Below, piece by piece: positions 1-64,000 of a DNA stretch of 64,000 bases. Source of the stretch: Candidatus Yanofskybacteria bacterium (GTDB taxonomy: Bacteria > Patescibacteriota > Minisyncoccia > 2-02-FULL-40-12 > IGHO2-01-FULL-4-A); the NCBI GenBank assembly GCA_016185545.1, contig JACPNJ010000002.1:51299-115298 (forward strand), in the 5' to 3' direction. How positions within the stretch are numbered: the stretch's first letter is position 1; the number at the start of each line of letters is the position of its first letter. A program made the translations under genes and the position numbers. Under the pieces are notes generated by a model. That model made no database searches. It saw only the letters and a program-made list of their open reading frames with translations, and had not been told where the DNA came from.

Positions 1-1
1 T

Positions 2-322
2 CGAGGCACACGATTGCATATGTGGGTTCAGGCCAAATTAACTAGTGAAGAATTGGATTATTTGCTCCTTAATAGACTTTGCTTTTTTACAAAAATTGAT
101 GAGGATGGTCATAGACAATATTTTTCTTTTAATGACTTCTCTGATATTTTTAATCAAACAGTAACAAAATTAATACAACATGACGAAAAATTCAGAGAAA
201 AAATGATTCTTGTAAGATTTAAACAATTTATTGAGGAAAAGAAAATAATAGAAGCCGGGGAAAGCAATGGTGAATTAGTATATCTTCCCGTTCATATTCC
301 TACTTATCAAAAATTGCTTTAA
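2..322 (+). CDS. hypothetical protein, probably 5'-truncated at the window edge
   Basis: ORF 14..322 (TTG start) stays open in frame back to the window start; no recognisable motifs. Confidence 0.4.
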   Translation, partial: RGTRLHMWVQAKLTSEELDYLLLNRLCFFTKIDEDGHRQYFSFNDFSDIFNQTVTKLIQHDEKFREKMILVRFKQFIEEKKIIEAGESNGELVYLPVHIPTYQKLL

Positions 323-611
323 CCTTAACAAAATTATCTTTACTATCCGGTACCGTTTTAATCAACTTCTCCGCATCCGCCGCTTGTTCGCCAAGCGGTT
401 TTTCATTTATTTTATCTTTACGCAAAATATTCTCCAAACCAGTAATGTGCGCGATGGGCTCTACATTATCAGTATTAACTTCCTTAAGCTTATCAATATA
501 ACCCAAAATCGCCCTGAGTTCCGAAGCCATTTTTTCTTTCTCTTTCTCGTTCAAGTGTATTCTGGCTAACTCAGCGATGTGCTCTACTTCTTTTTTATTG
601 ATATAGCTCAT
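300..611 (-). CDS. gatC: Asp/Glu-tRNA amidotransferase subunit C
   Basis: 103 aa; sequence typical of GatC (EVEHIAELARIHL...LRAILGYIDKLKEV...DNVEP). Confidence 0.8.
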   Translation of the reverse strand: MSYINKKEVEHIAELARIHLNEKEKEKMASELRAILGYIDKLKEVNTDNVEPIAHITGLENILRKDKINEKPLGEQAADAEKLIKTVPDSKDNFVKVKAIFDK

Positions 612-615
612 GATG

Positions 616-2685
<2,070 letters not shown>

Positions 2686-2723
2686 TCAAAAATTACCACA
2701 TTTTGGGTTAAATTAAAATGCCA

Positions 2724-2757
2724 AGAGGCTCAACCTCTTTAAAGAGGTTGAGCCTCT
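2724..2757. terminator. perfect 17-bp palindrome agaggctcaacctcttt/aaagaggttgagcctct between ligA and the surface-protein gene
   Basis: inverted repeat read directly; sits downstream of the minus-strand gene ending at 2802. Confidence 0.6.
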
Positions 2758-2801
2758 AAGTTGACTACTCCGCGTTTTCCGGCCTTCCACGCTTTTGTGG
2801 T

Positions 2802-5800
2802 TTATTTCGGGCTTACCTCCTCCCAGACAGGAATAGGTTTTTCAATACCAATTGGTTTAGTAAGGGCGCAAACATAACCATCTTTATCAGTTACGGTCTC
2901 GGTAATATTATACGTCCCAGTGGTGGTATAAGTATATGCTGGATTTTGCAAAGTTGAAGAAGGCGTGGGCGCGGGAGCTTTAAACAGCCAACTCCAAGCG
3001 CGCTGGCCTACACCACCGGCATCAAAAAACTGTGTCGTATCAGTAAACTGGACTGATTGGTTGACGGCTGGCTGTAATGGTGACCAAGAAAAATTAACCT
3101 TGGGATAAGCATGCTTTGGAGTTTTCCAGGAAGATGATACAGACCAATTGGAAACGGAATTTTGGGAATCCCAAACCCTTACTCTGGCTTTGAGCGTTTT
3201 ATCAAAGGGCAAGTTATTAGCAAAATATGATGTACCGCCAGATGATACCTTATTTGAATCAAACTCGGGAGAATTAAAAGACGCCAGATCATCAACCTGA
3301 ACCTGAAAAGCAGATTGCGGCTGTCCCTCCGGGTCAGAGTACACCCAACTTACGGTGGCGCCCGGACCGGAAACGCAATAATCTGATTCGGTAACGGTAA
3401 CGGAAGAAGCGGAAGGAGGCGAGGAGCACGCCTGTTGCAGCACCGGACCATAAACATTACTGGGAGTGGATTCATTAGAGCCTTTATAAAAAGTTACTAC
3501 ATAATAAGCGCTTTTACCAACGGCGGCAGGATTGAATATATTAAAATTAACCGGGCCGGTATCTGAGCTGGTAGAATTAACCCAACCGTTATCAACCGGA
3601 GGAACCCACTCGTCAATTTCGTTCCAATGTCCCGGAGTGATATCCTGGAAACCATTGGCAGGCAGGCTTGACAATAAAGTATAAGTGCGCCCGCCATAAT
3701 CCAAAGAAGGCCCGCCACTGGGCATGCCTTGATAGCTTGTCCAGACATGGAAACCATCCTCAATCACGGAATTGTCAAAAAAACTGGCGGGCATGTTAAA
3801 ATTACCGCCCGATGGAATACAGGACGCAGAAACAGAAATCGAAAAACTTGTCGGCCCACCATCCAACACTGTTAAATTAGTGAATCTGAAATCAGTATTA
3901 TTCAGACTATAAGCCACGGCATTGTCAACTGGGCTTTTGGCCTGCGCGCTGACCTGATAGGTTTTGCCAAGTTCGCTGTCCGGAACGCCGGCAGTACTTA
4001 CCGGAACGGAAACGGCATTGGCAGAACTGTTATTGCCGCAAGTCAGAGAAGGAAAGGTTTGCTGGCTGGCGCCGCTCACCAATCCGTTTAGCTTGTAAGT
4101 TAAAGTATAATTATTAAAAACCCAATCTGGGAAATTCGAACAATCCAACCAGACTTTAAATATCGCGGTGTCGCCTTTTTGCGGGGCAAGACTCGGGGGT
4201 GAAATGAAAACTTTAAAATTTGCCGGAATGACTGTTACGGTAATATTACCGAAAACATTACTTCCCGTGCTGCCCGTGGGAGGAAAACAAGCTACACTAA
4301 ATCCGGTGGTTTCGGCTAATGCAAAACTTTTATTCTCTGACCAGGCAAATGCCCCAAACTTTGACCCGTTCCAGTTGGGATTGGGCAAGCCGGTCACTAA
4401 TCCTACAGAACCCATTTTGCATTCAGAGGGAGTTTCTGATCCAATTAACTGATAAGCAACGGTTTCTGTCTGCCCGCTATTCACCGGATTAGGGAAAGCC
4501 TGCATTATAATATTTCCAAGATTAACAGTTTTCTGGCCGCCTTGAAGTATGCAGTTTGTCTTCACGCCAACATTGTCTTTCAAATTTATGATCCACTGCT
4601 GTCCTTCACCACCGACGGGCACTTGCAAAGTAAGGAAGGGCGCCTGCCAATCGGAATAATTGAAAGGTGGTCCGACTGACCAGAAATAAGGCGCTTGCCC
4701 TCCGCTGGCGGTAAAGGTAACTTTTCCTCCAGGCATACTAATACCTGTGGATGGCGAGCAAGTCAGGGTAAGAGGAACAGGAGTGGGGACGGGAGCAGCC
4801 ACCAACCTGACAATTACCGTGTCCGAGGCGCTGCCGCCTGGACCGGTTACGTTGTAGGTAATGGTATAAGTAAAACCGCCGGCGGTAGCACAGGTTGGAG
4901 TGGGAGGAATATTTCCGCCAGTTCCGGTAATCGTCCAATTGTTTGAATTGGTGTTGCCGCAAGGGTCAGGTGATGTTGGGCTAATAGTTAAAGTGGAACT
5001 GCCGGAAGTGGCATTGGCTGATGAGGTCCAAGAGTAACGTACGTTACCACCGGCAGTAATTGTTACATCGTCATCACTTTCGTCGTTAGCCACAAGATCT
5101 GCGGTAATGGTTTTAGGCAAGACGGAGGAAACATTCACTGTGGTAGTTGCTTCAGTAGACACGCCCTGCCTGTCAACAAGCGCATGCACTGTATAAATCC
5201 CGGCGGAAGGGTAATTACAAAGGTCAATTGCCGTATATGGTTCAAGGGCATTCGTGACATCGTGTTCGTATGTTCCATCATTTGTACAATCAAATCTGTA
5301 GCGAATATCGCCGACAGCGCTGCCTTCCACGTCAGCCGTTAAATCAACACCGTTAAGCGGAGCGGTACCGAAGGAAGGATTAGCAGAAAGAGAAACGGAA
5401 AGGGTAGGACATCCTGCCGCAGTATGAGTTACCATAATGCTATCCAAAACATTTGAAGTTCCTCCTTCAAGCAAGTAAAATGTCATGCCGTCGGTTACCT
5501 GATCACCGGAAGTTACTGTATAGTTGCCTGAAACGCCGGATGCAAACAGTTGGCCGATCGTCGGGCTATTTAAACGTATTTCCCAGCCGACATTGGCAAA
5601 ACCGGATAAAGTAGTGACGCCAGTAGTATCAGGCGAGCAGACCTGAATTGGATTGGGATCGGCAGAGATGGTGCCAATAGACGGAATATGGCTCGTGTTC
5701 ATGCCGACCATGGATACATTCGCATCATTTGCCAAAGAAATGCCAACCGCGACAATAACTTGTCCCAAGGGCGCTGTTATTTTACCTCTTATCCAACCGG

Positions 5801-6332
5801 GGAGATAACCTCGTTCGTTACAGGTACCGTCGAATGCGGCGCCCCAACCGGTTCTATTATTGATGTCGTTTAAAGGAGCGTATTCTTGATAATAACACTC
5901 ATCAGGTGGAAAACTGCTATCTCCTGAATGACCGCCGCCGGTTGCAGCGCCCCAGGTCCAACCTGTTGTGTAATGATCCGGTATGGGCTCAACTCTGGGG
6001 CCTGGATTGCCGTCGTCACCACCGCCAGAAGGACAGATAGTAGTTTGATAAAACGATACCGCGGTAAAGTCTACCAATCCGTTAGAATCAACCGGGGCTG
6101 TCCTGATAAATACCGAACAACGGTCGTCATCCGATCCATAAGCAATGGCAGTCAAGCCAAATCCGTCGGGCACGGTCTGAAGACCGCCGGCACTAGCGGG
6201 ATTTGTTCCCGACCACTCAGCATACTGCGTGGGATGGGCCGAAGCTTCCGGAGAAATGACAAAAAAAACAACGGTACCAATAAGAACAGTACAAATAATT
6301 ACTAAAGATTTTATGATAAACTTGCGGTTCAT
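2802..6332 (-). CDS. large secreted cell-surface protein with PKD/Ig-like repeats
   Basis: 1176 aa; N-terminal signal peptide/TM (KSLVIICTVLIGTVVFFVISPEASA); Thr/Ser/Gly-rich beta-repeat architecture; C-terminal PKD-like segment (VNFSWSP...GTYNITETVTDKDG). Confidence 0.7.
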   Translation of the reverse strand: MNRKFIIKSLVIICTVLIGTVVFFVISPEASAHPTQYAEWSGTNPASAGGLQTVPDGFGLTAIAYGSDDDRCSVFIRTAPVDSNGLVDFTAVSFYQTTICPSGGGDDGNPGPRVEPIPDHYTTGWTWGAATGGGHSGDSSFPPDECYYQEYAPLNDINNRTGWGAAFDGTCNERGYLPGWIRGKITAPLGQVIVAVGISLANDANVSMVGMNTSHIPSIGTISADPNPIQVCSPDTTGVTTLSGFANVGWEIRLNSPTIGQLFASGVSGNYTVTSGDQVTDGMTFYLLEGGTSNVLDSIMVTHTAAGCPTLSVSLSANPSFGTAPLNGVDLTADVEGSAVGDIRYRFDCTNDGTYEHDVTNALEPYTAIDLCNYPSAGIYTVHALVDRQGVSTEATTTVNVSSVLPKTITADLVANDESDDDVTITAGGNVRYSWTSSANATSGSSTLTISPTSPDPCGNTNSNNWTITGTGGNIPPTPTCATAGGFTYTITYNVTGPGGSASDTVIVRLVAAPVPTPVPLTLTCSPSTGISMPGGKVTFTASGGQAPYFWSVGPPFNYSDWQAPFLTLQVPVGGEGQQWIINLKDNVGVKTNCILQGGQKTVNLGNIIMQAFPNPVNSGQTETVAYQLIGSETPSECKMGSVGLVTGLPNPNWNGSKFGAFAWSENKSFALAETTGFSVACFPPTGSTGSNVFGNITVTVIPANFKVFISPPSLAPQKGDTAIFKVWLDCSNFPDWVFNNYTLTYKLNGLVSGASQQTFPSLTCGNNSSANAVSVPVSTAGVPDSELGKTYQVSAQAKSPVDNAVAYSLNNTDFRFTNLTVLDGGPTSFSISVSASCIPSGGNFNMPASFFDNSVIEDGFHVWTSYQGMPSGGPSLDYGGRTYTLLSSLPANGFQDITPGHWNEIDEWVPPVDNGWVNSTSSDTGPVNFNIFNPAAVGKSAYYVVTFYKGSNESTPSNVYGPVLQQACSSPPSASSVTVTESDYCVSGPGATVSWVYSDPEGQPQSAFQVQVDDLASFNSPEFDSNKVSSGGTSYFANNLPFDKTLKARVRVWDSQNSVSNWSVSSSWKTPKHAYPKVNFSWSPLQPAVNQSVQFTDTTQFFDAGGVGQRAWSWLFKAPAPTPSSTLQNPAYTYTTTGTYNITETVTDKDGYVCALTKPIGIEKPIPVWEEVSPK

Positions 6333-6335
6333 TTT

Positions 6336-6848
6336 TTAGTTTTGTTTTTTGGCAATAATAATTGTCACTACCGTCTCTTCAGTGCCGGCGTAAATAGTAA
6401 TATTCAGTTTTTCGTCATCGCCCTTGCTTGCAAACAAAGCCATGGAAAGACCGTCTTCTTCTGACTTTACGGTAAAGCCATTGCGCGCCGCATAGTCTTT
6501 CAAAACATCAAAAGTTTCTTTAATATCTTGCCGGGTAACATAAGAGTAAGCGATCAGGTTATAATCGGGATCGGGCGGTTGATTCTGTGAACTCCTGACA
6601 GAGCTTTGCAAGACTCGCACCGGTTTGGGGTCTATGGGCATATCAGATGGGAAACCCTCTGGAAGCTCGTTCCCGAAATTAATCTGATTCTGGGGGTTTA
6701 AAACTTCGACCGGCGGCTTATCCATCAGCACTACTTCATCCGGCTGCCAGCCGATAGGTTTGGATCTAAATTCGGTAATATACAAAAAAACGGCGATTAT
6801 AATCGCAAGAATAATAATCAGGATTAGATTTTTTTTACTTAAAATCAC
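6336..6848 (-). CDS. membrane-anchored hypothetical protein
   Basis: 170 aa; N-terminal TM helix (LILIIILAIIIAVFLYI); no catalytic motifs. Confidence 0.5.
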   Translation of the reverse strand: MILSKKNLILIIILAIIIAVFLYITEFRSKPIGWQPDEVVLMDKPPVEVLNPQNQINFGNELPEGFPSDMPIDPKPVRVLQSSVRSSQNQPPDPDYNLIAYSYVTRQDIKETFDVLKDYAARNGFTVKSEEDGLSMALFASKGDDEKLNITIYAGTEETVVTIIIAKKQN

Positions 6849-6988
6849 TGCTTAAATAATACCACAGTTCATTTATCAATGTTATCCACATAGAAAACAC
6901 ATTTAAATACATGCTATCCGGTTGGTGCAACCCACCTAATACCGAATGCAGTTAAAAAAACCCTGACTCATTAAATCGTTTTACCGAT

Positions 6989-8533
6989 TCAATAAATCAG
7001 GGTATCAATCTCTCCCCTATCCAGGGCAACGTTAATGAGGGAACCGGAAAACTTGGGTATGTCGGGTATTAGGGAACTGGCGAAAAAACCTAAACCGGAA
7101 TCTTTATCTTCCCGGCCTCTGGTGAACATAAGGTTAGCATAAACACCAGGAAAATAATCATCCAGCTGGTTTGAGTGAGGAAGGCCAAGCATGTGACCTA
7201 TTTCATGCGCTGCAGCTTCCACACTACTCGCTATTTTCCAACGAGTAAGACCGCGAATAGTGTCAGCATTGCATGGAAAACAACTTTTGTAATCTTTATT
7301 CCTTAAGTAATCTGCATTAAGGTTTTTAAAGGAATATTCGGGAAAAGTGTTGCTTCTTCCGATTGTAAACATGGCGAAACTATACCCACCAAAAGCGATT
7401 TCTATTCCATTAGTCTGAATAGCAATGAGCAGGTTTCTATTCGGATAAACAGCTGCCAATTCCGCCAGCATCTTGTTGAGGCCATTGCCAGTGGTGGGAT
7501 TGTTAAAATCCGTGTAAACAACTAGATTTTCTTGGCCGTTTACCAGACCCACACTGACTTTCTGGTCAAAATCGCGAGCGAAATCAACCGAAGAAGTGAG
7601 GTCCTGCTGACCGGAGCGTTGAAGTTCTATGTCATACCAGTTGAGAACTTCTTGAGCGAGGAACCGCAGGCCACTAACATAATCGGGATCGGACGCGATG
7701 CCTTTCGGCACGAAGTAAACAGCCTGAATTGAATGCTTGCTAATCTCGGCCATGTCAAGATATCGCGGCGGGAGGGGTGAGGCATTATCCATCAGGAAGG
7801 CGCCGTTCGGTTGCCCTTCAAATTCCAGCGCCAAGACACTGATATTTCGTTCGGCCACCACTTCAACCGTGCCATGAAATTCTTCTCGGCCATTGAGGAA
7901 CTCCGGAAAGAAAGCCGTCCAATCAAGCAGTTCAGCGATGTGGCTTCTGGGCTGGAGCGTAATTCTTTTTTGGGTAACTTTTATGCCACCCTCATCAACC
8001 AGAGTCAAGTCAACGTAACTTGGCTTGTCCTGCGAATTAGCCAAGGCGATACCGGTGTTTCGCCAAAAAGCCGGATGTTTGACGTAATTGGCGAAAATTG
8101 TGAACGCCCTCCGGGTGGGGCTGGGCGGAACCGCGGTCCTGATTCTGAAAGCCGGGTAGTGGTACTCAATCTTTCCGGCAATCCTAACATCGGACTCAAC
8201 TATGGCCAAGCCCTGGGTTGAACCAGTACTTCGGCCAAGTGTTGTTATCGTAATTGCTCCCCCCTTGGGGAGGCCAAATGTTAACGGCGTCATGCCCTTG
8301 TCAGTTTCAACAGCCACTTCGTTGCCAAAGTTATTGTAGAACCGCAGGGTTGCTCTGCCGGCATGGGTCCGCAAAAGGTTTGTAAATTGAAACTTATTGA
8401 ACCACCCATCTCCGTCTGTCCAGTGAGGAAAGTGGAGAGTTGTTTTTAATGGCGATTCTTGATCTTGAGCAAATACTGGCGAAACTACAAAAAATAACAA
8501 AACCGCAAATACAACAGCAAGTAATTTTTTCAT
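6989..8533 (-). CDS. secreted metzincin-like zinc metalloprotease
   Basis: 514 aa; signal peptide (MKKLLAVVFAVLLFFVVSPVFA); HExxHxxGxxH motif (HEIGHMLGLPHS). Confidence 0.7.
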   Translation of the reverse strand: MKKLLAVVFAVLLFFVVSPVFAQDQESPLKTTLHFPHWTDGDGWFNKFQFTNLLRTHAGRATLRFYNNFGNEVAVETDKGMTPLTFGLPKGGAITITTLGRSTGSTQGLAIVESDVRIAGKIEYHYPAFRIRTAVPPSPTRRAFTIFANYVKHPAFWRNTGIALANSQDKPSYVDLTLVDEGGIKVTQKRITLQPRSHIAELLDWTAFFPEFLNGREEFHGTVEVVAERNISVLALEFEGQPNGAFLMDNASPLPPRYLDMAEISKHSIQAVYFVPKGIASDPDYVSGLRFLAQEVLNWYDIELQRSGQQDLTSSVDFARDFDQKVSVGLVNGQENLVVYTDFNNPTTGNGLNKMLAELAAVYPNRNLLIAIQTNGIEIAFGGYSFAMFTIGRSNTFPEYSFKNLNADYLRNKDYKSCFPCNADTIRGLTRWKIASSVEAAAHEIGHMLGLPHSNQLDDYFPGVYANLMFTRGREDKDSGLGFFASSLIPDIPKFSGSLINVALDRGEIDTLIY

Positions 8534-8611
8534 GGTTTTTCTCCTTGTTTTGAAAGTACTTTCCTACATATTCCCATATTAGCACAAAAATAAACAAAGG
8601 TCAAATTAAAG

Positions 8612-8662
8612 AGAAACTTAGAGGCTCAACCTCTCAAGAGAGGTTGAGCCTCTAAGTTTCTA
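8612..8662. terminator. ~23-bp stem hairpin gaaacttagaggctcaacctctc/gagaggttgagcctctaagtttc, same palindromic family as 2724..2757
   Basis: inverted repeat read directly; downstream of the metzincin gene. Confidence 0.6.
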
Positions 8663-8686
8663 AGCCGTAGTTTATAGTTTTATGGT

Positions 8687-9097
8687 TTATATGTTCACCT
8701 CAAATGATCTGGTTACACCCCGGTAAGTACCGGTAGATTTAATCGGGAATGCTGCACAATCGGCCTCTATGAACGGGGCATTGGTAGCGCCATTAATAAA
8801 AGTCGCGCCGTTGCTCATAGTCGGCTGCGCGGTTGAACCGACCCTATTAATGTATAAGCACCATTCAATCCCGCTTTCAGCCGCATATAACGCTCCTACT
8901 GAACTTTTGACATCAGAAGACACTCGTATTTTGGGAATAAAAATCGCTGAGAGCGTAAGGCTGATGGTTAACAAAATATCCATTAAGAGTATGGCAAAAA
9001 TAACGGCTACCCCTTCTTGACCAGGTTTTAGGTTTTGGGTTATCCTCCTTCGCATAAAGCTTCGGATGGACACCGTAGGTTTTAGGTTAAAAATCAT
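8687..9097 (-). CDS. hypothetical small membrane protein at the distal end of the pilus locus
   Basis: 136 aa with one TM segment; predicted N-terminus is encoded by heptamer-repeat DNA, so the true start is probably downstream. Confidence 0.35.
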   Translation of the reverse strand: MIFNLKPTVSIRSFMRRRITQNLKPGQEGVAVIFAILLMDILLTISLTLSAIFIPKIRVSSDVKSSVGALYAAESGIEWCLYINRVGSTAQPTMSNGATFINGATNAPFIEADCAAFPIKSTGTYRGVTRSFEVNI

Positions 9098-9152
9098 AAA
9101 TTGAGCAGGTTATAGGTTATAGCAACCCACTCTATTACCTGTCAGCTTTCAC

Positions 9153-9674
9153 CTAATTTGAAAGAAATCTCTGCGATACTGTAGTCTGTATATCTATTGT
9201 CGCCTGCTGTCTGGTTTTGGCACTTCTAAGACTAGCAATAATGGTAACGTGCGGCTGTCGTTGATCGTCAACACTAATACCGGAAGGACAAAACTCTAAA
9301 CGAGTAAATTCAACAGTATTGGAACTTATAACACTATCGGTGCCATTTACTATCCGATGGACTGCATTTCCTGAAAGCGCATAGGTAATGCTTCCATTAA
9401 CCGGATGGGTAATACTCAAAGTATTTACGGGACAATCGGAAGCCGGACCGACAATTTGGCTCACGCGAATTTCTTTGGTCATAAATTCAAGAATAAAACC
9501 GGCATTTTCTACCGCTTGTTGAAGATTAAACGCCCGTCTTTGCAAATCCAAAGAGCTGATAAAAACTCCACCCATTAAAACTGCCAACACAGAAAACAAG
9601 AAAACAACCAAGATGGTTTCAACCAGGGTAAAACCAGCGTTTAGCGTTGAGTGTTTAGCGTTTAGAAATTTCAA
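9153..9674 (-). CDS. prepilin-type minor pilin/pseudopilin
   Basis: N-terminal cleavage/methylation motif GFTLVE followed by a hydrophobic helix. Confidence 0.7.
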   Translation of the reverse strand: MKFLNAKHSTLNAGFTLVETILVVFLFSVLAVLMGGVFISSLDLQRRAFNLQQAVENAGFILEFMTKEIRVSQIVGPASDCPVNTLSITHPVNGSITYALSGNAVHRIVNGTDSVISSNTVEFTRLEFCPSGISVDDQRQPHVTIIASLRSAKTRQQATIDIQTTVSQRFLSN

Positions 9675-9752
9675 TCAAGCTAGCGTTTAACGTTTAGCAT
9701 TTAGCGTTTAGTAAGTTCGACTATACGCTAGCCGCTAATCGCTAATTGCTCT
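9636..9752. repeat. TAGCGTT heptamer tandem array with a complementary GCTAATC arm (hairpin)
   Basis: tagcgtt units repeated more than 8 times, then gctaatcgctaattgc; overlaps the 5' end of the pilin gene. Confidence 0.7.
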
Positions 9753-10256
9753 TTATTTCCAGTTAAAAAGATGCTCCTCCGCGCTGATTGACTTGGACGC
9801 TCCACCACGTTCAATCCAAACTACATCCACAACAATTTTTTTCTCTACATCAGCAACCACGGTGTCAATTTCAATAGTGCGTTTAAATATCGTATCGCTG
9901 CCCATATCATAACTAAAAATACCGCTACCAGGATCTCTTTTTAAATTCGGATTGCTACCCAAGTCAATTAGTGCTTGTGAATCCCATTGAATCCTGTAGG
10001 TGCCATCGGGTATTGATGAACCAAAAGGACCGCCCAAAAACCAGTCTTGGTCACGCAGGTTTCGCACCACTTCAAACCCCTCTTGCGCAAGACCGCTAGC
10101 AATAAAATTATTTTTGATAGCGGTGGCACTTCTGTTGTTCATTGTCAAAATGAAAGTTGTCGCCGTAGAGGCCAAACCAAAAAGAAAAATAGCAATTAGA
10201 ACCTCAATCAACGTAAACCCATTTTTGATTTTTGATTTTTGATTTTTGATTTTCAT
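9753..10256 (-). CDS. prepilin-type minor pilin
   Basis: N-terminal GFTLIEVLIAIFLFGL motif. Confidence 0.7.
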   Translation of the reverse strand: MKIKNQKSKIKNGFTLIEVLIAIFLFGLASTATTFILTMNNRSATAIKNNFIASGLAQEGFEVVRNLRDQDWFLGGPFGSSIPDGTYRIQWDSQALIDLGSNPNLKRDPGSGIFSYDMGSDTIFKRTIEIDTVVADVEKKIVVDVVWIERGGASKSISAEEHLFNWK

Positions 10257-10822
10257 TTAAGATCTATCTGTCCTGACGTAAAAACATTTATTTCCGTGCA
10301 GGTGTTTTGCGCGCAATTATTCTGGTTTTTAAGCTGAATGGTTAAAGTTGCGGGTGGGATATTCAAAGAAGATTTGTTATTTATATATGTCTTCGGATCC
10401 GGTGGTTCAAAGAATATGTCATTAAATGATGAACGAAATTCCATGTTAGTATTGATTAAAATTTTATTTTCCGTGATCGGGTCGCCCGACTGATAGTTGT
10501 GGGTAGCGACCGAAGAACACGGCCCTGAAACTGGCACTGTTTTGACATAAATAAAATAAGAAGTTGGGTTTACATAATGAAAGCCGTAGCCGCATACCAG
10601 GTTACCCTGATAGCGGCTACCGGATAAAGCAAGGGACTGCGCCCTGCGAATATCCGACAAAACCACGGAGGCCGTTTGGACACGGGCGGTCTTACTTGTG
10701 GGCGATGACCTGAAATTTAAAATTAAAACCACTGAAAAAGTGGCAATAATAGCACTTACAACGAGTAACTCTATTATACTAAACCCGCCGTTCCCTGTAA
10801 TTATACCCCTCTCTTTTTTCAA
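10253..10822 (-). CDS. prepilin-type minor pilin
   Basis: N-terminal GFSIIELLVVSAII motif. Confidence 0.65.
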   Translation of the reverse strand: MKKERGIITGNGGFSIIELLVVSAIIATFSVVLILNFRSSPTSKTARVQTASVVLSDIRRAQSLALSGSRYQGNLVCGYGFHYVNPTSYFIYVKTVPVSGPCSSVATHNYQSGDPITENKILINTNMEFRSSFNDIFFEPPDPKTYINNKSSLNIPPATLTIQLKNQNNCAQNTCTEINVFTSGQIDLK

Positions 10823-10825
10823 CGA

Positions 10826-10905
10826 AGGTGTCAGGTGTCAGGTGTCAGGTGTCAGGTTTAATTTTCTGTAACCTGAAACCTGTAACCTGCAACCTAAAAC
10901 CTAAT
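10826..10905. repeat. GTCAGGT x4 heptamer array plus complementary ACCTGAA/ACCTGTA arm (hairpin)
   Basis: ggtgtcaggtgtcaggtgtcaggtgtcagg ... aacctgaaacctgtaacctgcaacct. Confidence 0.7.
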
Positions 10906-11309
10906 TATTCGTATTTTACCTCAATCAAATCTCCGGTTTTAATTTTAATTTTATTTATATCTGCCGTATTGACCGATTTTTTATTCAAATAAAAATTCCA
11001 AGTCAGGTTTCCAGGGTTAGTTGTACCATCTATTTTGGTCAGAACCACGCCGCTATTTTCCTGAATTGTGTACCTTAATTCAAAATCGCCGCCCAATGAA
11101 GAAGAATACAGGGCTTCAAGAATACTCATGTCGGCCATTACGGGACCCTTGAATTTTCTGCTCTTGCCGTTTTCAAAATTTATCACCATCTGCGCTTCGG
11201 CGCTTGCCTCAGGCAAGTTAAACTTAAAATAGAAAAAAACTCCGCCCAAAACTAAAATAGCAACTCCCGCGATCAAACTATTTCTTAATATTTTGTTAAT
11301 CTTACCCAT
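10905..11309 (-). CDS. hypothetical membrane-anchored protein
   Basis: 134 aa; N-terminal TM; 1-nt start/stop overlap with pilD. Confidence 0.45.
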   Translation of the reverse strand: MGKINKILRNSLIAGVAILVLGGVFFYFKFNLPEASAEAQMVINFENGKSRKFKGPVMADMSILEALYSSSLGGDFELRYTIQENSGVVLTKIDGTTNPGNLTWNFYLNKKSVNTADINKIKIKTGDLIEVKYE

Positions 11310-12109
11310 TACTTCAAAATAAATGGTACCGAAAAGAATAATGGCTTTATTTTTTCCAAAATCCCCTGGCCTAAGAAAATATAAGCGGTTGCAGAAAAAC
11401 TAATAAATGTTCCCAGTGGCAGCTTTGTTTTTAGGTTTGCCCGATAACTTGCTAACAAAACCAGCCCCGCCACCGTTCCCGCTATTATCGCGCCGTAAAT
11501 TATAATCAACCCGCCCCAAAGCCCAAAAATCAATCCAATCAGACCGGCCAATTTGGCGTCACCCAGTCCAAGCCAAGTTCCTCTTGATAAAAACCAAAGA
11601 AGAAAAAACGCTGAAAATAAAACGGCCGCACCGATAAAATTGTTAAAAGAAAAAATATTAAACCCGTAACCGCTAAATACCTGTTCAAAAATTCCATACC
11701 ACAAGACACCAAAAATCATTACGATCATTATTGAATCCGGCAGAATAAAATTTTTAAGATCAATCAGGGCGAGTATGAATAAAGATTCTAAAATAAAAAC
11801 CGTAAATAACCAATCAACAACTCCGGCCCGGTTAGTGAAGTAGAAAGACAGTAAAAAAATAGTTCCGGAATACAACTCAACCGCCGGGTACAGCCAAGAA
11901 ATCGGCTGGCGGCATTGCCGACATTGAGCTTTCAGCAAGAAAAAACTAACAACCGGGATTAAATCATGCCACGATATTTTTTTACGGCAGTTCGGACAAG
12001 CAGACCGTCCCCAAAAAATCCCCCACCCGCGCGGAACTCTGTAAATAACAACATTAGCAAAACTACCGACAACCAGACCAAGGAGGAAGATATAAATGAA
12101 CAGCAACAA
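11309..12109 (-). CDS. pilD: prepilin peptidase (A24 family)
   Basis: N-terminal CxxC...CxxC zinc-binding region (CPNCRKK...CRQCRQ); polytopic membrane protein of typical length. Confidence 0.85.
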   Translation of the reverse strand: MLLFIYIFLLGLVVGSFANVVIYRVPRGWGIFWGRSACPNCRKKISWHDLIPVVSFFLLKAQCRQCRQPISWLYPAVELYSGTIFLLSFYFTNRAGVVDWLFTVFILESLFILALIDLKNFILPDSIMIVMIFGVLWYGIFEQVFSGYGFNIFSFNNFIGAAVLFSAFFLLWFLSRGTWLGLGDAKLAGLIGLIFGLWGGLIIIYGAIIAGTVAGLVLLASYRANLKTKLPLGTFISFSATAYIFLGQGILEKIKPLFFSVPFILK

Positions 12110-12215
12110 AGTTTATAAAGTTCATCAAGTTCATAAAGTTTATCAAGCAAAAAACAACATTACTTTATTACTTTATAAACTTTTAACTTCAGGAACTTTT
12201 AACTAGCGCTTCGCG

Positions 12216-12782
12216 CTAATTCTGTCCTGCATCGTATATGCAATCATTTACAGCTGTCGTACATGTTTCAGTGATGCCAGGTGTGTCTGCCCCCCCCGAC
12301 GGAATCCCCCAGCCAACAACAGGTATGTCCCCGTCACTTTGAAGAGCGTTTCTGTTGTTTTGCTCTAACTCTGCCGAAACCCGCATCTTGGTTGGAGTGG
12401 TAGCTGGATCGGCAGTATATTCATAACACCTTACAGAAGCAGTTACGGCTCCGCTAAGCGTATTCGTGCAACCAACGGCCAACGGGTCTCGTGGAATATT
12501 TGTTAAGTAGGTCGGTGTGAGAGGGGTCATATCGGTCGTAACCATGTATTTACCTAGGTCATCAAAATAAAGCTCCAATGCCGAACGGATCTGATTAACA
12601 TCAGCAATACGCTTGGCATCTCTGGCCTTGGCGCGCGCCACGCCTAATTGCAACAATAACAAAGTTGCCAAAATTGAAATAATGGCAATAACAACCAACA
12701 ATTCGACCAGAGTGAAACCACGCATATCCTTTCTGCCCAGGTTAGGACTCTTAAAACCCAAAAAACTTAAAAGATTCGACAC
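12216..12782 (-). CDS. pilA: type IV pilin, probable major pilin
   Basis: RGFTLVELLVVIAIISILA class III signal/pilin N-terminus. Confidence 0.8.
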   Translation of the reverse strand: MSNLLSFLGFKSPNLGRKDMRGFTLVELLVVIAIISILATLLLLQLGVARAKARDAKRIADVNQIRSALELYFDDLGKYMVTTDMTPLTPTYLTNIPRDPLAVGCTNTLSGAVTASVRCYEYTADPATTPTKMRVSAELEQNNRNALQSDGDIPVVGWGIPSGGADTPGITETCTTAVNDCIYDAGQN

Positions 12783-12985
12783 TTTTTGACTAGCGACAGC
12801 GATTAGCGATTAGCGATTAGCAAAATACCAGACGCTAATTACAGCAAGCTATGCGCTTAATTAATAAAAAGATAATTAATAAAAAGACCTTTAATGAATT
12901 ATAAATCGCTTGAAAATTAAGGGCAAATGGAGTTATGCACAATGGGGCAGGGCTTAAGGTTTAGAAAATTTTACTATACCCTAGT

Positions 12986-14194
12986 TCAGGCGCCTCCAAC
13001 CAAACTATAAATCGGCAACAAAACTGCTGAAACCAAAAGGCCGACGCCTAGCCCCAAAATTAATATCAATACCGGTTCTATCAATTGTGAAAGATTCTGG
13101 ACGCTGTTTTCCGATTCTGCTTTATAGAAATTAAAAATATTTTCAAGCATAAAGTCGGTTCGGCCGGTTTTTTCGCCAATGGCCAGCATAGAAACAACCA
13201 GCGGCGGAATTTCTTTGTATTTCTCAAAGACTTCGGAAATTGTGCCCCCTCCTTGGACATTTTCCTTTGCCCTAAGCAAGATGTCTTGGTATGTGGCGTT
13301 TCCTACCACATCTGAAGTAATACTGATCCCATCTAGAATCGGCACGCCTGATTTTATTAGGACGGAAAGTGTCTCGGCAATGCGCGCCAGATAAAAACTT
13401 CTGATCGTTTTGCCAAATTGCGGCATTCTTAGTTTAAAATTATCAAACTGGCTGTGACCACGCGGCGTTTTAATGTAATAAAAAAGTAAAATTATTGCGC
13501 CAATTATCAAAATCAGCAAAAAAACAAAGTATTGGTTGATAAAACTGGTTACAGCAATTAAAACTTTGGTGGTAAATGGAAGATCCTGAACCCCGGCGTC
13601 CTCAACGATTGAAAGCAGTTTAGGCAAAACAGTGGTTATTAAAATTATCGTGACTACGACCATTGCAAAAAGAATAAAAATCGGATACGCCAGCGCTCCT
13701 TTGATTTTTGAATTCAGAGACGCGCTTCTTTCCAAGTAATCGGCAAGATAAGACAGCGTAGTCTGTAATTTACCCGCCGCCTCGCCAGCCCTTACCAAGC
13801 TGATGTAAAAACGGCCAAAAATTTTCTGGTGCTCGTTCAGGGCCAATGACAACGAGGCGCCACCCTCAATTGAGGAAATGATGATTAAGACAACTTTGCG
13901 GAACGCTTCTTTCTCTATCTGTCTGACCAACGCATGCAAACCCTCAACCAAAGGGACATCGGCTTCAACCAATGTCGCCATTTGCCTGGTGAATAACACA
14001 ATGTCTTTCTGCGACGGCCTGCTGAACGCTGTTGTCAAATCTTGAAGCATTAAGCCCTTTCTAGTTTCCTCCAAGCTTAAAATTGCCAAATTTTTTTGGT
14101 GTAAAACGTTAACTGCCTGGTCTTCAGAGGGTGCTTCAACCTTGCCAGTTATCAGCTCGCCGGTTTGAGTTTTAGCCTGATATAGAAATTCCAA
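12986..14194 (-). CDS. pilC: type IV pilus platform protein (GspF family)
   Basis: 402 aa polytopic protein with duplicated GspF-like domains. Confidence 0.85.
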   Translation of the reverse strand: MEFLYQAKTQTGELITGKVEAPSEDQAVNVLHQKNLAILSLEETRKGLMLQDLTTAFSRPSQKDIVLFTRQMATLVEADVPLVEGLHALVRQIEKEAFRKVVLIIISSIEGGASLSLALNEHQKIFGRFYISLVRAGEAAGKLQTTLSYLADYLERSASLNSKIKGALAYPIFILFAMVVVTIILITTVLPKLLSIVEDAGVQDLPFTTKVLIAVTSFINQYFVFLLILIIGAIILLFYYIKTPRGHSQFDNFKLRMPQFGKTIRSFYLARIAETLSVLIKSGVPILDGISITSDVVGNATYQDILLRAKENVQGGGTISEVFEKYKEIPPLVVSMLAIGEKTGRTDFMLENIFNFYKAESENSVQNLSQLIEPVLILILGLGVGLLVSAVLLPIYSLVGGA

Positions 14195-14195
14195 A

Positions 14196-14276
14196 ACTAG
14201 GTTCTAGGTTCTAGGTTCTAGGTTCTAGGTTCTAGTTAAATTCAAACTAGAAACTAACAACCAGAAACTAGCAACT
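14196..14276. repeat. AGGTTCT x5 heptamer array plus complementary AGAAACT arm
   Basis: taggttctaggttctaggttctaggttctaggttctag ... aactagaaactaacaaccagaaactagcaact. Confidence 0.7.
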
Positions 14277-15444
14277 ATTTGAGGAGGGTTCTTAATTCCG
14301 CCGGATGCAATGAATAAAACTCGGCTTGTTCATATGAAATTTCGCCGCGGCGCACCAAATCAGCCAAGGAACGATTCAGTGAAATCATACCTGAATCAGA
14401 ACCGGTTTCTATGGCCAAATTTAATTGTTGGGTCTTGTTTTCGCGAATAATATTCCGTACGGCTGGAGTGGCAATCATTACTTCAATTGCCGGTATTAGT
14501 CCGCCTTTAATTCGTGGAATTAATCTTATGGAAACAACACCTGAGATGGTACTGGCTAATTGGGAAATAATCTGCCCTTGCTGTCCCGGCGGAAAAATAT
14601 TAATAATTCTTTCTATGCTTTGGGCGGCGTTATTGGTGTGGAGAGAAGCAAAAACAAGATGTCCGGTTTCAGCCGCCGTCACGGCTGTGCTGATAGTGTC
14701 ATAGTCGCGCATCTCCCCCACCATTATTACATTTACATTCTCGCGAAAAGTCGAACGCAAGGCTTTATTGAAAGAAACTGTGTCAAAGTAAACCTCGCGT
14801 TGGTCAATTATACTTTTATCTGAAGTAAAAATGTATTCTATGGGATCTTCTATGGTTATTATTTTTTCAGCCCTTTCATGATTAATCAAATCGATCACGG
14901 CCGCCATGGTCGTGGACTTGCCGTGGCCATTGGGTCCTACCACGAGCACAAAGCCCTGTGATAACTTGGCAAATATTTTTAAAATGGGCGGCAAATTAAG
15001 TTCTTCTATCGATTTAATATCTTCGGGAATAAGACGGAAAGCGGCGGCAAAACTGCCCCTAGTTTGATAAACATTAACCCGAAAACGAAGCTTACTGCTT
15101 ATTTCATAAGCGAAATCAAGCTCTTTTTCGATCAGAAATTTTTCTTTCGGCCCATCGGTCAGCAATGATAAAACCATATTATTAAGCAATTGCTTATCCA
15201 AAATTTTATGGTCAATCAGCGGTATTAACCGCCAGTCTACGCGAATAGCCGGATAATAACCGGGCGATAAATGCAAATCGGAACCGCCTTTCTGCGCGGT
15301 AACGTTCAGGAGCTCGTCCAACTGCTTTTTGTAATCTTGCAAATCAGCGGCATGTGAAACTGGCTGCGGGACAATGATCGGCTGCGGAGTTGCAACATTT
15401 TTAGCCATCGCTTCCTGTATTTTTTGTGATGTATCGTCGCTCAT
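14275..15444 (-). CDS. pilT: type IV pilus retraction ATPase
   Basis: 389 aa; Walker A GPNGHGKST; PilT-like length and motifs. Confidence 0.8.
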   Translation of the reverse strand: MSDDTSQKIQEAMAKNVATPQPIIVPQPVSHAADLQDYKKQLDELLNVTAQKGGSDLHLSPGYYPAIRVDWRLIPLIDHKILDKQLLNNMVLSLLTDGPKEKFLIEKELDFAYEISSKLRFRVNVYQTRGSFAAAFRLIPEDIKSIEELNLPPILKIFAKLSQGFVLVVGPNGHGKSTTMAAVIDLINHERAEKIITIEDPIEYIFTSDKSIIDQREVYFDTVSFNKALRSTFRENVNVIMVGEMRDYDTISTAVTAAETGHLVFASLHTNNAAQSIERIINIFPPGQQGQIISQLASTISGVVSIRLIPRIKGGLIPAIEVMIATPAVRNIIRENKTQQLNLAIETGSDSGMISLNRSLADLVRRGEISYEQAEFYSLHPAELRTLLK

Positions 15445-15524
15445 AGCGATAAGTTAAAAGTTTATAAAGTTAAAAAGATAATCACCCTCACTTTAAAAAC
15501 TTTATGAACTTGATAAACTTTTAA

Positions 15525-17279
15525 CTAATTCTCTTCGGCTTCCTGCGCCACCGTCAGCAACTCTTCCAGTGAGGTTACGCCGTTTAATACTTTTATTATA
15601 CCGTCCTGGAACATGGTTATCATGCCCTGGCGTTTTGCTTCCGCGCGCAGTTCTTCCTCGGAAATATTAGTCAGTATTATTTTTTCAAGCTCATCGGTCA
15701 TCGCTAATGTTTCAAATACACCGACTCGTCCTTTATAGGCACGGCCACCGCATTCTTTACAACCCTCGGAGCCTGGCTTATAAATCTCAAAATTGCCGTT
15801 GGGAAGATCCTTTTTGGTCACGGAAGGCATTTTTTCAATGGCTTGGCGAATCATAAACTCTTCGCCCTGATTGGCTCTTTCCTTAACCTTGCAAACCTGA
15901 CAAAGACGCCTTGCCAGTCTTTGAGCTACGACAAGATTGAGGGTTGGGGCAAGGAGGTATTTTTCAACATTCATATCTATCAATCGCGGAATTGCACCAA
16001 TAGTATCATTTGTATGAAGCGTTGAAAGAACGACATGGCCAGTTAAAGCCGCCTGTGTTGCTAAACCGGCAGTTTCACTGTCGCGTATTTCTCCGACCAT
16101 GATAATATCCGGGTCCTGCCGCAAAATATGTCTTAAACCGTTTGCAAAAGTATACCCGATTTCTTCATGAGTTTGCGATTGATTAACTCCGTCCACAAAA
16201 TATTCAATCGGGTCTTCTAGAGTAACTATGTTTACTTCTTCATCGTTAATTTCACGTAATACCGCCGCTAGTGTGGTTGATTTGCCGGAACCGGTAGGTC
16301 CGGTAATCAGAATTTCGCCAAATGGTTTAACCATATTCTCACGAATCAGTTCCAATGATCTTCCCTCAAGCCCCAATTCAGTCAGTTTAATGTCGCCAAC
16401 CAATGGATCTAAAATTCTTAATACAACCTTTTCCCCGTTTCTGGTAGGAAAGGTAGAAACTCTGAAATCAACCCGTCTTTCCCCCACCTTAGTGGAAAAT
16501 CTGCCGTCCTGTGCCAGACGGGTTTCGTCAATTTTCAAATCCGAAAGTATTTTAATTCTTGTCACTATTGCTGAAAGCAATCTGATGGGCAAAGAAAGGA
16601 CTGTCCGCAATACGCCGTCAATGCGAAATCTCAACCGGATCTTGTCTTCAAACGGTTCAATATGAATATCTGAGGCGCGGGTCTCAACTGCATGTTTGAC
16701 AACAATGGCAACAATGCGGGTTACTGGGGCTTCGGCGGTTATTTCTTCCAAGCCACCGGTTTTTTCGCTGATTTTGAGTTCTTTTTGGGTCGCTTCTTCA
16801 GTCAGTTGTTCCAGCGCCCGACCCACTTCGGATGTCAACGTACGCACGTTTTTGCTCAAATTATCAAAATCCTTGTAACTTATGAGGTATTTTTCAAGAT
16901 TAAGGCCGCGATCAAAAGCGATAAACTTAACAGCCTCAAGAGCGTTAATATTTTCAGGATCTATGATGCCGACTTTCAATACTGAGTTATCTCTGGCAAA
17001 GGGTAAAATTTTATAATAACTGATTATATTTTCCGGAATATCCTTAACCACCTCTCTGTCAATTTCAACGCCTGAAATATCAGTAACCGGAAGCTGATAA
17101 ATCCTGGATTTGATTTTTAAAAGTTCGGGGTCGCTAATTAAATTCTTTTTAATCAAAATTTCTCCGAAATCTTTCTGATTTTCGGCTGCCTCTTTTTCAG
17201 CATCATTAACAACTTCGGGACTTAAAAGTTTCTGCCTTTGTAGTTCCTCTATTAATAATTGTGGGAGTTGATAAGCCAA
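15525..17279 (-). CDS. pilB: type IV pilus assembly ATPase (GspE family)
   Basis: 584 aa; Walker A GPTGSGKST; C-terminal tetracysteine motif (CQVC...CKEC). Confidence 0.9.
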   Translation of the reverse strand: MAYQLPQLLIEELQRQKLLSPEVVNDAEKEAAENQKDFGEILIKKNLISDPELLKIKSRIYQLPVTDISGVEIDREVVKDIPENIISYYKILPFARDNSVLKVGIIDPENINALEAVKFIAFDRGLNLEKYLISYKDFDNLSKNVRTLTSEVGRALEQLTEEATQKELKISEKTGGLEEITAEAPVTRIVAIVVKHAVETRASDIHIEPFEDKIRLRFRIDGVLRTVLSLPIRLLSAIVTRIKILSDLKIDETRLAQDGRFSTKVGERRVDFRVSTFPTRNGEKVVLRILDPLVGDIKLTELGLEGRSLELIRENMVKPFGEILITGPTGSGKSTTLAAVLREINDEEVNIVTLEDPIEYFVDGVNQSQTHEEIGYTFANGLRHILRQDPDIIMVGEIRDSETAGLATQAALTGHVVLSTLHTNDTIGAIPRLIDMNVEKYLLAPTLNLVVAQRLARRLCQVCKVKERANQGEEFMIRQAIEKMPSVTKKDLPNGNFEIYKPGSEGCKECGGRAYKGRVGVFETLAMTDELEKIILTNISEEELRAEAKRQGMITMFQDGIIKVLNGVTSLEELLTVAQEAEEN

Positions 17280-17356
17280 AGAACTGAGGTTTAGAGTTCA
17301 GAGTTTAGAGTTTAGAAAATAAACTACACTCTATATCCTGCGCCCTATACCCCGTC

Positions 17357-17644
17357 TTAGAATGGCGCAAAGGGATCAGCGCGCCCCGTTGAACCGGGTT
17401 GAACCGGAGATTCCCCAAAAATCCGCAAAGCCTTAAAAGCCAAGCCGTCCAATACGGAAAAATCAAGCTTTAAGTCTTTAAATTTGGCGAGTCCGTCATC
17501 GGCAGAAATATCAATTGGTGAAATTGGAATAACCTGATCTTGCAATGCCTGGCTGTAATAAAAATAACCAACAATAAGACCAAACAGGGCTATTGCAACT
17601 AATATTAATAAACTAGTTGTGTTTCTGGTTGGAGCAATCGGCAT
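17357..17644 (-). CDS. small membrane protein, pilus-locus associated (PilP-like?)
   Basis: 95 aa; single TM; position between pilO and pilB. Confidence 0.35.
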   Translation of the reverse strand: MPIAPTRNTTSLLILVAIALFGLIVGYFYYSQALQDQVIPISPIDISADDGLAKFKDLKLDFSVLDGLAFKALRIFGESPVQPGSTGRADPFAPF

Positions 17645-17714
17645 TAACTAAGTTGTGGGTTACAGGTTATAGGTTATAGAAAACTTACTATCACCCATCA
17701 CCCGATTCCTATTC

Positions 17715-18236
17715 CTACTTCAAATAATATGCATTCATCTTAATCCCAAAATTAATATTACCCAAAGAGATAGTGGAAGACACGGCAGTGATGTCAAAAA
17801 TGTCATAAAGCCGAAGGCTTTGCTCCGCTAACTTAAGAAAATTAATAAAGGCCGGATAGGTACCGACAATATCTGCGCCGATAAAAATCTTTTTATATTC
17901 CGATTCTCCCACAAACAGCGCCTCCGAAGTGGTCAAACCTGATAATTGCATACCAGATTGCTCCATAATTTTATGGATACTTGATACTAACTCGTCAATC
18001 TGTTTACGTTCCGGCAGGAACGCCTTGATTTTACTGATATCCGCCTGGCGCAAACCGGCTTGACGATCTAATTCAAAAATATTATCTAAAAGCGCCGTTT
18101 TCCCATTTAAAAACAGCTGTCTGGAATTAACTGCCTCTTTGGCAGCTTTAATCGCGTCGTACTGAGGCAAAACCAAAACAAAAACCAAAAAAAGCGCGAA
18201 AGCAAAAATAATTGCGGCAAGGGTGTTCTTCTGCAT
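17715..18236 (-). CDS. pilO: PilO-like pilus biogenesis protein
   Basis: 173 aa; N-terminal TM plus coiled region; synteny with pilM/pilN. Confidence 0.55.
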   Translation of the reverse strand: MQKNTLAAIIFAFALFLVFVLVLPQYDAIKAAKEAVNSRQLFLNGKTALLDNIFELDRQAGLRQADISKIKAFLPERKQIDELVSSIHKIMEQSGMQLSGLTTSEALFVGESEYKKIFIGADIVGTYPAFINFLKLAEQSLRLYDIFDITAVSSTISLGNINFGIKMNAYYLK

Positions 18237-18331
18237 CGCTTATGCTTAGCAACGCCAATATGCGAATTGCGTATCCTGTTTGCAAAGCAATCTAGGAACA
18301 TCTTAATTCGCGCATTTGCGTCAGGTTTTAT

Positions 18332-18880
18332 TTATTTCTTCATCAAAAACTTATTCGAATCAAAAAACAATTGCATTGTTAATTCCACTTGCCCCGTGGG
18401 TTGGCTTTGAACTTTGTTTAAGATTATGTCTGTTAGGGAATCAACGGTATAAAACGACGCAATCTGTCTGGCAATTACGGTATAGTTGGCGGCTACAGCG
18501 TTAATTATCATCTTCTTGCCTAAAGCATCGGCGCTCACCGATGTGAATTGCACTTGCGGCTGTACCAAACTTTGAATCTTGATAAAAGCTTCGGACCAGA
18601 AGAAATGTGAACTTATGAGTGGATTCACCACGGTTAACTGTTTATTTAAACCCAAAAGCCGTGTCTCCAATTCTTTATTTCTGGATTTTTCCAAATCTAC
18701 CAGCTGGTCATCTATAGAAGAAAGGGTAGAAAACAATGACTGCCTATATGTCAATAAGATAAAATAAAGACCCAGTGTCAGCGCTAAAATAATAAAACTA
18801 AAAACCAGGAATCTGTTTTGTCCCGGCAATTTTACTTCTATTTTCTTCCTAGTTTCCGGAAGAAGTTGTAATCCTCCCAC
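18332..18880 (-). CDS. pilN: PilN-like fimbrial assembly protein
   Basis: 182 aa; N-terminal TM; synteny after pilM. Confidence 0.6.
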   Translation of the reverse strand: MGGLQLLPETRKKIEVKLPGQNRFLVFSFIILALTLGLYFILLTYRQSLFSTLSSIDDQLVDLEKSRNKELETRLLGLNKQLTVVNPLISSHFFWSEAFIKIQSLVQPQVQFTSVSADALGKKMIINAVAANYTVIARQIASFYTVDSLTDIILNKVQSQPTGQVELTMQLFFDSNKFLMKK

Positions 18881-18881
18881 A

Positions 18882-19068
18882 TCAGGCAGAGTTAGGTTAT
18901 AGGTTATAGGTTATAGGTTTTAGGTTTTAATTATCCGAAAACCAAAAAGACTAACAACCCTCCTTTTATTATAAACTAAGGCGTTGATTTTGTTATGCAC
19001 ATATGCGCCTAGGGTTAGATTTTAGATTTGATTATCTAACACCTATCACCTATAACCTAACACCTAGT
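18882..19068. repeat. AGGTTAT/AGGTTTT heptamer array plus complementary CACCTAT/AACCTAA arm between pilN and pilM
   Basis: ggttataggttataggttataggttttaggtttt ... cacctatcacctataacctaacacctag. Confidence 0.7.
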
Positions 19069-19069
19069 T

Positions 19070-20191
19070 TCAGATTTCTCTCATTGCAAGTCCGATGGCT
19101 AAGGTAAGAGTAGTATTAAGTTCCGACTGTATTTTTTCTAATTCCTTGGGTACAATGAGCCGGGCTGAAGGATTGCCAATGGCCAACGGGAGTCCAAGTT
19201 TGGTTCCAAAATAATTCGCAAAATTAGGCATATTGGCAAGACCGCCAACTAAAATCACTCTGCTAATTTTGATATTTTTAAGTTCTTCGTAACTATGGAT
19301 TGTTTTTTTGGTCTCAAAGGCCATCATATCAATAAGAGAACTCATGGCCTGTTGGATCACATTATTATTCGCGTCTTTAATCCCGAGGCTTCTTTTCAAT
19401 TCTTCGGCCCGCTTTAAACTAATATTCAAGGAGTTGGATATCGTTTTCGTTATTTCGAATCCCCCGATTTCGTAGTTGTGGCCTATTCTCTCATAGCCCC
19501 CATCTACAATCAGGATTGAAGTGCTACGTCCGCCGATATTGATTATGGCAGCCGGACTTAAATCATTGCCCAAAAGCGCTCTTATTAAAGCTGAATTTTC
19601 TAATTCTAAAGCTCGGAGATTCAAACCGGCTAGTTTCATGATATCCCTGTAGCGCTCCGTCTCCTGTTTCGGTACCGCGACAAGAAAAACTTCCACAACT
19701 GGCGGCTTGGCACCGCCGGATATCGGAGGTACGAGATTAGAAGTTGAAATTGATTGATTTAACTTCTGATTTGCTATATTAATTATTGACCAGTCAAGAA
19801 CCACATCATTGATCGGCAGAGGGATATATTTGCGGGCTTCAAACGGGATACTCTTGGCCATGTCTTTTTCTGAAAGGTACGGCATAGTTATTATAGTGGA
19901 AAATGTTGAAAAAGAGGGAATAGATGCTACAGCGTCGCGAGTTTTGATTTTACTGCGCTTAAGAACCTCGCGCATTCCCCATGCTAAGTCCTGACTGGAT
20001 AATTGCGCCGCCCCGCCTGCGGAACGGTTTGCCGCATTTAACGCCTCGTCGACTGATTCAAGCTCAAAAAGGCCGTAATTTTCCAGCTTGAAACGTCCCG
20101 CCTCTTTCGATAATTCTACTATCTTAATAGAAGCCGTACCGATATCTATGCCAAGTTTACTTTTGGGTTTGCCAAAGTCGAAAAAAGACAA
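19070..20191 (-). CDS. pilM: type IV pilus assembly protein, actin-like ATPase fold
   Basis: 373 aa; LGIDIGTASIKIVEL N-terminus. Confidence 0.85.
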   Translation of the reverse strand: MSFFDFGKPKSKLGIDIGTASIKIVELSKEAGRFKLENYGLFELESVDEALNAANRSAGGAAQLSSQDLAWGMREVLKRSKIKTRDAVASIPSFSTFSTIITMPYLSEKDMAKSIPFEARKYIPLPINDVVLDWSIINIANQKLNQSISTSNLVPPISGGAKPPVVEVFLVAVPKQETERYRDIMKLAGLNLRALELENSALIRALLGNDLSPAAIINIGGRSTSILIVDGGYERIGHNYEIGGFEITKTISNSLNISLKRAEELKRSLGIKDANNNVIQQAMSSLIDMMAFETKKTIHSYEELKNIKISRVILVGGLANMPNFANYFGTKLGLPLAIGNPSARLIVPKELEKIQSELNTTLTLAIGLAMREI

Positions 20192-20195
20192 AAAA

Positions 20196-20268
20196 GGTGT
20201 CAGGTGTCAGGTGTCAGGTGTCAGGTTTTTTATGTAACCTGAAACCTATGACCTGTAACCTATTTCAA
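20196..20268. repeat. GTCAGGT heptamer array plus complementary arm, in the divergent pilM/comF intergenic region
   Basis: ggtgtcaggtgtcaggtgtcaggtgtcaggtttttt atgtaacctgaaacctatgacctgtaacct. Confidence 0.7.
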
Positions 20269-20296
20269 CTATTGTCATTATACCACTAAAGGTTTT

Positions 20297-21112
20297 ATGG
20301 TTTATGCACATCCCGTACAAACAAGTTCGTTGGGGAATACTTCATTCGGGGCACATATGTCATCTTTCAAAGAACAATTTTTGGATATCCTTTTCCCGCG
20401 GCACTGTTTGGGCTGTGATGTTTTATTGGGAAAAGAAGCGGTTTCTTATGTTTGCCGGCGCTGTTTAAAGACCATCCCTTTCACTGAAAGTTTTGCTTGC
20501 ACGTTTTGCAAATCGCCGGTTAAAAACGGCAAAACTTGTCCGTATTGCATTAAAAATCATTTTCTGGACGAACTGTTTGTTACAACTTCTTATGAAAATC
20601 CGCTGGCAGAAAAAATGCTGAAAACCATGAAATACCGATTCGTCGCATCACTGGCAAACGATATTGCCGATCTAATGATCGGGTATCTTAAAAAGAGGGC
20701 AGTAATCGGACTAGGACCTTACTCAACGCCTTCCTTAGTTGTGCCGGTACCGCTGCATTTTAAAAGATTGAATTGGCGCGGATTCAATCAGGCCGAGATT
20801 ATCGGCCGGCAAATCAGCAATTATTTAGAATTGGATTTTGCCGCAGACGCACTCAAACGCGTCAAGAATAAAAAGCCGCAAGCCGATATGCCGAACCGAT
20901 TTTTACGCATTAAAAACGCTCAAAATGTTTTTAAACTTAATTCAATTCATATACATCATAAGACAATAGATGACACATTAACTGGCAAAATAGTGCTCCT
21001 TGTGGATGATATCTCAACTACCGGTTCAACGTTAGACGATTGCGCCCGCGCCTTAAAAGGCGCGGGCGCGAAAAAAGTGATCGGTTTCGTCTTTGCAAGA
21101 AATAAAATCTAA
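20297..21112 (+). CDS. comFC: ComF-family competence phosphoribosyltransferase
   Basis: N-terminal Cys4 zinc finger (CLGC...CRRC...CTFC...CPYC); C-terminal PRTase motif VLLVDDISTTGST. Confidence 0.8.
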   Translation: MVYAHPVQTSSLGNTSFGAHMSSFKEQFLDILFPRHCLGCDVLLGKEAVSYVCRRCLKTIPFTESFACTFCKSPVKNGKTCPYCIKNHFLDELFVTTSYENPLAEKMLKTMKYRFVASLANDIADLMIGYLKKRAVIGLGPYSTPSLVVPVPLHFKRLNWRGFNQAEIIGRQISNYLELDFAADALKRVKNKKPQADMPNRFLRIKNAQNVFKLNSIHIHHKTIDDTLTGKIVLLVDDISTTGSTLDDCARALKGAGAKKVIGFVFARNKI

Positions 21113-21987
21113 TCTAAAATGGTTTTGGCAATTTTATTCAATTCTTCGAGTGTAGAAAACTTAATAACAATATTGCCGCCGTTGATGCCGGTTCTGATGA
21201 AAACCGCCGCGCCGAGATTTTTGGACAGATTCTGCTGAAGTTCTTCAAACTTGGACCCCGCTGTTTGCGGCATTTCCCTTCCGGCTGATTTGTGCGCCTT
21301 TGCCGCTCCCTCAAGATCCCGCACCACGATATTGCCGGTAAGGATTTGCTTATACATCTCTCGCTGTTTACTCTCGTCCTTGAAAGCCAAAAGCGTTCGC
21401 GCGTGAGTTCGGCTGATTTTACCCACTCGCAATGCCGCTTTAATATCAGCCGGCAAATCAAGCAGCCTTATGGCATTGGCGACAACTTCGCGGCTTTTGC
21501 CGACTTTATTTGCAATATCTTTCTGGGTCAGCTTAAACTCGCTGGCTAACCTGGCATAAGCCTCGGCTTCTTCAAGCGGATTAAGGTCTTCGCGCTGAAT
21601 ATTTTCAACCAACGCCACCTCTAATTTAAGCCGGCTTTCGTCAAAATTATCTTTCACGATAACCGGCACATGCGGCAATCCAGCCATTTTTGCCGCGCGC
21701 CATCGGCGCTCCCCCGCCAGCAGTTCGTAACTGACATCCAGCCCCCTTTCGGTTTCCTCCTCCATCTTTGTAACAAGCAATGGCTGCAAGATACCGTATT
21801 TCTTGATTGAAGCCGCAAGTTCCTTGAGCCCGTCTTTATCAAAATCACGCCTCGGCTGATTAGCGTTGGGCTTAATTTTATTTATCTCAATATAAAAGAC
21901 GTTGTCCTGAATTTTTGGCGTAACCTTATTTGTCTTAGCCGGTATCAGCGACTCAAGGCCGCGACCCAGACCGAATAACTTCTTCAA
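21109..21987 (-). CDS. parB: chromosome partitioning protein ParB
   Basis: GERRWRAAKMAGL ParB box; HTH; 292 aa. Confidence 0.9.
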   Translation of the reverse strand: MKKLFGLGRGLESLIPAKTNKVTPKIQDNVFYIEINKIKPNANQPRRDFDKDGLKELAASIKKYGILQPLLVTKMEEETERGLDVSYELLAGERRWRAAKMAGLPHVPVIVKDNFDESRLKLEVALVENIQREDLNPLEEAEAYARLASEFKLTQKDIANKVGKSREVVANAIRLLDLPADIKAALRVGKISRTHARTLLAFKDESKQREMYKQILTGNIVVRDLEGAAKAHKSAGREMPQTAGSKFEELQQNLSKNLGAAVFIRTGINGGNIVIKFSTLEELNKIAKTILD

Positions 21988-22056
21988 ATTAGGTTTTAGG
22001 TTTTAGGTTTTAGGTTTTAGGAGTTTATCTAACACCTAAAAACTAACACCTAACAC
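21988..22056. repeat. AGGTTTT x4 heptamer array plus complementary AACACCT arm between parB and parA
   Basis: aggttttaggttttaggttttaggttttagg ... aacacctaaaaactaacacctaacacctagg. Confidence 0.7.
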
Positions 22057-22818
22057 CTAGGCAAGCCGAAGTATTTCTTCGGCGAGCTCTTTGTATGCTT
22101 GCGCGCCTTTGGACTTTTCGTCAAATTGCAAAATGGTTTTGCCGAATCCAGGGGCTTCGGCAAGAGAAACCGAACGCGGGATTATTGTTTCAAAAACATG
22201 GCCGGGAAAATTCTTTTTTACTTCGGCCACAATCTCATTGGCCAGTTTGTTTCTCTTATCATACATTGTAAGCAAAACGCCCAAAATCTGCAATCGCGGA
22301 TTAAGCGAGGTACGCACCAAATCAATGGTTTTAAACAGTTGGGTCAAACCTTCAAGCGCGTAATACTCGCACTGAACCGGTATAATTACCTGCTCCGCCA
22401 CCGCAAGACCGTTAATGGTAAGTAAACCCAGCGATGGCGGACTGTCTATTAAAATATAATCATAATTGGTGCGAATTTTGTTGAGGGCGTTTTTTAATTT
22501 AAACTCCCGCTCTTCCATATCAACTAGCTCAACGGTGGCGCCGGCAAGGCTTGCCGCCGAAGGTAAAATATCAAAACCGAAAATTCCGCTTTTTCTTATG
22601 ATTGCCTCCGGTTCTTCGCCGGCAACCAGCGTGTGGTACAGATTGACATGATCGTCTTCCAGTTTGACGCCAAGCCCCGATGTCGCATTTGCCTGCGGAT
22701 CCAAGTCCACCAGCAAAACATACTTGCCCATCGCCGCAAGATAACTCCCTATTGAGCAACTTGTAGTTGTTTTCCCAACGCCCCCTTTCTGATTGAAGAT
22801 TGAAATTATACGGGCCAT
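22057..22818 (-). CDS. parA: ParA/Soj partitioning ATPase
   Basis: deviant Walker A KGGVGKTTT; 253 aa. Confidence 0.9.
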   Translation of the reverse strand: MARIISIFNQKGGVGKTTTSCSIGSYLAAMGKYVLLVDLDPQANATSGLGVKLEDDHVNLYHTLVAGEEPEAIIRKSGIFGFDILPSAASLAGATVELVDMEEREFKLKNALNKIRTNYDYILIDSPPSLGLLTINGLAVAEQVIIPVQCEYYALEGLTQLFKTIDLVRTSLNPRLQILGVLLTMYDKRNKLANEIVAEVKKNFPGHVFETIIPRSVSLAEAPGFGKTILQFDEKSKGAQAYKELAEEILRLA

Positions 22819-22907
22819 AGATAAACTAATCTTATTATATTTTCATTTGAAAAGCCAGCACAAAAATGTTAAAATAGATTATTCGTAATGTAATACCACC
22901 AGCTGGT

Positions 22908-22992
22908 GCCCGAGTGGCGGAATTGGTTTTACGCGCACGACTCAAAATCGTGTGGTCTCACGACCATGTGGGTTCGACTCCCACCTCGGGCA
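22908..22992 (+). tRNA. tRNA-Leu (anticodon CAA), long variable arm, CCA not encoded
   Basis: manual fold: acceptor GCCCGAG/CTCGGGC; anticodon stem CACGA/TCGTG with loop CTCAAAA; T-arm GTGGG-TTCGACT-CCCAC. Confidence 0.75.
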
Positions 22993-23310
22993 CAATGTCT
23001 TATTATAGAGTTCCCAAATTAAATCTGGCAAAGGATGTTGAAAATATTATTATCTCACTAGGTTTTACGCCGCACAAATATCGCATATTCAAAAAGATCA
23101 GTGCGCCGTTCAAGTACCATGTACGTATATCAAAAGATACTCAAAGATTTATAGATCTCATAAAACTCAATAAAAGTTAATAACTCCACACAATACCAGC
23201 CATATCGGCCCGGACTGCATTTTAATTTTGGGAAAAGAAAAATTTTAATCATAAGATTTAAGAGTGAAAAATGGCCTGAAATAGGGCTGTTTTTTTATTT
23301 GTCCATATGC

Positions 23311-23339
23311 TTGACGCCTGTTAAATACTATGCTATATT
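23311..23339 (+). promoter_or_regulatory. sigma70-like promoter (TTGACG, 17 nt, TATATT) for the GC-rich ORF
   Basis: hexamers read directly; AGGAG RBS 8 nt before the ATG at 23388. Confidence 0.4.
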
Positions 23340-23387
23340 AGCCAAAGGTACCGAAAGGAAACCTAAACCACAGAAAGGAGATTAGCC

Positions 23388-23906
23388 ATGCTAAACGAGT
23401 TCTTTCAGAAGTTGTTCAGGCAGCCGTCAGTTCAGGCAAGCCGTGGAGAAGTACAGGAACCACGACGGAGACCCTACGAGTTCATGCAGACGTTCTCTGA
23501 CGAAACGAGCCAGGAGTACACTATTCTCGGTCTCCAGAGAACATCTGGTATTCTCGATGAGTACCACTTCTTCAGTCGTGAAGATAATAAGGAGATAGTT
23601 ACTCAACTCGCTGTCGAGGAGAATGGCCAGCAACGAGAGCTGACATTCCCTGGCGCGATTCCGGAATCGTACTTTCCGCAACTCCTGCGACAACGGGTCA
23701 AGCTCTCGATCAAAGAGAGTGCCTCCTACGATCGGGGGGTCGGCTTCCTGAGCGGTTGTGAGTGGCGCTGTACTCAAGACCATACTCTCGACGTACTCAC
23801 CGGTGAATTAACCGGTCAGAAGTTCAAGGGTCACAAGTACTGGCTCGACGACTACCCGCTCGTAGTGGTGCGAGTGAAGAATCAGCCCAAACAGGTCACT
23901 GTCTAA
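23388..23906 (+). CDS. hypothetical protein, compositionally foreign (~52% GC)
   Basis: 172-aa ORF whose GC content and codon usage (CTC, GAG, CGG) are clearly atypical for this AT-rich window; lies next to tRNA-Leu; followed by a terminator. Confidence 0.6.
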   Translation: MLNEFFQKLFRQPSVQASRGEVQEPRRRPYEFMQTFSDETSQEYTILGLQRTSGILDEYHFFSREDNKEIVTQLAVEENGQQRELTFPGAIPESYFPQLLRQRVKLSIKESASYDRGVGFLSGCEWRCTQDHTLDVLTGELTGQKFKGHKYWLDDYPLVVVRVKNQPKQVTV

Positions 23907-23926
23907 CGCCAGAATTTCTGGCACAA

Positions 23927-23960
23927 GCCCCAAAAACGAAAGTTGGAGGGGCTTTTATTT
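23927..23960 (+). terminator. intrinsic terminator (GCCCC ... GGGGC + TTTTATTT)
   Basis: GC stem followed by a T-run directly after the stop of the GC-rich ORF. Confidence 0.5.
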
Positions 23961-24126
23961 TTAACAATTTGGAAGAACAAATAATTTGTCGCCACTTCTT
24001 CGCTAAAGCTTCGGAAGTGCGAAGCAAAGCCAGTAAATTTTTCAATCATTTTTACTCTTGAAAATATAACTAAAAAGTCTTAACTTTACTTTGTAAGGTT
24101 CGCACTTTAACAAAAAGGGGTAGTTA

Positions 24127-26421
24127 GTGAAAATACCCGCAAATAAGAATTTTTGGAAGGTTTTTATAAAAAATCGGCTTAAAAAAGATTACTGGGTCAT
24201 AATGATTAAACGGCGACCGTGGCTTAAAAGAATCTTGCTCTCGCTTATACTCACGCCTGCGGTAATCATAATCATGCTATTTTGTTTTATGTATTTTTAC
24301 GGGAACCTCAAAGATTCCCAGGGCAAACCCATTGACTGGAATAAAATTAAAAACAATGATTTTAAAAAAACATCTTATGTTCTGGCATCAAATGATGAGA
24401 TTATTGACAGATTTTTTATTGAGAACCGTGACCCCTTAAAAGAAAATGAGATTCCGGAATTGCTTGCCGATGGTTTTGTGGCCGCCGAAGACGAGAATTT
24501 CTGGATGCACCCGGGCATTGACCCGATTGCTATAGCCAGAGCCGGCGCCGGATATTTATTGCGTTGGTGCGGAATTGAACTTTGGCCTCCATCGGGCGGC
24601 AGCACAATCACCCAGCAGGAAGCACGACTCATGTATACCGATGGCATTCCCGAGTTCAAAACTCGTGAACATTCTCTTAAAAGAAAATTCAAAGAGGCGC
24701 ATTTCGCGATTCAATTAACCAGAAGATATTCCAAAAAACAACTGTTGACGGCGTTTCTAAATACTCCCTATCTTGGTCACGGCGCTAATGGTGTCGCCGA
24801 AGCTTGGTATATTTATTTTGGAGAAGATATACGCAACAGCAAAGCACTGAAAAAAAACAGGATAGAATTCATACAAAAAATAGCTGTGGTTGTCGCTCTT
24901 AATAAATCGGCAGAGAGATACTGCCCGATTTTTCACGAACCGGCAAAGTCCGTAATAACTCCGGAAATGGCCGGAAAACAAATCACTGAACTGGAAAGAA
25001 AATATAAAAACTCTCTTGACAAAGAAAAATTCCGCGTCCGCGACGCTAGGAAAAGAGCCAACTGGGTTCTTTACCAAATGTTTGAAGAAGGTTATATAAG
25101 CAAGAAAGAATACCAAGCGGCATTGTTTGATGAAGAACAAAATTTAACCACCCTTGATATTTTAAAAATCACTCCATTGAAAAATTCCAGTTTCGGTTAT
25201 AGCGGCCGCATGGCAAAAGAAATGTTATTCGGCATCGGATTGAAAGACGAGGAAATAACTCATTACGGCGGCTTCAAGGTAAAAACCTGCATTAACGCCG
25301 GAATTCAAAAAATCATTAATGAAGAGCTCAGCCAGCATCTGGCAAAACTCAATGAAGAAGTGGAAGATAGAACCAACCCTAATGACGGCTCGGCGGTGAT
25401 GATTGAGGTCAAAACCGGCTGTATTGTCGCTTTGACCGGCGGACATGACTATGCCGAAACACCATACGACCGCGCTATGGCCTTGCGTTCAGGCGGATCG
25501 CTTTTTAAGCCGTTCGTCTATGCCACGGCGTTTGAGGAGGGTAAGACATTTAATGATTATATTAACAATCGTCCTTTCAGTATGCGCGGGGCTAATGGAA
25601 AAATTTGGTCTCCGCAAAATTTCAGAGAAGACCACCCGGTACCGGACGGTCTGATTCCGCTTTATGTCGGTCAAATAAGATCAGTTAACAGACCAACTTT
25701 GCTTCTTGCCAATGAAATAGGGATGGGAAAAATAGCAACCCTTGCCCATCGCATGGGTTTGTGGGGTATCCGGGGAATAATAAAAGACGCTCACGGCAAA
25801 ATTATATTCCGAATGCCCGGGGTAAAAGATACCGGCGACGGCATTGTTCCCCTGCTCCCCACCGCTATCGGCGCTTCCGACATTAATCTGCTGGAATTAG
25901 CCAACGCGTATGCCATATTTTTCAGAAAAGGGTTGTATCTGCCGCCAAAACTCGTTTTGGAAGTTAGAGACCAGGACGGCAAAGTACGGTATAAAGCGCC
26001 TGAACTTGAACCATTCCGGTCCGTTTCCGAAGAAACCGCGCTTAAAGAATTAATCATGATGCGGGCCACGACTAAAATCGGCACCGCCAAGATATCAATG
26101 CACGGCATTGAACAGCAAGTTGCTTGTAAAACCGGCACCTCTAACGGGCCTACCGATCTTGGGATAGCTTGCGGCAATCCTGACTTTGTTTTGATTATAA
26201 GAATAGGCCACGATATTCCAAAACCAATTGAACTGCCCCAATATATGAAAAAGGTTAGCGGCCGCGCCAATATGCAAGTATCCGGCGGCTGGGTAACCGG
26301 CCCGCTATCACGAAGGATTTGGGATCGTATCTATGCCGAAAAGCCAAAAGTAAAATTTTCCCAAAAAGTTGAAGCCGGTTTACAAGAACTGCTGTCTGTT
26401 TATCCGGATAAATACAAATAA
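24127..26421 (+). CDS. class A penicillin-binding protein (transglycosylase + transpeptidase)
   Basis: GT51 motif EDENFWMHPGID; transpeptidase SxxK (SLFKPF) and KTG(T/S); real start may be the ATG near 24202 (MIKRRPWLKR, TM helix). Confidence 0.85.
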   Translation: MKIPANKNFWKVFIKNRLKKDYWVIMIKRRPWLKRILLSLILTPAVIIIMLFCFMYFYGNLKDSQGKPIDWNKIKNNDFKKTSYVLASNDEIIDRFFIENRDPLKENEIPELLADGFVAAEDENFWMHPGIDPIAIARAGAGYLLRWCGIELWPPSGGSTITQQEARLMYTDGIPEFKTREHSLKRKFKEAHFAIQLTRRYSKKQLLTAFLNTPYLGHGANGVAEAWYIYFGEDIRNSKALKKNRIEFIQKIAVVVALNKSAERYCPIFHEPAKSVITPEMAGKQITELERKYKNSLDKEKFRVRDARKRANWVLYQMFEEGYISKKEYQAALFDEEQNLTTLDILKITPLKNSSFGYSGRMAKEMLFGIGLKDEEITHYGGFKVKTCINAGIQKIINEELSQHLAKLNEEVEDRTNPNDGSAVMIEVKTGCIVALTGGHDYAETPYDRAMALRSGGSLFKPFVYATAFEEGKTFNDYINNRPFSMRGANGKIWSPQNFREDHPVPDGLIPLYVGQIRSVNRPTLLLANEIGMGKIATLAHRMGLWGIRGIIKDAHGKIIFRMPGVKDTGDGIVPLLPTAIGASDINLLELANAYAIFFRKGLYLPPKLVLEVRDQDGKVRYKAPELEPFRSVSEETALKELIMMRATTKIGTAKISMHGIEQQVACKTGTSNGPTDLGIACGNPDFVLIIRIGHDIPKPIELPQYMKKVSGRANMQVSGGWVTGPLSRRIWDRIYAEKPKVKFSQKVEAGLQELLSVYPDKYK

Positions 26422-26480
26422 CCTACCGGGCTTAGCTCGGTTTTTATTATTTTCCAACTTGCACATAGGTTCTGTATCTC

Positions 26481-27566
26481 TTGCGTTGGGTAAGATCTTT
26501 TATGTATAATAGAGGCATGGCTAAGTTGAGTAATAAATTTAAGGGGAATAAGCGAGTTGTGTTTTCGCACGGTAAGCAGAAAGAGTTTTTAGAAAAAACA
26601 CGATTTTCTTTAGGACTAAACAATGATAATTTCGCTAGATTAATAGGGGTTAGTCCAAGAACTCTAAATGACTGGAAAAGGGAAAAGTTTTATTTGCCTT
26701 TAAATAGCTTAAAAAAATTATGTGACAAGTCGGGTATATCTATGCCGAAGTATCTAGAAACAAAAGACCCATTTTGGTACACTTCACTGGGCGCGCATAA
26801 AGGAGGCATCGCATCTTTTAAAAAATACGGACACATAGGAGGAGATCCCGAATATCGCAAGAAAAAATGGCATGAATGGTGGCAAAGTAGCGGTAGATTC
26901 AGAAAAGATATGATAACTTTTCCTATTAAAGTTATAAAACCGTCCAAATCTAAAGAGCTAGCAGAGTTTGTCGGTATTTTACTAGGAGATGGAGCAATCA
27001 CTAAAAAACAGATTACTATAACTCTTCATAAAGTCGACGATAGGGATTTCACCGATTATATCTGCTACTTGATTGAAAAACTTTTTCATTTAAAACCAGC
27101 TCTTTACGAACGAGAAAGTGTCAATAACATAGTTATTTCCAGAACAGAATTAGTTAGATATTTTGTAAAAAATTTAGGCTTACATATTGGCAGTAAAATC
27201 CGACAACAAGTAGATGTTCCGATGTGGATTAAAAAGTCGGGGATATTTTCTAGGGCATGCTCGAAAGGATTGTTTGATACAGATGGATGTTTTTATATTG
27301 ATAAGCATAAATATAACAACAAAACTTATCTAAATTGTGGTATGAATTTTACAAATCGAGCCCTACCACTCCTTTCTTTTTTTAAAGAAACCTTACAAAA
27401 ATACAATCTCTCCCCTACTCAAAAAACTCATTACAGTATCTTTTTAAGAAGGGAGGAAGATATAATAAAATACTTTGATAAAATAGGGTCGTCTAATCCG
27501 AAACATTATAATAAATTCAATAATTTTTTAATAAATAAACACGGTGAGGTACCGAAGTGGTCATAA
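26481..27566 (+). CDS. HTH (XRE-like) + double-motif LAGLIDADG homing-endonuclease-like protein
   Basis: N-terminal HTH (LGLNNDNFARLIGVSPRTLNDW); two LAGLIDADG-type motifs (LAEFVGILLGDGAI and SKGLFDTDGCFYID); 3' end overlaps tRNA-Ser by 24 nt. Confidence 0.75.
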   Translation: MRWVRSFMYNRGMAKLSNKFKGNKRVVFSHGKQKEFLEKTRFSLGLNNDNFARLIGVSPRTLNDWKREKFYLPLNSLKKLCDKSGISMPKYLETKDPFWYTSLGAHKGGIASFKKYGHIGGDPEYRKKKWHEWWQSSGRFRKDMITFPIKVIKPSKSKELAEFVGILLGDGAITKKQITITLHKVDDRDFTDYICYLIEKLFHLKPALYERESVNNIVISRTELVRYFVKNLGLHIGSKIRQQVDVPMWIKKSGIFSRACSKGLFDTDGCFYIDKHKYNNKTYLNCGMNFTNRALPLLSFFKETLQKYNLSPTQKTHYSIFLRREEDIIKYFDKIGSSNPKHYNKFNNFLINKHGEVPKWS

Positions 27567-27633
27567 CGGGGACGCCTCGAAAGCGTCTTGCTCCGAAAGG
27601 GGCCCGTGGGTTCGAATCCCACCCTCACCGCCA
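27543..27633 (+). tRNA. tRNA-Ser (anticodon CGA), long variable arm, CCA encoded
   Basis: acceptor GGTGAGG/CCTCACC with discriminator G and CCA; anticodon stem GACGC/GCGTC with loop CTCGAAA; T-arm GTGGG-TTCGAAT-CCCAC. Confidence 0.8.
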
Positions 27634-27657
27634 GATGTCCAAGTTAGAACCTAATTT

Positions 27658-28353
27658 ATGCTAGTACAAAAATTCGATAAATTTCTACAATCAGTTGACC
27701 TCAAATCCTATCGTGATCAGTATAGGCCTATTAAAATTGTAGAAATGGATATGCCCAAAGAGGTTCAAGCTATCAATATGCTTTACAAAGTATATTGGGA
27801 CCAAAAGAAATTCTTGTCTTTTGAAGATTTTTACAAAGAGTACTTAAATTCTCTAAAAACAGAAATTGAATCCTTCAGACAAAGAACAACGATGTGTAAA
27901 GATTGTTTTTATCGAGGATTGCCCGCAAGAATTTATCGTACTTGGGCAAGTATTATCACTCAAATCCACGCTGGTTATGTAGCTGAGTCGGTTTTTGGCG
28001 AAGGTACAATTGCGATGTCAGGTGAGCTTGATCATCAAGGAGCTGATTTTCAAGTTAAATATAGAGGGAAGATTTTAAACTACCAAGTTAAAAAGAAATC
28101 ATTTAGTGGAGAAGTGAGGCGTGGTAAGGGTGGAGTTAAAAACAAAATCGATGGAGAATTTATTGATATTAACTATGAAGTTCCAAGTGGTGATTATTTC
28201 GAAAATCCAAAGAAAAAAGATGGCACTGATAAATTACCATACGCCAGGTTTATGGCAAATAAAGAATTAGAAAGATTCCCGAATGGTTTTGTGGTTTTTA
28301 CCCCTTATCCTTTTGAACAAAAGAAAAGAGAGATAGATAACTCTCTAAAATAA
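27658..28353 (+). CDS. hypothetical protein; candidate nuclease partner of the adjacent methyltransferase
   Basis: 231 aa; convergent with the MTase gene with a 9-nt 3' overlap; weak PD-(D/E)xK-like segment ELD...DFQVK; function unverified. Confidence 0.35.
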   Translation: MLVQKFDKFLQSVDLKSYRDQYRPIKIVEMDMPKEVQAINMLYKVYWDQKKFLSFEDFYKEYLNSLKTEIESFRQRTTMCKDCFYRGLPARIYRTWASIITQIHAGYVAESVFGEGTIAMSGELDHQGADFQVKYRGKILNYQVKKKSFSGEVRRGKGGVKNKIDGEFIDINYEVPSGDYFENPKKKDGTDKLPYARFMANKELERFPNGFVVFTPYPFEQKKREIDNSLK

Positions 28354-29868
28354 TTTAGCAACGGACTTTTTATCACCTACCATTTTTTCTGCCAGCCTTA
28401 CATAATCAGGATTAATCTCAAAGCCAATATAAGATTGACCTAATTCTTTGGCCGCCGCGCACTCCGAGCCGGTGCCAACGAAAGGCACTAACACAACACC
28501 ATCTTTTTTCGGCATAGCAGATTTTATCAATTTTTTAGATAATTCAAATGGTTTTTGTGTTGGATGCTTCATTATTTCATGTCCATCATGATTTTTTAGT
28601 TGTCGTGGCTCACATACAGAGTCGCAGGTTTTACACAAAAACCATCTTTCATTCATTCCAGCTCCACCGGCGAGGGCAGGAACTTTGATAACATCTCTTG
28701 GTAAAGCTCCACCCTCGTGGGCTTTATAAACGGTTTCCAAACCGCTACTACTGAATCTCCCCAGTGTTCCTTTTCTTACCTTTCCAGCGGCTCCATTTAG
28801 AAATCCCTCTGTATATGGTTCTCTAACATCATCTCTGTTGAAAACAGGTTTATCTTTCCAAGCGCAAATGATAGCTTCATGGCTTCTTTGCCAAAAATTT
28901 AGAGAGGCAACATTTTTATTAGTGTAATGCCATATAAGCCATCTTTTTTGTATAGGAATTTCAACAGAGAGATACGCTAGAATTTCACTAAAACCATAAA
29001 TAAAAATTGTTCCGTTTGGTTTTAGTGTTCTTATGCTTTCGTTTATCCAACTTTTACACCACTCAACATATTCTCCAAGTTCTCGTTTATCTATATTATT
29101 CCCAAAATCCTTTCCGATATTATAAGGTGGATCAATTATGATAACATCACAACTTTCGTCAGGAAGTTTTCTTAATTCTTGAATTGCGTCTCCCAAAATT
29201 ATTTGATTGAGAGATAATTTCTTATCCTTCTTTATTTCTTTTGTTATCGTTATTTCTTCCGCCTGTAATTCCTCTTCGTTTTTAATAACATCAATAACAA
29301 TTCCTTGAATTTTTATGTCTCGATCCCTCCTTATTATAATTGGCTCAAAAGTTTTATTTGCGGGTTGTAGCCGAATATGTCCTCGTTCTTTATAAAATCT
29401 CTTTAGTGTTGCCTCGTGATTGTCTATTAATGCAACAACTCGCTCGCCGTTTTCTGCAACATCTTGCTGTTTTACCAAAACAACATCTCCATCTTGAATA
29501 TTCTCGTCAATCATACTGTTGCCCATTACGCGCAAAGCGTAAAGATTGCCAGCGCTAGGCAATATATTTTTAGGAACAGCAATAAATTCGTCTTGACGAA
29601 TTGCCTCTATTGGCTCCCCAGCGGCGATAGTTCCTAAAAACGGAATTTTGACCATTGGTTTCTTAGAAGCAATGCTGATGGCACGGGCTTTATTTTCTAT
29701 ATTCCCCAAATAACCACCTTCTTTAAGTTTTGAGATATGAAAATGAACAGTTGAAACAGAGGCGAGTTTAAGTCGTTTTCTAATTTCCTCAAATGAAGGA
29801 GAATACCCCTTCTTTTGTGAGTAACTTTCTATGAAGTCGAGGACTTCTTTTTGGCGCTTTGTGAGCAT
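28345..29868 (-). CDS. LexA (HTH + S24 peptidase) fused to an N4/N6 DNA methyltransferase
   Basis: residues ~1-200 are LexA-like (winged HTH; RVMGNSM Ser; ATLKRF Lys); residues ~210-507 are MTase (motif IV DPPY, motif I FVGTGS); single uninterrupted 507-aa ORF. Confidence 0.75.
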   Translation of the reverse strand: MLTKRQKEVLDFIESYSQKKGYSPSFEEIRKRLKLASVSTVHFHISKLKEGGYLGNIENKARAISIASKKPMVKIPFLGTIAAGEPIEAIRQDEFIAVPKNILPSAGNLYALRVMGNSMIDENIQDGDVVLVKQQDVAENGERVVALIDNHEATLKRFYKERGHIRLQPANKTFEPIIIRRDRDIKIQGIVIDVIKNEEELQAEEITITKEIKKDKKLSLNQIILGDAIQELRKLPDESCDVIIIDPPYNIGKDFGNNIDKRELGEYVEWCKSWINESIRTLKPNGTIFIYGFSEILAYLSVEIPIQKRWLIWHYTNKNVASLNFWQRSHEAIICAWKDKPVFNRDDVREPYTEGFLNGAAGKVRKGTLGRFSSSGLETVYKAHEGGALPRDVIKVPALAGGAGMNERWFLCKTCDSVCEPRQLKNHDGHEIMKHPTQKPFELSKKLIKSAMPKKDGVVLVPFVGTGSECAAAKELGQSYIGFEINPDYVRLAEKMVGDKKSVAKLF

Positions 29869-29894
29869 ATAGATTTGACTTGTTTACTATGCAT

Positions 29895-29935
29895 CTATTA
29901 TAATAGAACAAAAATAGAAAATCAAAGCTACTTAT
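29895..29935 (-). promoter_or_regulatory. promoter (-35 TTGATT, 16 nt, -10 TATAAT); the -10 lies inside the 12-nt perfect palindrome CTATTATAATAG, a candidate operator
   Basis: read on the minus strand ~30 nt upstream of the lexA-MTase start; palindrome at 29895..29906. Confidence 0.35.
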
Positions 29936-29954
29936 CCACACCTTAAATAAGACC

Positions 29955-30833
29955 ATGGAAGACTCCAATATAGAAATTTCATTTGAACTCTCGGTTTGCC
30001 TTCATTTAGATAAAGAGGCGGTGTTTTTACTTAAAATCAACGAGCGAGATGTAGAGATAAAAACAAACGATGTCATATATGAAAATACTAGATTTGGTCG
30101 GGCACAAAATACAGAAATCTACAGTGATACAGATTCTGGTTTTCGTTACACCAAAATTACAATTTCATTTAAAGATACCAACCCAAAGATACCCCTTGAT
30201 AATTTAATTTTGGCATATAAAGATTTAATACTTGAAAGTGTTAATAAATTTATAGATGCATATCGATTTATTACTGGACGAGTAGCAATTTCCAATATTG
30301 CCTCAATATCAGATTTGTTCGGATTATCGTGTTTTAGACGAAATGCCAAAGGCGGCGGAACTGGAATGATAACTATAAATTTTGGAGGAGTAGGAATTGC
30401 TGGAAAGCAGGTTGCTATGGGACAATTTAAAACAGATCTAGATATTAAAGATAACGAAAAGATGCAGAACCTATTAAAGACAGGAGGGATTCCCCTGGAA
30501 GATCTTTTTATAATGGATGCAAAAAGACATCTTCAAATCGGACATAAAATTCAAGCATTGATTAGCGCAGTTATAGCCACTGAAATTGTTGTTAGATCAA
30601 AAAATAATTGGTTTGTAAGATTTTTGTATAAAGGAAAATTACTAGAATTTAATTTAATAAAAGAACTAAAGTATAAACTTCCGAAAGAAAGTCTATCTAT
30701 AATAATTGGAGGTATAAAAGAAAGAAATCGAGTAATTCATGACGGCAAGAGAGATTTGACGATTGATATTTCTAAGTACATAAAGGAAACAGAAAAAGCA
30801 ATAAATAAATTGAGAACTCCCGTTATTATTTAA
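29955..30833 (+). CDS. hypothetical protein (very AT-rich orphan)
   Basis: 292-aa ORF with no recognisable motifs; sits between the MTase locus and the DGR-like cassette. Confidence 0.5.
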   Translation: MEDSNIEISFELSVCLHLDKEAVFLLKINERDVEIKTNDVIYENTRFGRAQNTEIYSDTDSGFRYTKITISFKDTNPKIPLDNLILAYKDLILESVNKFIDAYRFITGRVAISNIASISDLFGLSCFRRNAKGGGTGMITINFGGVGIAGKQVAMGQFKTDLDIKDNEKMQNLLKTGGIPLEDLFIMDAKRHLQIGHKIQALISAVIATEIVVRSKNNWFVRFLYKGKLLEFNLIKELKYKLPKESLSIIIGGIKERNRVIHDGKRDLTIDISKYIKETEKAINKLRTPVII

Positions 30834-30991
30834 CAGAATAATCGACTGCGTTTTTGCCCTTATCTGACTTCGGCTTTGGTACCTCAAACCACTCGGGATG
30901 CACTTTGTAGATAGCCCTCAATTCTTGTATACTCCTATCAATATCCTTGAATTTAAACCACGTTTTCGGTTCTAACTTGCGGACATCGTCC

Positions 30992-31069
30992 CCGCCAAGT
31001 CGAGATAGGTTATCCCGCTGGAGGAGCGTCGATAACATAAAACCATCTAACGGTGGTTTTATGTTATCG
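30992..31069. repeat. boundary motif M1 (ccgccaagtcgagataggttatcccgctggagga) plus 16-bp perfect-stem hairpin (cgataacataaaacca/tggttttatgttatcg)
   Basis: a second copy of the motif sits at 38787..38820 with a different hairpin. Confidence 0.5.
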
Positions 31070-31122
31070 TTTGTAGTAATAGATTAACCAAATATTTTCT
31101 GATACTATAAAAATAACAACTT

Positions 31123-31222
31123 AGCCTAAACCTGCTTAACGGCTGGCATGGCACCAAACCACCTGCATACCAAACTTGTCGTTTGGCTTCCACACATGTG
31201 GTTATAGAGGAAACTCTATAAG
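31123..31222 (+). repeat. boundary element R1 (agcctaaacct ... ggcatggcac ... cacctgcat-hairpin-cacatgtggt), imperfect direct repeat of R2
   Basis: shared blocks with 38205..38313 read directly; possible structured ncRNA or att-like site. Confidence 0.45.
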
Positions 31223-31695
31223 AGAGCTTCTGCTCTCAGCCAGACGACTTTTTTATTGCTTGTTTAATCGAAAAAAGATCTGATTTTCAAGATCTTGCTG
31301 AAGAATAAAAGAATTACTATGACTTAAGATCCCCATATAGGAATGGATGGTATGGTCAAGTGACTCATAAGACAACGACCCTTGGTTTAAAAGATTCTCC
31401 CCCGAATTTTACCTGGTAGCAGTCCTTTAGTTTTCTCGGGACATCTACGCTGAAATAAAACACGTAGTTTCGTAGTTTTTACTACTTTCCGGCCACGCCA
31501 CTTCTTATAGCCAGGGCCATAAGAACTCCGGTGGATATCAAAAAGAGGAGGTTCGTAAGATTAAACCAGCCTGAGCCGGGCCCAATCTCTATTAACAAAA
31601 CTCCATGACATTATCACATAAAATACCCAGCCATAAAAGGTCTGGTAAAATTCTTCTTTAGGCTGTATATTTATATGTAAAAGTCCAATCTCACT

Positions 31696-32523
31696 ATGCC
31701 GTTCGAAGCCTATAAAATCTACGAAGAATACGAGCCGGACAAATTTAAAACATCAACCCAGAAAAAGGTTGAGCAGGCTTTAGATACCGCTAAAAAAGAA
31801 GGGCTGGTACCGGAGGGCAAAGAGATTAACATCGAGTTCGACGAGGCAAGAGAGATATTCGGCAAAGATTTTCTAGGTCCGGAAGCTATCAAGACCACAT
31901 ACGGAATAGAACTTACCCCGGATGAATTGCAAGAAATTGAGAATATACCATTTACCAGAGAAGAATTAGAACAAGCCAAACAACTGGGCATGATGTTAGT
32001 TCTTCGAGTGCCAAATATAGGCGAGGGCAAGGAAGCCAAACCTCTAACCATTGATCGAATCCGTGAGAAGTTTTCTGGCGGTGATACTTTTGGCGATCCC
32101 AAGAAAAAGAAGAAGAAAATGTTTTATCGAAGCAAAGGTGATGGGTGGTTTGATAAGGAAAAGTTTGCTCTCGAAGGAACTCCCAAGCTTGGCTGGGGCC
32201 TAGTAATGAAATCTGTCTTGCCTGACTCACTGAGCAAGAATTGGGATCAACAAGAGGAAGTACTAAAAAACTGGGCTAAGCAAAATAATATTGATCCGGC
32301 GTTAGTTAAACGCAGGACTCCTGTAGAAATTGCCTATGATACATTTCTCTACTATGGAGAGAATAAAGAAACTCTCTTAGAAGATAAGTGGGACTGGTCA
32401 GGCGTGCAGTCTTCCGGCGGCTACTTCGTCTTCGTTGGCGGCTTCGACTCGGGCGGTCTCTTCGTCAGCTACGATTCCCGCGACAATGCGGGTTCGAATC
32501 TCGGTGTCTGCCCCTCTCGGTAG
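31696..32523 (+). CDS. cassette paralog P1 (275 aa) with a hypervariable GC-rich C-terminal region
   Basis: first ~110 nt identical in all three paralogs; conserved end LGVCPSR; variable region at 32413..32502. Confidence 0.7.
   Translation: MPFEAYKIYEEYEPDKFKTSTQKKVEQALDTAKKEGLVPEGKEINIEFDEAREIFGKDFLGPEAIKTTYGIELTPDELQEIENIPFTREELEQAKQLGMMLVLRVPNIGEGKEAKPLTIDRIREKFSGGDTFGDPKKKKKKMFYRSKGDGWFDKEKFALEGTPKLGWGLVMKSVLPDSLSKNWDQQEEVLKNWAKQNNIDPALVKRRTPVEIAYDTFLYYGENKETLLEDKWDWSGVQSSGGYFVFVGGFDSGGLFVSYDSRDNAGSNLGVCPSR
32413..32502 (+). other. candidate DGR variable region (VR1)
   Basis: A-depleted, GC-rich 90-nt block; differs from VR2/VR3 only at codon positions 1-2 of NNC/NNT codons. Confidence 0.55.
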
Positions 32524-32590
32524 TTTCGCCTTGGGCGCTTGGATGCCTTGATCCTTATTGATCCCTTGGGGTATTCGAAAAAAAATTTAA
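32503..32590 (+). repeat. conserved post-VR element (IMH-like): ggtgtctgcccctctcggtag tttcgccttggg.gcttggat.ccttgat.cttattg
   Basis: about 80% identical after all three paralogs, including the non-coding part. Confidence 0.5.
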
Positions 32591-32629
32591 GACTGGTAAA
32601 ATCTTTATATAACTTGTAACATTTATTAT

Positions 32630-34315
32630 ATGTCTAACTCAAAAGAATCACTTCCCCCAATGCCAAATATGCCCACTACTCCTGAACGAATCATCGAGGA
32701 GAAGGGCATCGATAAAACAAAGAAGAAGGAAAAACTTTCTCCAGAGCAGCTTGAAGCTAGAGTCCAAGAACTTATGGACTTATCGGCCGCTCGAGCCGAA
32801 GCTTCTAAGCATATTCGTGAGTCTTGGGGCGGTTTGACCAAAAGCGAGCGAGAAGAACTGGCAGAGAAGGGAGATGATGCCACAGCAGCTCAATTCGACG
32901 CACTCAAAGTTGATCCGGAGCTGGCAGAATTTTCTGAAAATGTCCTTGCTGAATACGATAAGCGTATTCAAGAGCTTGGCAGCAACCCCAAGGTCATGGA
33001 GGCCTATAATGAACGCTTTGAAGGAATGAAAGACGCCTTAGCTAAAGTTCTCGAGTACGAACATCTCCATAAAGAGCTTGATGCAATCATCAGCAGTGAA
33101 CAGAAACTTTGTCTGATGTATGAAAAGGTCGGACGTTCGCCTGGGCCGATTGAGCGAACCAAACTGACTGATCTGGTAAAACGTAAAGAAGAATTACAAA
33201 AAGAAATAAACGGTTTTAAATTGGATTCGGCATCGATCAATATGCTTCGACGCCGAGAGGTTCGGGGTATGCAGCGAGATTTGGAGCGTTACAACTTTGC
33301 TGAAACTGAATCCCGCACCGAACTCATACGAGAAGTCTTGCCTGACTTGCTTCATGGCGCACCGATTCTGTTTCAAGGCGAGACTGGCTCTGGTAAAACC
33401 CAGTTGGCTAAATATATTTCTCATAGATTCCTTGGCCATGAAGTTTCGCCGATTTCTATCTCTGAACAAATAAAAGAGTCCCAAATCATGGGTCGGGTCA
33501 CCTTGAAAGAAGGTGCCACCGATTTTTTGTATTCTGAATTAGTCAAAAGCATGAAGGAGGGTCGCCCAGTAATTATGGATGAAATCAATTTAATGCCCCA
33601 TGAATTTCAGGGCATTCTCAACGAGATTTTCCAACTACGAATTGGCAGCACTTGGAAACACCCATCCACTGGCGAATCAATTAAGATTGCTCCCGGTTTT
33701 GTGATCTTTGCTACCGCCAACCTTAAGTCAGAGCGCTACAAACAACGTTACGAACTTGATGTTGCTACTCTTCGTCGTTTCATCGGTGGTGCCGGTGCGC
33801 GTGAAATCCACTACTTAGATTTAGGCAAGAAAAGCAAAGAGGGAGAATATATCGCACCCGAGACTCTTAAGATTCTAGCCTCGGTATTGGCAGATCGAAA
33901 CGGCAATATTACTTGGAGCGAACAAGAATCGCCTCAAAAACTTGATGAGCTAAAGAGATTTGTGGGTGCTTGCCGTAAAATCCAAGAAGACTTTACCTTG
34001 AGCGTCCGAGAAGGTTCTGAAGACTCATTGGCTCGAGGCGACAAGCTGGCTTTCAAAGAACTGGTCATCACCCTCAAGGATCAGATTGAGATTATGAAAG
34101 CATGGAAAGCGTCTGGTTTTGTCGAACCGCTAGAAAGTATTGTTCTGCGAGAATTCTTCAGAAAAGCTGAAATCAGCGGTCGAGCCGCCAAAGACCGAGA
34201 AAATATGGTCAAAGTATTTATGGCCAATAAGTTTTTCCAAGATACTAAACCTGAAGATTTTAATATCCAAGGCCTATCGGCTAAAACAGTTCGCCAATGG
34301 CAAGGAAAAGAATAA
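32630..34315 (+). CDS. MoxR-like AAA+ ATPase with an N-terminal coiled-coil extension
   Basis: Walker A GETGSGKT; Walker B VIMDEIN; sensor FATANL; ATLRRF. Confidence 0.8.
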   Translation: MSNSKESLPPMPNMPTTPERIIEEKGIDKTKKKEKLSPEQLEARVQELMDLSAARAEASKHIRESWGGLTKSEREELAEKGDDATAAQFDALKVDPELAEFSENVLAEYDKRIQELGSNPKVMEAYNERFEGMKDALAKVLEYEHLHKELDAIISSEQKLCLMYEKVGRSPGPIERTKLTDLVKRKEELQKEINGFKLDSASINMLRRREVRGMQRDLERYNFAETESRTELIREVLPDLLHGAPILFQGETGSGKTQLAKYISHRFLGHEVSPISISEQIKESQIMGRVTLKEGATDFLYSELVKSMKEGRPVIMDEINLMPHEFQGILNEIFQLRIGSTWKHPSTGESIKIAPGFVIFATANLKSERYKQRYELDVATLRRFIGGAGAREIHYLDLGKKSKEGEYIAPETLKILASVLADRNGNITWSEQESPQKLDELKRFVGACRKIQEDFTLSVREGSEDSLARGDKLAFKELVITLKDQIEIMKAWKASGFVEPLESIVLREFFRKAEISGRAAKDRENMVKVFMANKFFQDTKPEDFNIQGLSAKTVRQWQGKE

Positions 34316-35134
34316 ATGCCATTTGAAGCCTACAAAATCTACGAAGAATACGAACCGGATAAATTCAAGACCTCAACCCAGAAAAAGGTTGAGCAAGCTC
34401 TCGATACCGCTAAAAAAGAAGGACTAGTTCCGGAGGCAAAAGAGGCCCATGTTGAATTTGAAGAAGCCCAAGAAATATTTGGGCTAGATTTTCTTGGTCC
34501 CGAATCTGTTGGGACAACTTTTGGTGTTGAGTTTTCCCAAGAAGAGCAAAATCAGATAGAAAACATCCCATTTACTCGTGAAGAATTAGAAAAAGCCAAA
34601 GAGCTTGGAATGATGCTGGTTTTGCGAGTGCCACGAGTTGGCAAGGACAAGACTGCTAAGCCCCTTACGATCAAGCAAATGCGAGGTGCATTCAAAGGAG
34701 AAGATAAACTTGGCGATCCTAAAAAGAAAAAATCCCAAATCTTCTTCGATCAGGATTGGTATAACAAGGAAGAATTCGCCACCAAAGACACTCCATCCCT
34801 TGGTTGGGGTCTTGTTACGAAGAAAATACTAGAAGAATCAAGAAGTAAAAACTGGGATCAGCAACAGGAAGTACTTAAAAAGTGGGCAGAAGAAAATGGC
34901 ATTGACCCCACTTCAATTAAACGCCGAACTCCAGTTGAGATAGCTTACGATACACTTCTTTATTATGGCTCGAACAAGGAGTCATTGTTAACAGATACCT
35001 GGGACTGGTCCGGCGTGCAGTCATCCGACGGCGGCTTCGTCGGCGTTGGCTACTTCGACTCGGTCGGTCTCAGCGTCTACGACAATTCCCGCGGCAATGC
35101 GGATTCGGATCTCGGTGTCTGCCCCTCCCGGTAG
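34316..35134 (+). CDS. cassette paralog P2 (272 aa) with a hypervariable C-terminal region
   Basis: start abuts the MoxR stop; same N-terminus and LGVCPSR end as P1 and P3. Confidence 0.7.
   Translation: MPFEAYKIYEEYEPDKFKTSTQKKVEQALDTAKKEGLVPEAKEAHVEFEEAQEIFGLDFLGPESVGTTFGVEFSQEEQNQIENIPFTREELEKAKELGMMLVLRVPRVGKDKTAKPLTIKQMRGAFKGEDKLGDPKKKKSQIFFDQDWYNKEEFATKDTPSLGWGLVTKKILEESRSKNWDQQQEVLKKWAEENGIDPTSIKRRTPVEIAYDTLLYYGSNKESLLTDTWDWSGVQSSDGGFVGVGYFDSVGLSVYDNSRGNADSDLGVCPSR
35034..35123 (+). other. candidate DGR variable region (VR2)
   Basis: see VR1. Confidence 0.55.
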
Positions 35135-35214
35135 TTTCGCCTTGGGAGCTTGGATCCCTTGATTCTTATTGGTTCCATTGGGTATTCGAAAAATTTTTAT
35201 ATAACTACACCTAA

Positions 35215-37209
35215 ATGCCAGAATCATTTCCCATAAATAGAATAGAAACTCCTCAAGACGAACCTAAACCAGAGGTTCCAAAGCAGGAAAGCGAAATTGA
35301 TGCTCAAGCAGTTGAGGAATTTTTAAATAAGGAAACTGAAATACTAGGAGCTTACGGGTTACGAGGTGATATTACACTGGAACGAGGGAATGGCGGTTGG
35401 GCATTTGATTTTCAGAATCGAAAGTTAATTTACGATCCAAAGTTCTTCATAGAACGTGGCTATAGCCTCCAGGAAACTCTCTTTGCCACCACTCACGAAC
35501 TCATGGCTCACTACGGTGAGCTTATGCGTGATCCGGAGCTTGTCTTAAAGGAAGCTAAGAGATATAGCGCAAAAGGTCACCTCCATCTTTTATACAATAT
35601 CTTTGAAGATGTGTTGGGCAACAGACGTATTGTTGCCGAATTGCCGTTCTTAGAAGAAACTCGCGAATCGCTTTATCGAGAAAAGATGTTTCCACCGACT
35701 GACTACACTGATAAATCTTCTCATGTTCAGTTTACTTATGGTTTTATTCGCCAGATGATGGTGCCTGGAGAGGCAGTACAACTTGGGCCGGAGGCGCAGG
35801 CCGCTTTGGATAAGCTGAGAAGCTTTGGTTCAGATAAAATAGATATCCTTGATCTAGTTACTACACCAACCATTGACCCCAAAGATCGCTTTCAAATAAT
35901 GCGAACAATTGTTGAACCTATTTACCGAGAACTCTATGAAAAGGATTTAGAAGAAGAAAAGAAAAGCGGCAAAAGCAAGGATCAGGGCGAAGGGTCACCC
36001 ACGGATACTCAAGTTTCTGATAAACCTCAACAAGGCCAAGGTTCTGGCCAAGATAAGAAAAAATGGTGGCAAAGAAAAAAGGAAACACCCCAAGAAGGAA
36101 AAGGTAAAGAGGAACAACCTGGCAAAGGTGGGGATAAAAAATCCAGTGAACGAGCCGCTAGAGAAGCGGCTGAAAAGAAATTTAAGAAAGAATATAAAAC
36201 CTATCACGACGGTCATCCGGAACCCATAACTCATGCCGAAGAAAAGGAGATCAAGAAGTTGATGGAAGAAATAGTTGCTAAAAAGGGCGGACAACCTACT
36301 CTAGAGCAAAATATTCTTGAGGAATGGGCTCGTGAGCATGGAGTCAGCGCCGAGGATGTTCTTGGCTATCGCAAAGAGTATGAAGAGATCGCTCCCCTAG
36401 TAGCTGAGCTAAGGGAAGTTTTTAAGAAGATCATTGCCAGGAGATTAAAAGAACGATGGCAGTTTTCGCCTCAGCTCAAAACAGAAGGCGAAGAACTAGC
36501 CGAAGATACGCTAGTCGACTCTTCAATTGAATCTCGAGCCGGAGGCCAGCCAAGGGCATTTAGAGAGATTGAGAGACATAAACGAGAGCAGGAGGGCTAC
36601 GGCATGCTTGATATGTCTTTGGTTAATGATTTATCCGGTTCTATGAATGACGGGGATGGCAGTAAGCTTGAGATGGACCGCAAGAGCAAACTCCTATTCT
36701 TGGAATCTCTGGCCGATTTTCAAAAAGAAATAGAAGAAGCCGAATTTGAAAGTGGTGTTTCGTTGGGTCTTCAAGTTAGAACCGAAACCAGAGCTTTTGG
36801 CGATTTTGGAGATGTAGAATTAAAGTCGTTATCACCTGATCTTTCTGAAAAAGATAGAATTGGGATTTGGAAAAAAATGCATAAAGCTGGTGGCGGTACG
36901 CCGGATTATCTTTCTCTTGAAGAAGTTTTAAACTCAATTACTCCTGAACAAGAAAAGGAGTTAAGAGAGAAATTAAGAAGAAAAGTTATCGTCGTACTTT
37001 CTGATGGTGAAAGCCAAGATTCAGGGAAAGTTCAGGCTGTTTTACTCCAGTTAAGGAATAAGGGGGTTATTTGTTTAGGATTGGGCATGACTGAATCAGG
37101 TCAAGCTGTTAAAGAAACATATAAACCGGATGCCGAAGTAATAACAGATATCAAGGCGTTGCCTCAAGCGGTTCAAAAAGTTATTCTAAAATATACCCAA
37201 GATTTGTAA
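35215..37209 (+). CDS. zincin-like (HExxH) + low-complexity linker + von Willebrand factor A domain protein
   Basis: HELMAH motif near residue 95; Lys/Glu/Gly-rich linker; MIDAS DxSGS (DLSGSMND) and VVLSDGES. Confidence 0.75.
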   Translation: MPESFPINRIETPQDEPKPEVPKQESEIDAQAVEEFLNKETEILGAYGLRGDITLERGNGGWAFDFQNRKLIYDPKFFIERGYSLQETLFATTHELMAHYGELMRDPELVLKEAKRYSAKGHLHLLYNIFEDVLGNRRIVAELPFLEETRESLYREKMFPPTDYTDKSSHVQFTYGFIRQMMVPGEAVQLGPEAQAALDKLRSFGSDKIDILDLVTTPTIDPKDRFQIMRTIVEPIYRELYEKDLEEEKKSGKSKDQGEGSPTDTQVSDKPQQGQGSGQDKKKWWQRKKETPQEGKGKEEQPGKGGDKKSSERAAREAAEKKFKKEYKTYHDGHPEPITHAEEKEIKKLMEEIVAKKGGQPTLEQNILEEWAREHGVSAEDVLGYRKEYEEIAPLVAELREVFKKIIARRLKERWQFSPQLKTEGEELAEDTLVDSSIESRAGGQPRAFREIERHKREQEGYGMLDMSLVNDLSGSMNDGDGSKLEMDRKSKLLFLESLADFQKEIEEAEFESGVSLGLQVRTETRAFGDFGDVELKSLSPDLSEKDRIGIWKKMHKAGGGTPDYLSLEEVLNSITPEQEKELREKLRRKVIVVLSDGESQDSGKVQAVLLQLRNKGVICLGLGMTESGQAVKETYKPDAEVITDIKALPQAVQKVILKYTQDL

Positions 37210-37210
37210 T

Positions 37211-38038
37211 ATGCCATTTGAAGCCTACAAAATATACGAAGAATACGAACCAGATAAATACAAAACCTCAACCCAGAAAAAGGTTGAGCAGGCCTTGGAT
37301 ACTGCTAAAAAAGAGGGCCTGATACCCGAAGCCAAAGAAGTTAATATCGAATTCGACGAAGCCAAAGAAATATTTGGCAAAGACTTTCTCGGCCCCGAAG
37401 CAATTCAAACTACTTTCGGCGTAGAATTAACACCAGACGAGCTCAAAGAAGTAGAAGACGTTCCCTTTACCAGAGAAGAACTTGAGCAAGCAAAACAACT
37501 CGGCATGATGCTCGTTTTAAGAGTACCTAGACTTGGCGAAGGCAAAACAGAGCGTCCTCTAACAATTGATTCTGCCAGAGAACTATTTACCAAGGGCGAT
37601 TCCTTGGGTGATCCTAAGAAAAAGAAACAAAAAGTATTCTATAGTAAAAAGGGCGAGAGTTGGTACAACAATGAAAAGTTTGTGACCCAAGACACTCCTA
37701 AACTCGGCTGGGGTCTAGTCATGAAATCGGTATTACCAGATTCGCTAAGCAAGAATTGGGACCAGCAGGAAGAAGTTCTCAAGAAGTGGGCAAAGGATAA
37801 TAACATAGACCCTGCCCTAGTTAAAAGAAGAACTCCTGTAGAAATTGCCTACGATACCCTTATATATTACGGCGAGAATAAAGAATCATTGCTAAAGAAT
37901 AGATACGACTGGTCTGGCGTGCAGTCTTCCGGCGGCGACTTCGTCTTCGTTGGCCACTTCGACTCGGACGGTCTCCTCGTCAGCCACGATTCCCGCGGCA
38001 TTGCGCATTCGTATCTCGGTGTCTGCCCCTCTCGGTAG
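37211..38038 (+). CDS. cassette paralog P3 (275 aa) with a hypervariable C-terminal region
   Basis: ATG 2 nt after the vWA stop; same architecture as P1 and P2. Confidence 0.7.
   Translation: MPFEAYKIYEEYEPDKYKTSTQKKVEQALDTAKKEGLIPEAKEVNIEFDEAKEIFGKDFLGPEAIQTTFGVELTPDELKEVEDVPFTREELEQAKQLGMMLVLRVPRLGEGKTERPLTIDSARELFTKGDSLGDPKKKKQKVFYSKKGESWYNNEKFVTQDTPKLGWGLVMKSVLPDSLSKNWDQQEEVLKKWAKDNNIDPALVKRRTPVEIAYDTLIYYGENKESLLKNRYDWSGVQSSGGDFVFVGHFDSDGLLVSHDSRGIAHSYLGVCPSR
37928..38017 (+). other. candidate DGR variable region (VR3)
   Basis: see VR1. Confidence 0.55.
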
Positions 38039-38204
38039 TTTTGTAGGGTGCTTGGGAGCTTGGACCCCTTGATTCTTATTGGTTCTCTTGGGTATTCGAA
38101 AAAATTTTAAGATTCTCTAGTTGGTATCTCATTTTACTAATTAATTGACCTAAGCTAAGGTTGGACGCAATGGTCGTTTTTTGCTATTATTCTCTTAACA
38201 ATTA

Positions 38205-38313
38205 AGCCTAAACCTAGAGATTATTCTATAGGCATGGCACTAAATATACCCACCTGCATTCTGAACCCGTCGTTCAGCTCCATGCAGGTGGTCTATATCC
38301 GAAAGGGTATAGG
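38205..38313 (+). repeat. boundary element R2: nested hairpin CCACCTGCAT[tCTGAACccgtcGTTCAGctc]CATGCAGGTGG, followed by GNRA-tetraloop hairpins
   Basis: imperfect direct repeat of R1; inverted repeats read directly. Confidence 0.45.
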
Positions 38314-38388
38314 AAGGCGAAAGCCTTCGGCTAGCGGCGGGCTTTGAGTTTAAAGAAGCCCCCCGTTGGTTAAGAAATCCACCTGCGT

Positions 38389-38646
38389 ATGAAAAACATT
38401 AAAAAAATTGTTCTTTTCGGTTTTGGAGCATTTGTTCTCCTGGTCGTTGTAATCCTAATAGTTCCTTCTTCTGATAAAAAAGAAGGTGTACAAACAGTAC
38501 AAAATTTACCAAGTGTAAGTCCTAGCGTAAGTGCAAGCCCTGTTGTTAGTAATAAGGCGACTGTAAAAGCAACTCAGAAACCCCAAGCGTCTGGAGAATA
38601 TGCAGTCGTTAAAGTTGTTGACGGTGATACTGTTGATTTAAATTGA
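38389..38646 (+). pseudogene. N-terminal fragment of a secreted thermonuclease (SNase)-like protein
   Basis: signal/TM then YAVVKVVDGDTVDL (SNase N-terminal motif), then a stop after 85 aa; the rest of the domain is absent. Confidence 0.4.
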
Positions 38647-38786
38647 AAAATTCACTGAATTGAGTTATACCTAACTTAATTAAAAACTTGAAATTGTTAA
38701 TGTTCACGCTGGAGCCGCTCGGATTTCTGCCCGCCACCCACGCCGCCTTCGGCGGCGAAATGCGTTCGAGCTAATTCAAGAATACA

Positions 38787-38870
38787 CCGCCAGGTTGAGA
38801 TAGGCTATCACGCCGGAGGAAGATCGAATAAAACGCGCAATTAAAAACGGCTTCAGCCGTTTTTAATTGC
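38787..38870. repeat. boundary motif M2 (ccgccaggttgagataggctatcacgccggagga) plus terminator hairpin gcaattaaaaacggc-ttca-gccgtttttaattgc
   Basis: direct repeat of M1; a GC-rich UUCG-loop hairpin (gccgccttcggcggc) lies just upstream at ~38742. Confidence 0.5.
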
Positions 38871-38902
38871 TAAAAAACCAAAAAAATGATAAAATTTTCC
38901 TC

Positions 38903-40459
38903 ATGTTTGCAAAACAAACAACTAGAAACCAGCAACTAGAAACTAGCAATTACGCCCCTCGTCCTCCCATTGTGGTTGTTTTAGGTCATGTTGACCATGG
39001 CAAAACAACGATATTGGACAAAATCAAGCAAACAAAAGTAGCCGAAAAAGAAGCGGGTGGAATTACTCAGCATATCGGAGCTTACCAGGTCAGCCATAAT
39101 GAAAAAAAAATAACTTTTCTTGATACGCCCGGACATGAGGCATTTAGCGCGATTCGTTCGCGCGGAGCCAAGGTCGCCGATATCGCCATCCTTGTGGTCG
39201 CAGCCGATGAGGGTGTCAAACCGCAAACCAAAGAAGCGATACAAATAATCAAAGAAGCTGATATTCCCTTTGTGGTAGCAATAAATAAAATGGATAAAGA
39301 AGGGGCAAACGCAGACAAAACAAGGCAGGAATTGGCGGAATCGGAAGTACAAGTTGAAGATTATGGCGGTACCGTACCGGTTGTTGAACTTTCGGCTCAA
39401 AAAAACGAAGGCATAAGGGAACTTTTGGAAATGATTCTGCTCGTAGCCGAAATGGAAGAATTTAGCGCGCCTACGGAAGGATTGGCTAAAGGCGTGGTAA
39501 TAGAATCTCATATGGATGCCAAACGAGGTTTAGTTGCTACGCTTATAGTGCATGAAAGAGAATTAAAAACTGGCGATTGGATTGCCGCTGGCTCCGCGTA
39601 CGGCCGGGTAAAATTGCTTGAAAATTTTTTGGGCGAATCAATAAAAATCGCTACGGCTTCACAGCCATGTGTAGTGTTTGGCTGGGAAAGCGCGCCCGGC
39701 GTCGGATGTGAATTCCAAGCCGTATCTTCCAGACAGGAAGCGGAAAAAAACGCCGCTTTAAAAGCAGAATTGGGACCGCCAACTTTATTCGCCAAAGAAA
39801 CCGGAAGCGAAGAACAAAAAACAAATAAAAGAATTGCCAATTTAACCATTAAGGCCGATGTTCAAAGCTCACTTGAAGCGATAGACCAGACACTTAAAAC
39901 CATACATTCCGATGAGGTTGAGTATAGCGTTATTAATTTTGGAGTCGGCAATATCGGCGATAACGATATAAAAAACGCACGAGCCACCGGATCAACGGTA
40001 TTGGGTTTCCATGTTGGCATAGATGGCTCTGCCAAACAGTTGGCAGAAAGGGATCAGGTTAAAACTCAAACCTTTGATATAATATATGAGCTGGTTGAAG
40101 CAGTGCGTTCAATTATGTCAGACCTCCTTGATCCTGAAATTAAACGGATTCCTCTGGGTAAATTAAAAGTTTTGGCCACATTTAAGAACATGCCTAAATC
40201 ACAGATTGTCGGCGGTAAAGTAACACAGGGCAAGATTGAACGCGGCGCTCTGATTGATGTGATTAGAAACGGCGCCTTGCTTATAACTGGCAGACTCGGC
40301 CAACTCCAACACAACAAAGCAGATGTTGCCGAAGTAAGCGAAGGACTCGAAACCGGAATTAGATTTGATTCCTCCGCACAACTAACATTGCAACAATTAA
40401 TAAAAGAAGGTGATATGCTAGAAGTTTATCAGGAAGAAAAAATTAAACGAACCATTTAA
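38903..40459 (+). CDS. infB: translation initiation factor IF-2 (short form)
   Basis: G-domain [22 protein letters not shown]. The ORF track starts at 38867 inside the terminator hairpin, so the more likely start is the ATG at 38903. The 5' coding region contains a heptamer-repeat copy at 38918..38947. Confidence 0.9.
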
Positions 40460-40803
40460 TGTCAGAACGGATAAAAAAATTAAACGATCTTCTCCGCGAT
40501 GAAGTCGCCAAAATACTTTTAGCCGGACTAGAAAAAGATGATAGCATTTTAGTAACTGTAACCGGCGCCGATGTCTCCTCCACCCTGGAACACGCTACAA
40601 TAAAAATATCTGTATATCCAGATAGTAAGGCAAGGCAGATTCTCAAAAAAATCAACCAAAAAATTTATAATGTCCAGCAGTTGCTGAATAAACGGCTGGC
40701 TATGCGGCCGATACCCAAAATCAGATTTGAAATTGACCAAAGAGAAGAACAAGCCAGTAAAATTAATGAGTTATTTAAAAAACATGGCCACGTGGCGAAG
40801 TAG
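40459..40803 (+). CDS. rbfA: ribosome-binding factor A
   Basis: 114 aa; typical RbfA sequence; 3' end overlaps tRNA-Cys by 18 nt. Confidence 0.8.
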   Translation: MSERIKKLNDLLRDEVAKILLAGLEKDDSILVTVTGADVSSTLEHATIKISVYPDSKARQILKKINQKIYNVQQLLNKRLAMRPIPKIRFEIDQREEQASKINELFKKHGHVAK

Positions 40804-40858
40804 CAAACGCATCGGTCTGCAAAACCGACATTCATGGGTGCAAATCCCATCGTGGCCT
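40786..40858 (+). tRNA. tRNA-Cys (anticodon GCA)
   Basis: acceptor GGCCACG/CGTGGCC; anticodon stem TCGGT/ACCGA with loop CTGCAAA; T-arm with GCAAATCC. Confidence 0.75.
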
Positions 40859-40859
40859 C

Positions 40860-41573
40860 ATGATTAAAGGAATAATTCTTGCCGGGGGCAAGGGTACACG
40901 GCTTTTGCCATTGACTAAAATTACTAATAAGCATTTACTACCGATATTTAATCGAGTAATGATTGAGTACCCGCTTCAGACATTGCTGAAAGCTGGCATT
41001 AAAGAAATCCTGATTGTTTCCGGCCGCGAGCACGCCGGCGATTTTGTTGAATATCTTGGTTCAGGCAAAGATTATGGGGCTAATTTTACATATAAGGTAC
41101 AGGACGAAGCCGGCGGCATCGCCCAAGCGCTTCTTTTAGCTGAAGATTTCGCCGATGGAAAAAAGGTTATGGTGATATTGGGTGATAATATTTTTGAAGA
41201 TAATATTTCACGGGCAGTAAAAAATTTCCGCAGTGGTGCAAGGATTTTTTTAAAAAAAGTATCTGACCCAGAACGTTTTGGGGTAGCTGTACTGGAAGGC
41301 AAGCGGGTAGTAAAGATTCTGGAAAAACCGGAAAAATCGCCAAGTCCTTACGCCGTTACCGGTTTATATCAATACGACAAAAATGTTTTCAAAACAATTA
41401 AACGTCTCAAACCATCAGCCCGTGGCGAACTTGAAATAACAGATGTGAATAACGCTTACATAAAGCGCGAGGCCATGAAAGCAGAATTCATCCGCGGTTT
41501 TTGGTCGGATGCCGGCACTTTTGATTCTCTCGCCCGCTCGGTCAGTTGGGCATTGAAAAAATCAAAAAAATAA
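40860..41573 (+). CDS. sugar-phosphate nucleotidyltransferase (RmlA/glucose-1-phosphate thymidylyltransferase-like)
   Basis: N-terminal GIILAGGKGTRLLPLT motif; 237 aa. Confidence 0.75.
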   Translation: MIKGIILAGGKGTRLLPLTKITNKHLLPIFNRVMIEYPLQTLLKAGIKEILIVSGREHAGDFVEYLGSGKDYGANFTYKVQDEAGGIAQALLLAEDFADGKKVMVILGDNIFEDNISRAVKNFRSGARIFLKKVSDPERFGVAVLEGKRVVKILEKPEKSPSPYAVTGLYQYDKNVFKTIKRLKPSARGELEITDVNNAYIKREAMKAEFIRGFWSDAGTFDSLARSVSWALKKSKK

Positions 41574-41587
41574 CCTAGAATTTTGTT

Positions 41588-41675
41588 GCGCCGCCGTGGT
41601 GGAACTTGGTATACACGATCGACTTAAAATCGATTGCCGAAAGGCATGTCGGTTCAAATCCGACCGGCGGCACCA
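41588..41675 (+). tRNA. tRNA-Leu (anticodon TAA), long variable arm, CCA encoded
   Basis: acceptor GCCGCCG/CGGCGGC with discriminator A and CCA; anticodon stem ATCGA/TCGAT with loop CTTAAAA; T-arm GTCGG-TTCAAAT-CCGAC. Confidence 0.8.
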
Positions 41676-41689
41676 AAACTAAAAAATTT

Positions 41690-42526
41690 ATGTCAAAAGA
41701 AATTCCAGAGTGGAAAAAACAACTTTTAGAAAAAGAGCCGCAAGAAGAACATCCGTCTTTAGATACCGAGGCGTTGGCGCCATACAAAGAAAAAATAAAA
41801 ATTTTAGAAAGAGACTTGGCGGCACTGGATAATTTTTTGAACTTGCATTTTGACGCTAAAACCAAACCGCAAAAATATGACTTTGTAGAAGTTTACAAAA
41901 ATATCAATGTTTTAGCTCCGCCTCAAATTGATCCAACCGCTACTGCCTTATCCGACGATATCCTGGAAAGAATTTTGGTTTATATGGCCAATCGTCTGCG
42001 ATATCCGCCGCTAGTTATGGAAGAAATTTTAAATGAATTGGGGGACAAGGAAGATGACAAACCGTTAAAACAAGTTTTTGAATACGTCAAAACGCTTTAC
42101 TTGGGCATGGTTGAAAACAAAAAGAAAGTTCTGTGGCAATTGACAGAACATGTTGGAATAAAAAAATCGGCGGCAATTTTTGAAGAACAAGATTTAATAA
42201 AAGAACGGGCTTATCCTGATTTTTTGGATTATTTGGATCAAAATTTAAAACCTGAGGATAAAAAATGGCTGGGAAAAGGAAGCCCGGAAGCAGTTGAAAC
42301 TGCACGGTCAGTGTTTAATGATTGGTATGAAAACAATAAAAACAAGTTCTTCTTAGGCCATGAAAAAATCCGAGGCGAAATTGTGAATATTGCCGGAAAA
42401 TTAGATGATAAAACCGCTTATAAAATAATTGAAAAGCATTTATTTACCAACCCCAGAGAAATTTTTGAACTTTTTGAAAGCCAAGCAGAGTTAAGCCCGT
42501 TAAAAAGGGCGTTCAAAATAAATTGA
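41690..42526 (+). CDS. hypothetical protein
   Basis: ORF track 41606..42526 begins inside tRNA-Leu; the in-frame ATG at 41690 (MSKEIPEWKK) is the plausible start. Confidence 0.5.
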   Translation: MSKEIPEWKKQLLEKEPQEEHPSLDTEALAPYKEKIKILERDLAALDNFLNLHFDAKTKPQKYDFVEVYKNINVLAPPQIDPTATALSDDILERILVYMANRLRYPPLVMEEILNELGDKEDDKPLKQVFEYVKTLYLGMVENKKKVLWQLTEHVGIKKSAAIFEEQDLIKERAYPDFLDYLDQNLKPEDKKWLGKGSPEAVETARSVFNDWYENNKNKFFLGHEKIRGEIVNIAGKLDDKTAYKIIEKHLFTNPREIFELFESQAELSPLKRAFKIN

Positions 42527-42588
42527 CGCTCAAAAACAATAGGAGTATAACAAAAGAGTTATCTTCAGAACCTTAACAAAAATATGGG

Positions 42589-44241
42589 GTGGGTAAAATG
42601 AGAGGAAGCAGGAAGACATTTTCTGTTTTTTTGTGTTGGATCATTTTATGGGGCCAAACCGCAAACATTTGCGCAAATCAGATAAATGAGGACAATCCCC
42701 ATCCGCCATCTCTTGACGAAATTATAAAATTTTCATCTTGGAAAATCAGGGAAATTGCCGAAAAACACGATTTTGTCAAAGACAAAATTGACAAAAAAAA
42801 GAAAGAAATTGAAAAAGCGGGTAAAGCCGAAGAAAAAAATGCTAAAAAAATTGAAAAAGACGCGAAAGCAAGAATTAAAACTAATGAGGACAAACTAAAG
42901 GATATACCGCAATCCGTTACTGACCCCAAAGCAGTTGCCGCTCGCCAAAGCCTGAAATGTGATATCGTAGCCCTCAAAAAAGAGGCCACGAAACAAATTG
43001 TTGCTTCCAACAATAAGCAAATCGCCTACGACGTTTCGGATTCTAAACTTACACTTTTAAGAGACTGGAAAGACACCGCAACAGAGATTGATAAAAAAAT
43101 AAAAGATGGAACGATTTCCCAAAGAACCCTTGGCGATTCTAAGACCCAGGTCGGCAATGTCCTTGATATAGGATCGCGCAGTTCCGAATCGCCGTTTAAT
43201 GGGCAGGAAAAAGATATACAATTGGGTGCCGATGATCTAAAAAGGTTAAAAATGTCGGGACAATTCCCCAAAGAAGTGATAGATCCGGTAATCACGGAAT
43301 ACGTGAATCGTTTGGCGCAGAATATCGCAAGAAATAGCGACCTCACAGTACCGCTTAGTGTGACAGTTGTGAGCGAAACTGAGAAATGGAACGGCCGTTC
43401 TGTTTTGGATAAGAATGGCCGGGAGCAACAAATAGTGAACGCTTTCGCTGAACCAGGCGGGTTTCTTGTGGTTTATGCCGGTCTTATTTTGGAATCGGAA
43501 AGCGAATCAGAATTTGCCGGCGCTTTGGCTCATGAAATTGCCCATGCGGCCGCTCGCCATGGCCATCGTATTCTGAGCCGGGCCACCAAGTTCAACATTT
43601 TAAAAACAGCCGGGCAATTATTTACCCTATTTTTTCCTATGGCTTATTGGATATATCTTTTGGCCCAATACGGCTTTAGCGGTTTAGATATTTTTCTAAA
43701 CTTAAACCTCCTGGGCATATCAAGGGATTTCGAACTGGAAGCTGACCAGCTTGGAATGCAATATGTTTGGCATGCCGGTTACGATCCGGCGGGTTTCACA
43801 ACATTGTTTGACCGCATGGCTTCGGAATTCGGTTATGCTAGCCATACCTCATTTTTCAGAACCCATCCGGCTTTTGGAGACAGAATACTTGTAGCCAGCA
43901 AAGAAGAAAAGGCGCTTCGCTCGGTTGATCCGTATAGAGAATATACCGCCAATAGTTCCGAATTTGACGGAATCCGAGAGCGTGTGCGCGAGCTTGTTGA
44001 TATTAATTACAGGGAAGAAGCGAGAAATCAGAATGAATATACGCCTTCTCTTTACGCAAAAGAGCGTAAGGAAGAAGAGGCGTGCAAAGATATTTTGCCA
44101 ATGGCACCACCATTATCTTCGGTAAGATCTGTACCCAATACGCCCCCAGTTACTTCTATTCCAAAACCGGATGAGACCGTACAACCAGAAGCGGAACCGG
44201 ATGAAAAAGATAAGCCGCCAGTACTGAAAAGAAAAGAGTAG
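42589..44241 (+). CDS. secreted M48-family zinc metalloprotease with an N-terminal coiled-coil region
   Basis: signal peptide; HExxH (ALAHEIAHAAARHG) and a downstream ELEADQLG glutamate motif. Confidence 0.75.
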   Translation: MGKMRGSRKTFSVFLCWIILWGQTANICANQINEDNPHPPSLDEIIKFSSWKIREIAEKHDFVKDKIDKKKKEIEKAGKAEEKNAKKIEKDAKARIKTNEDKLKDIPQSVTDPKAVAARQSLKCDIVALKKEATKQIVASNNKQIAYDVSDSKLTLLRDWKDTATEIDKKIKDGTISQRTLGDSKTQVGNVLDIGSRSSESPFNGQEKDIQLGADDLKRLKMSGQFPKEVIDPVITEYVNRLAQNIARNSDLTVPLSVTVVSETEKWNGRSVLDKNGREQQIVNAFAEPGGFLVVYAGLILESESESEFAGALAHEIAHAAARHGHRILSRATKFNILKTAGQLFTLFFPMAYWIYLLAQYGFSGLDIFLNLNLLGISRDFELEADQLGMQYVWHAGYDPAGFTTLFDRMASEFGYASHTSFFRTHPAFGDRILVASKEEKALRSVDPYREYTANSSEFDGIRERVRELVDINYREEARNQNEYTPSLYAKERKEEEACKDILPMAPPLSSVRSVPNTPPVTSIPKPDETVQPEAEPDEKDKPPVLKRKE

Positions 44242-44250
44242 TTTAAACCC

Positions 44251-45240
44251 TCAATTAAGGGTTTTTTTATATAAGGATAATAAATTTTTCAAAACCGCGG
44301 CAATGACGATCGGCCCGACTCCGCCAATGTGTGGAGTTATTAGACCAGTTTTTTTTGAGACCGTTTCAAAATCAACGTCTTGGCCAAAATCTATAACAGT
44401 TGCCCCTTCTTTTACCATATCAGCAGTAATAATGGGTTTGCTCGTCCCGTTAGAAGTAGCCACGCCGCGGTCCTCCGGACTCGTCCCGTTAGAGAGAGCT
44501 AGTGGTCCAAGTTTATTATAAATACTGGTAATGCTATCTTGTCTGGACTCTCTAACGGGACCAACGCCGGATATTATAATATCGGCTTGGTGCGACAGCT
44601 CGGCTGGATTTGGCGTAAATTCATTAATTATGCTAACCGTTGCGCCCTGACTAGCCAGCCAGTGGCTTATCGGTTTGCCAATCAGCAAACCATAACCGAA
44701 AACAACGCAATTTTTGCCTTTTGGATTAGTGCCATATTTTTCAAAAATTATTTTTACCGCCTCAACTGCCGGAGGTAGAATTGCCGAGCGACCGACCCCC
44801 AAAAGCTTCGCCTCGGGGCGAGCAAAAAATGACCCCTGTGACTTTTCAGACAAAACATCAACATCTTTTTCCGATAGAATCGCATTTAATATGTATTGGG
44901 TATTGATATGCGCCGGCAGAGGCAGTTCAATCAGTACCCCCTGGTTAACCCCCGCCTTAGCGATGCTAACAATTTCTTTGCGCAATTTTTGAGTTGTAAT
45001 CTCTGCCTGAAATTCGTACAAGCGAAAATCAATGCCTACTTTCTCAGCGGCTTTTTTCTTTAGCTCCAAAAACTTGCGCAACCCGCTTAGAGGTTGAGCC
45101 TCCAATGAATCCCGAGGCTCAACATCTGGATTTGAACCAACCAAAACCGCCACCAATCGCGGTTGTTTTGGAAGTTTTTTTACTTCTTTGCTCACTTCCA
45201 TCAATATTTCTTCCGCTATTTTTTTTCCGTCAATTATCAT
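44251..45240 (-). CDS. folD: methylene-THF dehydrogenase/cyclohydrolase with two in-frame repeat insertions
   Basis: FolD N-terminus MIIDGKKIAEEI; 329 aa versus a typical ~285; insertions at 44440..44562 and 45086..45128. Confidence 0.85.
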   Translation of the reverse strand: MIIDGKKIAEEILMEVSKEVKKLPKQPRLVAVLVGSNPDVEPRDSLEAQPLSGLRKFLELKKKAAEKVGIDFRLYEFQAEITTQKLRKEIVSIAKAGVNQGVLIELPLPAHINTQYILNAILSEKDVDVLSEKSQGSFFARPEAKLLGVGRSAILPPAVEAVKIIFEKYGTNPKGKNCVVFGYGLLIGKPISHWLASQGATVSIINEFTPNPAELSHQADIIISGVGPVRESRQDSITSIYNKLGPLALSNGTSPEDRGVATSNGTSKPIITADMVKEGATVIDFGQDVDFETVSKKTGLITPHIGGVGPIVIAAVLKNLLSLYKKTLN

Positions 45241-45245
45241 TGTCT

Positions 45246-46418
45246 CTATTTTAACAAAATTTTTTTAATTTTCCTTGCGATTTTAACCATTTCCTTTTCT
45301 TTCATGCATTGAGTAGTCACGGCAGGGGTGCCAAGGCGGATGCCGGATGGGTCCCAAGGTTTGCGAGTGTCGTAGGGTATCATATTCTTGTTGACAATGA
45401 TGCCTGCGCGTTCTAATCGCTCCCCTGCTTGTTTGCCGGTCAAACCAAGCGGAGTTACATCCATCAACATCAGGTGGTTATCCGTACCGCCGGTAATAAT
45501 TTTAAAACCCAGCCGTTTTAATTCTGTCGCCAATTCTTTGGCGTTAGCCACAATCTGTTTGGCATATTTTTTGAAATTTGGCCGCAACGCTTCTTCAAGA
45601 CAAACCCCAATTGCCGCAATCGTATGCATCTGCGGCCCGCCCTGCAATCCCGGAAACACAGTTTTATCAATTTGATCGGTAAGATTAATTACCTGGCCCC
45701 TGTCACCTGAAACCTGTAACTTGGATATTATGATTGCTCCGCGAGGACCTCGGAGAGTTTTTTGAGTTGTGGTGGTAATTATATCGGCATAAGAAAAAGG
45801 ACTGGGGTGCACTCTTACAACTACAAGACCGGCAATATGCGAAATGTCGGCCATGAGCAATGCCCCGACGGAATTGGCAATTTTGCGGAACTTTTTGAAA
45901 TCAAGTTTGCGCGGATAGGCGGTGGCACCGCAAACAATTAGTTGGGGTTTGAAATCGCACGCACTGCGTGCGACTTCATTATAATCAATCAGACCATCGC
46001 GTCCCACCCCGTAATGCTTAAACTTAAACAGTTTGCCGGTCATACTGACATCGTGCCCATGCGTTAAGTGGCCACCGTGCTCCAGTGACATAGCTAGTAT
46101 CCGCCCGCCAATTCCAACAGAACCAACGTATGAAGCCAGATTTGCGATACTGCCAGAATAAGACTGAACATTCACGCCATATTTTTTCGGTGAAATTTTA
46201 AAAACTTCATAAACTAACCGCTTGACCTCATCTTCTAGCCGGTCAACGACTTCATTGCCAAAATAATATCTCCGGTGCGATCTGCCCTCTGCGTATTTAT
46301 TAGTTAACGGCGACCCCAAAGCCGCCAGGACATTCTTAGATACATAGTTTTCCGAAGGAATCAGATTTATCACCTTTTTTTGACGTATAATCTCTTTTTT
46401 GATGAGTCTTTTTATCAT
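45246..46418 (-). CDS. glyA: serine hydroxymethyltransferase
   Basis: PLP-site motif TTTTQKTLRGPRG and HLTHGH; in-frame heptamer-repeat insertion at 45691..45724. Confidence 0.9.
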   Translation of the reverse strand: MIKRLIKKEIIRQKKVINLIPSENYVSKNVLAALGSPLTNKYAEGRSHRRYYFGNEVVDRLEDEVKRLVYEVFKISPKKYGVNVQSYSGSIANLASYVGSVGIGGRILAMSLEHGGHLTHGHDVSMTGKLFKFKHYGVGRDGLIDYNEVARSACDFKPQLIVCGATAYPRKLDFKKFRKIANSVGALLMADISHIAGLVVVRVHPSPFSYADIITTTTQKTLRGPRGAIIISKLQVSGDRGQVINLTDQIDKTVFPGLQGGPQMHTIAAIGVCLEEALRPNFKKYAKQIVANAKELATELKRLGFKIITGGTDNHLMLMDVTPLGLTGKQAGERLERAGIIVNKNMIPYDTRKPWDPSGIRLGTPAVTTQCMKEKEMVKIARKIKKILLK

Positions 46419-47064
46419 ATCCCCAACAACTTCATTAATTGTTCCGGCTTAGACGGTCCTACCCGCAAAATTTTTGGTTTTATGGTTGAGAGGTCCAAAA
46501 TGGCCGATGGCAATGATGGCGGCAAAATCCCGGCATCTAAAATCAAATCGGGTTTCCAAATTTTCCTTCTGAAAGATTCTACAATCTTATTGATGTCGCC
46601 CGAAACTTCCTTTCCGGTTATATTAGCGGATACAGCCGTCAAAGGATAACCGAATTTCCCAAGAAGTTTATCAACCAAAAGAAAATCAGGAATCCTGACG
46701 GCGACAGTGTTCACACCGGCAGTTACAATGCACGGGATAACGCTCTTTTTTGGTAAAATACAGATGTGGTGCTAGGCCAGATATTCTCCAGCACGCTTTC
46801 CAGTTTGGGCGGAACAAAAGCCAGTTCCTTTACCCATTTTATATTGCGCACAATTATCGGCAGAGGTCTAACCAACGGCCGTTTTTTTATTTTAAAAACC
46901 AGTTCCACGGCGTGTTTATCGCAAGCATTTGCGCCAAAACAATAAACCGTGTCAGTCGGATAAACGATAATTCCGCCCGTTTGCAAAATTTTAACCGTCT
47001 CTGATAAAGCACCTGTATAGTTTTTATTTAAATCGATTGGAATAATTTTCATCCCGGGATTCAT
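46415..47064 (-). pseudogene. tsaC: threonylcarbamoyl-AMP synthase split by a -1 frameshift near 46772
   Basis: N-part (46723..47064: TVYCFGANA, ENIWP) and C-part (46415..46771 frame: LPKKSVIPCIVTAGVNTVAVRIPD, SANITG) are both YrdC-like but in different frames. Confidence 0.6.
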
Positions 47065-47118
47065 AAGTAATTAAAATGCCGCCAGAGCGGCAAAATAACC
47101 AACAATAAGCATTTAGTC

Positions 47119-48066
47119 TTAGTTTAGTAACGATATCAGTATCTTGGCCAGCTTCTTTTTCGGATTATGGCGCACAAAATTACCAATGTCAAGCAAATTA
47201 GCCGAGATGAATTTGGGTTTTCTGCCGTTATCGCGCAAACCTGATATTTCTACAAAGTGTGAATTCTCTTTAAGATAGCGTTTCAAAACTGAAGCTGACG
47301 GTTTCTTGTTATTGAAAACTGCGTAATCTAGGATACCCCTGCTAAGATATTTCTCAACTGTATTTACAAAATCTTGGGCCTTAAAGCCGTGGGTCTCGCC
47401 AAATTTTGTCATCAGGTTGCAAATATAAACTTTCCGGGCTTTTGAATTTTTAATCGCCGCTGCCATTCCTTCAACCAATAAATTGGGAATAATGCTCGTA
47501 TAGAGATCGCCCGGACCGATGACTATCATATCTGCCGCCAATATCGCTTTTATTGCTTCAGAATTAATATGGGCCGGCGGATCAAGCCAAACCTTTTTGA
47601 TAGGAACAGTCGGATCATGTTTTGGGATGTCTATATTGGTCTCCCCCCGAACCACTGCGTCGCTGGCAAGTTGAGCATGCAACGTGGTGTTATCCAAAGT
47701 AACCGGAATAACACTGCCTTTGATATTTAAAATCTCCGAACCAAGCTTAACGGCATCGCCGAAATTACCTGTTATTTTTTCCAGCGCGCTTAAAAAAATA
47801 TTCCCGAAATTATGACCGCGCAAATCCCCAGAAGAAAACCGGTAATTAAAAAGGCTGCGAAGGGTTTGGCTCGTATCAGATAGGGCAACTAGCGCCCGGC
47901 GTATGTCGCCGGGCGGCAATACGCCGTACTGATCCCGCAATCTACCCGTTGAACCGCCATTATCGGCCATAGAAACAACTGCGCTAAGTTCAACCGAGTA
48001 GTCGCGCAGTGCCGTAAGTACAACAAAAGTCCCCGTACCTCCACCTATAACCACAACTTTTTTCAT
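47119..48066 (-). CDS. YvcK/CofD-family (gluconeogenesis factor / UPF0052) protein
   Basis: N-terminal VVVIGGGTG and IGPGDLYTSIIPNLLV. Confidence 0.75.
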   Translation of the reverse strand: MKKVVVIGGGTGTFVVLTALRDYSVELSAVVSMADNGGSTGRLRDQYGVLPPGDIRRALVALSDTSQTLRSLFNYRFSSGDLRGHNFGNIFLSALEKITGNFGDAVKLGSEILNIKGSVIPVTLDNTTLHAQLASDAVVRGETNIDIPKHDPTVPIKKVWLDPPAHINSEAIKAILAADMIVIGPGDLYTSIIPNLLVEGMAAAIKNSKARKVYICNLMTKFGETHGFKAQDFVNTVEKYLSRGILDYAVFNNKKPSASVLKRYLKENSHFVEISGLRDNGRKPKFISANLLDIGNFVRHNPKKKLAKILISLLN

Positions 48067-48153
48067 TTATATGAATACCCGATCAGAGTTTTTATGTCTT
48101 CAAAATGGCCAATTGGCAATCAGAAATAGATATAATACAGCGCAATTGGTATC

Positions 48154-48546
48154 CTAGGCTATTTTAATAAAAGAGGAACCCAAATCACGGCGCAACTTGT
48201 TGGCTCTAAGAAGAAAAGCCAAAATACCAAGCGCTAAAAGTATATAAAGAGCGGCTGGAGAGAGGAAGAATTTATATACTCCGATTATTAAATTACCCAA
48301 TGGCAACGATGAGGCGGAAAAATAATCACCGCGGACAAACATCCATATTTCACGTACGGCAAGCGGGGTCATAGACAACACAACAGCCGCAAAATACCCC
48401 ATCCAGCGTCGGTGTCTCTCCAGTACTTTAATACCGTTCATTACACGACGGGTAAAATCAACCGACGGCTCTATAAAGTATCTCGGTTTGAGTCCGGCAA
48501 CTTTTGATTTTATTAAATTGTCCAGTTCAGTTTCCTGCTTAGTCAT
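48154..48546 (-). CDS. small membrane protein, putative anti-sigma factor
   Basis: 130 aa with two TM helices; 8-nt overlap with the upstream ECF sigma gene. Confidence 0.4.
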   Translation of the reverse strand: MTKQETELDNLIKSKVAGLKPRYFIEPSVDFTRRVMNGIKVLERHRRWMGYFAAVVLSMTPLAVREIWMFVRGDYFSASSLPLGNLIIGVYKFFLSPAALYILLALGILAFLLRANKLRRDLGSSFIKIA

Positions 48547-49084
48547 ATTCCAATACGATGTCCTTAAGGGCGGGGCTTGTTTCTATTGAAGCAAGCAGTA
48601 TTTTTCTTGCCCTGTGGAGACGGCTTTTTAACGTATTCTGATTAATATGCAAAAGTTCACCTATCTCTTTATATGAAAAACCTTCATAATAAAGCAGTTT
48701 TATTATCGCCCTATCCTCTTTTACTAGTTGGTCAATGCAATGCTCCAGCTCTTTGGAAACCTCCATATTGGCAACTCGCTCTTGATAATCAACGGCTGCA
48801 GTTTCAGGAATATTCTCCAGAATCGCGCTATCCAGCGCAAACGGCTTATTCTTGTTTTTCCTAAAAAAATCTATAACCGTATTGCGCGCAATCTGGAAAA
48901 GCCAGCTTTTTAATTTGTCCGGTTCTTTGAGCGTACTGAATTTCTTATAAACCTTAATGAACGTTTCCTGCGCTAGATCTTCCGCCTCATAACGATTGCC
49001 CACAAAACGGTAATGAAAATTCACCAAATCCCGCTGGTACTGATTGACAATCTCCTCAAATTTTCTTAGTTCATTTGGCTGCAT
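48539..49084 (-). CDS. ECF-type RNA polymerase sigma factor
   Basis: region 2 (AEDLAQETFIKVYKK) and region 4 (IGELLHINQNTLKSRLHRARK) signatures. Confidence 0.8.
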   Translation of the reverse strand: MQPNELRKFEEIVNQYQRDLVNFHYRFVGNRYEAEDLAQETFIKVYKKFSTLKEPDKLKSWLFQIARNTVIDFFRKNKNKPFALDSAILENIPETAAVDYQERVANMEVSKELEHCIDQLVKEDRAIIKLLYYEGFSYKEIGELLHINQNTLKSRLHRARKILLASIETSPALKDIVLEYD

Positions 49085-49355
49085 GTCCCTTAAAACATAC
49101 TAGCAAGAAACCATCGTAATTACCAGCTAATAAGACGCTGGCCATTAAAATTTGGTTGCGTACGCAACCCCAGTTTAAAACAAGCGTCATATCTAGCAAT
49201 GGTTATCCAATATATCCACTATATTCACCCCAAAAGAAGCTTCGCTTCCAACGGGGCAAGCAATCGCGGCCCTCCGGTTTACGGAGAGATACCGTTGAAA
49301 CACTTCCTTTTTTAAATAAACGCACAGCCGATAGGTTATGCGTTTATTATTTTAG

Positions 49356-51962
49356 TCAAATTATAAAATTAATCAAGCGGTTTTTGACGAAAATAATTTT
49401 TTTGATTTCCGTACCGGCGATGTGCTTTTTTATATTTTCTGACCCCAATGCTACCTCGCGGGCGGCAGTTTCATCAAGACCCGCCATCACCTCTATTACA
49501 TCTCTCGCCTTACCGTTGACTTGTACTACTAGTTTAATCGTTTCTTCAACTATAAGTTTAGGGTCATATTCCGGCCATTTTTCCAAATGAATTGATTTTT
49601 TATTACCCAGAGTATTCATCCATAATTCTTCTGTTAAGTGAGGGACAAATGGAGCGAGAAGTCTTAGAAACGTCTCAAGCTGTGGCTTAGAGATGCCCCT
49701 TGTTTTAGTGTGGGTAACCTTAAAACCCCCCGGACTAATGTCTGTCGTTTCCTCTTGTATTGAATTGAGTAATATCATTAGGGCGGAAACTGCGGTATTA
49801 AAACTTAATTTTTCGATATCTTCTGAAACTTTTTTTATTGTCTTGTGAAAAATATTAGATAAATCTATATTTCCTTCAGCGCTTTCATAAAATCTTAGGC
49901 TTTCTTTTTTGGATTTTATATTGTTTACGCTTGTATCTTCTCTGTAATTTTTTGACCAGGTATCAGCTAGCTTAACTATTCGATTCAATAGATTGCGCAC
50001 CCGTTCCATAAATCGACTGATTCCAATTATTCCTCCGGGGTTCCATGGTCCACCTTGTTCATACGGCCCCATAAAAGCCAAATACATTCTTACGGCGTCG
50101 GCGCCGTATTTTTTAACCAAATCGTCTGGGTTTATTACATTACCACGCGATTTAGACATTTTCTGGTTATCGGGTCCAAGGATTATGCCGTGATTTCTAC
50201 GTACAACAAACGGCTCGTTGAATTCAAGCAATCCAAGGTCATACATCGCCTTGGTAAAAAATCTCGAGTAAAGCAAATGCATGGTGTTGTGCTCCGCTCC
50301 CCCGACATAGAGATCAACCGGTAGCCAGTTTTTCATTTTGTCGGAATCTGCAAATGCCTTTTTATTGTGCGGATCAGCATAACGCAAGAAATACCATGAG
50401 GAATCCACAAATGTATCCATCGTATCCGTTTCCCGCTCTGCCTTACCGCCGCAATTTGGACATTTTACTTTCAGCCACTCCTTTGCTTTAGCTAATGGCG
50501 AACGGCCATCAGTTGACGGTTTGTAATCATCCAGTTTGGGTAGTTTAACCGGTAAATCTTTTTCGGGTACCGGCTTGTACCCGCATTTCGGACAGTTAAT
50601 CATCGGAATCGGCGTTCCCCAATATCGCTGGCGCGATAAAACCCAATCATGCAGTTTATAATTTGTCTTCCTTTCCGCCAAACCTTTTTTAGCCAACTTT
50701 TCAACAATTTCTTCACGGGCATCTTCTGACTTAAAACCAGTAAATTCTCTGGAATCTACCAAAACTCCATCTCCTTCATATGCCGAATCTCCGGACACCG
50801 AATGTTCAGAAGGTACATTCGATGTCCCCATATTGGACAACTCTTTAATTACCTGTTTCATCGGCAATTTGAACTTTTTCGCAAACTCAAAATCCCGTTC
50901 ATCGTGCGCCGGCACCGCCATCACCGCTCCGGTGCCGTACCAGCCAATCACATAATCGGCAACCCAAATTGGTATTTTTTCATTGTTAATCGGATTGACG
51001 GCATAAGCGCCGGTAAAAACACCTGTCTTTCCTTGCCCTTCCGTAGCTTTATGCGAAGGAGGGTCTTTTTCTAAACCCAAACGTTCAAGCTCTGATTTTT
51101 TCTTCGTTGTCTCAAGATATCTGCTGACCGAATCAAGGTACTGGTCTTTAGTAAGTTTTGTAATCAATGAATGTTCAGGAGCAAGCACTATATAAGTCGC
51201 GCCATATAGCGTATCGGCTCTTGTAGTAAAAACCTTAATGGTTTCGGTGGAATTTGGCAAAAGGAAATGGATTTCGGCGCCGCGCGAACGGCCTATCCAG
51301 TTACGCTGGGCAGTTTTAGTTACCTTCGGCCAATCAACTTTTTCTAAGTCATCTATCAGCTTATCAGCATAATCAGTAATTTTGTACATCCATTGGAACA
51401 TCTCTTTTTGCACTACTTCCGTACCACAACGATCGCAACAACCGTTAATTACCTGCTCATTTGCCAGCACCGTCTTGTCTTTTGGGCACCAATTAACAAA
51501 AGTTTTAGCCCGATAAGCCAAGCCCTTTTTATAAAACTGCAGGAAAATCCATTGTGTCCATTTATAATAATCTAGATCCATGGTTGATACCGCGCGTGAC
51601 CAGTCAAAAGCTGCCCCCATGCTTTTGAGCTGTTTGGTCATATAAGCAATATTTTTGCGGGTCCAATCTTCCGGCTGGAGATTGTTTTTTATTGCGGCGT
51701 TTTCTGCCGGCAAACCGAAAGCGTCAAAACCAATCGGATACATCACATTCTTGCCCTTCATCCGCCAGTATCGCACGGCGATGTCCGGCACTGAAAACGC
51801 GTACCAATGTCCGATATGCAAGTCACCCGACGGATACGGAAACTCTACAAGAAAATAAAGGTTTTCTTTTTTGGTGGCTTTATCCTTAACAGCATAAAAC
51901 TTCTTGGCTTCCCAGTATTTTTGCCACTTTTTTTCTATTTTTGAGGAATTATATTTAATCAT
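49356..51962 (-). CDS. leuS: leucyl-tRNA synthetase
   Basis: HIGH-type motif (GDLHIGHWYAF); KMSKS (QKMSKSRGN); 868 aa. Confidence 0.95.
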   Translation of the reverse strand: MIKYNSSKIEKKWQKYWEAKKFYAVKDKATKKENLYFLVEFPYPSGDLHIGHWYAFSVPDIAVRYWRMKGKNVMYPIGFDAFGLPAENAAIKNNLQPEDWTRKNIAYMTKQLKSMGAAFDWSRAVSTMDLDYYKWTQWIFLQFYKKGLAYRAKTFVNWCPKDKTVLANEQVINGCCDRCGTEVVQKEMFQWMYKITDYADKLIDDLEKVDWPKVTKTAQRNWIGRSRGAEIHFLLPNSTETIKVFTTRADTLYGATYIVLAPEHSLITKLTKDQYLDSVSRYLETTKKKSELERLGLEKDPPSHKATEGQGKTGVFTGAYAVNPINNEKIPIWVADYVIGWYGTGAVMAVPAHDERDFEFAKKFKLPMKQVIKELSNMGTSNVPSEHSVSGDSAYEGDGVLVDSREFTGFKSEDAREEIVEKLAKKGLAERKTNYKLHDWVLSRQRYWGTPIPMINCPKCGYKPVPEKDLPVKLPKLDDYKPSTDGRSPLAKAKEWLKVKCPNCGGKAERETDTMDTFVDSSWYFLRYADPHNKKAFADSDKMKNWLPVDLYVGGAEHNTMHLLYSRFFTKAMYDLGLLEFNEPFVVRRNHGIILGPDNQKMSKSRGNVINPDDLVKKYGADAVRMYLAFMGPYEQGGPWNPGGIIGISRFMERVRNLLNRIVKLADTWSKNYREDTSVNNIKSKKESLRFYESAEGNIDLSNIFHKTIKKVSEDIEKLSFNTAVSALMILLNSIQEETTDISPGGFKVTHTKTRGISKPQLETFLRLLAPFVPHLTEELWMNTLGNKKSIHLEKWPEYDPKLIVEETIKLVVQVNGKARDVIEVMAGLDETAAREVALGSENIKKHIAGTEIKKIIFVKNRLINFII

Positions 51963-52716
51963 TTAAACCAAAAAGTTTTAGAGTATTTTTTGTGGTTTGT
52001 TCTGTTACTTCTTCAACGGGGATATTTTTCAGTTCAGCAATTTTTTTGGCGACTTCTATAACATAGGATGGCTCATTGCGCTTGCCACGATAAGGTTCGG
52101 GGGTCAGATAAGGCGCGTCTGTTTCAATAAGGGTTCTGGTTAATGGCGTATTGATTACCGCTTCATTGTATTGATCAGTAAAAGTTATTATACCATTGAA
52201 ACCGATAAAGAATCCTTTAGCTAAAAATTTTTCTGCCGTTTTAAAGTCGGAAGTAAATGAATGAATAACACCGGAAATTTTAGAATTTCCAATGATTTTA
52301 AGCAGGTCATCATAGGCTTCTCTGCAATGAATTATCAACGGTTTCTTGTTTGACATGGCAAGGTCAAGAAATTCTATAAACATTTCTTTCTGTTTGTTTT
52401 GCAAGATCTTGTCTTTGATTCTATAATAGTCAAGCCCAACTTCTCCAACCGCAACAACCTTGTTGTGTTTAATAAATTTCTCATAAGCAGCTCTTGTTGG
52501 TTCCTGGACTTCCGATACTTCAGTAGGGTGCAATCCGGCGCTTGCCCATATGCTGTCGTATTTTTCTGACAACTCAACCGCCTTTTGGGACATCTCCAAA
52601 TCCGTTCCAACACAAATCATGTGGACATTGGTATCCAGCGCGCGTTTAATTACTTCTTCTCTGTCTTGGTCGTATTGAGAAAATTGCGGATGACAATGTG
52701 AATCAATAATCGTCAT
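51955..52716 (-). CDS. tatD: TatD-family metal-dependent hydrolase
   Basis: IDSHCHPQF N-terminus; 253 aa. Confidence 0.85.
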   Translation of the reverse strand: MTIIDSHCHPQFSQYDQDREEVIKRALDTNVHMICVGTDLEMSQKAVELSEKYDSIWASAGLHPTEVSEVQEPTRAAYEKFIKHNKVVAVGEVGLDYYRIKDKILQNKQKEMFIEFLDLAMSNKKPLIIHCREAYDDLLKIIGNSKISGVIHSFTSDFKTAEKFLAKGFFIGFNGIITFTDQYNEAVINTPLTRTLIETDAPYLTPEPYRGKRNEPSYVIEVAKKIAELKNIPVEEVTEQTTKNTLKLFGLND

Positions 52717-54206
52717 TTTAATCTGGGAAACAGTGGTTCAATTTTTGTAACCGCAAACTTTTTACCAGCTAATTTCTGGTCTTGCGATGACCAGATATTT
52801 GAACCAAAGGTTTTATAAATTTTGTCTGCGGTTTCGGGCAGGAATGGCTTGATAAACCAAGCGGCATTCAGAATAATGCCAAGCGTGGTGGTCAAAGTTT
52901 TTAATAAATGACTGGGGTCGTCATCTTTTGCCCAGGGCTTATGAAAATCAATAAAAGAGTTGGCATAGCCAAGCAAATCCCAAACCGCAGTCAACGCTTC
53001 GTGCAAACGAAACTCATCAATAGCTTTTTTATATTTTTCTGCCGTTTCTTCAATCTTTTGGCGCGATTCGCTGTCAAAAAATTTATCATCAAAATTTAAC
53101 TCGCCGTTAAGTTTTGTTTCAATCAGTTTTGCCACTCGGCTCACTAGATTGCCGAGGTTATTGGCGAGGTCGCCATTATATCTGTCCTCCAGTTTTTTAT
53201 ATGAAAAATCACCATCTTCGGTTGAAGGTATTTCACGCAAGAGATAATAGCGGACCGGATCAACGCCGTATTTTTTGACGGCTTCTTCAGGCGAAATAAC
53301 ATTGCCTAGCGATTTACTAATTTTTTCACCATCAATTGAAACATAACCATGGATATAGATTAACTTGGGCAATAGTAAACCAGCAGCAAGAAGCATAGCC
53401 GGCCAGTAGATCGCGTGAAAGCGCAAAATTCCCTTACCGATAGCATGGACATCTGCCGGCCACCACTTTTTAAAATTTTCCTCGTCTCGGCCATATCCAA
53501 TAGCGGTAATATAGTTGGCTAACGCGTCAAACCAAACATATTGCACCTGCGTCGGGTCGTCCGGCACGGGTATTCCCCAGCTTAGCTTTTCTATCGGACG
53601 TGAAACGCTGAAATCTTCCGCGTCTTCAAGTAAGTTTAGCACTTCATTGCCGCGGTTTTCAGGTACAATTTTAAGTTCACCCGACTCAACTAACTTTTTA
53701 ATTTCCTTCTTGTATTTTGTCAGTTTAAAAAAGTAGTTTTTTTCCTTGACTACTTCGGGTTTGCTATGATGTTCCGGGCACTCGCCATCAATCAGATCTT
53801 TTTTGTTCACGAATGCCTCACAGCCAACACAATACAGGCCCTCGTATTCTTTAAGGTAAATATCCCTGGAACAGGCGCGCCAAAGTTTTTGCGCTCCCGG
53901 CCAATGCCGTACCCTGTCGCTTGTCCTGATAAAATCATCATATGAAATATTGAGAACCTTTTTGAGCTTGGCAAATTCAGCAGAATTACGGTCAACATAT
54001 TCTTGGAAGCCGATTCCCTCCTCTTGGGCACTTCTATATACCTTAAGGCCGTGTTCATCCACGCCAGTCAAAAACCATACATCATTACCCAGAGCACGAT
54101 GATAACGAGCCAAAACATCCGCTTGCACAATCTCCAAGCCAAAACCAATGTGCGGCTTGCCATTCGGGTAAGGAATCGCGGTTGTAATATAATATTTACT
54201 AATAAT
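52713..54206 (-). CDS. metG: methionyl-tRNA synthetase, start upstream of the tracked ORF and non-ATG
   Basis: KMSKS-type motif GEKISKSLGN. The in-frame extension upstream of the tracked TTG start encodes the conserved YITTAIPYPNGKPHIGF HIGH-region. No ATG/GTG/TTG lies between the stop at 54225 and this region. Confidence 0.8.
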   Translation of the reverse strand: MISKYYITTAIPYPNGKPHIGFGLEIVQADVLARYHRALGNDVWFLTGVDEHGLKVYRSAQEEGIGFQEYVDRNSAEFAKLKKVLNISYDDFIRTSDRVRHWPGAQKLWRACSRDIYLKEYEGLYCVGCEAFVNKKDLIDGECPEHHSKPEVVKEKNYFFKLTKYKKEIKKLVESGELKIVPENRGNEVLNLLEDAEDFSVSRPIEKLSWGIPVPDDPTQVQYVWFDALANYITAIGYGRDEENFKKWWPADVHAIGKGILRFHAIYWPAMLLAAGLLLPKLIYIHGYVSIDGEKISKSLGNVISPEEAVKKYGVDPVRYYLLREIPSTEDGDFSYKKLEDRYNGDLANNLGNLVSRVAKLIETKLNGELNFDDKFFDSESRQKIEETAEKYKKAIDEFRLHEALTAVWDLLGYANSFIDFHKPWAKDDDPSHLLKTLTTTLGIILNAAWFIKPFLPETADKIYKTFGSNIWSSQDQKLAGKKFAVTKIEPLFPRLK

Positions 54207-54209
54207 ATA

Positions 54210-54234
54210 AAAGTAGCCCGCGGGCTACTTTTAT
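54210..54234. terminator. perfect palindrome aaaagtagcccg/cgggctactttt
   Basis: sits between the AI-2E transporter stop and the metG start region. Confidence 0.55.
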
Positions 54235-54265
54235 ATTATACAAAAAGTTAAGAAAAATCCATTTT

Positions 54266-55318
54266 TTACTCCACCACAACCGCCTTGCGGCTTTCTTTGT
54301 GTTTGGCAATATCATCGAGAATTTCCACAATGATTACTGCCACTGGCACGGCTAATATTATACCCAAAATTCCGGCAATTTTACCGCCAACAAGCAGGGC
54401 AATAATTACTGTCACCGGATTGAGACCAAGCGTTTTGCCGAGTATTAGCGGCGCGAAAATATGGCTTTCAATTTGCTGGACCGCAACATAGAAAACTACT
54501 ACCCACATACCCAAAGCTGGCGATTGAGTAAAAGCAAAAATAACTCCCGGGATAGCTGATATTACCGGCCCAACAACCGGAACAATTTCCAAAATCATAG
54601 CCAACACGCCAAGCAATAAGGCATATTTAACATGAAACAAGGAGAGACCCACGAAAACTATAAGTCCCACCGAAAGAGCCATCAAAAGCTGTCCCTGCAA
54701 CCAGCGTCCCACTTTATATTCCGCTCTCTTCCAAAGACTTATGACATAATCCTCGTATTTCTCCGGTAATATCGAGCCAATAAATCCGATTATACCGCGA
54801 CGCATTACCGAAAGATAAAAAGAAATGATGATAATAGCGACAAAAGATAGGACGCCGCCAAAAATATTAACCACTAAATTAATCGCCGATTGGGAATAAG
54901 CCTGCAAAAGTTGGGAAAAACTATCCAGTAAATTCTGGATTTCACTAAAAAAGTCAAAATAACGGCTTGAGGTAGTCTGCTGAGCCTTTTCAAGAGCTCC
55001 TGAAAGACTGGAAACAAATTTGGGTAGAGCTTGGGTTAGCTGGCCTATTTCAGATGCTAAAAATGGCACTACCAGCGAGAGCAGGAAAATCACCAGTCCG
55101 AAAAACGCCAGATATAAAAACAATACTCCCAAAAGGCGAGGAATTTTTTTCTCTTCAAGCCAGTTGGCGAAAGGTCCAACAGCGGAAGCGATAATTATCG
55201 CCAAAAACAAAATAACAATCACGTCCCTGACCAGATACAGAAAAACCAAACCCAGGAGGACAAATACCACCTTGAAAATTGCGGATGTATGGATGTCAAT
55301 GGTTTGATGCTCGTTCAA
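54266..55318 (-). CDS. AI-2E family transporter (PerM/TqsA-like)
   Basis: 350-aa polytopic membrane protein with a characteristic AI-2E profile. Confidence 0.75.
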   Translation of the reverse strand: MNEHQTIDIHTSAIFKVVFVLLGLVFLYLVRDVIVILFLAIIIASAVGPFANWLEEKKIPRLLGVLFLYLAFFGLVIFLLSLVVPFLASEIGQLTQALPKFVSSLSGALEKAQQTTSSRYFDFFSEIQNLLDSFSQLLQAYSQSAINLVVNIFGGVLSFVAIIIISFYLSVMRRGIIGFIGSILPEKYEDYVISLWKRAEYKVGRWLQGQLLMALSVGLIVFVGLSLFHVKYALLLGVLAMILEIVPVVGPVISAIPGVIFAFTQSPALGMWVVVFYVAVQQIESHIFAPLILGKTLGLNPVTVIIALLVGGKIAGILGIILAVPVAVIIVEILDDIAKHKESRKAVVVE

Positions 55319-55395
55319 TCAGGTTACAGGTTACAGGTTACAGGTTACAGGTTTTTACTGGCACCTGAACCCTGACACCTGAAACCTAGTTTATA
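55319..55395. repeat. AGGTTAC x4 heptamer array plus complementary CCTGAAC/CCTGACA arm
   Basis: caggttacaggttacaggttacaggttacagg ... cacctgaaccctgacacctgaaacctag. Confidence 0.7.
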
Positions 55396-56727
55396 CTACC
55401 ACGAATTCAAAATATTTTTAATCTCCGGCTGTTCGCCCTCCAGTGGCCCGATGATGGCAAGATTTAATTTTTCCGGTTTGAAAACATCGCGAGCGACCTC
55501 CAAAATATCCTCGCGCGTTACCGCTGTTATTTTTGCCAGCCGCTGCTCGGGTGTCTCAATTTTATGTTCCAATAACTCCTGCTCACCGTAGAAAGACGCC
55601 ATATCGTCCGACTGTTCAAGACCGATTACGAATGATCCCTGAATTTGATCTTTTACTCTTTTTAGTTCTTTTTCGCTTACCGGTTCTTTTGTCAGTTTTT
55701 TATGTTCAGCTAAAATCACTCTTAATCCTTCGAGTAAGTTAGCATTATTGAGGCCGGCATAAGTTACAAGGTTGCCGGTTTCATTGTAAGCAGTTACGCC
55801 GGTGCGAACCCTATAAGCCAAACCGAGTTTTTCTCTGACTTCCACAAAAAGCCGCGAGCTCATTCCTCCGCCGAGTATTATTGCTAATATTTCCAACGCT
55901 TCGTATTTAGGATGAAAGCGGCTATAAGAACGGAAGCCGATGTTTATATGGGTCTGGTCTGTCTTTTTGTATTCAACTATCAGCCGCGGTTCTTTTTGAT
56001 CTTCGCTTACTATCAGCGGCTCGGTTCGTTTGCCTTTGCGGATGTTATCAAAATATTTGTTAATTTTTTTCTTTATCTCATCAGTATTTATATTACCGGC
56101 AACGGCGATAACAGTATTATTATCAAAATAGTGAGTTTTAAAATAATCAAGCAGGTCTTGGTGGCGCATTTTGTCTATATTTCCCTTGGTACCACCGACA
56201 TCCCAGCCCAATGGCTGGTCACCATACATAAGAGTTTCAAAAATCTCGGCAACCCGTCGCGACGGATTATCCATGTACATATTGAGTTCCTCTTTTATCG
56301 GCCCTCGTTCCTTATCCATCTCTTTTCCGTCAAATTTTGAATTCAAGAAAATATCCGAAATAACATCCAGGGCGGTATCAATTTTATCAGCGGCGCATTT
56401 TACATAATAACCGGTATATTCTTTGGAGGTAAAAGCGTTATATTCGGCGCCTAAAGAATCTAATTCCTGCGAAATATCCAGAGTCCCCGGGCGTTTTGTC
56501 GTACCTTTGAACGTCATATGTTCAAGGAAATGAGAAATGCCGTTTACTTCTTTGGTCTCATAACGCGAGCCGGTTGCAACCATTACCAAAACCGTCACAC
56601 TCTTGGTATACTCCATCGGCACAGTTACCAATCTTAACCCATTGGGGTAGGTGTGGAGATTGAAATGGTTATGAGAACTTAGAGAAATCATTGACCATAT
56701 TTTAGCATAGCCACAATGTTTTGACAA
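55396..56727 (-). CDS. M16-family (insulinase-like) zinc peptidase
   Basis: inverted zincin motif HxxEH (HFLEHMTFKGT). Confidence 0.85.
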   Translation of the reverse strand: MSKHCGYAKIWSMISLSSHNHFNLHTYPNGLRLVTVPMEYTKSVTVLVMVATGSRYETKEVNGISHFLEHMTFKGTTKRPGTLDISQELDSLGAEYNAFTSKEYTGYYVKCAADKIDTALDVISDIFLNSKFDGKEMDKERGPIKEELNMYMDNPSRRVAEIFETLMYGDQPLGWDVGGTKGNIDKMRHQDLLDYFKTHYFDNNTVIAVAGNINTDEIKKKINKYFDNIRKGKRTEPLIVSEDQKEPRLIVEYKKTDQTHINIGFRSYSRFHPKYEALEILAIILGGGMSSRLFVEVREKLGLAYRVRTGVTAYNETGNLVTYAGLNNANLLEGLRVILAEHKKLTKEPVSEKELKRVKDQIQGSFVIGLEQSDDMASFYGEQELLEHKIETPEQRLAKITAVTREDILEVARDVFKPEKLNLAIIGPLEGEQPEIKNILNSW

Positions 56728-56797
56728 ATAAATTCGGGATGTTATACTAAAAAAAGTTGTGATATTTTGCCAATGAAATTTTTTGGAGGCATAAAAA

Positions 56798-57118
56798 ATG
56801 ATTGGAAATCAGCAACAACAGATCATTGACATTATTCAACGTGCCACAAGAAAACCACAAGGCCAAGAGTGTTGGCAATTAAGAAAATCTGGGGGATGTC
56901 TTGAATGTGGTGGGTTTGCCACCAAGACTGTCCTAGGATGTCATGATTACCATTGCCCACAGACCGATCATAGAAGCTGTGGGGAAACAAGTATTACTTG
57001 CCCCCACTGTGCCGGAACGGGTCTGGGCGTTGTGGCGCTTTTCCAATTACTTCACGATATAGGGCAAATTGTCGGCATTAAAGTTAATATTCCAACAAGA
57101 CAAGACCTTCGCGGATAG
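56798..57118 (+). CDS. small Cys-rich protein with DnaJ-type CxxCxGxG zinc-finger motifs
   Basis: CLECGG and CPHCAGTG motifs; 106 aa. Confidence 0.45.
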   Translation: MIGNQQQQIIDIIQRATRKPQGQECWQLRKSGGCLECGGFATKTVLGCHDYHCPQTDHRSCGETSITCPHCAGTGLGVVALFQLLHDIGQIVGIKVNIPTRQDLRG

Positions 57119-57163
57119 ATAATAGATTTACGTATAACTGTGCCCATGTTAAAACTGGGCTTT

Positions 57164-58558
57164 TTAATTATTTAACTTTTCAGTTAAGTGGTCTGGTAGC
57201 TGGTCAACTTCTACTCTCTCCTGTTTCATTGTATCGCGGTCGCGGACGGTAACCTTACCATCCTTTGGGGAGTCAAAATCAAAAGTTACGCAAAATGGCG
57301 TGCCGATTTCGTCTTGGCGGCGATAGCGCTTACCGATAGATGCCGTCTCGTCGTATTGGCACATGAAATGTTTTTGCAAGTCACGGTAAATTTCATAAGC
57401 TGGCTTGGTCAGTTCCTCTTTACGCGATAATGGCAAAACCGCGATTTTTATCGGCGCAAGCATCTTCGGCAATCGCAGAACTACTTCTTTTCCATGCACC
57501 GCCTCTTCGTCGCCGCTTCTTGGTTCAACTTCGTCATAACTATTGATCAATACTGCCAGCATTAACCTTTCCAAACCAGTTGTCGGCTCCACTACATAAG
57601 GCAAAAATTCTTCGCCAGTTTCCGGATCTTTATATTTCAAATTCTGACCCGATAACTTTTCGTGGTTTTTTAAGTCAAAATCGGTCCTTGAAGCCAAACC
57701 GGTCAACTCGCCCCAACCGAAAGGAAACTCGTATTCCAAATCCACGGTACCTTTTGAGTAATGCGCCAGTTTTTCTTTAGGATGTTCATATCTTCTGACT
57801 TTATTTTTGACCAATCTCAAATCATCAATTAAAAATTTCTCAAGAAGTTTATCCCAGTTTTTATAATGCTCGTCTTCAGTGCCGGGTTTAACAAAATATT
57901 CCAGTTCGGCAATAGTAAATTCCTTGGTGCGAAAAATAAAGTTACCGGTGGTAATCTCGTTACGGAATGCTTTGCCGATCTGTGCTATGCCGAATGGCAA
58001 CCGCTTGCGCGTTGTTTCAAGAACCGTCTTAAAATCGGTAAACATTGTCTGGGCCAGTTCCCCTCGTAAATAAGCAACATGCTGCTGGTCCTCTACCGGA
58101 CCGATATAGGTTTTGAAAAGCAAATTAAAATTCTTAGGTTCTGTCCAGATGTCGCTACCCCGAGGTTGAACCTCTTTACTTAGAGGCTTACTTAGAGGCT
58201 CAGCCTCTAAGTGATTTTGGGCGTGTTCTTTTAGTTCATCCTCCTTATCGGAACGGAACCTCTCATGGCAAATTTTGCATTCTACCAATGGGTCGGTGAA
58301 ACTCTGCAAGTGACCTGACGCTTCCCAAACTTTAGGATTCATAATGACCGGGCCACGCAAGCCGACCATATCATCGCGTTCCTGAACAAATTTTCTCCAC
58401 CATAAGCTTGCGATATTATTGAACAGCTCATTGCCAAGATGTCCGAGATCCCAGCTATTGGCCAGCCCGCCGTATATCTCGCTTCCAGGAAAAACAAAAC
58501 CACGCCGCTTGCTTAGCGAAACGACTTTTTCCAGTAAATTTTCTTTTTCTTTAACCAT
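57164..58558 (-). CDS. glyS: glycyl-tRNA synthetase (alpha2, archaeal/eukaryotic type)
   Basis: N-terminal RRGFVFPGSEIYGGLANSWDLGHLG; class II motifs; in-frame palindromic-repeat insertion at 58161..58207. Confidence 0.9.
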   Translation of the reverse strand: MVKEKENLLEKVVSLSKRRGFVFPGSEIYGGLANSWDLGHLGNELFNNIASLWWRKFVQERDDMVGLRGPVIMNPKVWEASGHLQSFTDPLVECKICHERFRSDKEDELKEHAQNHLEAEPLSKPLSKEVQPRGSDIWTEPKNFNLLFKTYIGPVEDQQHVAYLRGELAQTMFTDFKTVLETTRKRLPFGIAQIGKAFRNEITTGNFIFRTKEFTIAELEYFVKPGTEDEHYKNWDKLLEKFLIDDLRLVKNKVRRYEHPKEKLAHYSKGTVDLEYEFPFGWGELTGLASRTDFDLKNHEKLSGQNLKYKDPETGEEFLPYVVEPTTGLERLMLAVLINSYDEVEPRSGDEEAVHGKEVVLRLPKMLAPIKIAVLPLSRKEELTKPAYEIYRDLQKHFMCQYDETASIGKRYRRQDEIGTPFCVTFDFDSPKDGKVTVRDRDTMKQERVEVDQLPDHLTEKLNN

Positions 58559-58560
58559 AA

Positions 58561-60399
58561 CTATTGCTGTATTGTTCCGCTTTCGTTGCTATCGCTCACA
58601 TTATTCGTGTCTATATCCGGTAGCGTACGTAAAATTTTCTCTTTGGTAAAGGTGTCCACGCCTTCAAATTTTATGTTTTTCAAAAGGGGCGCCGATTGGC
58701 CGACTTGATTAACCGAGGGAGTAAACGATATCTGGAAATATGATTCGTACTTAGAAAAATTGACACCGATGCCAGCCGGCAGAGTGCCTAAATCCCAGCT
58801 AACCATATTAAGCCGGCTATCATAAGTCGGTTCAATGCCCGTACCATTTGACCTCTTTCGATTTTCCCAGCTGACTCCTGGTGCCAAAGTCGCCATAACC
58901 TTGGCCTTTGACAAATCATTTGAAGGATTAACCAATCCCCAGCTAACAGTAAATGCGCTTTTCCGATTAACCTTTGGCGGGAATTGCCCGCTTGAACCAA
59001 AAACGGAATCATTTACTAAAAGTTTTTGATCAAAGGTTGGCGCCGTTGATATGCGGGTTACCAATTCGCTGTTTGCGGTTAATTTATCAAGGTCAAGTTC
59101 GGACGGAACATTCGGCGTTTCCAAATGCGCGGTTATCTTAACAAAAGAGTCGCGCGCGCCAGTACCGCCGGAAAAACTGTCTTTGAGCCGAACTTCAAAC
59201 TCAACGGTTCCGGATTGATTTCTCGGCAAAAGATTAAGCATTGGCAGAGCAGAAGCATTCCAAAATATTGTATTCGAGCGACCGTCAAAAAATCCATCGG
59301 ATTTTACGGTGGCAAAATCATACATGCCACCTTCTAGACGCGCCGATAAACTCAAACCGGTTATATCAACGCCATTGTTATTTTGAAAACGAATTTTATA
59401 CCTTAATGTATCGCCAATATGAGCCACGTAATCGGACAAGCCATTGATCTTCAGGTCAAGAGATAAGAGAGGAGTTGAAATTACCGATGATGCTTCCGAT
59501 TTTTCAAAATCAAGATAAACATCACCGTCGGGCGTGGTTATTTTTTTCTGAAGAATCACCGAAATTGTCTTGGTCTCACGCTCATTTCCGTTAAGCACAC
59601 CCTCAATCGTAATTCTTGAACCGTCGCCCAGTTTGAGTTTAGCAACATCCCATAAATCTTGCCCGGAATTGCGCACACTGGGTTGTGGCGAAAATTTAAC
59701 TGACACAAAGCCGGCCGGATACTTTACCACAAAACGGAGATTTTCCAGGTCTTGATTAGATTGATTGCGGTAATCTATAAGATAGCTGGTGTTTTGGCCG
59801 CTTATTACGGTAGGGGTAGCAACCAACGTAATCGGTACGGCAAGCGAAGTGATAGTGGCCGCAAGGGCCGCTTCTTTTTGAAAAACAGAACTAAGATTGC
59901 CGGCTTTATATGTAAGGGCGGCTTTGAGAGTTTTAATATTCCCCCTGTCGCCCACAAGATAAACAGTTAATTCTTTTTCACCCATTTCGTTACTGCCAAT
60001 TGTTCCAATATCAAAATTTTCGGTTGTTAAATCGGAAATATTACCGTCTTTCGCAACAATTGAATCAATCGGGTATAATATGTTCAATTTAACATCCGAT
60101 AATGAAACGGCATTGCTGTTTTTATATGTCAATTTGTAAGTTACCAGCTCGCCACCGGTTATCTCGCTTGGGCCTTCAATTTTCAACTCAACATCATTCT
60201 CACGAAACGACCCGCGCCCCAGAAAAAACGAAACCAATGCCACTACCAAAATCAACGCCAGGCCCCAGATGACATATTTGATGCCTATTTTCTTAATCAA
60301 ATCCAAAACCGACCGTTTCGGCGATGGTGTTGGCAGTTGCATCGGCGGCTGCGGCTCAACGATATTCGGATTTTGCAGGGGCTCTATTTGGAAATCCAT
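58561..60399 (-). CDS. large membrane-anchored beta-rich surface protein
   Basis: 612 aa; TM after ~40 residues; repetitive beta-strand-rich domains. Confidence 0.5.
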   Translation of the reverse strand: MDFQIEPLQNPNIVEPQPPMQLPTPSPKRSVLDLIKKIGIKYVIWGLALILVVALVSFFLGRGSFRENDVELKIEGPSEITGGELVTYKLTYKNSNAVSLSDVKLNILYPIDSIVAKDGNISDLTTENFDIGTIGSNEMGEKELTVYLVGDRGNIKTLKAALTYKAGNLSSVFQKEAALAATITSLAVPITLVATPTVISGQNTSYLIDYRNQSNQDLENLRFVVKYPAGFVSVKFSPQPSVRNSGQDLWDVAKLKLGDGSRITIEGVLNGNERETKTISVILQKKITTPDGDVYLDFEKSEASSVISTPLLSLDLKINGLSDYVAHIGDTLRYKIRFQNNNGVDITGLSLSARLEGGMYDFATVKSDGFFDGRSNTIFWNASALPMLNLLPRNQSGTVEFEVRLKDSFSGGTGARDSFVKITAHLETPNVPSELDLDKLTANSELVTRISTAPTFDQKLLVNDSVFGSSGQFPPKVNRKSAFTVSWGLVNPSNDLSKAKVMATLAPGVSWENRKRSNGTGIEPTYDSRLNMVSWDLGTLPAGIGVNFSKYESYFQISFTPSVNQVGQSAPLLKNIKFEGVDTFTKEKILRTLPDIDTNNVSDSNESGTIQQ

Positions 60400-61163
60400 T
60401 ATTTAATAACTTCCCACCCATCCGGCACATCACAAGGTGTGGGAAAATCCCTAGCTTCTCCGGTTTGCGGATTCCTCGCCGGGGTAATCACTTGGATACA
60501 AACTTTATCTTCTTTTAAAGTTGGCTCAATGAATTTAAGAGTGGACAGGATTTGGTTATAAACCTCTACATATTTACCTTCAGGATTTTCTGGCAAATCG
60601 AGTTCTATACCAAATAATCTCTTATCTTTTTCGAATGTTGTAATCACATAAGAAGTTTTATTCCCTTTTGTATAAATGCGCTGTTGCGCTTCAGTGGTTC
60701 CAAAACGGCGTGTTACAATTTCCTCTTTCCAATCAAAGGGCAAACCGTGGCCACCTGTGCCAAGTATAATATAGTAGCTCTGGCCAATGGGATTTTGAAC
60801 TCTCACTGCTTCACCGATGCCTAAACTTTCGGTGTAAATCCCGACATATTCCCACGACTGCGGATATTTTACCTCAAACCCATATTCTTCATTCCAGTAG
60901 GTTTTCCAGCCCGCGGTAGCCAAAGAGTCGTCAATTCTTCTTTGCTTCAATTCTTCTTCCTGCTTTTTGCCCTCCGCGGCCAGTCTGGAGACTTCATTAA
61001 AATTCTTTTTGGCTAGATATGTGGCATAACCGTAAACAATACCTCCGATAATAAAAATCCCCAAAATAACTGCAATAAATTTAGGGGTGAAATTCCTCTT
61101 GATGAAAGAGTTTTCCGGCTGAACTGGTGATTGTTGATTTTGCATTAAATTAGGTTCTTCCAT
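60399..61163 (-). CDS. membrane-anchored hypothetical protein
   Basis: 254 aa; N-terminal TM. Confidence 0.5.
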   Translation of the reverse strand: MEEPNLMQNQQSPVQPENSFIKRNFTPKFIAVILGIFIIGGIVYGYATYLAKKNFNEVSRLAAEGKKQEEELKQRRIDDSLATAGWKTYWNEEYGFEVKYPQSWEYVGIYTESLGIGEAVRVQNPIGQSYYIILGTGGHGLPFDWKEEIVTRRFGTTEAQQRIYTKGNKTSYVITTFEKDKRLFGIELDLPENPEGKYVEVYNQILSTLKFIEPTLKEDKVCIQVITPARNPQTGEARDFPTPCDVPDGWEVIK

Positions 61164-61168
61164 TTTAT

Positions 61169-61747
61169 TTATTTTATCACTTGTCGAGCAAATTGTAACG
61201 AGCGAAATTGTGAATTAGCGAGATGCTCAATCGGCATGCTTGAGTCATAACCTAGAATTTTAAGCAATTCCTGACGTGAATCGGCTATTACAAGAGCCGT
61301 CCTTGTAGATTCAAGCGGCGTGTCATAATAATGAAGTTTGGAAATCAAAAAATTCCAAAGTTTGGAATCAGGTTCGCCTTCAAAAATCAATTTGTCAAAA
61401 CATTCAAGCAAAAAAAATGCCGCGGCCATGGCGGAAAGCGATGATTTGAGTCGCGGGAACGCCTCAAGACAATAGGCGCTGGTTATAATGGGGTGCGAGT
61501 TTTTGCTTTGCCCCGAGGCAAAGCTTTTCGGGGTGACCAGTGAAAAATCAACCAGATTCAATATATCCAAATGTCCCGCCTGTTTGGATGTCGGCAACAG
61601 TACGCTCTTGACCTGATAAACCTGCTTCCCCGCGTCTTTGGTATAACAAATCACCAGTTCATCATATTCCCGTATCGGAATTTTTTTGAGAACCACCGCT
61701 TGCATTTTTTTGAGAGGGGCCTGACTAGCAATACCTCCTATCACCAT
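61169..61747 (-). CDS. recO: RecO-like DNA repair protein (N-terminal OB-fold region)
   Basis: MQAVVLKKIPIREYDELVICYTKDAGK resembles the RecO N-terminus; weak. Confidence 0.45.
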   Translation of the reverse strand: MVIGGIASQAPLKKMQAVVLKKIPIREYDELVICYTKDAGKQVYQVKSVLLPTSKQAGHLDILNLVDFSLVTPKSFASGQSKNSHPIITSAYCLEAFPRLKSSLSAMAAAFFLLECFDKLIFEGEPDSKLWNFLISKLHYYDTPLESTRTALVIADSRQELLKILGYDSSMPIEHLANSQFRSLQFARQVIK

Positions 61748-61866
61748 TTGTCCGCCCAGCGAGCGGACTGCATTCCGTCAAAAGCGTGGATTTTGCTCGC
61801 AGTGATGAATATTATACTGCTCGCAAACCGTGCAATCCACTCTTTTGACGGTGCTATGAGGCATTA

Positions 61867-62361
61867 CTAGTCAGACCCCAGCAACTCTTTTGTAATTTTA
61901 CTAACTATTCCGCCATCTGCTCTACCTTTGAGTTTTGCCATAACCGCGCCGATTACTTTACCCATATCTTTGACTCCGGCGGCACCGACTTCGGCTATGG
62001 TTTTTTGCACTTCAGCGCGGACCTCGCTTTCACCAAGCTGTTCTGGCAGATAAGACAGCAAAATATCCATTTCCGATTTTTCTTTCTGCGCCAATTCATC
62101 CCGTCCGCCGGTTTTAAACTGCTCCATCGCCTCTTTGCGCTTCTTAACCTCTCCGGCAATTACTTCAATAACCTCTTCGTCCGTCAACTGGCTCTGCTTT
62201 TCCAACTGCACGACTTGCGATGTCGTACGGCTTAATTGAACACGTTTTGTCAACTCTTTATTCTTAACCGCCGTCATCACCATACCCAAAACCAACCGCT
62301 TGAGTTGGTCACCCGATTTCAACGACTCATTAAGGTCTTTTTGTAGTTTTTCTTTTAACAT
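61867..62361 (-). CDS. GatB/YqeY-domain protein
   Basis: 164 aa; YqeY-family sequence. Confidence 0.75.
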   Translation of the reverse strand: MLKEKLQKDLNESLKSGDQLKRLVLGMVMTAVKNKELTKRVQLSRTTSQVVQLEKQSQLTDEEVIEVIAGEVKKRKEAMEQFKTGGRDELAQKEKSEMDILLSYLPEQLGESEVRAEVQKTIAEVGAAGVKDMGKVIGAVMAKLKGRADGGIVSKITKELLGSD

Positions 62362-62399
62362 TGACTCAGTTAGTAATTTTGTTAGGATGATTCTGCCTT

Positions 62400-62466
62400 G
62401 GGGCTGGTCTGGGACGAGCCCAATCTTGACAGTTGGGTCTCGGGGGTTCGATTCCCCTCGGCTCCA
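62400..62466 (+). ncRNA. tRNA-like / tmRNA tRNA-like-domain-like element (no D or anticodon arm)
   Basis: 5' GGGGCUG pairs with 3' CGGCUCC including a G3·U70 wobble; discriminator A; canonical T-arm GGGGG-TTCGATT-CCCCT; D-loop analogue GUCUGGGACGAG resembles the tmRNA 5' region; only a short hairpin replaces the anticodon arm / helix 2. Confidence 0.4.
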
Positions 62467-62577
62467 AGGCTGAAAGAAATATCAACAGGTATTATTATTG
62501 ACTTTTGAAATAGGCCTTGCTACAATTACATTAACTGTCAAGATTGGGCTTCAGAGTTCCAGATGAGACTCGCCATT

Positions 62578-62598
62578 ACCCGCATCAGCGGGTTTTTG
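62578..62598 (+). terminator. intrinsic terminator acccgc-atca-gcgggt + TTTTT
   Basis: ~110 nt downstream of the tRNA-like element, same strand. Confidence 0.55.
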
Positions 62599-62828
62599 GT
62601 TATTCGGGATAAAAACTTTATCTTTAGCTGTAAAAACCCTTATTTTTAGGCATTTTTGAGCATTTTCCCTACAAAATCTTTTACCATCCTACCACTCAAA
62701 CAAAAATTGATTTGAAATCTCAAAAATTACAATTACTGGAAGCCACGCCCTTTTTGCAAAAAGGGCGGGGTGATTTTTATCACTCCGATCCAGCCGTTCT
62801 CTATCAACAAAAGTTGTGCTACGCCGAG

Positions 62829-62983
62829 CTAGGGGGATGATCCTCTGGGGACTTCTGGGGTTGCCGCCAGCATGGTTTTGTCAATGACCGAACGAAGTGA
62901 GTGTCTTGACAAATGGCGGCAATCACAAAAGATGAAAAAATCTCGCTGGGATTTTTGAAGTTCACCAGAGGGTCATCCCCTAG
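62829..62983. repeat. 155-nt element bounded by 19-20-nt inverted repeats (ctagggggatgatcctctgg ... ccagagggtcatcccctag) with nested internal inverted repeats
   Basis: inverted repeats read directly (internal TTGCCGCCA/TGGCGGCAA and TTGTCAA/TTGACAA); lies immediately 3' of rpsU. Confidence 0.4.
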
Positions 62984-62989
62984 CGAGGC

Positions 62990-63253
62990 CTATAGCCCGA
63001 GCTTTTGTTTAACTTTTTTCTTTTCATCTTCAAACGTCTCCTCATCATATTGCCCCAGCCGTTCCAGCCGTTTTCTCAATCCACGCAATTCCTCACGCAT
63101 AATCGCGCGGTTCTTCTCAACGCGCTCAGTCGGTTTCTTGCGAAAATACCTGGCAGATTTGGCGCGAACCAAAAGACGGCTCTGTTGAACCAGCCGGCTG
63201 AATCGCCTCATCAGCGACCCGATACTCTCATTTGGTTTTCGTTTAACCTCCAT
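62990..63253 (-). CDS. rpsU: 30S ribosomal protein S21
   Basis: SIGSLMRRFSRLVQQSRLLVRAKSARYFRKKPTERVEKNRAIM matches the S21 family. Confidence 0.85.
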   Translation of the reverse strand: MEVKRKPNESIGSLMRRFSRLVQQSRLLVRAKSARYFRKKPTERVEKNRAIMREELRGLRKRLERLGQYDEETFEDEKKKVKQKLGL

Positions 63254-63327
63254 AGATTAACCTCCCTCCAAATTTGTCCAAAAGGACAAGCGTAATCGCG
63301 CAGTCCGATTGGTTAACAAATTTAGGA

Positions 63328-63367
63328 CCCCGCCCTCTATGCACCCTTAATAGCTTAGAGGGCGGGG
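63328..63367. terminator. hairpin ccccgccctct ... agagggcgggg
   Basis: 11-bp inverted repeat between the HIT gene and rpsU. Confidence 0.5.
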
Positions 63368-63416
63368 TTAATTTCGTTAACCGATGCTCGCTTCGTTACA
63401 CTTGCTGCGCTCGGAC

Positions 63417-63764
63417 TCAATTAACAATTTTAGCTCCCAGCCGCTTCCCTCCCAATAAATGTATGTGCAAATGCGGAACCAGCTGGCCACCGTGTTCACC
63501 ATGATTTATTATCAAGCGGAATCCTTTTTCTTCCAGGCCGAGTTTTTTGGCGACTTTACTCGTAGCCATCAATAGTTCGCCCAATAATTTTACATCGTCT
63601 TGCGTGGTGGCGCAGATATCCGTCAGGTGTTTTTTGGAAATAATCAAAATGTGTACCGGCGCTTGCGGATGAATATCGTTGATTGCCAGCCAATCGTCAT
63701 CTTCCGCTACCACATCAGCCGGCAGTTCTTTGTTTAAAATTTTGCAGAAAACATCTTGAATCAA
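63417..63764 (-). CDS. HIT-family (histidine triad) hydrolase
   Basis: HLHIHLLGG histidine triad. Confidence 0.85.
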   Translation of the reverse strand: MIQDVFCKILNKELPADVVAEDDDWLAINDIHPQAPVHILIISKKHLTDICATTQDDVKLLGELLMATSKVAKKLGLEEKGFRLIINHGEHGGQLVPHLHIHLLGGKRLGAKIVN

Positions 63765-63765
63765 G

Positions 63766-63836
63766 GTTACAGGTTACAGGTTACAGGTTACAGGGAAATT
63801 TTTCTTACCTGGCCCCTGAAACCTGACACCTGAAAC
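63766..63836. repeat. AGGTTAC x4 heptamer array plus complementary arm (acctggcccctgaaacctgacacctgaaacct)
   Basis: read directly; the 3' arm shares acctggcccctg with the glyA intragenic insertion. Confidence 0.7.
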
Positions 63837-64000
63837 CTAGTTTTTTAGTCGTTGTTTTACCATTTCTAAAATTTTATCCTGCAGTACGGTTTCCTGCACC
63901 CCTGAATTCATCTCACGTAATATAACCGTACCATCTAACGCTTCTTTCTGACCCATAATTAAAGTATATTTAATCCCAAGGCGATTAGCGATTCTTAATT
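63837..64000 (-). CDS. C-terminal anticodon-binding domain of a class II aminoacyl-tRNA synthetase (His/Pro/Thr-type), partial at the window edge
   Basis: translated C-terminus ...GIKYTLIMGQKEALDGTVILREMNSGVQETVLQDKILEMVKQRLKN* resembles the HisRS/ProRS anticodon-binding domain. Confidence 0.45.
   Translation of the reverse strand, partial: LRIANRLGIKYTLIMGQKEALDGTVILREMNSGVQETVLQDKILEMVKQRLKN

What the first reader, a model, noticed from the sequence alone, without database searches (positions are those of the whole stretch)
9636..22056. Gene junctions are occupied by hairpins built from tandem heptamer repeats, a genome-specific terminator/repeat system
At least twelve junctions carry N tandem copies of a 7-mer immediately followed by tandem copies of its approximate reverse complement. 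That gives long, imperfect arrays-as-hairpins. Examples are 9636..9752, 10826..10905, 12100..12215, 12783..12830, 14196..14276, 17280..17320, 17644..17680, 18882..19068, 20196..20268 and 21988..22056, plus 55319..55395 and 63766..63836 outside the stated span. The 7-mer differs from site to site (AGGTTAT, AGGTTTT, AGGTTAC, GTCAGGT, AGGTTCT, TAGCGTT, AGAGTTT, AAGTTTAT) but most share an AGGT core. Several arrays overlap predicted start regions and encode odd N-terminal extensions. They are not CRISPR: the units are 7 nt with no spacers. They look like a lineage-specific family of expandable terminator hairpins or a mobile micro-repeat.
Basis: seen in the sequence. Interest (0 to 1): 0.55.

Follow-up and report, generated by a model that had tools for sequence, protein, structure and literature searches.

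The report
Heptamer-repeat hairpins filling gene junctions
In this uncultivated groundwater bacterium (Candidatus Yanofskybacteria) and its relatives, the gaps between pilus genes are filled by about 75-base hairpins whose two arms are runs of 7-base repeats; they are not terminators but a dispersed repeat family that sits exactly between one gene's stop codon and the next gene's start, which is unusually often TTG.

Summary
Independent assemblies are identical across them. The window is from Cand. Yanofskybacteria (CPR). About 120 related loci carry the same kind of element, with different units, at orthologous junctions of a conserved type IV pilus operon.

Anatomy across 59 hairpins:
- Stems have a median of 30 pairs and loops a median of 8 nt.
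- Most have regular mismatches each heptad (in 19 examined unit by unit, every one had a non-pairing position); only 1 of 59 is perfect.
- The 3' arm is usually a perfect array and the 5' arm degenerate, whichever way the element is inserted.
- The stem starts a median 3 nt after the upstream stop and ends a median 7 nt before the downstream start.
- That start is TTG in 19 of 26 cases, against 6 of 213 elsewhere.

Copies are dispersed: 93% identical at different junctions in different species. One orthologous hairpin is 92% conserved where third codon positions are 43-46% identical.

They are not intrinsic terminators. They lack a G+C-rich stem and T tract, one follows a conserved promoter, and canonical terminators exist elsewhere.

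Best reading: REP/MITE-like elements built from heptamer repeats that act as transcribed stem-loops. The closest tested analogue is the H. influenzae hmw 5'-UTR repeat hairpin.

The parts
9098..9152 (-). Short heptad hairpin (AGGTTAT units) between pilin genes 9153-9674 and 8687-9097
9636..9665 (-). AGCGTTT array inside the prepilin leader coding sequence (LNAKHST-LNAG); an in-frame 21-nt duplication
9682..9750 (-). Junction hairpin of 31 pairs (TAGCG/ACGCTA units), between pilins 9753-10256 and 9153-9674
10221..10253 (-). Perfect (ATTTTTG)x4.7 array with no heptad-periodic partner arm (only a weak non-periodic pairing); it encodes the leader MKIKNQKSKIKNG|FTLIE. Gain or loss of one unit would shift the frame, so this is a candidate on/off switch
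10826..10902 (-). Junction hairpin of 33 pairs. Sense 5' arm is degenerate AGGTTnC; 3' arm is perfect (ACCTGAC)x4.6. It runs from 2 nt after the stop to 3 nt before the TTG start
12110..12215 (-). pilA>PilD hairpin with 8-9-nt AAGTT/AACTT units; 92% identical to its orthologue in L004
12794..12860 (-). (AGCGATT)x3.4 array with a weak partner, between PilC and the major pilin gene
14205..14277 (-). PilT>PilC hairpin of 32 pairs. The TAG stop is its first triplet; the perfect (AACCTAG)x5.6 arm ends 10 nt before the TTG start
15445..15524 (-). PilB>PilT hairpin, AAGTT family (period 8-9); 81% identical to its orthologue in L004
17286..17353 (-). p95>PilB hairpin of 30 pairs; homologous to the one in L003 (72% identical)
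17663..17704 (-). PilO>p95 hairpin of 17 pairs (GGGTGAT / ATAACCT units); 80% identical to L003
18888..19067 (-). PilM>PilN junction. A 5' arm (TAGGTGT-type, 19036-19067) and a 3' arm (ATAACCT-type, 18888-18934) flank a conserved internal promoter (GTGCATAACA, 17 nt, TATAAT; 18968-18996)
20192..20263 (-). Hairpin in the pilM 5' UTR; the perfect (ACCTGAC)x4.6 arm ends 4 nt before the TTG start
20277..20285 (-). Extended -10 box TGGTATAAT of the pilM promoter, conserved in L003, L087, L088 and L089, just upstream of the hairpin
21990..22059 (-). ParA>ParB hairpin of 31 pairs. The TAG stop is its first triplet and a TTG start follows. It is 93% identical to an element at the PilT>PilC junction of L160
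55317..55391 (-). Hairpin of 29 pairs between the peptidase M16 and AI-2E transporter genes. It is a paralogue of 63771-63838 and the inverted form of 10826-10902
63771..63838 (-). Hairpin of 25 pairs upstream of the HIT-family gene; the upstream gene's TAG stop overlaps the start of the 5' arm and a TTG start follows
2106..2148 (-). Heptad array inside the DNA ligase LigA gene; it gives a 7-residue (21 nt, three units) loop insertion relative to solved LigA structures
38919..38949 (+). AACTAGA-type array encoding the N-terminus of IF2, on a + strand gene; a single arm with no partner
8613..8660 (-). For contrast: a canonical terminator (20-bp G+C-rich perfect stem, then a T-rich tail) after the last pilin gene

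Best explanation
These are members of a lineage-wide family of small dispersed palindromic elements (like REP or MITE elements) whose arms are heptamer simple-sequence repeats.

Shown:
- They colonise the few bases between a stop codon and the next start codon, or lie just after a promoter.
- They often supply the TAG stop themselves.
- Their arms carry stop triplets that close all three reading frames.
- They are copied between junctions in either orientation.
- They change by whole units, consistent with slipped-strand mispairing; that the 3' arm is kept perfect by such slippage is inference.

Inferred:
- They are transcribed within the pilus operon mRNA and fold into stems of about 30 bp that are deliberately imperfect.
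- These stems act after transcription as end-protecting or RNase III-type processing hairpins.
- They mask the start region of the downstream cistron.
- With a weak TTG start and no Shine-Dalgarno sequence, translation of the downstream gene then depends on ribosomes that end the upstream gene at the stem base, or on cleavage of the stem.

They are not transcription terminators.
For: - Period-7 arrays are far above chance and specific to the lineage.
- 59 periodic hairpins were found in 36 loci: stem median 30 pairs (interquartile range 26.5-32), loop median 8, and only 1 of 59 perfect.
- Orthologous junctions carry hairpins with unrelated units, while many relatives have compact 0-15-nt junctions, so the elements are gained and replaced.
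- Copies are dispersed. WIN ParA>ParB and L160 PilT>PilC are 93% identical. Within the window, 10823/20192 are the inverted forms of 55319/63766.
- There is constraint. The pilA>PilD hairpin is 92% identical between the window and L004, and PilB>PilT is 81%, where third codon positions are 43-46% identical and unrelated hairpins align at 42-52%.
- Variation in the degenerate arm falls on the non-pairing positions of the unit: 0.307 against 0.094 per site, p = 2e-8.
- The same two-unit mismatch is kept in both orientations.
- There is a link to direction. The 3' arm is the more perfect one in 26 hairpins and the 5' arm in 8, among deduplicated relatives.
- There is a link to translation. The stop-to-stem distance has a median of 3 nt and stem-to-start a median of 7 nt.
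- Starts preceded by a periodic element are TTG 19, GTG 4, ATG 3. Other starts are ATG 196, GTG 11, TTG 6.
- Shine-Dalgarno sites are rare in this genome.
- At pilM the hairpin follows a conserved extended -10 box.
- One unit gained or lost separates L087 and L089.
- Arrays are 2.8 times denser inside pilus clusters than outside.
- Precedents exist. The hmw1A (ATCTTTC)n repeat arm pairs with an imperfect arm in a 5'-UTR hairpin cut by RNase III (PMC12721329). REP ends supply TAG stop codons and insert within genes (PMC3733652).
Against: - There is no transcript data, so transcription, folding and processing are all inferred.
- There is no wobble signature for the mRNA strand. A.C mismatches (102) outnumber G.T (71) on the sense strand, so the antisense strand or DNA would fold equally well.
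- The TTG link is not explained by predicted pairing. Changing T to A alters the ensemble energy by +0.26 kcal/mol on average, p = 0.44.
- No RNase III gene and no transposase were found in the sequence held. This is uninformative for the whole genome.
- Some arrays are single arms inside genes, which shows that the repeat-making process also runs without any hairpin role.
Confidence: 0.5

Rival explanations
1. The elements are selfish or neutral. A lineage-specific tendency to slip by 7 nt, plus copying of palindromic elements, produces them. They persist only where they do no harm: tiny intergenic gaps and surface loops of proteins. Stop codons in all frames and a regenerated start (last T of the element plus TG) are survival filters, not functions.
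For: - Arrays without partners occur inside genes as in-frame multiples of three units (LigA, pilin leader).
- Other, non-periodic palindromic families also invade junctions in relatives, for example CCCGTTAGAG...CTCTAACGGG in L020, L026 and L040.
- The families are dispersed and differ between genomes.
- Many relatives do without hairpins at the same junctions.
- There is no strand-specific wobble signature.
- Heptamer repeats are the commonest long simple repeats in bacteria generally (Mrazek 2007, as cited in PMC4679880).
Against: - The orthologous hairpin is 92% conserved where synonymous sites are saturated.
- Stem length is uniform at about 30 pairs across unrelated units and species.
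- Mismatches are retained rather than random, and variation is confined to the unpaired positions.
- There is a strong, family-independent link with TTG specifically rather than GTG.
- Elements are enriched in the pilus operon.
Confidence: 0.25
2. The elements are intrinsic terminators or partial attenuators between cistrons. The short T run that includes the TT of the TTG start would serve as the U tract, setting a gradient of expression along the operon.
For: - They are hairpins at the 3' ends of genes.
- T is mildly enriched in the 5 nt before the start (0.44 against 0.33), and TTG adds two more T.
- A few sites have clear T runs, for example 20191: CACCTTTTTTGTCTTTTTT.
Against: - None is called by the terminator scan, whereas true terminators in the same window are.
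- The stems are about 30 bp, A+T-rich and mismatched every 7 nt.
- They occur at about 12 junctions of one essential operon that has only two or three promoter candidates, so even weak termination at each would starve the distal genes.
- One sits just after a conserved promoter.
- T enrichment is weak.
Confidence: 0.07
3. The elements are contingency (phase-variation) switches for pili. Copy-number changes in the perfect arm alter hairpin register or reading frame, and so switch or tune pilus genes from generation to generation.
For: - The architecture matches the hmw1A switch.
- One unit differs between L087 and L089 in the pilM 5' UTR.
- The (ATTTTTG)x4.7 array lies inside a pilin leader, where gain or loss of one unit would shift the frame.
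- Arrays are enriched in the pilus cluster.
Against: - Arrays are identical in four population pairs at more than 99.9% identity.
- Arm lengths cluster tightly at 4-5.5 units instead of ranging widely.
- Consensus assemblies cannot show variation within a population.
Confidence: 0.1
4. The function is at the DNA level: cruciforms or hairpins in single-stranded DNA serve as binding or recombination sites (like integron attC sites or IS200/IS605 ends), or as sites for nucleoid proteins.
For: - Both strands fold equally well, and A.C mismatches are at least as common as G.T.
- The elements are imperfect palindromes between genes, and GTTAGGT resembles an attC R' box (own knowledge).
Against: - Gene order is conserved whether or not hairpins are present, so these are not mobile cassettes.
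- No integrase or transposase was found among the window proteins scanned.
- A DNA-level role gives no reason for the TTG link or the stop/start geometry.
Confidence: 0.06

Closest known systems
H. influenzae hmw1A/hmw2A 5'-UTR heptamer repeat hairpin (PMC12721329)
   Same: - A perfect tandem heptamer array forms one arm of a long, imperfect hairpin; the other arm is a degenerate complement.
- It lies upstream of a surface-adhesion gene.
- The stem has mismatches and bulges.
- Repeat number changes between strains.
   Different: - There, the repeat is the 5' arm, with 10 or more units, at a single locus. Here the perfect arm is usually the 3' one, with 4-5.5 units.
- Here the elements are at many junctions inside an operon, belong to dispersed families, and are tied to the stop codon and a TTG start.
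- RNase III cleavage and copy-number-dependent expression are demonstrated there and untested here.
REP/REPIN and other small palindromic intergenic repeats (GTAG/CGTC REPs, MITEs such as Correia elements, Rickettsia RPEs) (PMC3733652)
   Same: - Dispersed, genome-specific families of palindromic elements.
- Found mostly just downstream of genes, and their ends can supply the TAG stop.
- Some copies lie inside genes in frame.
- Probably transcribed as RNA hairpins.
- Both orientations occur.
   Different: - REP stems are 5-13 bp without internal periodicity. Here the stems are about 30 bp and made of 7-nt tandem units, with a mismatch in each unit.
- No RAYT or other transposase, terminal inverted repeat or target duplication was found.
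- One arm is kept homogeneous.
Heptanucleotide long simple repeats: cyanobacterial STRR, Xanthomonas GGGAATC, Beggiatoaceae TAACTGA (PMC4692102, PMC4679880)
   Same: - A lineage-specific excess of tandem heptamers in intergenic DNA.
- TAACTGA arrays lie within a few bases of start codons in genomes that use few Shine-Dalgarno sites.
- Occasional inverted pairs occur in Xanthomonas.
   Different: - Those genomes use one or a few fixed units, mostly as single direct arrays.
- Here the unit differs from site to site, and the rule is an inverted pair of arrays forming a hairpin of fixed length.
Phage T7-type intercistronic RNase III processing hairpins (own knowledge)
   Same: Imperfect stems with internal loops lie between cistrons of a polycistronic mRNA. 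They would leave protective hairpins at the new ends.
   Different: Processing is not shown here, and T7 sites have no repeat structure.

Membership tests
Intrinsic (Rho-independent) terminator | Short G+C-rich stem (about 5-15 bp) with a 3-8-nt loop | tested here: not met
   Stems are about 30 pairs, A+T-rich and 77% Watson-Crick, with mismatches each heptad. No junction hairpin was returned by the scan, while 8613-8660 was.
Intrinsic (Rho-independent) terminator | T (U) tract directly after the stem | tested here: not met
   T frequency is only 0.42-0.46 in the 5 nt before the start, against 0.21-0.41 elsewhere. A start codon follows within a median of 7 nt.
Intrinsic (Rho-independent) terminator | Placed at the ends of transcription units | tested here: not met
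   The hairpins occupy about 12 junctions inside a conserved operon and one 5' UTR after a conserved promoter.
CRISPR array | Repeats of 23-50 nt separated by unique spacers, with cas genes | tested here: not met
   Units are 7-9 nt, head to tail, with no spacers. No cas-like domains were found in the proteins scanned.
TIGR-Tas array (PMC12045711) | Units of about 36 nt with alternating edge and loop repeats and two 9-nt spacers, 5-15 units, next to a Nop-domain Tas gene | tested here: not met
   Neither a 36-nt unit nor a spacer structure is present. The neighbouring genes are pilus genes.
Heptanucleotide long simple sequence repeats (STRR-type class) | Tandem 7-nt units in excess over other periods, mainly intergenic and lineage-specific | tested here: met
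   The specific STRR unit sequences are not present, so this is the same class but not the STRR family itself.
Repeat-hairpin cis-regulatory element (hmw1A type) | A perfect heptamer array pairs with an imperfect complementary arm to form a long hairpin | tested here: met
Repeat-hairpin cis-regulatory element (hmw1A type) | The hairpin is transcribed as a 5' UTR and cleaved by RNase III | not testable with these tools
   A conserved promoter upstream of the pilM hairpin implies transcription. There are no RNA data, and no rnc gene in the fragments held.
Repeat-hairpin cis-regulatory element (hmw1A type) | Repeat number varies between strains and sets expression | tested here: inconclusive
   One 7-nt unit differs between L087 and L089, but arrays are identical in four pairs at more than 99.9% identity. 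Expression was not testable.
REP/REPIN or MITE-like dispersed palindromic element | Multi-copy dispersed families, mostly extragenic and near gene ends | tested here: met
REP/REPIN or MITE-like dispersed palindromic element | Associated RAYT or other transposase; conserved terminal tag, terminal inverted repeats or target duplication | tested here: inconclusive
   No transposase was found among 20 window proteins, and no consistent target duplication was seen by eye. TAG is common in the units. The whole genome is not available.
Integron attC sites | Imperfect palindromes bounding mobile gene cassettes next to an integrase | tested here: not met
   Gene order is fixed across about 120 loci with or without hairpins. 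No integrase was found.

The most novel reading that the evidence does not exclude
The stop-hairpin-TTG module is a distinct device for translational coupling. A stem of about 30 bp, mismatched every 7 nt so that it unzips easily, brings the upstream stop codon and a weak, Shine-Dalgarno-less UUG start to within a few nucleotides of each other. The downstream cistron is then translated only by ribosomes handed over at the stem base, as in viral shunting or termination-reinitiation. Direction-dependent slippage in the 3' arm provides a heritable way to tune each gene.
Probability: 0.15. Interest if true: 0.8.

Novelty: new variant of a known kind. Interest (0 to 1): 0.6.

Why it matters
CPR bacteria have tiny, tightly packed genomes, and type IV pili are central to how they attach to hosts. 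It is unexpected that up to twelve junctions of their pilus operon carry about 75 nt of extra structured sequence, conserved in one case more strongly than the neighbouring genes.

If the elements act on RNA, they would extend a mechanism proven at one locus in one pathogen (the hmw repeat hairpin) to a lineage-wide, operon-wide system. They would also tie hairpins to start-codon choice in organisms that hardly use Shine-Dalgarno sites.

If they are selfish, they show how a repeat can be built to invade stop/start junctions without killing either gene.

Either way there are practical consequences. They break short-read assemblies and mislead gene callers about starts and N-terminal extensions.

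Tried and rejected
- **Wobble test for an mRNA-level structure.** A strand-neutral alignment of the arms gave A.C 102 and G.T 71 on the sense strand, so there is no excess of G.U. Sense and antisense folding energies in the window differ only slightly.
- **TTG selected because it pairs.** Changing T to A, G or C at the first start position does not systematically change the ensemble energy: mean +0.26 kcal/mol, p = 0.44. The start codon is not consistently paired.
- **TTG as part of a T tract.** T is only mildly enriched upstream.
- **Programmed bypass (hopping).** By eye, the last sense codons of upstream genes (AAA, GCC, GAA, TTC) do not match a TTG landing site.
- **Replication-strand explanation.** GC skew follows gene orientation, so no origin could be placed.
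- **Copy-number polymorphism in the source population.** Exact-protein look-ups found only two Logan samples, with contigs that end inside the arrays. The ParB look-up found nothing.
- **Known RNA families.** No Rfam family matches the junctions at gathering thresholds.
- **First hairpin aligner.** Its scoring was too permissive and ran into the flanks; it was replaced.
- **CRISPR, TIGR and attC readings** were considered and rejected (see the membership tests).

Full report

Yes.
- Perfect arrays of three or more copies occur nine times at period 7 and never at periods 4-6 or 8-12.
- A looser criterion (28-nt windows, at least 80% self-match) gives 16 arrays, against 0.01 in block shuffles.
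- Most junction sequences fold far better than dinucleotide shuffles, with z-scores of -3 to -7.
- Two independent Logan assemblies (SRR12113420, SRR12113424) are 100% identical to the window through the interior arrays, and their contigs end inside perfect arrays. The arrays are therefore real, and they break short-read assemblies.

**2. Setting.**

Genes 8687-20191 on the minus strand form a type IV pilus cluster: PilM, N, O, a 95-aa protein, PilB, PilT, PilC, the major pilin, prepilin peptidase PilD, a 134-aa protein and four minor pilins. ComF, ParB and ParA follow.

The closest genomes are Candidatus Yanofskybacteria (CPR/Paceibacteria). The best PilB match is 87%, and the gene order is conserved in 38 genome loci and 80 metagenome loci.

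Period-7 arrays are a trait of the lineage, with no excess at any other period:

| Sequence set | Arrays | Length |
|---|---|---|
| Related genome loci | 45 | 606 kb |
| Related metagenome loci | 88 | 996 kb |
| Unrelated bacteria | 11 | 730 kb |

**3. Anatomy.**

In the mRNA sense, each window element reads: stop codon, a degenerate 5' arm, a loop, a perfect 3' arm, a few bases, then the start codon.

Across 59 periodic hairpins in the pilus clusters of 36 loci:
- Fifty have period 7, four period 8 and four period 9.
- The stem median is 30 pairs (interquartile range 26.5-32) and the loop median is 8 nt.
- 78% of positions are Watson-Crick and 12.5% are transversion mismatches.
- Only one hairpin is perfect.

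In 19 hairpins examined unit by unit, each has at least one unit position where the two arms never pair. Variation within the degenerate arm falls on those positions: 0.307 against 0.094 per site, p = 2e-8.

The arms are rich in stop triplets. The 5' arm closes all three frames in 38 of 59 hairpins, against 12% of shuffles. In a quarter of cases the upstream gene's stop lies inside the element.

**4. Evolution.**

Many relatives have compact junctions of 0-15 nt where the window has about 80 nt, and orthologous junctions carry hairpins with unrelated units. The elements are therefore gained and replaced.

They form dispersed families:
- 55319 and 63766 share the same order of variant units, as do 10823 and 20192.
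- The ParA>ParB element is 93% identical to one at the PilT>PilC junction of L160.
- L004 has three near-identical AAGTT-type copies.

Elements 10823 and 20192 are the inverted forms of 55319 and 63766 (84-85% identical inverted, 75-78% direct). Yet in all four the arm on the 3' side of the transcript is the perfect one. Among deduplicated relatives the 3' arm is the more perfect in 26 hairpins and the 5' arm in 8. Homogenisation therefore follows the direction of the genes, not the element's own polarity. The mismatch between the two unit types (AGGTGTC and AGGTTAC) is kept in both orientations.

Slippage is seen directly. L087 and L089 (96.8% identical) differ by exactly one unit in the pilM 5'-UTR hairpin. 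Four population pairs at more than 99.9% identity show no difference.

Inside genes, arrays appear as in-frame multiples of three units. LigA has a 7-residue insertion relative to solved structures, and a pilin leader has an LNA...LNA duplication.

**5. Constraint.**

Between the window and L004, third codon positions are 43-46% identical. The pilA>PilD hairpin is 92% identical over 99 nt, and the PilB>PilT hairpin is 81% identical.

Between the window and L003, two hairpins are 72-80% identical, against 45-59% at third positions. Unrelated hairpins align at 42-52%. At least some elements are therefore under purifying selection.

**6. Link with translation.**

The stem begins a median of 3 nt after the stop and ends a median of 7 nt before the start. 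Shine-Dalgarno sites are rare in this genome.

Start codons were compared at positions anchored by homology, where the alignment begins at residue 1:

| Upstream sequence | TTG | GTG | ATG |
|---|---|---|---|
| Periodic element present | 19 | 4 | 3 |
| No periodic element | 6 | 11 | 196 |

This holds across unrelated unit families. Within the window's own clade both states occur: PilC has TTG or GTG where a hairpin is present and ATG where the junction is compact.

I could not explain the association by predicted pairing or by a T tract. It is the main unexplained result.

**7. Not terminators.**
- The scan that finds the true terminator at 8613-8660 calls none of these hairpins.
- The pilM hairpin lies just downstream of an extended -10 box that is conserved in five loci.
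- The PilM>PilN arms flank a promoter conserved in six of the relatives compared (L003, L005, L006, L008, L023, L040).

**8. RNA or DNA?**

The evidence is mixed.
- For a role tied to transcription or translation: the direction bias, the stop/start geometry, the TTG link and the 2.8-fold enrichment in the pilus operon.
- Against an mRNA-specific structure: there is no excess of G.U over A.C on the sense strand.

**9. Comparison with known systems.**
- Heptamers are the commonest long simple repeats in bacteria, and slippage is the proposed cause (PMC4679880, PMC4692102).
- REP elements supply TAG stops, insert within genes and are thought to act as RNA hairpins (PMC3733652).
- The closest tested analogue is the H. 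influenzae hmw 5' UTR. There a perfect (ATCTTTC)n arm pairs with an imperfect arm, RNase III cuts the stem, and expression and repeat number depend on it (PMC12721329).
- CRISPR, TIGR arrays and integron attC sites fail their defining features.

**10. Verdict.**

This is a new variant of known kinds. It combines a dispersed palindromic element with a heptamer repeat hairpin, has a fixed stem length of about 30 bp with retained mismatches, and sits in a stop-hairpin-TTG arrangement.

What the element is and how it evolves rest on direct evidence. What it does is inferred.

Noticed in passing
window 38205-38328 (+) and 31123-31237 (+): Two matches to the Rfam LOOT RNA family (79.8 and 49.9 bits; gathering score 46.4). 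They lie in the long gaps beside a repeated gene set: 275-aa proteins of unknown function, an AAA_5 ATPase and a VWA protein.
   Followed up: no
window 32524-32590, 35135-35200, 38039-38105 (+): A repeat of about 65 nt (TTTCGCCTTGGG..CTTGGAT..CCTTGAT..GGTATTCGAAAAA) follows three + strand genes. It is a different junction repeat family, with its own CTTG periodicity of about 7-9 nt.
   Followed up: no
window about 2725-2765 and 8613-8660 (-): The same G+C-rich palindrome (GAGGCTCAACCTCT...AGAGGTTGAGCCTC) with a T-rich tail occurs after two operons. It is a canonical terminator that is itself a dispersed repeat.
   Followed up: partly
window 20277-20315 and 18968-19000 (-); L003, L005, L006, L008, L023, L040: A motif (T)GTGCATAAC(A), followed about 17-18 nt later by TAnAAT, lies upstream of both pilM and pilN. 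The pilN copy is conserved in L003, L005, L006, L008, L023 and L040. It is probably the -35 region or a regulator site of the pilus promoters. In some relatives without a hairpin the -10 box lies 6-7 nt before the pilM start, which suggests a leaderless mRNA.
   Followed up: partly
window 18237-18331: The PilN>PilO junction holds a 95-nt non-periodic imperfect palindrome where L003 has only 10 nt. It is another kind of junction insertion.
   Followed up: no
L020 PilT>PilC, L026 PilB>PilT, L040 PilN>PilO and p134>pilin junctions: A separate MITE-like palindromic family with ends CCCGT(T/A)(A/C)GA...TC(T/G)(A/T)ACGGG is inserted at gene junctions. In L020 and L026 it is followed directly by ATG; in L040 the two copies lie further from the aligned gene start.
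   Followed up: no
L087 and L089, p95>PilB junction: A non-periodic palindromic insertion of about 100 nt is also followed by a TTG start. The TTG link may therefore extend beyond heptad elements.
   Followed up: no
window 27658-29868: A TaqI-like restriction endonuclease gene lies next to a fusion of a LexA DNA-binding domain, an S24 peptidase and an N6/N4 DNA methylase. This is an unusual methylase architecture.
   Followed up: no
window 26481-27566 and tRNA 27543-27630: An ORF with HTH and LAGLIDADG domains ends within a tRNA gene call.
   Followed up: no
window 38867-40459: IF2 appears to lack the long N-terminal region. The GTPase motif starts about 30 residues in, and the first 20 residues are encoded by a heptad array.
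   Followed up: no

What the first reader, a model, noticed from the sequence alone, without database searches (positions are those of the whole stretch)
27658..29868. LexA repressor fused to a DNA methyltransferase, convergent with a candidate nuclease, next to tRNA-Ser
The 507-aa minus-strand ORF is a clean end-to-end fusion. Residues 1-~200 are a complete LexA: winged-HTH N-terminal domain plus an S24 autopeptidase with the catalytic Ser (VMGNSM) and Lys (ATLKRF). Residues ~210-507 are a beta-class N4/N6 DNA methyltransferase with motif IV DPPY preceding motif I FVGTGS. LexA normally autocleaves under RecA*/SOS conditions. Fused to a methyltransferase, that implies DNA-damage-triggered release, inactivation or relocalisation of a methyltransferase, or methyltransferase expression autoregulated by its own LexA DNA-binding domain. 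The perfect palindrome CTATTATAATAG overlaps the -10 of its promoter at 29895..29906. A 231-aa ORF of unknown function converges on it with a 9-nt overlap, the usual layout of restriction-modification or toxin/modification pairs, and the locus sits immediately after a tRNA gene. I am not aware of a LexA-methyltransferase fusion being a described architecture.
Basis: partly seen in the sequence, partly recalled or inferred. Interest (0 to 1): 0.7.

Follow-up and report, generated by a model that had tools for sequence, protein, structure and literature searches.

The report
LexA-headed TaqI-type restriction-modification cassette
A small, horizontally mobile restriction-modification gene pair in an uncultivated (CPR) bacterium carries its protective DNA methyltransferase fused to a complete LexA DNA-damage sensor/repressor that evidently shuts off its own promoter; the design is widespread but I found no description of it in the searchable literature, and it could link restriction control to the SOS signal.

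Summary
The 507-aa ORF (28345-29868, minus) is an intact LexA (wHTH + S24, above NCBIfam's LexA equivalog cut-off) fused to a beta-class DNA methyltransferase. It is not a misassembly: the 120 best database hits (75-93% identical) have the same three domains. The "unknown" 231-aa convergent ORF is a TaqI-family restriction endonuclease. So this is a 2.29-kb Type II R-M cassette (27652-29940), horizontally spread among Patescibacteria.

Comparative analysis shows an 11-nt-period direct repeat (TTCTA-N6-TTCTA, 29904-29919) that fills the -35/-10 spacer of the fusion's promoter. It covaries with the recognition helix and occurs nowhere else in 314 kb examined.

A perfect DnaA-box 9-mer (29932-29940) marks the cassette edge in 28 of 40 promoters.

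LexA heads are fused to beta, gamma and alpha MTases and are paired with at least five REase families.

Best model: a self-repressing MTase (SsoII/Ecl18kI logic) with a conserved, probably RecA*-triggered, autocleavage switch.

Novelty: new variant of a known kind. No description was found in the held literature.

The parts
27543..27633 (+). tRNA-Ser(CGA): host flank and insertion neighbour. It is the likely source of read-through transcription for the REase gene, which starts 24 nt downstream.
   Evidence: ARAGORN. tRNA genes of various identity lie 12-30 nt upstream of the REase in L012, L021, L026 and L036.
27652..29940 (.). The mobile R-M cassette (2,289 bp), defined as the extent of DNA homology to sister loci in other genomes.
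   Evidence: blastn: homology to more than 15 loci starts at 27652-27657 and ends at 29940-29943, exactly 29940 in most of them. The flanks are unrelated.
27658..28353 (+). TaqI-family Type II restriction endonuclease, 231 aa. It has no promoter or Shine-Dalgarno sequence of its own inside the cassette.
   Evidence: PF09573 RE_TaqI 3.7e-37; PADLOC REase_II 8.9e-35. Homologues are named 'TaqI family restriction endonuclease' or 'TthHB8I' by NCBI.
28345..29868 (-). LexA-MTase fusion gene, 507 aa.
29674..29868 (-). LexA winged-HTH DNA-binding domain (residues 1-65). The recognition helix is SVSTVHFHISKL.
   Evidence: PF01726 5.9e-16; alignment to E. coli LexA; AF2 pLDDT about 86 for this domain only.
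29617..29622 (-). Codons for the Ala83-Gly84 autocleavage site.
   Evidence: Aligned with E. coli LexA Ala84-Gly85; invariant in 27 fusions.
29293..29643 (-). S24 autopeptidase domain (residues 76-192). Ser118 is at 29515-29517 and Lys156 at 29401-29403.
   Evidence: PF00717 8.7e-32; PDB LexA 3k2z 1.4e-36 over residues 2-196; Ser and Lys invariant.
29224..29277 (-). Charged, variable linker (residues 198-215) between LexA and the MTase.
   Evidence: Variable columns. The region has low confidence in a model that is poor overall, so this adds little.
28348..29223 (-). Beta-class amino-DNA methyltransferase (residues 216-507). Motif IV DPPY is at 29122-29133 and motif I FVGTGS is near the C-terminus. 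An invariant CxxC...HxxH insert is present.
   Evidence: PF01555 5.5e-37; PADLOC MTase_II 1.6e-49; PDB M.MboIIA and M.RsrI; invariants.
29904..29919 (-). Predicted operator of the fused LexA domain: direct repeat TTCTA-N6-TTCTA with an 11-nt period. It fills all but one base of the 17-nt -35/-10 spacer.
   Evidence: It covaries with the recognition helix.
29897..29925 (-). Sigma-70-type promoter of the fusion gene: TTGATT (29925-29920), 17-nt spacer, TATAAT (29902-29897).
   Evidence: 10 of 12 matches; conserved in sister loci.
29932..29940 (-). TGTGGATAA, the perfect DnaA-box 9-mer (TTATCCACA on the other strand), at the outer edge of the cassette 6 nt upstream of the -35 hexamer.
   Evidence: Only 2 copies in the window. 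Perfect in 28 of 40 non-identical promoter regions against 0.065 expected, in either orientation.
29895..29906 (.). It is an overlap of the proximal operator copy and the -10 hexamer, not a conserved element.

Best explanation
Window 27652-29940 is a compact, horizontally transferred Type II restriction-modification cassette in a Candidatus Yanofskybacteria (CPR/Patescibacteria) genome. A TaqI-family endonuclease gene converges, with a 9-nt overlap, on a beta-class (probably N6-adenine, probably TCGA-specific) methyltransferase gene whose product carries a complete LexA at its N-terminus.

Proposed mechanism:
1. Shown by comparative evidence. The LexA winged-helix domain binds the 11-nt-period direct repeat TTCTA-N6-TTCTA, which fills the -35/-10 spacer of the fusion's own promoter. 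The MTase therefore represses its own synthesis. This matches the logic of the 'dual-function MTase repressors' M.SsoII, M.Ecl18kI and M.EcoRII. In a naive cell the promoter is open and MTase is made first. It then shuts itself down.
2. Inferred from strictly conserved Ala-Gly, Ser and Lys. On DNA damage, RecA* stimulates S24 autocleavage at Ala83-Gly84. This detaches the DNA-binding domain from the S24-MTase body and de-represses the promoter. More MTase is made when repair synthesis or self-restriction produces unmethylated DNA or breaks. The result would be a built-in restriction-alleviation or homeostasis loop.
3. Speculative. R and M converge and overlap with no strong terminator between them, so high M transcription should also interfere with R expression. 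That would give M-first timing and lower R during SOS.
4. Unexplained. A perfect DnaA-box 9-mer just upstream of the -35 suggests a second input from the host.
For: Cassette identity.

Real and widespread fusion: the 120 best hits all have three domains; about 30 named species-level Patescibacteria genomes.

Mobility:
- Sharp homology limits at 27652 and 29940 with unrelated flanks.
- Different neighbourhoods in different genomes.
- The host PBP1A has a best non-self hit of only 59%, while the fusion protein is up to 95% identical in loci labelled as other lineages.

Operator:
- It is conserved in position. The best exact repeat has period 11 in 30 of 34 promoters.
- The exact motif occurs 23 times in 23 loci (250 kb), every time at the fusion's own promoter and never elsewhere, with about 2 expected.
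- It occurs once in the 64-kb window, and one-mismatch hits are at chance level, 7 against 5.96.
- The repeat sequence changes together with the helix-3 residue that aligns with E. coli LexA Glu45. H[F/Y]H pairs with TTCTA or TTCGA, HEH with CGGG or AGG, and HQH with CGGT or AGGT.
- LexA direct-repeat boxes have precedent: GTTC-N7-GTTC in Alphaproteobacteria (PMC8565304).

Cleavage apparatus: invariant. The LexA part aligns end to end with solved LexA structures.

Generality:
- 19 of 19 long LexA+S24 representatives carry a DNA MTase of beta, gamma or alpha class.
- The same convergent layout occurs with BsaWI-, Tsp45I- and PDLC03499-type REases.
- Unfused members of the same LexA clade head an MTase gene or a DpnI-type REase gene.

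Precedent for MTase repressors and for damage-induced restriction alleviation: PMC2760811, PMC3978073, PMC12707154.
Against: - There is no experimental evidence here for DNA binding, autocleavage, RecA dependence or MTase specificity.
- DBD-only variants (379-403 aa, no S24) keep the same repeats and the same REase. The S24 domain is therefore dispensable for the basic R-M function, and its role is inferred only from conservation.
- The fate and activity of the S24-MTase cleavage product are unknown.
- The window's cassette lacks the C-protein gene that precedes R in about nine sister loci, so R control here is unclear.
- TCGA depletion (O/E 0.59, the lowest of 16 palindromic 4-mers) is only slightly stronger than for GGCC, GATC and ACGT. 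TCGA is not avoided inside the cassette.
- recA was not seen, because only 64 kb of the genome is available.
- The structure model was too poor to use.
Confidence: 0.65

Rival explanations
1. The fusion is the host's master SOS repressor, a canonical LexA controlling a DNA-repair regulon that happens to have acquired a methyltransferase tail.
For: It scores above the NCBIfam LexA equivalog cut-off and NCBI names it 'transcriptional repressor LexA'. No second lexA is present in the 64-kb window. Stand-alone LexAs are rare within this clade.
Against: - The gene travels with a REase in a 2.29-kb cassette between distant lineages at 75-95% identity, while the housekeeping PBP is at most 59% identical.
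- The operator is found only at its own promoter in 314 kb.
- Operator and recognition helix diversify together between cassettes.
- Two such units can sit side by side (L038).
- Canonical LexA loci of Acidobacteria sit beside imuA-like genes, whereas these never do.
Confidence: 0.08
2. The S24 domain serves only as a dimerisation or spacer module for operator binding. The protein is a plain autorepressing MTase with no damage-responsive cleavage.
For: LexA dimerises through its C-terminal domain (established knowledge). Autoregulation alone explains the operator. DBD-only variants show that the R-M system works without S24.
Against: Ala-Gly, the Ser nucleophile and the Lys base are invariant across fusions that share only 52-93% identity in the LexA part, and also in other MTase classes. 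A purely structural role would not constrain them. DBD-only variants keep the same direct repeats, so S24 is not needed for repeat recognition.
Confidence: 0.17
3. Damage-triggered suicide. RecA*-induced cleavage destabilises the MTase, which acts as the antitoxin of the R-M addiction module. Methylation lapses and the REase kills damaged or phage-infected cells, as in abortive infection.
For: Cleavage would expose a C-terminal ...IAA on the DBD fragment. This resembles the ClpX degron created in E. coli LexA (from memory of Neher et al. 2003, not tested here). In the same LexA clade an unfused LexA heads a DpnI-type REase gene, where derepression would raise restriction activity.
Against: Cleavage removes only the 83-residue DBD and leaves the S24-MTase intact. 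It simultaneously derepresses the MTase promoter, so the net prediction is more MTase rather than less. No degron is known for the C-terminal fragment.
Confidence: 0.08
4. Assembly or annotation artefact: two adjacent genes (lexA and an MTase) joined by a sequencing error.
For: One related contig (L098) has separate, overlapping lexA and MTase ORFs, and L041 has a frameshifted copy.
Against: The 120 best hits are full-length and come from JGI, ENA, NCBI and Logan assemblies. Fused ORFs occur in about 30 species-level genomes. The linker is in frame and conserved in length.
Confidence: 0.01

Closest known systems
Dual-function MTase repressors: M.SsoII, M.Ecl18kI, M.EcoRII and M.MspI-type C5-MTases with an N-terminal HTH region (PMC2760811, PMC3978073, PMC12707154)
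   Same: A DNA-binding domain is fused by a flexible linker to the N-terminus of the modification enzyme of a Type II R-M system. The operator lies in the enzyme's own promoter. Negative autoregulation is coupled to R/M timing.
   Different: Here the head is a complete LexA (winged HTH plus S24 autopeptidase with an intact cleavage site), not a simple about 70-residue HTH. The MTase is a beta-class amino-MTase (gamma and alpha classes in relatives), not a C5-MTase. The operator is an 11-nt-period direct repeat. The R and M genes converge and overlap instead of diverging. A signal-responsive (SOS) off-switch is implied.
Canonical LexA / SOS repressor (TIGR00498; PDB 3k2z, 1jhh, 3jso)
   Same: The domain order, fold-level sequence match over residues 2-196, the Ala-Gly site, the Ser/Lys dyad and autoregulation of its own gene are all shared. 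Direct-repeat operators are known for alphaproteobacterial LexA (GTTC-N7-GTTC; PMC8565304).
   Different: This protein is fused to an enzyme, is carried on a mobile R-M cassette, and shows no evidence of a regulon beyond itself. Operator specificity diversifies between cassettes. The lineage appears dedicated to R-M genes.
C-protein-controlled R-M systems (PvuII, Esp1396I, AhdI; PMC2175313)
   Same: They solve the same problem, MTase before REase on entry. About nine sister cassettes carry an XRE-type C-like gene (72 aa in most), most with C-box-like inverted repeats, directly upstream of the same REase.
   Different: The window's copy has no C gene, because tRNA-Ser abuts R. Control of M is by the fused LexA and not by C.
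TaqI / TthHB8I R-M system (TCGA)
   Same: The REase belongs to the same Pfam family, RE_TaqI.
   Different: The cognate M.TaqI is a gamma-class N6-adenine MTase with a TaqI_C domain, whereas the MTase here is beta-class. One relative (L022) carries both MTase types behind one LexA head. TCGA specificity was not verified.
DNA-damage-induced restriction alleviation of Type I systems (ClpXP degradation of HsdR; PMC12707154)
   Same: The proposed physiological outcome is the same: less restriction relative to modification when DNA is damaged.
   Different: That mechanism is host proteolysis of the restriction subunit. Here it would be self-cleavage of a repressor domain built into the MTase of a Type II system.

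Membership tests
LexA repressor (TIGR00498 / PF01726+PF00717) | N-terminal winged-HTH LexA DNA-binding domain | tested here: met
   PF01726, residues 2-63, 5.9e-16; aligns with E. coli LexA helices.
LexA repressor (TIGR00498 / PF01726+PF00717) | C-terminal S24 autopeptidase with Ser/Lys dyad and Ala-Gly cleavage site | tested here: met
   PF00717 8.7e-32. A83-G84, S118 and K156 are invariant in 27 fusions.
LexA repressor (TIGR00498 / PF01726+PF00717) | Whole-protein score above the curated equivalog cut-off | tested here: met
   196.6 bits against a cut-off of 110.95; PDB 3k2z 1.4e-36 over residues 2-196.
LexA repressor (TIGR00498 / PF01726+PF00717) | RecA*-stimulated self-cleavage | not testable with these tools
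   Needs biochemistry. recA was not found in the 64 kb available.
LexA repressor (TIGR00498 / PF01726+PF00717) | Controls a multi-gene SOS regulon through a shared operator | tested here: not met
   The operator occurs only at the fusion's own promoter in the 64-kb window and in 250 kb of sister loci. Whole genomes were not available.
Beta-class N6/N4 DNA methyltransferase (PF01555) | Motif IV (D/S)PP(Y/F) preceding motif I FxGxG, with a TRD between them | tested here: met
   DPPY 246-249 and FVGTGS 463-468; PF01555 5.5e-37; M.MboIIA and M.RsrI matches.
Beta-class N6/N4 DNA methyltransferase (PF01555) | Methylation activity and target sequence | not testable with these tools
   N6-adenine is inferred from DPPY (established knowledge) and from JGI naming. 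TCGA is inferred from the REase family only.
Type II restriction-modification system | Adjacent REase and MTase genes that co-occur across genomes | tested here: met
   A TaqI-family REase converges on the fusion in 24 of the 29 sister loci (L008-L041) whose downstream region is held. In L041 R is truncated and M is frameshifted together.
Type II restriction-modification system | Avoidance of the recognition site in the host genome | tested here: inconclusive
   TCGA has O/E 0.59, the lowest of 16 palindromic 4-mers, but GGCC is 0.63, GATC 0.65 and ACGT 0.67.
MTase-repressor fusions of the SsoII/Ecl18kI type | DNA-binding domain fused N-terminally to the MTase, with an operator in its own promoter | tested here: met
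   Comparative evidence only: position, period and helix-operator covariation.
MTase-repressor fusions of the SsoII/Ecl18kI type | Homologous about 70-residue HTH region on a C5-MTase, with divergent R and M genes sharing one intergenic operator | tested here: not met
   The head is LexA wHTH plus S24, the MTase is beta-class amino, and the genes converge. It is therefore an analogue and not a member.
C-protein-controlled R-M | Small HTH C gene with C-boxes upstream of the REase gene | tested here: not met
   Absent in the window, where 24 nt separate tRNA-Ser and R. Present in L001, L009, L010, L013, L017, L024, L031 and L032, with a different HTH ORF in L019.

The most novel reading that the evidence does not exclude
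A dedicated LexA lineage acts as a portable, damage-sensing regulatory 'head' for restriction-modification genes in CPR and neighbouring phyla. It comes with its own promoter, an 11-nt-period direct-repeat operator whose specificity co-evolves with the recognition helix, and a DnaA box. It has been recombined onto beta-, gamma- and alpha-class MTases, and as a separate gene onto an MTase and a DpnI-type REase. Type II R-M activity would thereby be wired directly to both the SOS signal (RecA*) and the replication initiator (DnaA). This would be a self-contained restriction-alleviation and establishment circuit of a kind not described for any R-M system.
Probability: 0.4. Interest if true: 0.85.

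Novelty: new variant of a known kind. Interest (0 to 1): 0.68.

Why it matters
R-M systems must make MTase before REase and must avoid killing the host when unmethylated DNA appears, for example during repair, recombination or replication restart. Known solutions are C proteins, simple HTH-MTase fusions, antisense RNAs, and for Type I systems host-mediated proteolysis after DNA damage.

A MTase that carries the cell's canonical DNA-damage sensor would be the first Type II system with a built-in SOS input. It would also show LexA recruited outside the SOS regulon as a modular regulator of mobile defence genes.

The design is abundant in CPR bacteria. These largely lack CRISPR and rely on R-M (PMC4742961 is listed), so the fusion may be a major feature of their defence biology.

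The operator/recognition-helix pairs (F/Y, E or Q at the position aligned with E. coli LexA Glu45, against TTCTA, CGGG or CGGT) are a natural specificity series for LexA-DNA recognition and could serve as orthogonal repressor parts.

All of this is directly testable in E. coli with a 2.3-kb synthetic fragment.

Tried and rejected
1. The palindrome CTATTATAATAG as operator: rejected, because it is not conserved.
2. TGTGGATAAC as a general CPR promoter element: rejected, with only 2 copies in 64 kb.
3. TGTGGATAAC as a terminal inverted repeat or recombination end: no copy at the R-side end, and it occurs in both orientations in other units. A protein-binding site is more likely.
4. A wider regulon: no further operator copies were found.
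5. AlphaFold2 model of the fusion: mean pLDDT 54.8 from a shallow alignment. It was not used and no fold search was run.
6. PDB sequence search for the REase: no hit.
7. Viral contigs, annotated phages and plasmids: no fusion found, only MTase-only or LexA-only matches.
8. Exact look-ups of the window's own proteins: not on record.
9. The key paper on the patescibacterial SOS network (Sanchez-Osuna, Barbe, Erill 2017, Environ Microbiol 19:3465) is not held. I cannot exclude that it mentions these fusions.
10. recA and dnaA were searched for in the window and the CPR loci and not found, which is uninformative at this sample size.
11. Profile search of the non-TaqI convergent partners against a TaqI-family HMM: no relation.
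12. TCGA avoidance inside the cassette: none, 6 observed against 6.1 expected.
Full report
1. OBSERVATION

The window holds a 507-aa ORF on the minus strand (28345..29868) and a convergent 231-aa ORF (27658..28353). Their stop regions overlap by 9 nt. tRNA-Ser(CGA) at 27543..27633 ends 24 nt before the 231-aa ORF.

Pfam finds three domains in the 507-aa protein: LexA_DNA_bind (residues 2-63), Peptidase_S24 (76-192) and N6_N4_Mtase (241-495). NCBIfam's LexA equivalog model scores 196.6 bits against a cut-off of 110.95. Solved LexA structures align over residues 2-196 (3k2z, 1.4e-36), and M.MboIIA and M.RsrI align over the C-terminal half.

- the Ser118 nucleophile in VMGNSM and Lys156 in ATLKRF;
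- the Ala83-Gly84 cleavage site;
- DPPY 246-249 ahead of FVGTGS 463-468.

The fusion is not a misassembly. The 120 best of 5745 database hits are 75-93% identical, cover 98-100% of the query, and carry the same three domains on independent JGI, ENA, NCBI and Logan contigs.

2. WHAT THE PARTNER AND THE UNIT ARE

The 231-aa protein is not unknown. It matches PF09573 RE_TaqI at 3.7e-37 and a PADLOC Type II REase model at 8.9e-35. NCBI names its homologues "TaqI family restriction endonuclease" or "TthHB8I". The pair is therefore a Type II R-M system.

DNA-level comparison shows that homology to more than 15 loci from other genomes starts 0-6 nt before the REase ATG (27652-27657). It stops at 29940-29943, exactly 29940 in most, with unrelated flanks. 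This defines a 2.29-kb cassette.

The host is a Candidatus Yanofskybacteria MAG. Its PBP1A (24127..26421) is 100% identical to an NCBI protein of that name, and the next best hit is only 59% identical. By contrast, the fusion protein is up to 95% identical in loci labelled Taylorbacteria, Campbellbacteria, Giovannonibacteria and others, and the REase is up to about 97% identical. Gene neighbourhoods differ from genome to genome. This is the signature of recent horizontal transfer.

A tRNA gene lies 12-30 nt upstream of the REase in five loci, and the tRNA differs between them: Ser(CGA), Ser(GCT), Ser(GGA), Ser(UGA) and Leu(UAA). In the loci that carry a C-like gene, a tRNA-Asn or tRNA-Ser lies a few hundred nt further upstream.

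In about nine sister loci an XRE-type HTH gene of 72-81 aa sits 3-10 nt upstream of the REase, usually with C-box-like inverted repeats. The window's copy lacks it. Inside the cassette the REase gene has neither a promoter nor a Shine-Dalgarno sequence. It is therefore probably transcribed by read-through from the tRNA gene (inference).

3. THE REGULATORY REGION

Most sister loci read CTATTATAATTG or CTATTATACT. Three elements are conserved instead.

The promoter is TTGATT (29925-29920), a 17-nt spacer, and TATAAT (29902-29897) on the minus strand.

The operator is a direct repeat TTCTA-N6-TTCTA (29919-29904) that fills the spacer. Four lines of evidence support it:
- The best exact repeat has a period of 11 nt in 30 of 34 non-identical promoter regions.
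- The exact motif occurs 23 times in 23 loci (250 kb in total). Every occurrence is at the fusion's own promoter and none is elsewhere, with about 2 expected by chance.
- In the window it occurs once, and one-mismatch matches are at chance level, 7 against 5.96.
- In divergent cassettes both copies change together, and they change with the recognition helix. Helices reading ...H[F/Y]H... pair with TTCTA or TTCGA. Helices reading ...HEH... pair with GCTCGGGT, CTTCGGGT, TTTTCGGG or TTTTAGG. Helices reading ...[H/F]QH... pair with GTTCGGTA, TTTCGGT or TTTAGGT.

The variable residue aligns with Glu45 of E. coli LexA. From memory of the LexA-DNA structure, Glu45 is a base-contacting residue. Direct-repeat LexA boxes have a precedent in Alphaproteobacteria, GTTC-N7-GTTC with the same 11-nt period (PMC8565304). 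I conclude that the repeat is the operator of the fused LexA domain and that the MTase gene is negatively autoregulated.

The third element is the 9-mer TGTGGATAA (29940-29932), the perfect DnaA-box consensus on the other strand, at the outer edge of the cassette 6 nt upstream of the -35.
- It occurs only twice in the window.
- It is perfect in 28 of 40 non-identical promoter regions (0.065 expected) and has one mismatch in 7 more (1.4 expected).
- It is present whatever the operator type or MTase class, and in the opposite orientation in some units.
- It does not vary with the recognition helix, so another factor presumably binds it. DnaA is the obvious candidate, but this is untested.

4. 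GENERALITY

An exhaustive search of 1.84 billion cluster representatives found 42 representatives, among the best 150, in which a LexA domain is followed by at least 150 further residues. All 19 long LexA+S24 representatives scanned carry a DNA MTase: 13 are beta-class N6_N4, 5 are gamma-class Eco57I/N6_Mtase (two of them with TaqI_C), and 1 is alpha-class D12.

The convergent, overlapping R/M layout recurs with several REase families:
- a BsaWI-like REase (L042);
- a Tsp45I REase with a C protein in an Omnitrophota MAG (L095);
- a PADLOC REase_II family member (L092).

Other variants were also seen:
- L022 carries LexA, a beta MTase and an M.TaqI-like gamma MTase in one 1129-aa ORF.
- Some relatives (379-403 aa) have only the LexA DNA-binding domain fused to the same MTase. 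They keep the same repeats and the same REase.

In a crude NJ tree, 41 of 42 fusion-derived LexA domains fall in one clade, apart from most stand-alone LexAs. The few "stand-alone" members inside that clade are themselves R-M linked. One sits 15 nt upstream of a DpnI-type methyl-directed REase gene, and one overlaps the start of an MTase gene.

No phage or plasmid record and no viral contig carries the fusion.

5. MECHANISM

Shown, by comparative evidence: the unit is a mobile Type II R-M pair whose MTase carries a LexA head with a cognate operator in its own promoter core.

Inferred with good support: the MTase represses its own synthesis. This gives an early burst in a naive cell followed by shut-down, the same logic as M.Ecl18kI, M.SsoII and M.EcoRII (PMC2760811, PMC3978073, PMC12707154).

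Inferred from strict conservation of Ala-Gly, Ser and Lys: RecA*-stimulated self-cleavage removes the 83-residue DNA-binding domain and derepresses the promoter during DNA damage. MTase rises when unmethylated DNA or self-inflicted breaks appear. This would be a Type II counterpart of the damage-induced restriction alleviation known for Type I enzymes (PMC12707154). The DBD-only variants keep the repeats, so S24 is not needed for operator recognition. This argues that its conserved catalytic residues serve cleavage rather than mere dimerisation.

Speculative: the convergent, overlapping arrangement has only a weak hairpin after the MTase stop. MTase transcription could therefore interfere with REase expression. 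That would produce M-before-R timing in C-less cassettes and lower R during SOS.

Unknown: the specificity (TCGA is inferred from the REase family, with TCGA the most depleted palindromic 4-mer at O/E 0.59 but not by a wide margin), the fate of the S24-MTase fragment, and the role of the DnaA box.

6. COMPARISON AND NOVELTY

The closest known kind is the dual-function MTase repressor. This one is an analogue and not a member, for three reasons:
- the head is a full LexA with an autopeptidase;
- the MTase is of another class;
- the genes converge.

The protein passes every sequence-level test for LexA membership. It fails the one functional criterion that could be examined here, a shared operator across a regulon.

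Full-text searches found no description of a LexA-MTase fusion. A 2025 review of R-M biology that covers MTase repressors and restriction alleviation never mentions LexA. A 2026 preprint on CPR methyltransferases mentions neither LexA nor fusions. The 2013 survey of SOS-associated architectures mentions no methylase.

There is one caveat. The 2017 paper on the patescibacterial SOS network is not held.

Public annotation calls these proteins either "transcriptional repressor LexA" or "site-specific DNA-methyltransferase". The sequences are therefore known but the design appears unremarked. I rate it a new variant of a known kind.

7. VERDICT

- a 2.29-kb mobile TaqI-type R-M cassette;
- a LexA-headed, self-repressing and probably SOS-cleavable MTase;
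- membership of a broad, R-M-dedicated LexA lineage.

Interest is 0.68. Confidence in the core model is 0.65: higher for autoregulation and lower for damage-triggered cleavage and its consequences.

Noticed in passing
window 29932-29940 (and 6882-6890): A perfect DnaA-box 9-mer (TGTGGATAA / TTATCCACA) marks the outer edge of the cassette and is conserved in 28 of 40 LexA-headed promoters, in either orientation. A second copy in the window lies in the intergenic region about 34 nt upstream of a 170-aa ORF (6336..6848, minus) and may be chance.
   Followed up: partly
window 28576-28635 (residues 412-430 of the fusion): An invariant CxxC...HxxH cluster (C412, C415, H427, H430; WFLCKTCDSVCEPRQLKNHDGHEIMKHP) lies between MTase motifs IV and I. 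It may be a zinc-binding insert in the target-recognition region.
   Followed up: no
window 29869-29890 (5' UTR of the fusion) and + strand 29875-29904: A conserved leader ...AAACAAGTCAA... ends 5-12 nt before the ATG in many loci, including other MTase classes. On the opposite strand it reads TTGACT and, together with the shared -10, forms an outward-facing promoter-like site (11 of 12 matches) pointing at the 292-aa ORF at 29955. It could be a translation signal or a competing divergent promoter.
   Followed up: partly
window 26481-27566: A 361-aa ORF with an N-terminal XRE-type HTH (HTH_19) and C-terminal LAGLIDADG homing-endonuclease-like domains. Its 3' end overlaps the first 24 nt of tRNA-Ser.
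   Followed up: no
L001, L009, L010, L013, L017, L024, L031, L032 (upstream of the REase): Sister cassettes carry an XRE-type C-protein-like gene (72-81 aa) 3-6 nt before the REase. In most of them it is preceded by C-box-like inverted repeats (TATCCTAATTTGGGATTATTCTGCAATAGGATA). L019 has a different HTH ORF in that place. The window's copy has lost or never had this module.
   Followed up: partly
L011 about 4878-4910; L036; window 27620-27657: L011 keeps a tRNA-Ser 3' remnant (CACCGCCAGATTACCAAGTTAGAACTTAATTT) in front of the REase although no tRNA is detected there. This suggests the cassette can travel with, or recombine through, the 3' end of a tRNA gene.
   Followed up: no
L022 6001-9390: One 1129-aa ORF combines the LexA DBD, S24, a beta-class MTase and a gamma-class M.TaqI-like MTase with a TaqI_C domain.
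   Followed up: partly
L005 11555-12304, L015 7526-8152, L033 7557-8204: MTases 84-88% identical to the window's are paired with convergent ORFs unrelated to the TaqI family. Two of them are homologous to each other (64%) and carry a D...EVK motif typical of PD-(D/E)XK nucleases, and the third is a different type. They have no Pfam or PADLOC hit and are candidate novel REases, possibly isoschizomers.
   Followed up: partly
L094 about 300-392: In a LexA-gamma-MTase (M.TaqI-like) unit, the operator repeats are TTCGA x2, so each copy contains a TCGA site. If that MTase methylates TCGA, it could modulate binding of its own repressor domain.
   Followed up: no
L096/L097 1125-2551: An unfused LexA of the same clade (213 aa) forms a two-gene unit with a DpnI-family methyl-directed REase. 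It has two TTATCCACA boxes and an ATGTTCGGTA x2 operator, which suggests an SOS-derepressible Type IIM restriction enzyme.
   Followed up: partly
L037 5129-5875: Next to a DBD-only MTase variant lies a divergent 248-aa protein with a C-terminal S24 peptidase domain and an unassigned N-terminus.
   Followed up: no
L041 6142-7513 and 7505-7873: A decaying copy of the cassette. The fusion is split by a frameshift into 266- and 211-aa ORFs and the REase is truncated to 122 aa.
   Followed up: no
window 28327-28346 (minus): A weak hairpin (AGAGAG-N8-CTCTCT) followed by a T-run lies immediately after the MTase stop codon, inside the last codons of the REase gene. It is a possible leaky terminator between the convergent genes.
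   Followed up: no
window 32630-34315: A 561-aa AAA_5 (dynein-related / MoxR- or McrB-like) ATPase lies about 2.7 kb from the cassette. No link to the R-M unit was established.
   Followed up: no

What the first reader, a model, noticed from the sequence alone, without database searches (positions are those of the whole stretch)
30992..38870. Two families of imperfect direct repeats (M1/M2 and R1/R2) bracket the cassette; possible island boundaries or structured RNAs
A 34-nt motif (ccgcca[ag]gt[ct]gagatagg[tc]tatc[ca]cgc[tc]ggagga) followed by a strong hairpin occurs at 30992..31069 and again at 38787..38870. A ~100-nt element (agcctaaacct..ggcatggcac..ccacctgcat-[hairpin]-catg.aggtgg) occurs at 31123..31222 and 38205..38313. 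Together they bracket the 7.8-kb cassette and a truncated nuclease gene. The right-hand copy of R is highly structured: a 10-bp outer stem enclosing a 6-bp inner stem, followed by GAAA-tetraloop and further hairpins. A GC-rich UUCG-loop hairpin (gccgccttcggcggc, ~38742) precedes M2. These could be att-like duplications from insertion of an island, or copies of a small structured RNA or regulatory leader. The order of M and R differs between the two sides (M–R versus R–...–M), so a simple target-site duplication does not explain them.
Basis: seen in the sequence. Interest (0 to 1): 0.55.

Follow-up and report, generated by a model that had tools for sequence, protein, structure and literature searches.

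The report
LOOT RNAs and tRNA-end junction boxes
Both repeat families are real: R is two copies of a known structured RNA (LOOT), M is a junction sequence normally found at the end of a tRNA gene, and the DNA between them is a decayed diversity-generating retroelement island in a Patescibacteria genome, so the finding is largely explained by known kinds of element.

Summary
Both repeat families are real and non-random.

**R1 and R2.** R1 (31123-31237) and R2 (38205-38328) are copies of LOOT RNA (Rfam RF03000). They score 49.9 and 79.8 bits against a gathering score of 46.4.

**M1 and M2.** These are copies of a ~40-nt box that starts with a tRNA 3' end (CCGCCA). Each is followed by an intrinsic-terminator hairpin. 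In related Patescibacteria contigs the same box sits directly on the CCA end of tRNA-Ser or tRNA-Gln genes. The box alone is unstructured and does not look like coding sequence.

**The cassette.** It is the target array of a diversity-generating retroelement (DGR). Three paralogous variable-protein genes are interleaved with a MoxR-type AAA ATPase and a vWA protein. A 1.5-kb deletion has removed the reverse transcriptase (RT), Avd and the template repeat.

**The wider region.** The whole tRNA-Ser(CGA)-to-infB interval (27634-38860) is accessory DNA. The closest relative found (IF-2 83% identical) carries four unrelated genes there.

**What looks new.**
- LOOT occurs in 7 of 8 independent DGR islands of this family.
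- Strong copies lie 48-66 nt upstream of a start codon and behind a conserved promoter, so LOOT is probably a 5' leader.

**Verdict.** These are new members of known kinds, with moderate interest.

The parts
27543..27633 (+). tRNA-Ser(CGA) with encoded CCA; anchor of the accessory region
   Evidence: ARAGORN and Rfam. The relative L063 has tRNA-Ser(CGA) in the same place after the PBP1A gene.
27634..30987 (.). Restriction-modification module: TaqI-like endonuclease (27658-28353, +), LexA-S24-N6_N4 methylase fusion (28345-29868, -) and a 292-aa protein of unknown function (29955-30833, +). It is bounded by inverted repeats GATGTCCAAGTTAGAACC (27634-27651) and GGTTCTAACTTGCGGACATC (30968-30987), and it separates the tRNA from M1.
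   Evidence: Pfam. The core of the inverted repeat was found by the tool (I13) and extended by reading. GC is 33-37% against 40-46% in the flanks. In L048 tRNA-Ser(CGA) abuts M directly.
30992..31029 (+). M1 junction box (CCGCCA + AGTCGAGATAGGTTATCCCGCTGGAGGAGCGT)
   Evidence: Homology to L016, L048, L045 and L042 starts at 30991/30992. An identical 22-nt core lies at tRNA CCA ends in L042, L043, L048 and L050.
31030..31069 (+). Intrinsic-terminator hairpin after M1 (16-18 bp stem with an inner A-run and T-run)
   Evidence: fold z -5.5.
31123..31237 (+). R1: weak-type LOOT RNA, convergent with the RT remnant and with no ORF downstream
   Evidence: Rfam 49.9 bits against a gathering score of 46.4, with part of helix P2 broken. 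Orthologues in L016, L017, L042, L045, L048 and L050.
31256..31387 (-). Remnant of the DGR reverse-transcriptase gene (C-terminal 44 aa only). The deletion junction is at about 31388.
   Evidence: tblastn gives 95% identity to the L016 RT over 44 aa. Window 30991-31387 matches L016 3730-4129 and window 31389-31683 matches L016 5637-5932, so 1.5 kb carrying RT, Avd and TR is missing.
31696..32523 (+). DGR variable-protein gene 1 (275 aa); VR about 32404-32526
32630..34315 (+). MoxR/dynein-type AAA_5 ATPase
   Evidence: Pfam PF07728, E 6.5e-20.
34316..35134 (+). DGR variable-protein gene 2 (272 aa); VR about 35015-35137
35215..37209 (+). vWA-domain protein (664 aa)
   Evidence: Pfam PF00092, E 9.5e-6.
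37211..38038 (+). DGR variable-protein gene 3 (275 aa); VR about 37919-38044
   Evidence: AlphaFold model with pLDDT 86; top fold matches are FGE and C-type-lectin domains but are not significant.
38051..38109 (+). Third copy of a 59-nt repeat that follows each variable-protein gene (the others are at 32530-32588 and 35141-35199)
   Evidence: Family D4, 81-93% identity. No significant hairpin.
38162..38190 (+). Promoter-like site for R2 (TGGACG, 17-nt spacer, TATTAT, with TG)
   Evidence: The same TGGACG and -10 arrangement lies upstream of LOOT in L006, L010, L019 and L059.
38205..38328 (+). R2: strong-type LOOT RNA
   Evidence: Rfam 79.8 bits, E 2e-13. Covariation on 14 LOOT copies.
38329..38371 (+). 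Extra hairpin 3' of the Rfam model, with a conserved GGGCUUU(U)G loop motif
   Evidence: Fold -23.4 kcal/mol, z -2.7. The motif recurs after every strong LOOT copy.
38389..38646 (+). Truncated staphylococcal-nuclease (SNase) gene: signal/TM segment, linker and the first residues of the domain. It starts 60 nt after LOOT.
38785..38827 (+). M2 junction box, preceded by CA so that CACCGCCA equals the last 8 nt of the window's tRNA-Ser(CGA)
38837..38870 (.). Terminator hairpin after M2 (bidirectional type). Homology with relative L063 resumes at 38861.
   Evidence: (z -3.5).

Best explanation
**Setting.** The window comes from a Candidatus Yanofskybacteria (Patescibacteria) genome. Between tRNA-Ser(CGA) and infB lies about 11 kb of accessory DNA built from modules.

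**M is the module junction.** It is a ~40-nt box whose first bases are the discriminator plus CCA of a tRNA, followed by a terminator. In intact relatives the order is tRNA-Ser, M, terminator, weak LOOT, then the RT gene on the opposite strand, Avd, the template repeat and the target array.

**How the two copies arose (inferred).** M1 is the tRNA-proximal end of the DGR module. M2 is a second, 85%-identical copy of that junction left next to infB. Both would be products of repeated site-specific insertion at the tRNA 3' end. A large serine recombinase found in related islands is the likely enzyme, but it is absent here. A restriction-modification module later landed between the tRNA and M1.

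**R is LOOT RNA.**
- R2 is a full copy. It is transcribed from its own sigma-70-type promoter and sits 60 nt upstream of a now-truncated secreted-nuclease gene. It most likely acts in cis as a 5' leader of island accessory genes.
- R1 is a degenerate copy that converges on the 3' end of the RT gene.

**The cassette is a dead DGR.** Three variable-protein genes plus MoxR-AAA and vWA remain. A 1.5-kb deletion removed RT, Avd and the template, so the variable regions are frozen.

**What is shown and what is inferred.**
- Shown: the identities, homologies, the deletion, the tRNA adjacency and the variability of the interval.
- Inferred: the recombination mechanism and the cis-regulatory role of LOOT.
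For: **LOOT identity**
- Rfam hits pass the gathering score.
- On 14 copies, 86.9% of cells are paired and 26 of 38 pairs show compensatory changes. Slid controls reach at most 40%.

**LOOT travels with these islands**
- Copies occur in the window, L006/L056, L010 (two copies), L016/L048/L045/L042, L019 (RT only 43% identical), L059/L060 and L061/L062. None was found in L003.

**LOOT as a leader**
- Seven independent strong copies end 48-66 nt before an ATG of an ORF of 85 aa (the truncated window gene) to about 410 aa.
- A conserved TGGACG-17-TATTAT promoter lies upstream.
- A conserved 3' hairpin follows the Rfam model.

**DGR**
- Relatives carry RVT_1 and bAvd next to the same five-gene array.
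- The L048 template repeat against the window VRs shows 17-19 mismatches in 129 nt, of which 13-14 fall at template adenines.
- The window holds no template repeat and only a 44-aa RT remnant.
- The deletion is mapped against L016.
- The same 275-aa protein is identical in three sequencing runs.

**M**
- Two copies against 0 expected.
- It starts on the CCA of tRNA-Ser in L042/L050, L043 and L048, and on the CCA of tRNA-Gln in L046/L054, L051 and L055.
- In L053 it follows a 26-nt tRNA 3' fragment.
- Homology with related islands starts at 30991/30992.

**Accessory interval**
- L063 (IF-2 83% identical) has PBP1A, tRNA-Ser(CGA), four unrelated genes, then infB. It has no M, no LOOT above noise and no DGR.
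- Homology stops after the PBP1A gene at about 26445. tRNA-Ser(CGA) is syntenic but too divergent for BLAST. Homology resumes at 38861.

**Recombinase**
- The serine recombinase family of the DGR islands L003, L006 and L010 also occurs in the M-bearing island L044/L047 at 62% identity. Fragments occur in L055 and L016.
Against: - No recombinase gene lies in the window's island, and no excised or truly empty site was found. Insertion at M is therefore inferred from junction anatomy only.
- The tRNA-derived repeat is short: 8 nt before M2 and 6 nt in M1. No larger tRNA remnant is detectable upstream of either copy.
- Serine-recombinase integration does not normally leave a 34-nt imperfect direct repeat. 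M1 and M2 cannot both be simple products of one event.
- L042/L050 keep M, the hairpin and weak LOOT but have no second M.
- M-bearing loci L055 and L046 show no intact integrase.
- For LOOT, Rfam labels the family an sRNA. One viral copy (L025) lies inside a tRNA array with no ORF, and R1-type copies have no downstream ORF. A purely cis role therefore does not cover all copies.
- The CCACCTGC repeat next to the start codon in R2 is not conserved in other copies.
Confidence: 0.72

Rival explanations
1. M is a host-encoded, conserved 3' trailer of tRNA genes, for example a processing or termination signal or a 3'-ETS-type small RNA. M1 and M2 would be leftovers of two tRNA transcription units whose tRNAs were displaced or deleted. 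No site-specific recombination would be involved.
For: - M lies exactly after the CCA of complete tRNA genes in 6 independent contigs.
- In the Yanofskybacteria cases it is followed by a terminator, as expected for the end of a tRNA transcription unit.
Against: - The box is rare. There were 5 true hits among 185,579 species genomes and 9 hits (8 after discounting the doubtful L041 match) in 241 million metagenome records.
- Its 22-nt core is nearly identical across Saccharibacteria, Paceibacterota and Yanofskybacteria, while the adjacent tRNAs differ.
- It also occurs without any tRNA next to unrelated DNA, in L016, L044/L047, L045 and L049.
- The closest relative's tRNA-Ser(CGA) has no M.
- The box has no fold of its own (z about 0).
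Confidence: 0.17
2. M1 and M2 are attL and attR of a single integration of the 7.8-kb DGR island.
For: - They are direct repeats bracketing the island.
- Both begin with the tRNA 3' end.
- CACCGCCA before M2 equals the end of the window's tRNA-Ser.
Against: - The copies are only 85% identical over 34 nt, and the longest exact run is 8 nt.
- Relatives with 90%-identical islands (L016, L048) show M only at the tRNA-proximal end.
- L042/L050 lack a second M.
- The variable interval begins at the tRNA 3.4 kb upstream of M1, not at M1.
Confidence: 0.15
3. LOOT (R1 and R2) is a trans-acting small RNA gene, as labelled in Rfam, and not a cis-acting leader. Its position next to genes would be incidental.
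For: - Rfam types it 'Gene; sRNA'.
- R1-type copies and the L025 copy have no ORF downstream.
- A conserved promoter and a U-rich motif after the last helix could define a short transcript.
Against: - Seven independent strong copies keep 48-66 nt to the next start codon on the same strand. They have no canonical terminator in between, and the U-run lies in a hairpin loop.
- The LOOT 5' module alone also sits about 25 nt upstream of a small zinc-ribbon ORF in about 12 viral contigs.
Confidence: 0.3
4. M is the remnant of a protein C-terminus (frame ...RQVEIGY[P/H]AGG...) duplicated with its terminator.
For: - Four of the five M1/M2 differences fall in one codon phase and are synonymous in that frame.
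Against: - The chance of 4 or more of 5 differences sharing a phase is about 0.14.
- The frame is closed by stops 20-45 codons upstream in both copies.
- In six contigs the box follows a tRNA directly, so no ORF can enter it.
Confidence: 0.02

Closest known systems
LOOT RNA motif (Rfam RF03000; from the Weinberg et al. 2017 comparative screen, PMC5737381; shown as a 'metagenomic-based RNA' in the Rfam 14 paper, PMC7779021)
   Same: R1 and R2 match the full 121-position model above the curated threshold. Both have the 5' module AGCCUAAACC-hairpin-GGCAUGGC, a long hairpin and two GNRA-capped hairpins.
   Different: - R1 has a partly broken long helix and scores just above threshold.
- The copies here carry features outside the Rfam model: a conserved promoter, a fifth hairpin with a conserved U-rich loop, and a fixed distance to a start codon.
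- They sit on DGR islands. I found no such context in the main text of the 2017 paper or in the Rfam 14 paper. The supplement of the 2017 paper, where the motif would be described, is not held and could not be checked.
Diversity-generating retroelements (BPP-1 type: RT, Avd, TR/VR with adenine mutagenesis)
   Same: - Relatives have RVT_1 RT, bAvd and a 125-nt TR.
- The window's three VRs differ from that TR almost only at adenines.
- The VRs lie at the C-terminus of the target proteins.
   Different: - The window's copy has lost RT, Avd and TR.
- There are three targets.
- In the relatives avd lies on the strand opposite to TR and RT.
vWA-MoxR (VMAP) ternary conflict systems coupled to DGRs (Kaur et al. 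2020, PMC7159879; Dore et al. 2024, PMC10907252)
   Same: A MoxR-class AAA ATPase and a vWA protein are encoded together with DGR-diversified proteins.
   Different: - The diversified domain is on separate small proteins rather than fused to vWA.
- The host is a small-genome Patescibacteria lineage, not a multicellular cyanobacterium or proteobacterium.
- No third 'VMAP' component was identified.
tRNA-anchored genomic islands with att repeats derived from the tRNA 3' end
   Same: - An accessory region lies directly 3' of a tRNA gene.
- Short direct repeats of the tRNA end occur at module junctions.
- The interval differs in the nearest relative.
- Modules appear to be arranged in tandem.
   Different: - The repeats of true tRNA sequence are only 6-8 nt.
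- The conserved part (M) lies outside the tRNA.
- No integrase is present in this copy.
- The associated recombinase in relatives is a large serine recombinase rather than a tyrosine integrase.

Membership tests
LOOT RNA (RF03000) | Score at or above the curated gathering threshold (46.4 bits) over the full model | tested here: met
   R2 scores 79.8 bits and R1 scores 49.9 bits, both over model positions 1-121.
LOOT RNA (RF03000) | Conserved secondary structure supported by covariation | tested here: met
   On 14 copies, 86.9% of cells are paired and 26 of 38 pairs have compensatory changes, against at most 40% paired in slid controls. R1 and its orthologues break part of the long helix.
LOOT RNA (RF03000) | Acts as a free small RNA (Rfam type 'sRNA') | not testable with these tools
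   No expression data are available. The context (48-66 nt to a start codon in 7 copies) points to a leader instead.
Diversity-generating retroelement | Reverse transcriptase of the DGR clade in the locus | tested here: not met
   Only a 44-aa C-terminal remnant remains at 31256-31387. It is intact in the relatives L003, L006, L016, L048 and L019, and an apparently disrupted copy lies in L010.
Diversity-generating retroelement | Template repeat homologous to the variable repeats | tested here: not met
   There are no TR-like hits in the 64-kb window apart from the three VRs. A TR is present in relatives.
Diversity-generating retroelement | VR/TR differences concentrated at template adenines | tested here: met
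   The L048 TR against the window VRs shows 14/17, 13/19 and 14/17 mismatches at adenines.
Diversity-generating retroelement | Target protein with a C-type-lectin/FGE-type fold carrying the VR | tested here: inconclusive
tRNA-anchored integrative island | Accessory DNA directly 3' of a tRNA gene that is absent or different in a close relative | tested here: met
   Window 27634-38860 corresponds to L063 5807-9337, which holds four unrelated genes.
tRNA-anchored integrative island | Direct repeats derived from the tRNA 3' end at the boundaries | tested here: inconclusive
   CACCGCCA (8 nt) precedes and overlaps M2, and CCGCCA (6 nt) starts M1. These are too short to be significant alone, and no longer tRNA remnant was detected. 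L053 has a 26-nt tRNA fragment before M.
tRNA-anchored integrative island | Island-encoded integrase or recombinase | tested here: not met
   None lies in window 20-46 kb. Large serine recombinases occur in the related islands L003, L006, L010 and L044/L047.
vWA-MoxR ternary conflict system | Adjacent MoxR-type AAA+ and vWA genes with a variable effector or sensor | tested here: met
   AAA_5 and VWA Pfam hits are interleaved with three DGR-diversified proteins. The arrangement is conserved in 8 loci.

The most novel reading that the evidence does not exclude
Two linked ideas remain open.

**LOOT as a cis-acting leader.** LOOT may not be a free sRNA. It may be a promoter-proximal leader of riboswitch, antitermination or protein-binding type. 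It would control accessory genes for nucleases and surface proteins on DGR-carrying islands and phages of Patescibacteria.

**M as a recombination site.** The M box may be the recombination site of a large serine recombinase that targets the CCA end of tRNA genes. That would let unrelated defence and diversification modules stack behind one tRNA.
Probability: 0.3. Interest if true: 0.6.

Novelty: new member of a known kind. Interest (0 to 1): 0.4.

Why it matters
- **Context for an orphan RNA.** LOOT is a curated RNA family for which I found no described function or genomic context (the 2017 paper's supplement could not be checked). Here it has a reproducible context: DGR-bearing accessory islands of Patescibacteria, a conserved promoter and a fixed distance to a start codon. 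That turns 'unknown sRNA' into a testable leader hypothesis.
- **A marker for island junctions.** The M box can be used to find junctions behind tRNA genes in candidate-phyla genomes, where mobile-element biology is poorly known.
- **An annotation caution.** This locus is a dated example of DGR decay, with RT, Avd and TR deleted and the variable regions frozen. A target array alone does not mean active hypermutation.

Tried and rejected
**M as an RNA or coding sequence**
- M as a known RNA: an Rfam E-value scan of 30500-39200 found nothing at M.
- M as a structured RNA: the box folds no better than shuffles (z 0.04 and 0.09). The GC-rich stretch before M2 has z +0.69.
- M as a coding remnant: rejected, as set out under the rival explanations.
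- A decayed tRNA upstream of M1 or M2: local alignments to six tRNA-Ser/Gln genes did not exceed shuffles.

**M as a transposon end or viral sequence**
- No inverted copy of M exists in any fetched locus.
- M is absent from IMG/VR viral contigs.

**DGR parts**
- A template repeat in 31240-31700 or elsewhere in the window: none.
- A hairpin or cruciform in the 59-nt repeat after each VR: none (z +0.6 to +1.1).

**LOOT**
- An alternative-pairing switch in R2, where CCACCTGC at 38379-38386 copies the 5' strand of the long helix: not conserved in other LOOT copies.

**Literature and structure**
- The LOOT name appears only in the Rfam 14 figure legend. The supplement of the 2017 paper is not held.

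**Empty site**
- The exact-protein look-up for infB with the TTG start failed. The ATG start worked.
- No clean empty site was found.

Full report
**1. Observation**

The two M copies (30992-31025 and 38787-38820) are 29/34 identical. They are the only matches in the window at up to 3 mismatches, with none expected in shuffles. Each is followed within 5-17 nt by a perfect 16-bp inverted repeat. These hairpins fold far better than shuffles (z -5.5 and -3.5) and are called terminator-like.

The two R copies align over about 115-125 nt, with conserved single-stranded blocks and compensatory changes in the stems.

**2. R is LOOT RNA**

Rfam places both copies in RF03000 (LOOT) over the whole model. 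R2 scores 79.8 bits and R1 scores 49.9 bits, against a gathering score of 46.4. R1 has several non-canonical positions in the long helix.

I built a covariance model from six copies and collected 14 distinct copies. On these, 86.9% of cells pair and 26 of 38 pairs show double changes. Slid controls reach at most 40%.

The papers I could read give no function. LOOT is listed only as a 'metagenomic-based RNA'. The supplement of the discovery paper is not held.

**3. The cassette is a DGR target array without its engine**

The three 272-275-aa paralogues have no Pfam hit. Between them lie an AAA_5 (MoxR-type) ATPase and a vWA protein. The paralogue family is small and confined to Patescibacteria.

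In related contigs the same five-gene array lies next to an RVT_1 reverse transcriptase and bAvd. These contigs are L003, L006-L009, L010, L016/L017, L048, L059/L060, L061/L062 and the viral contig L019. A 125-nt template repeat lies in the opposite orientation beside them.

The L048 template differs from the window's three variable regions at 17-19 of 129 positions. Of these, 13-14 are template adenines. That is the DGR signature.

The window itself has no template repeat, no Avd and only the last 44 codons of the RT gene (31256-31387, minus strand). Against L016, window 30991-31387 matches 3730-4129 (91%) and window 31389-31683 matches 5637-5932. A single 1.5-kb deletion therefore removed RT, Avd and TR.

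The third paralogue is identical in contigs from three sequencing runs, which fits frozen variable regions.

An AlphaFold model (pLDDT 86) gives FGE and C-type-lectin domains as its best fold matches, but they are not significant.

MoxR-vWA systems coupled to DGRs are known from other phyla (PMC7159879).

**4. What M is**

I scanned the metagenome and species-genome collections with a pattern that leaves the variable positions of M free. This returned 15 loci, 13 of them credible.

- *Directly after a tRNA.* In six independent cases the box starts exactly at the encoded CCA of a complete tRNA gene. These are tRNA-Ser(TGA) in L042/L050 and L043, tRNA-Ser(CGA) in L048, and tRNA-Gln in L046/L054, L051 and L055.
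- *After a tRNA fragment.* In L053 it follows a 26-nt tRNA 3' fragment.
- *Host range.* The hosts span Yanofskybacteria, Paceibacterota and Saccharibacteria, yet the 22-nt core is almost invariant.
- *Neighbouring DNA.* The DNA beyond the box is variable: the DGR module, a PrrC-like ATPase, a type III restriction system with a serine recombinase, and small unknown genes.
- *Other contexts.* The box also occurs with unrelated DNA on its left in L016, L044/L047, L045 and L049.

M alone has no significant fold. Its apparent codon-phase pattern cannot reflect an ORF when a tRNA precedes it.

M therefore behaves as a junction between a tRNA 3' end and accessory DNA. The serine-recombinase family found beside the DGR arrays in L003, L006 and L010 recurs in the M-bearing island L044/L047 at 62% identity. 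Fragments occur in L055 and L016. That makes it the candidate enzyme, but no recombinase is present in this window.

**5. Anatomy of the window's region**

tRNA-Ser(CGA) ends at 27633 with ...CACCGCCA. The order from there is:

- **Restriction-modification module, 27634-30987.** It is 3.35 kb with 33-37% GC against 40-46% around it. It encodes a TaqI-type endonuclease, a LexA-S24-methylase fusion and a 292-aa protein. It is bounded by 18-20-nt inverted repeats.
- **DGR module.** After 'gtcc' come CCGCCA (the start of M1), the terminator, R1, the RT remnant and the target array.
- **Right-hand end.** Next come the R2 promoter, R2 and the truncated SNase gene. About 140 nt further on lie CACCGCCA (overlapping the start of M2), the second terminator and the infB promoter.

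In L048 the tRNA-Ser(CGA) abuts M directly. The restriction-modification module is therefore a later insertion at the same junction.

The closest relative found is L063 (IF-2 83% identical). Its order is PBP1A, tRNA-Ser(CGA), four unrelated genes, infB, rbfA, tRNA-Cys and tRNA-Leu. It has no M, no LOOT above noise and no DGR. Nucleotide homology to the window stops after the PBP1A gene and resumes at 38861.

A second relative, L042/L050, has tRNA-Ser(TGA), M, terminator, R1-type LOOT, a 27-aa RT remnant, two other genes and then infB.

The tRNA-to-infB interval is thus a hot spot of accessory DNA. M1 is an internal module junction and M2 lies at the right-hand edge.

A single insertion bounded by M1 and M2 is unlikely, for three reasons:
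- The two copies are only 85% identical.
- Relatives have only the tRNA-proximal copy.
- The variable interval starts 3.4 kb upstream of M1.

Serial insertion at the tRNA end, each event bringing or regenerating an M, fits better. This remains an inference.

**6. LOOT context**

LOOT is present in 7 of 8 independent DGR, AAA, vWA islands. This includes one island whose RT is only 43% identical (L019).

There are two settings.

- *Strong copies.* These are R2 and the copies in L006, L010, L016, L019, L059 and L061. Each ends 48-66 nt before the ATG of a gene on the same strand. The genes are an SNase, a PD-(D/E)xK-like protein (in L006 and L019), a membrane OB-fold protein, a secreted protein, a 204-aa protein and a DUF4352 protein. 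Most strong copies (five of the seven) are preceded by a conserved TGGACG/-10 promoter about 7 nt upstream of the RNA, and all seven are followed by an extra hairpin whose loop carries GGGCUUUUUG.
- *Weak copies.* These are R1 and its orthologues, plus a second copy in L010. They converge on the stop codon of the RT gene and have no ORF after them.

The LOOT 5' module alone occurs in 22 IMG/VR contigs. In about a dozen of them it lies just upstream of a small zinc-ribbon ORF. Once it lies inside a tRNA array.

I read this as a leader RNA of island and phage accessory genes. An independent sRNA is not excluded.

**7. Verdict**

The repeats are real and are explained as follows:
- R is two members of a known RNA family.
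- M is a junction box of a tRNA-anchored accessory region.
- The cassette is a decayed DGR target array.

That R brackets the cassette is incidental. The M copies do mark island and module boundaries. The new elements are contextual, namely LOOT's link to DGR islands and its leader-like placement, and the M box at tRNA CCA ends across Patescibacteria. They are worth a targeted follow-up but are not a new kind of system.

Noticed in passing
window 27634-30987: A low-GC (33-37%) restriction-modification module lies between tRNA-Ser and M1. It is bounded by 18-20-nt inverted repeats (27634-27651 and 30968-30987) and flanked by CCGCCA on both sides. This looks like a small mobile R-M unit of unknown transposition type.
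   Followed up: partly
window 28345-29868 (-): A single 507-aa ORF fuses a LexA DNA-binding domain, a peptidase S24 self-cleavage domain and an N6/N4 DNA methylase. It lies next to a TaqI-type endonuclease. The fusion could tie methylase activity or R-M control to an SOS-type signal.
   Followed up: no
window 32530-32588, 35141-35199, 38051-38109: A 59-nt repeat (81-93% identical) directly follows the stop codon of each DGR target gene and is also conserved in related loci. It has no significant hairpin. It may be the cis element that marks a VR for homing.
   Followed up: partly
L006 8081-9659; L016 3995-5586; L048 1200-2788: In the intact relatives the avd gene lies on the strand opposite to RT and TR and between them. 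A TR-RT transcript would therefore run antisense through avd. I believe this is an unusual DGR layout.
   Followed up: no
window 30964-30984 and 36767-36787: A 21-nt inverted match (90%) links the right inverted repeat of the R-M module to a site inside the vWA gene. About 0.02 such matches are expected by chance in 10 kb. Its meaning is unknown.
   Followed up: no
L022, L026, L027, L029, L030, L033, L034, L037, L039, L040 (IMG/VR contigs): The LOOT 5' module (AGCCUAAACC-hairpin-GGCAUGGC) occurs without the rest of LOOT about 25 nt upstream of a small zinc-ribbon ORF (MCPQCGEMW...). It may be an independent functional module shared by several leaders.
   Followed up: partly
L025 6474-6585 (-): A full LOOT copy sits between two tRNA genes in a viral tRNA array with no ORF after it. 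This is the one context that argues for a free RNA.
   Followed up: no
L016 3200-3730: A 530-nt GC-rich stretch without a plus-strand ORF lies between a secreted-protein gene and the M box. It has no Rfam hit at E < 0.1. It may be another non-coding element.
   Followed up: no
window 26481-27566: An HTH-LAGLIDADG endonuclease ORF ends 24 nt inside the 5' end of tRNA-Ser(CGA). It is absent from relative L063 at this position.
   Followed up: no
window about 30904-30933, about 38669 and about 38764: Logan assemblies of three runs break their contigs at these points (L001, L013, L014). These are not exact repeats, so the breaks may reflect strain heterogeneity at the island edges.
   Followed up: partly
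window 38379-38386 and 38250-38257: CCACCTGC, the 5' strand of the long LOOT helix, is repeated 2 nt before the start codon of the truncated nuclease gene. This offers an alternative pairing that could mask the start codon. It is not conserved in other LOOT copies.
   Followed up: yes
L044 2970-2988 and 9607-9625: Direct repeat TTAA(A)GCAGTCC(C/A)GAC flanks a 6.7-kb island that holds M, a T5orf172-like gene, type III res and mod genes and a serine recombinase. These repeats are candidate att sites for that recombinase, with M lying just inside the left one.
   Followed up: no
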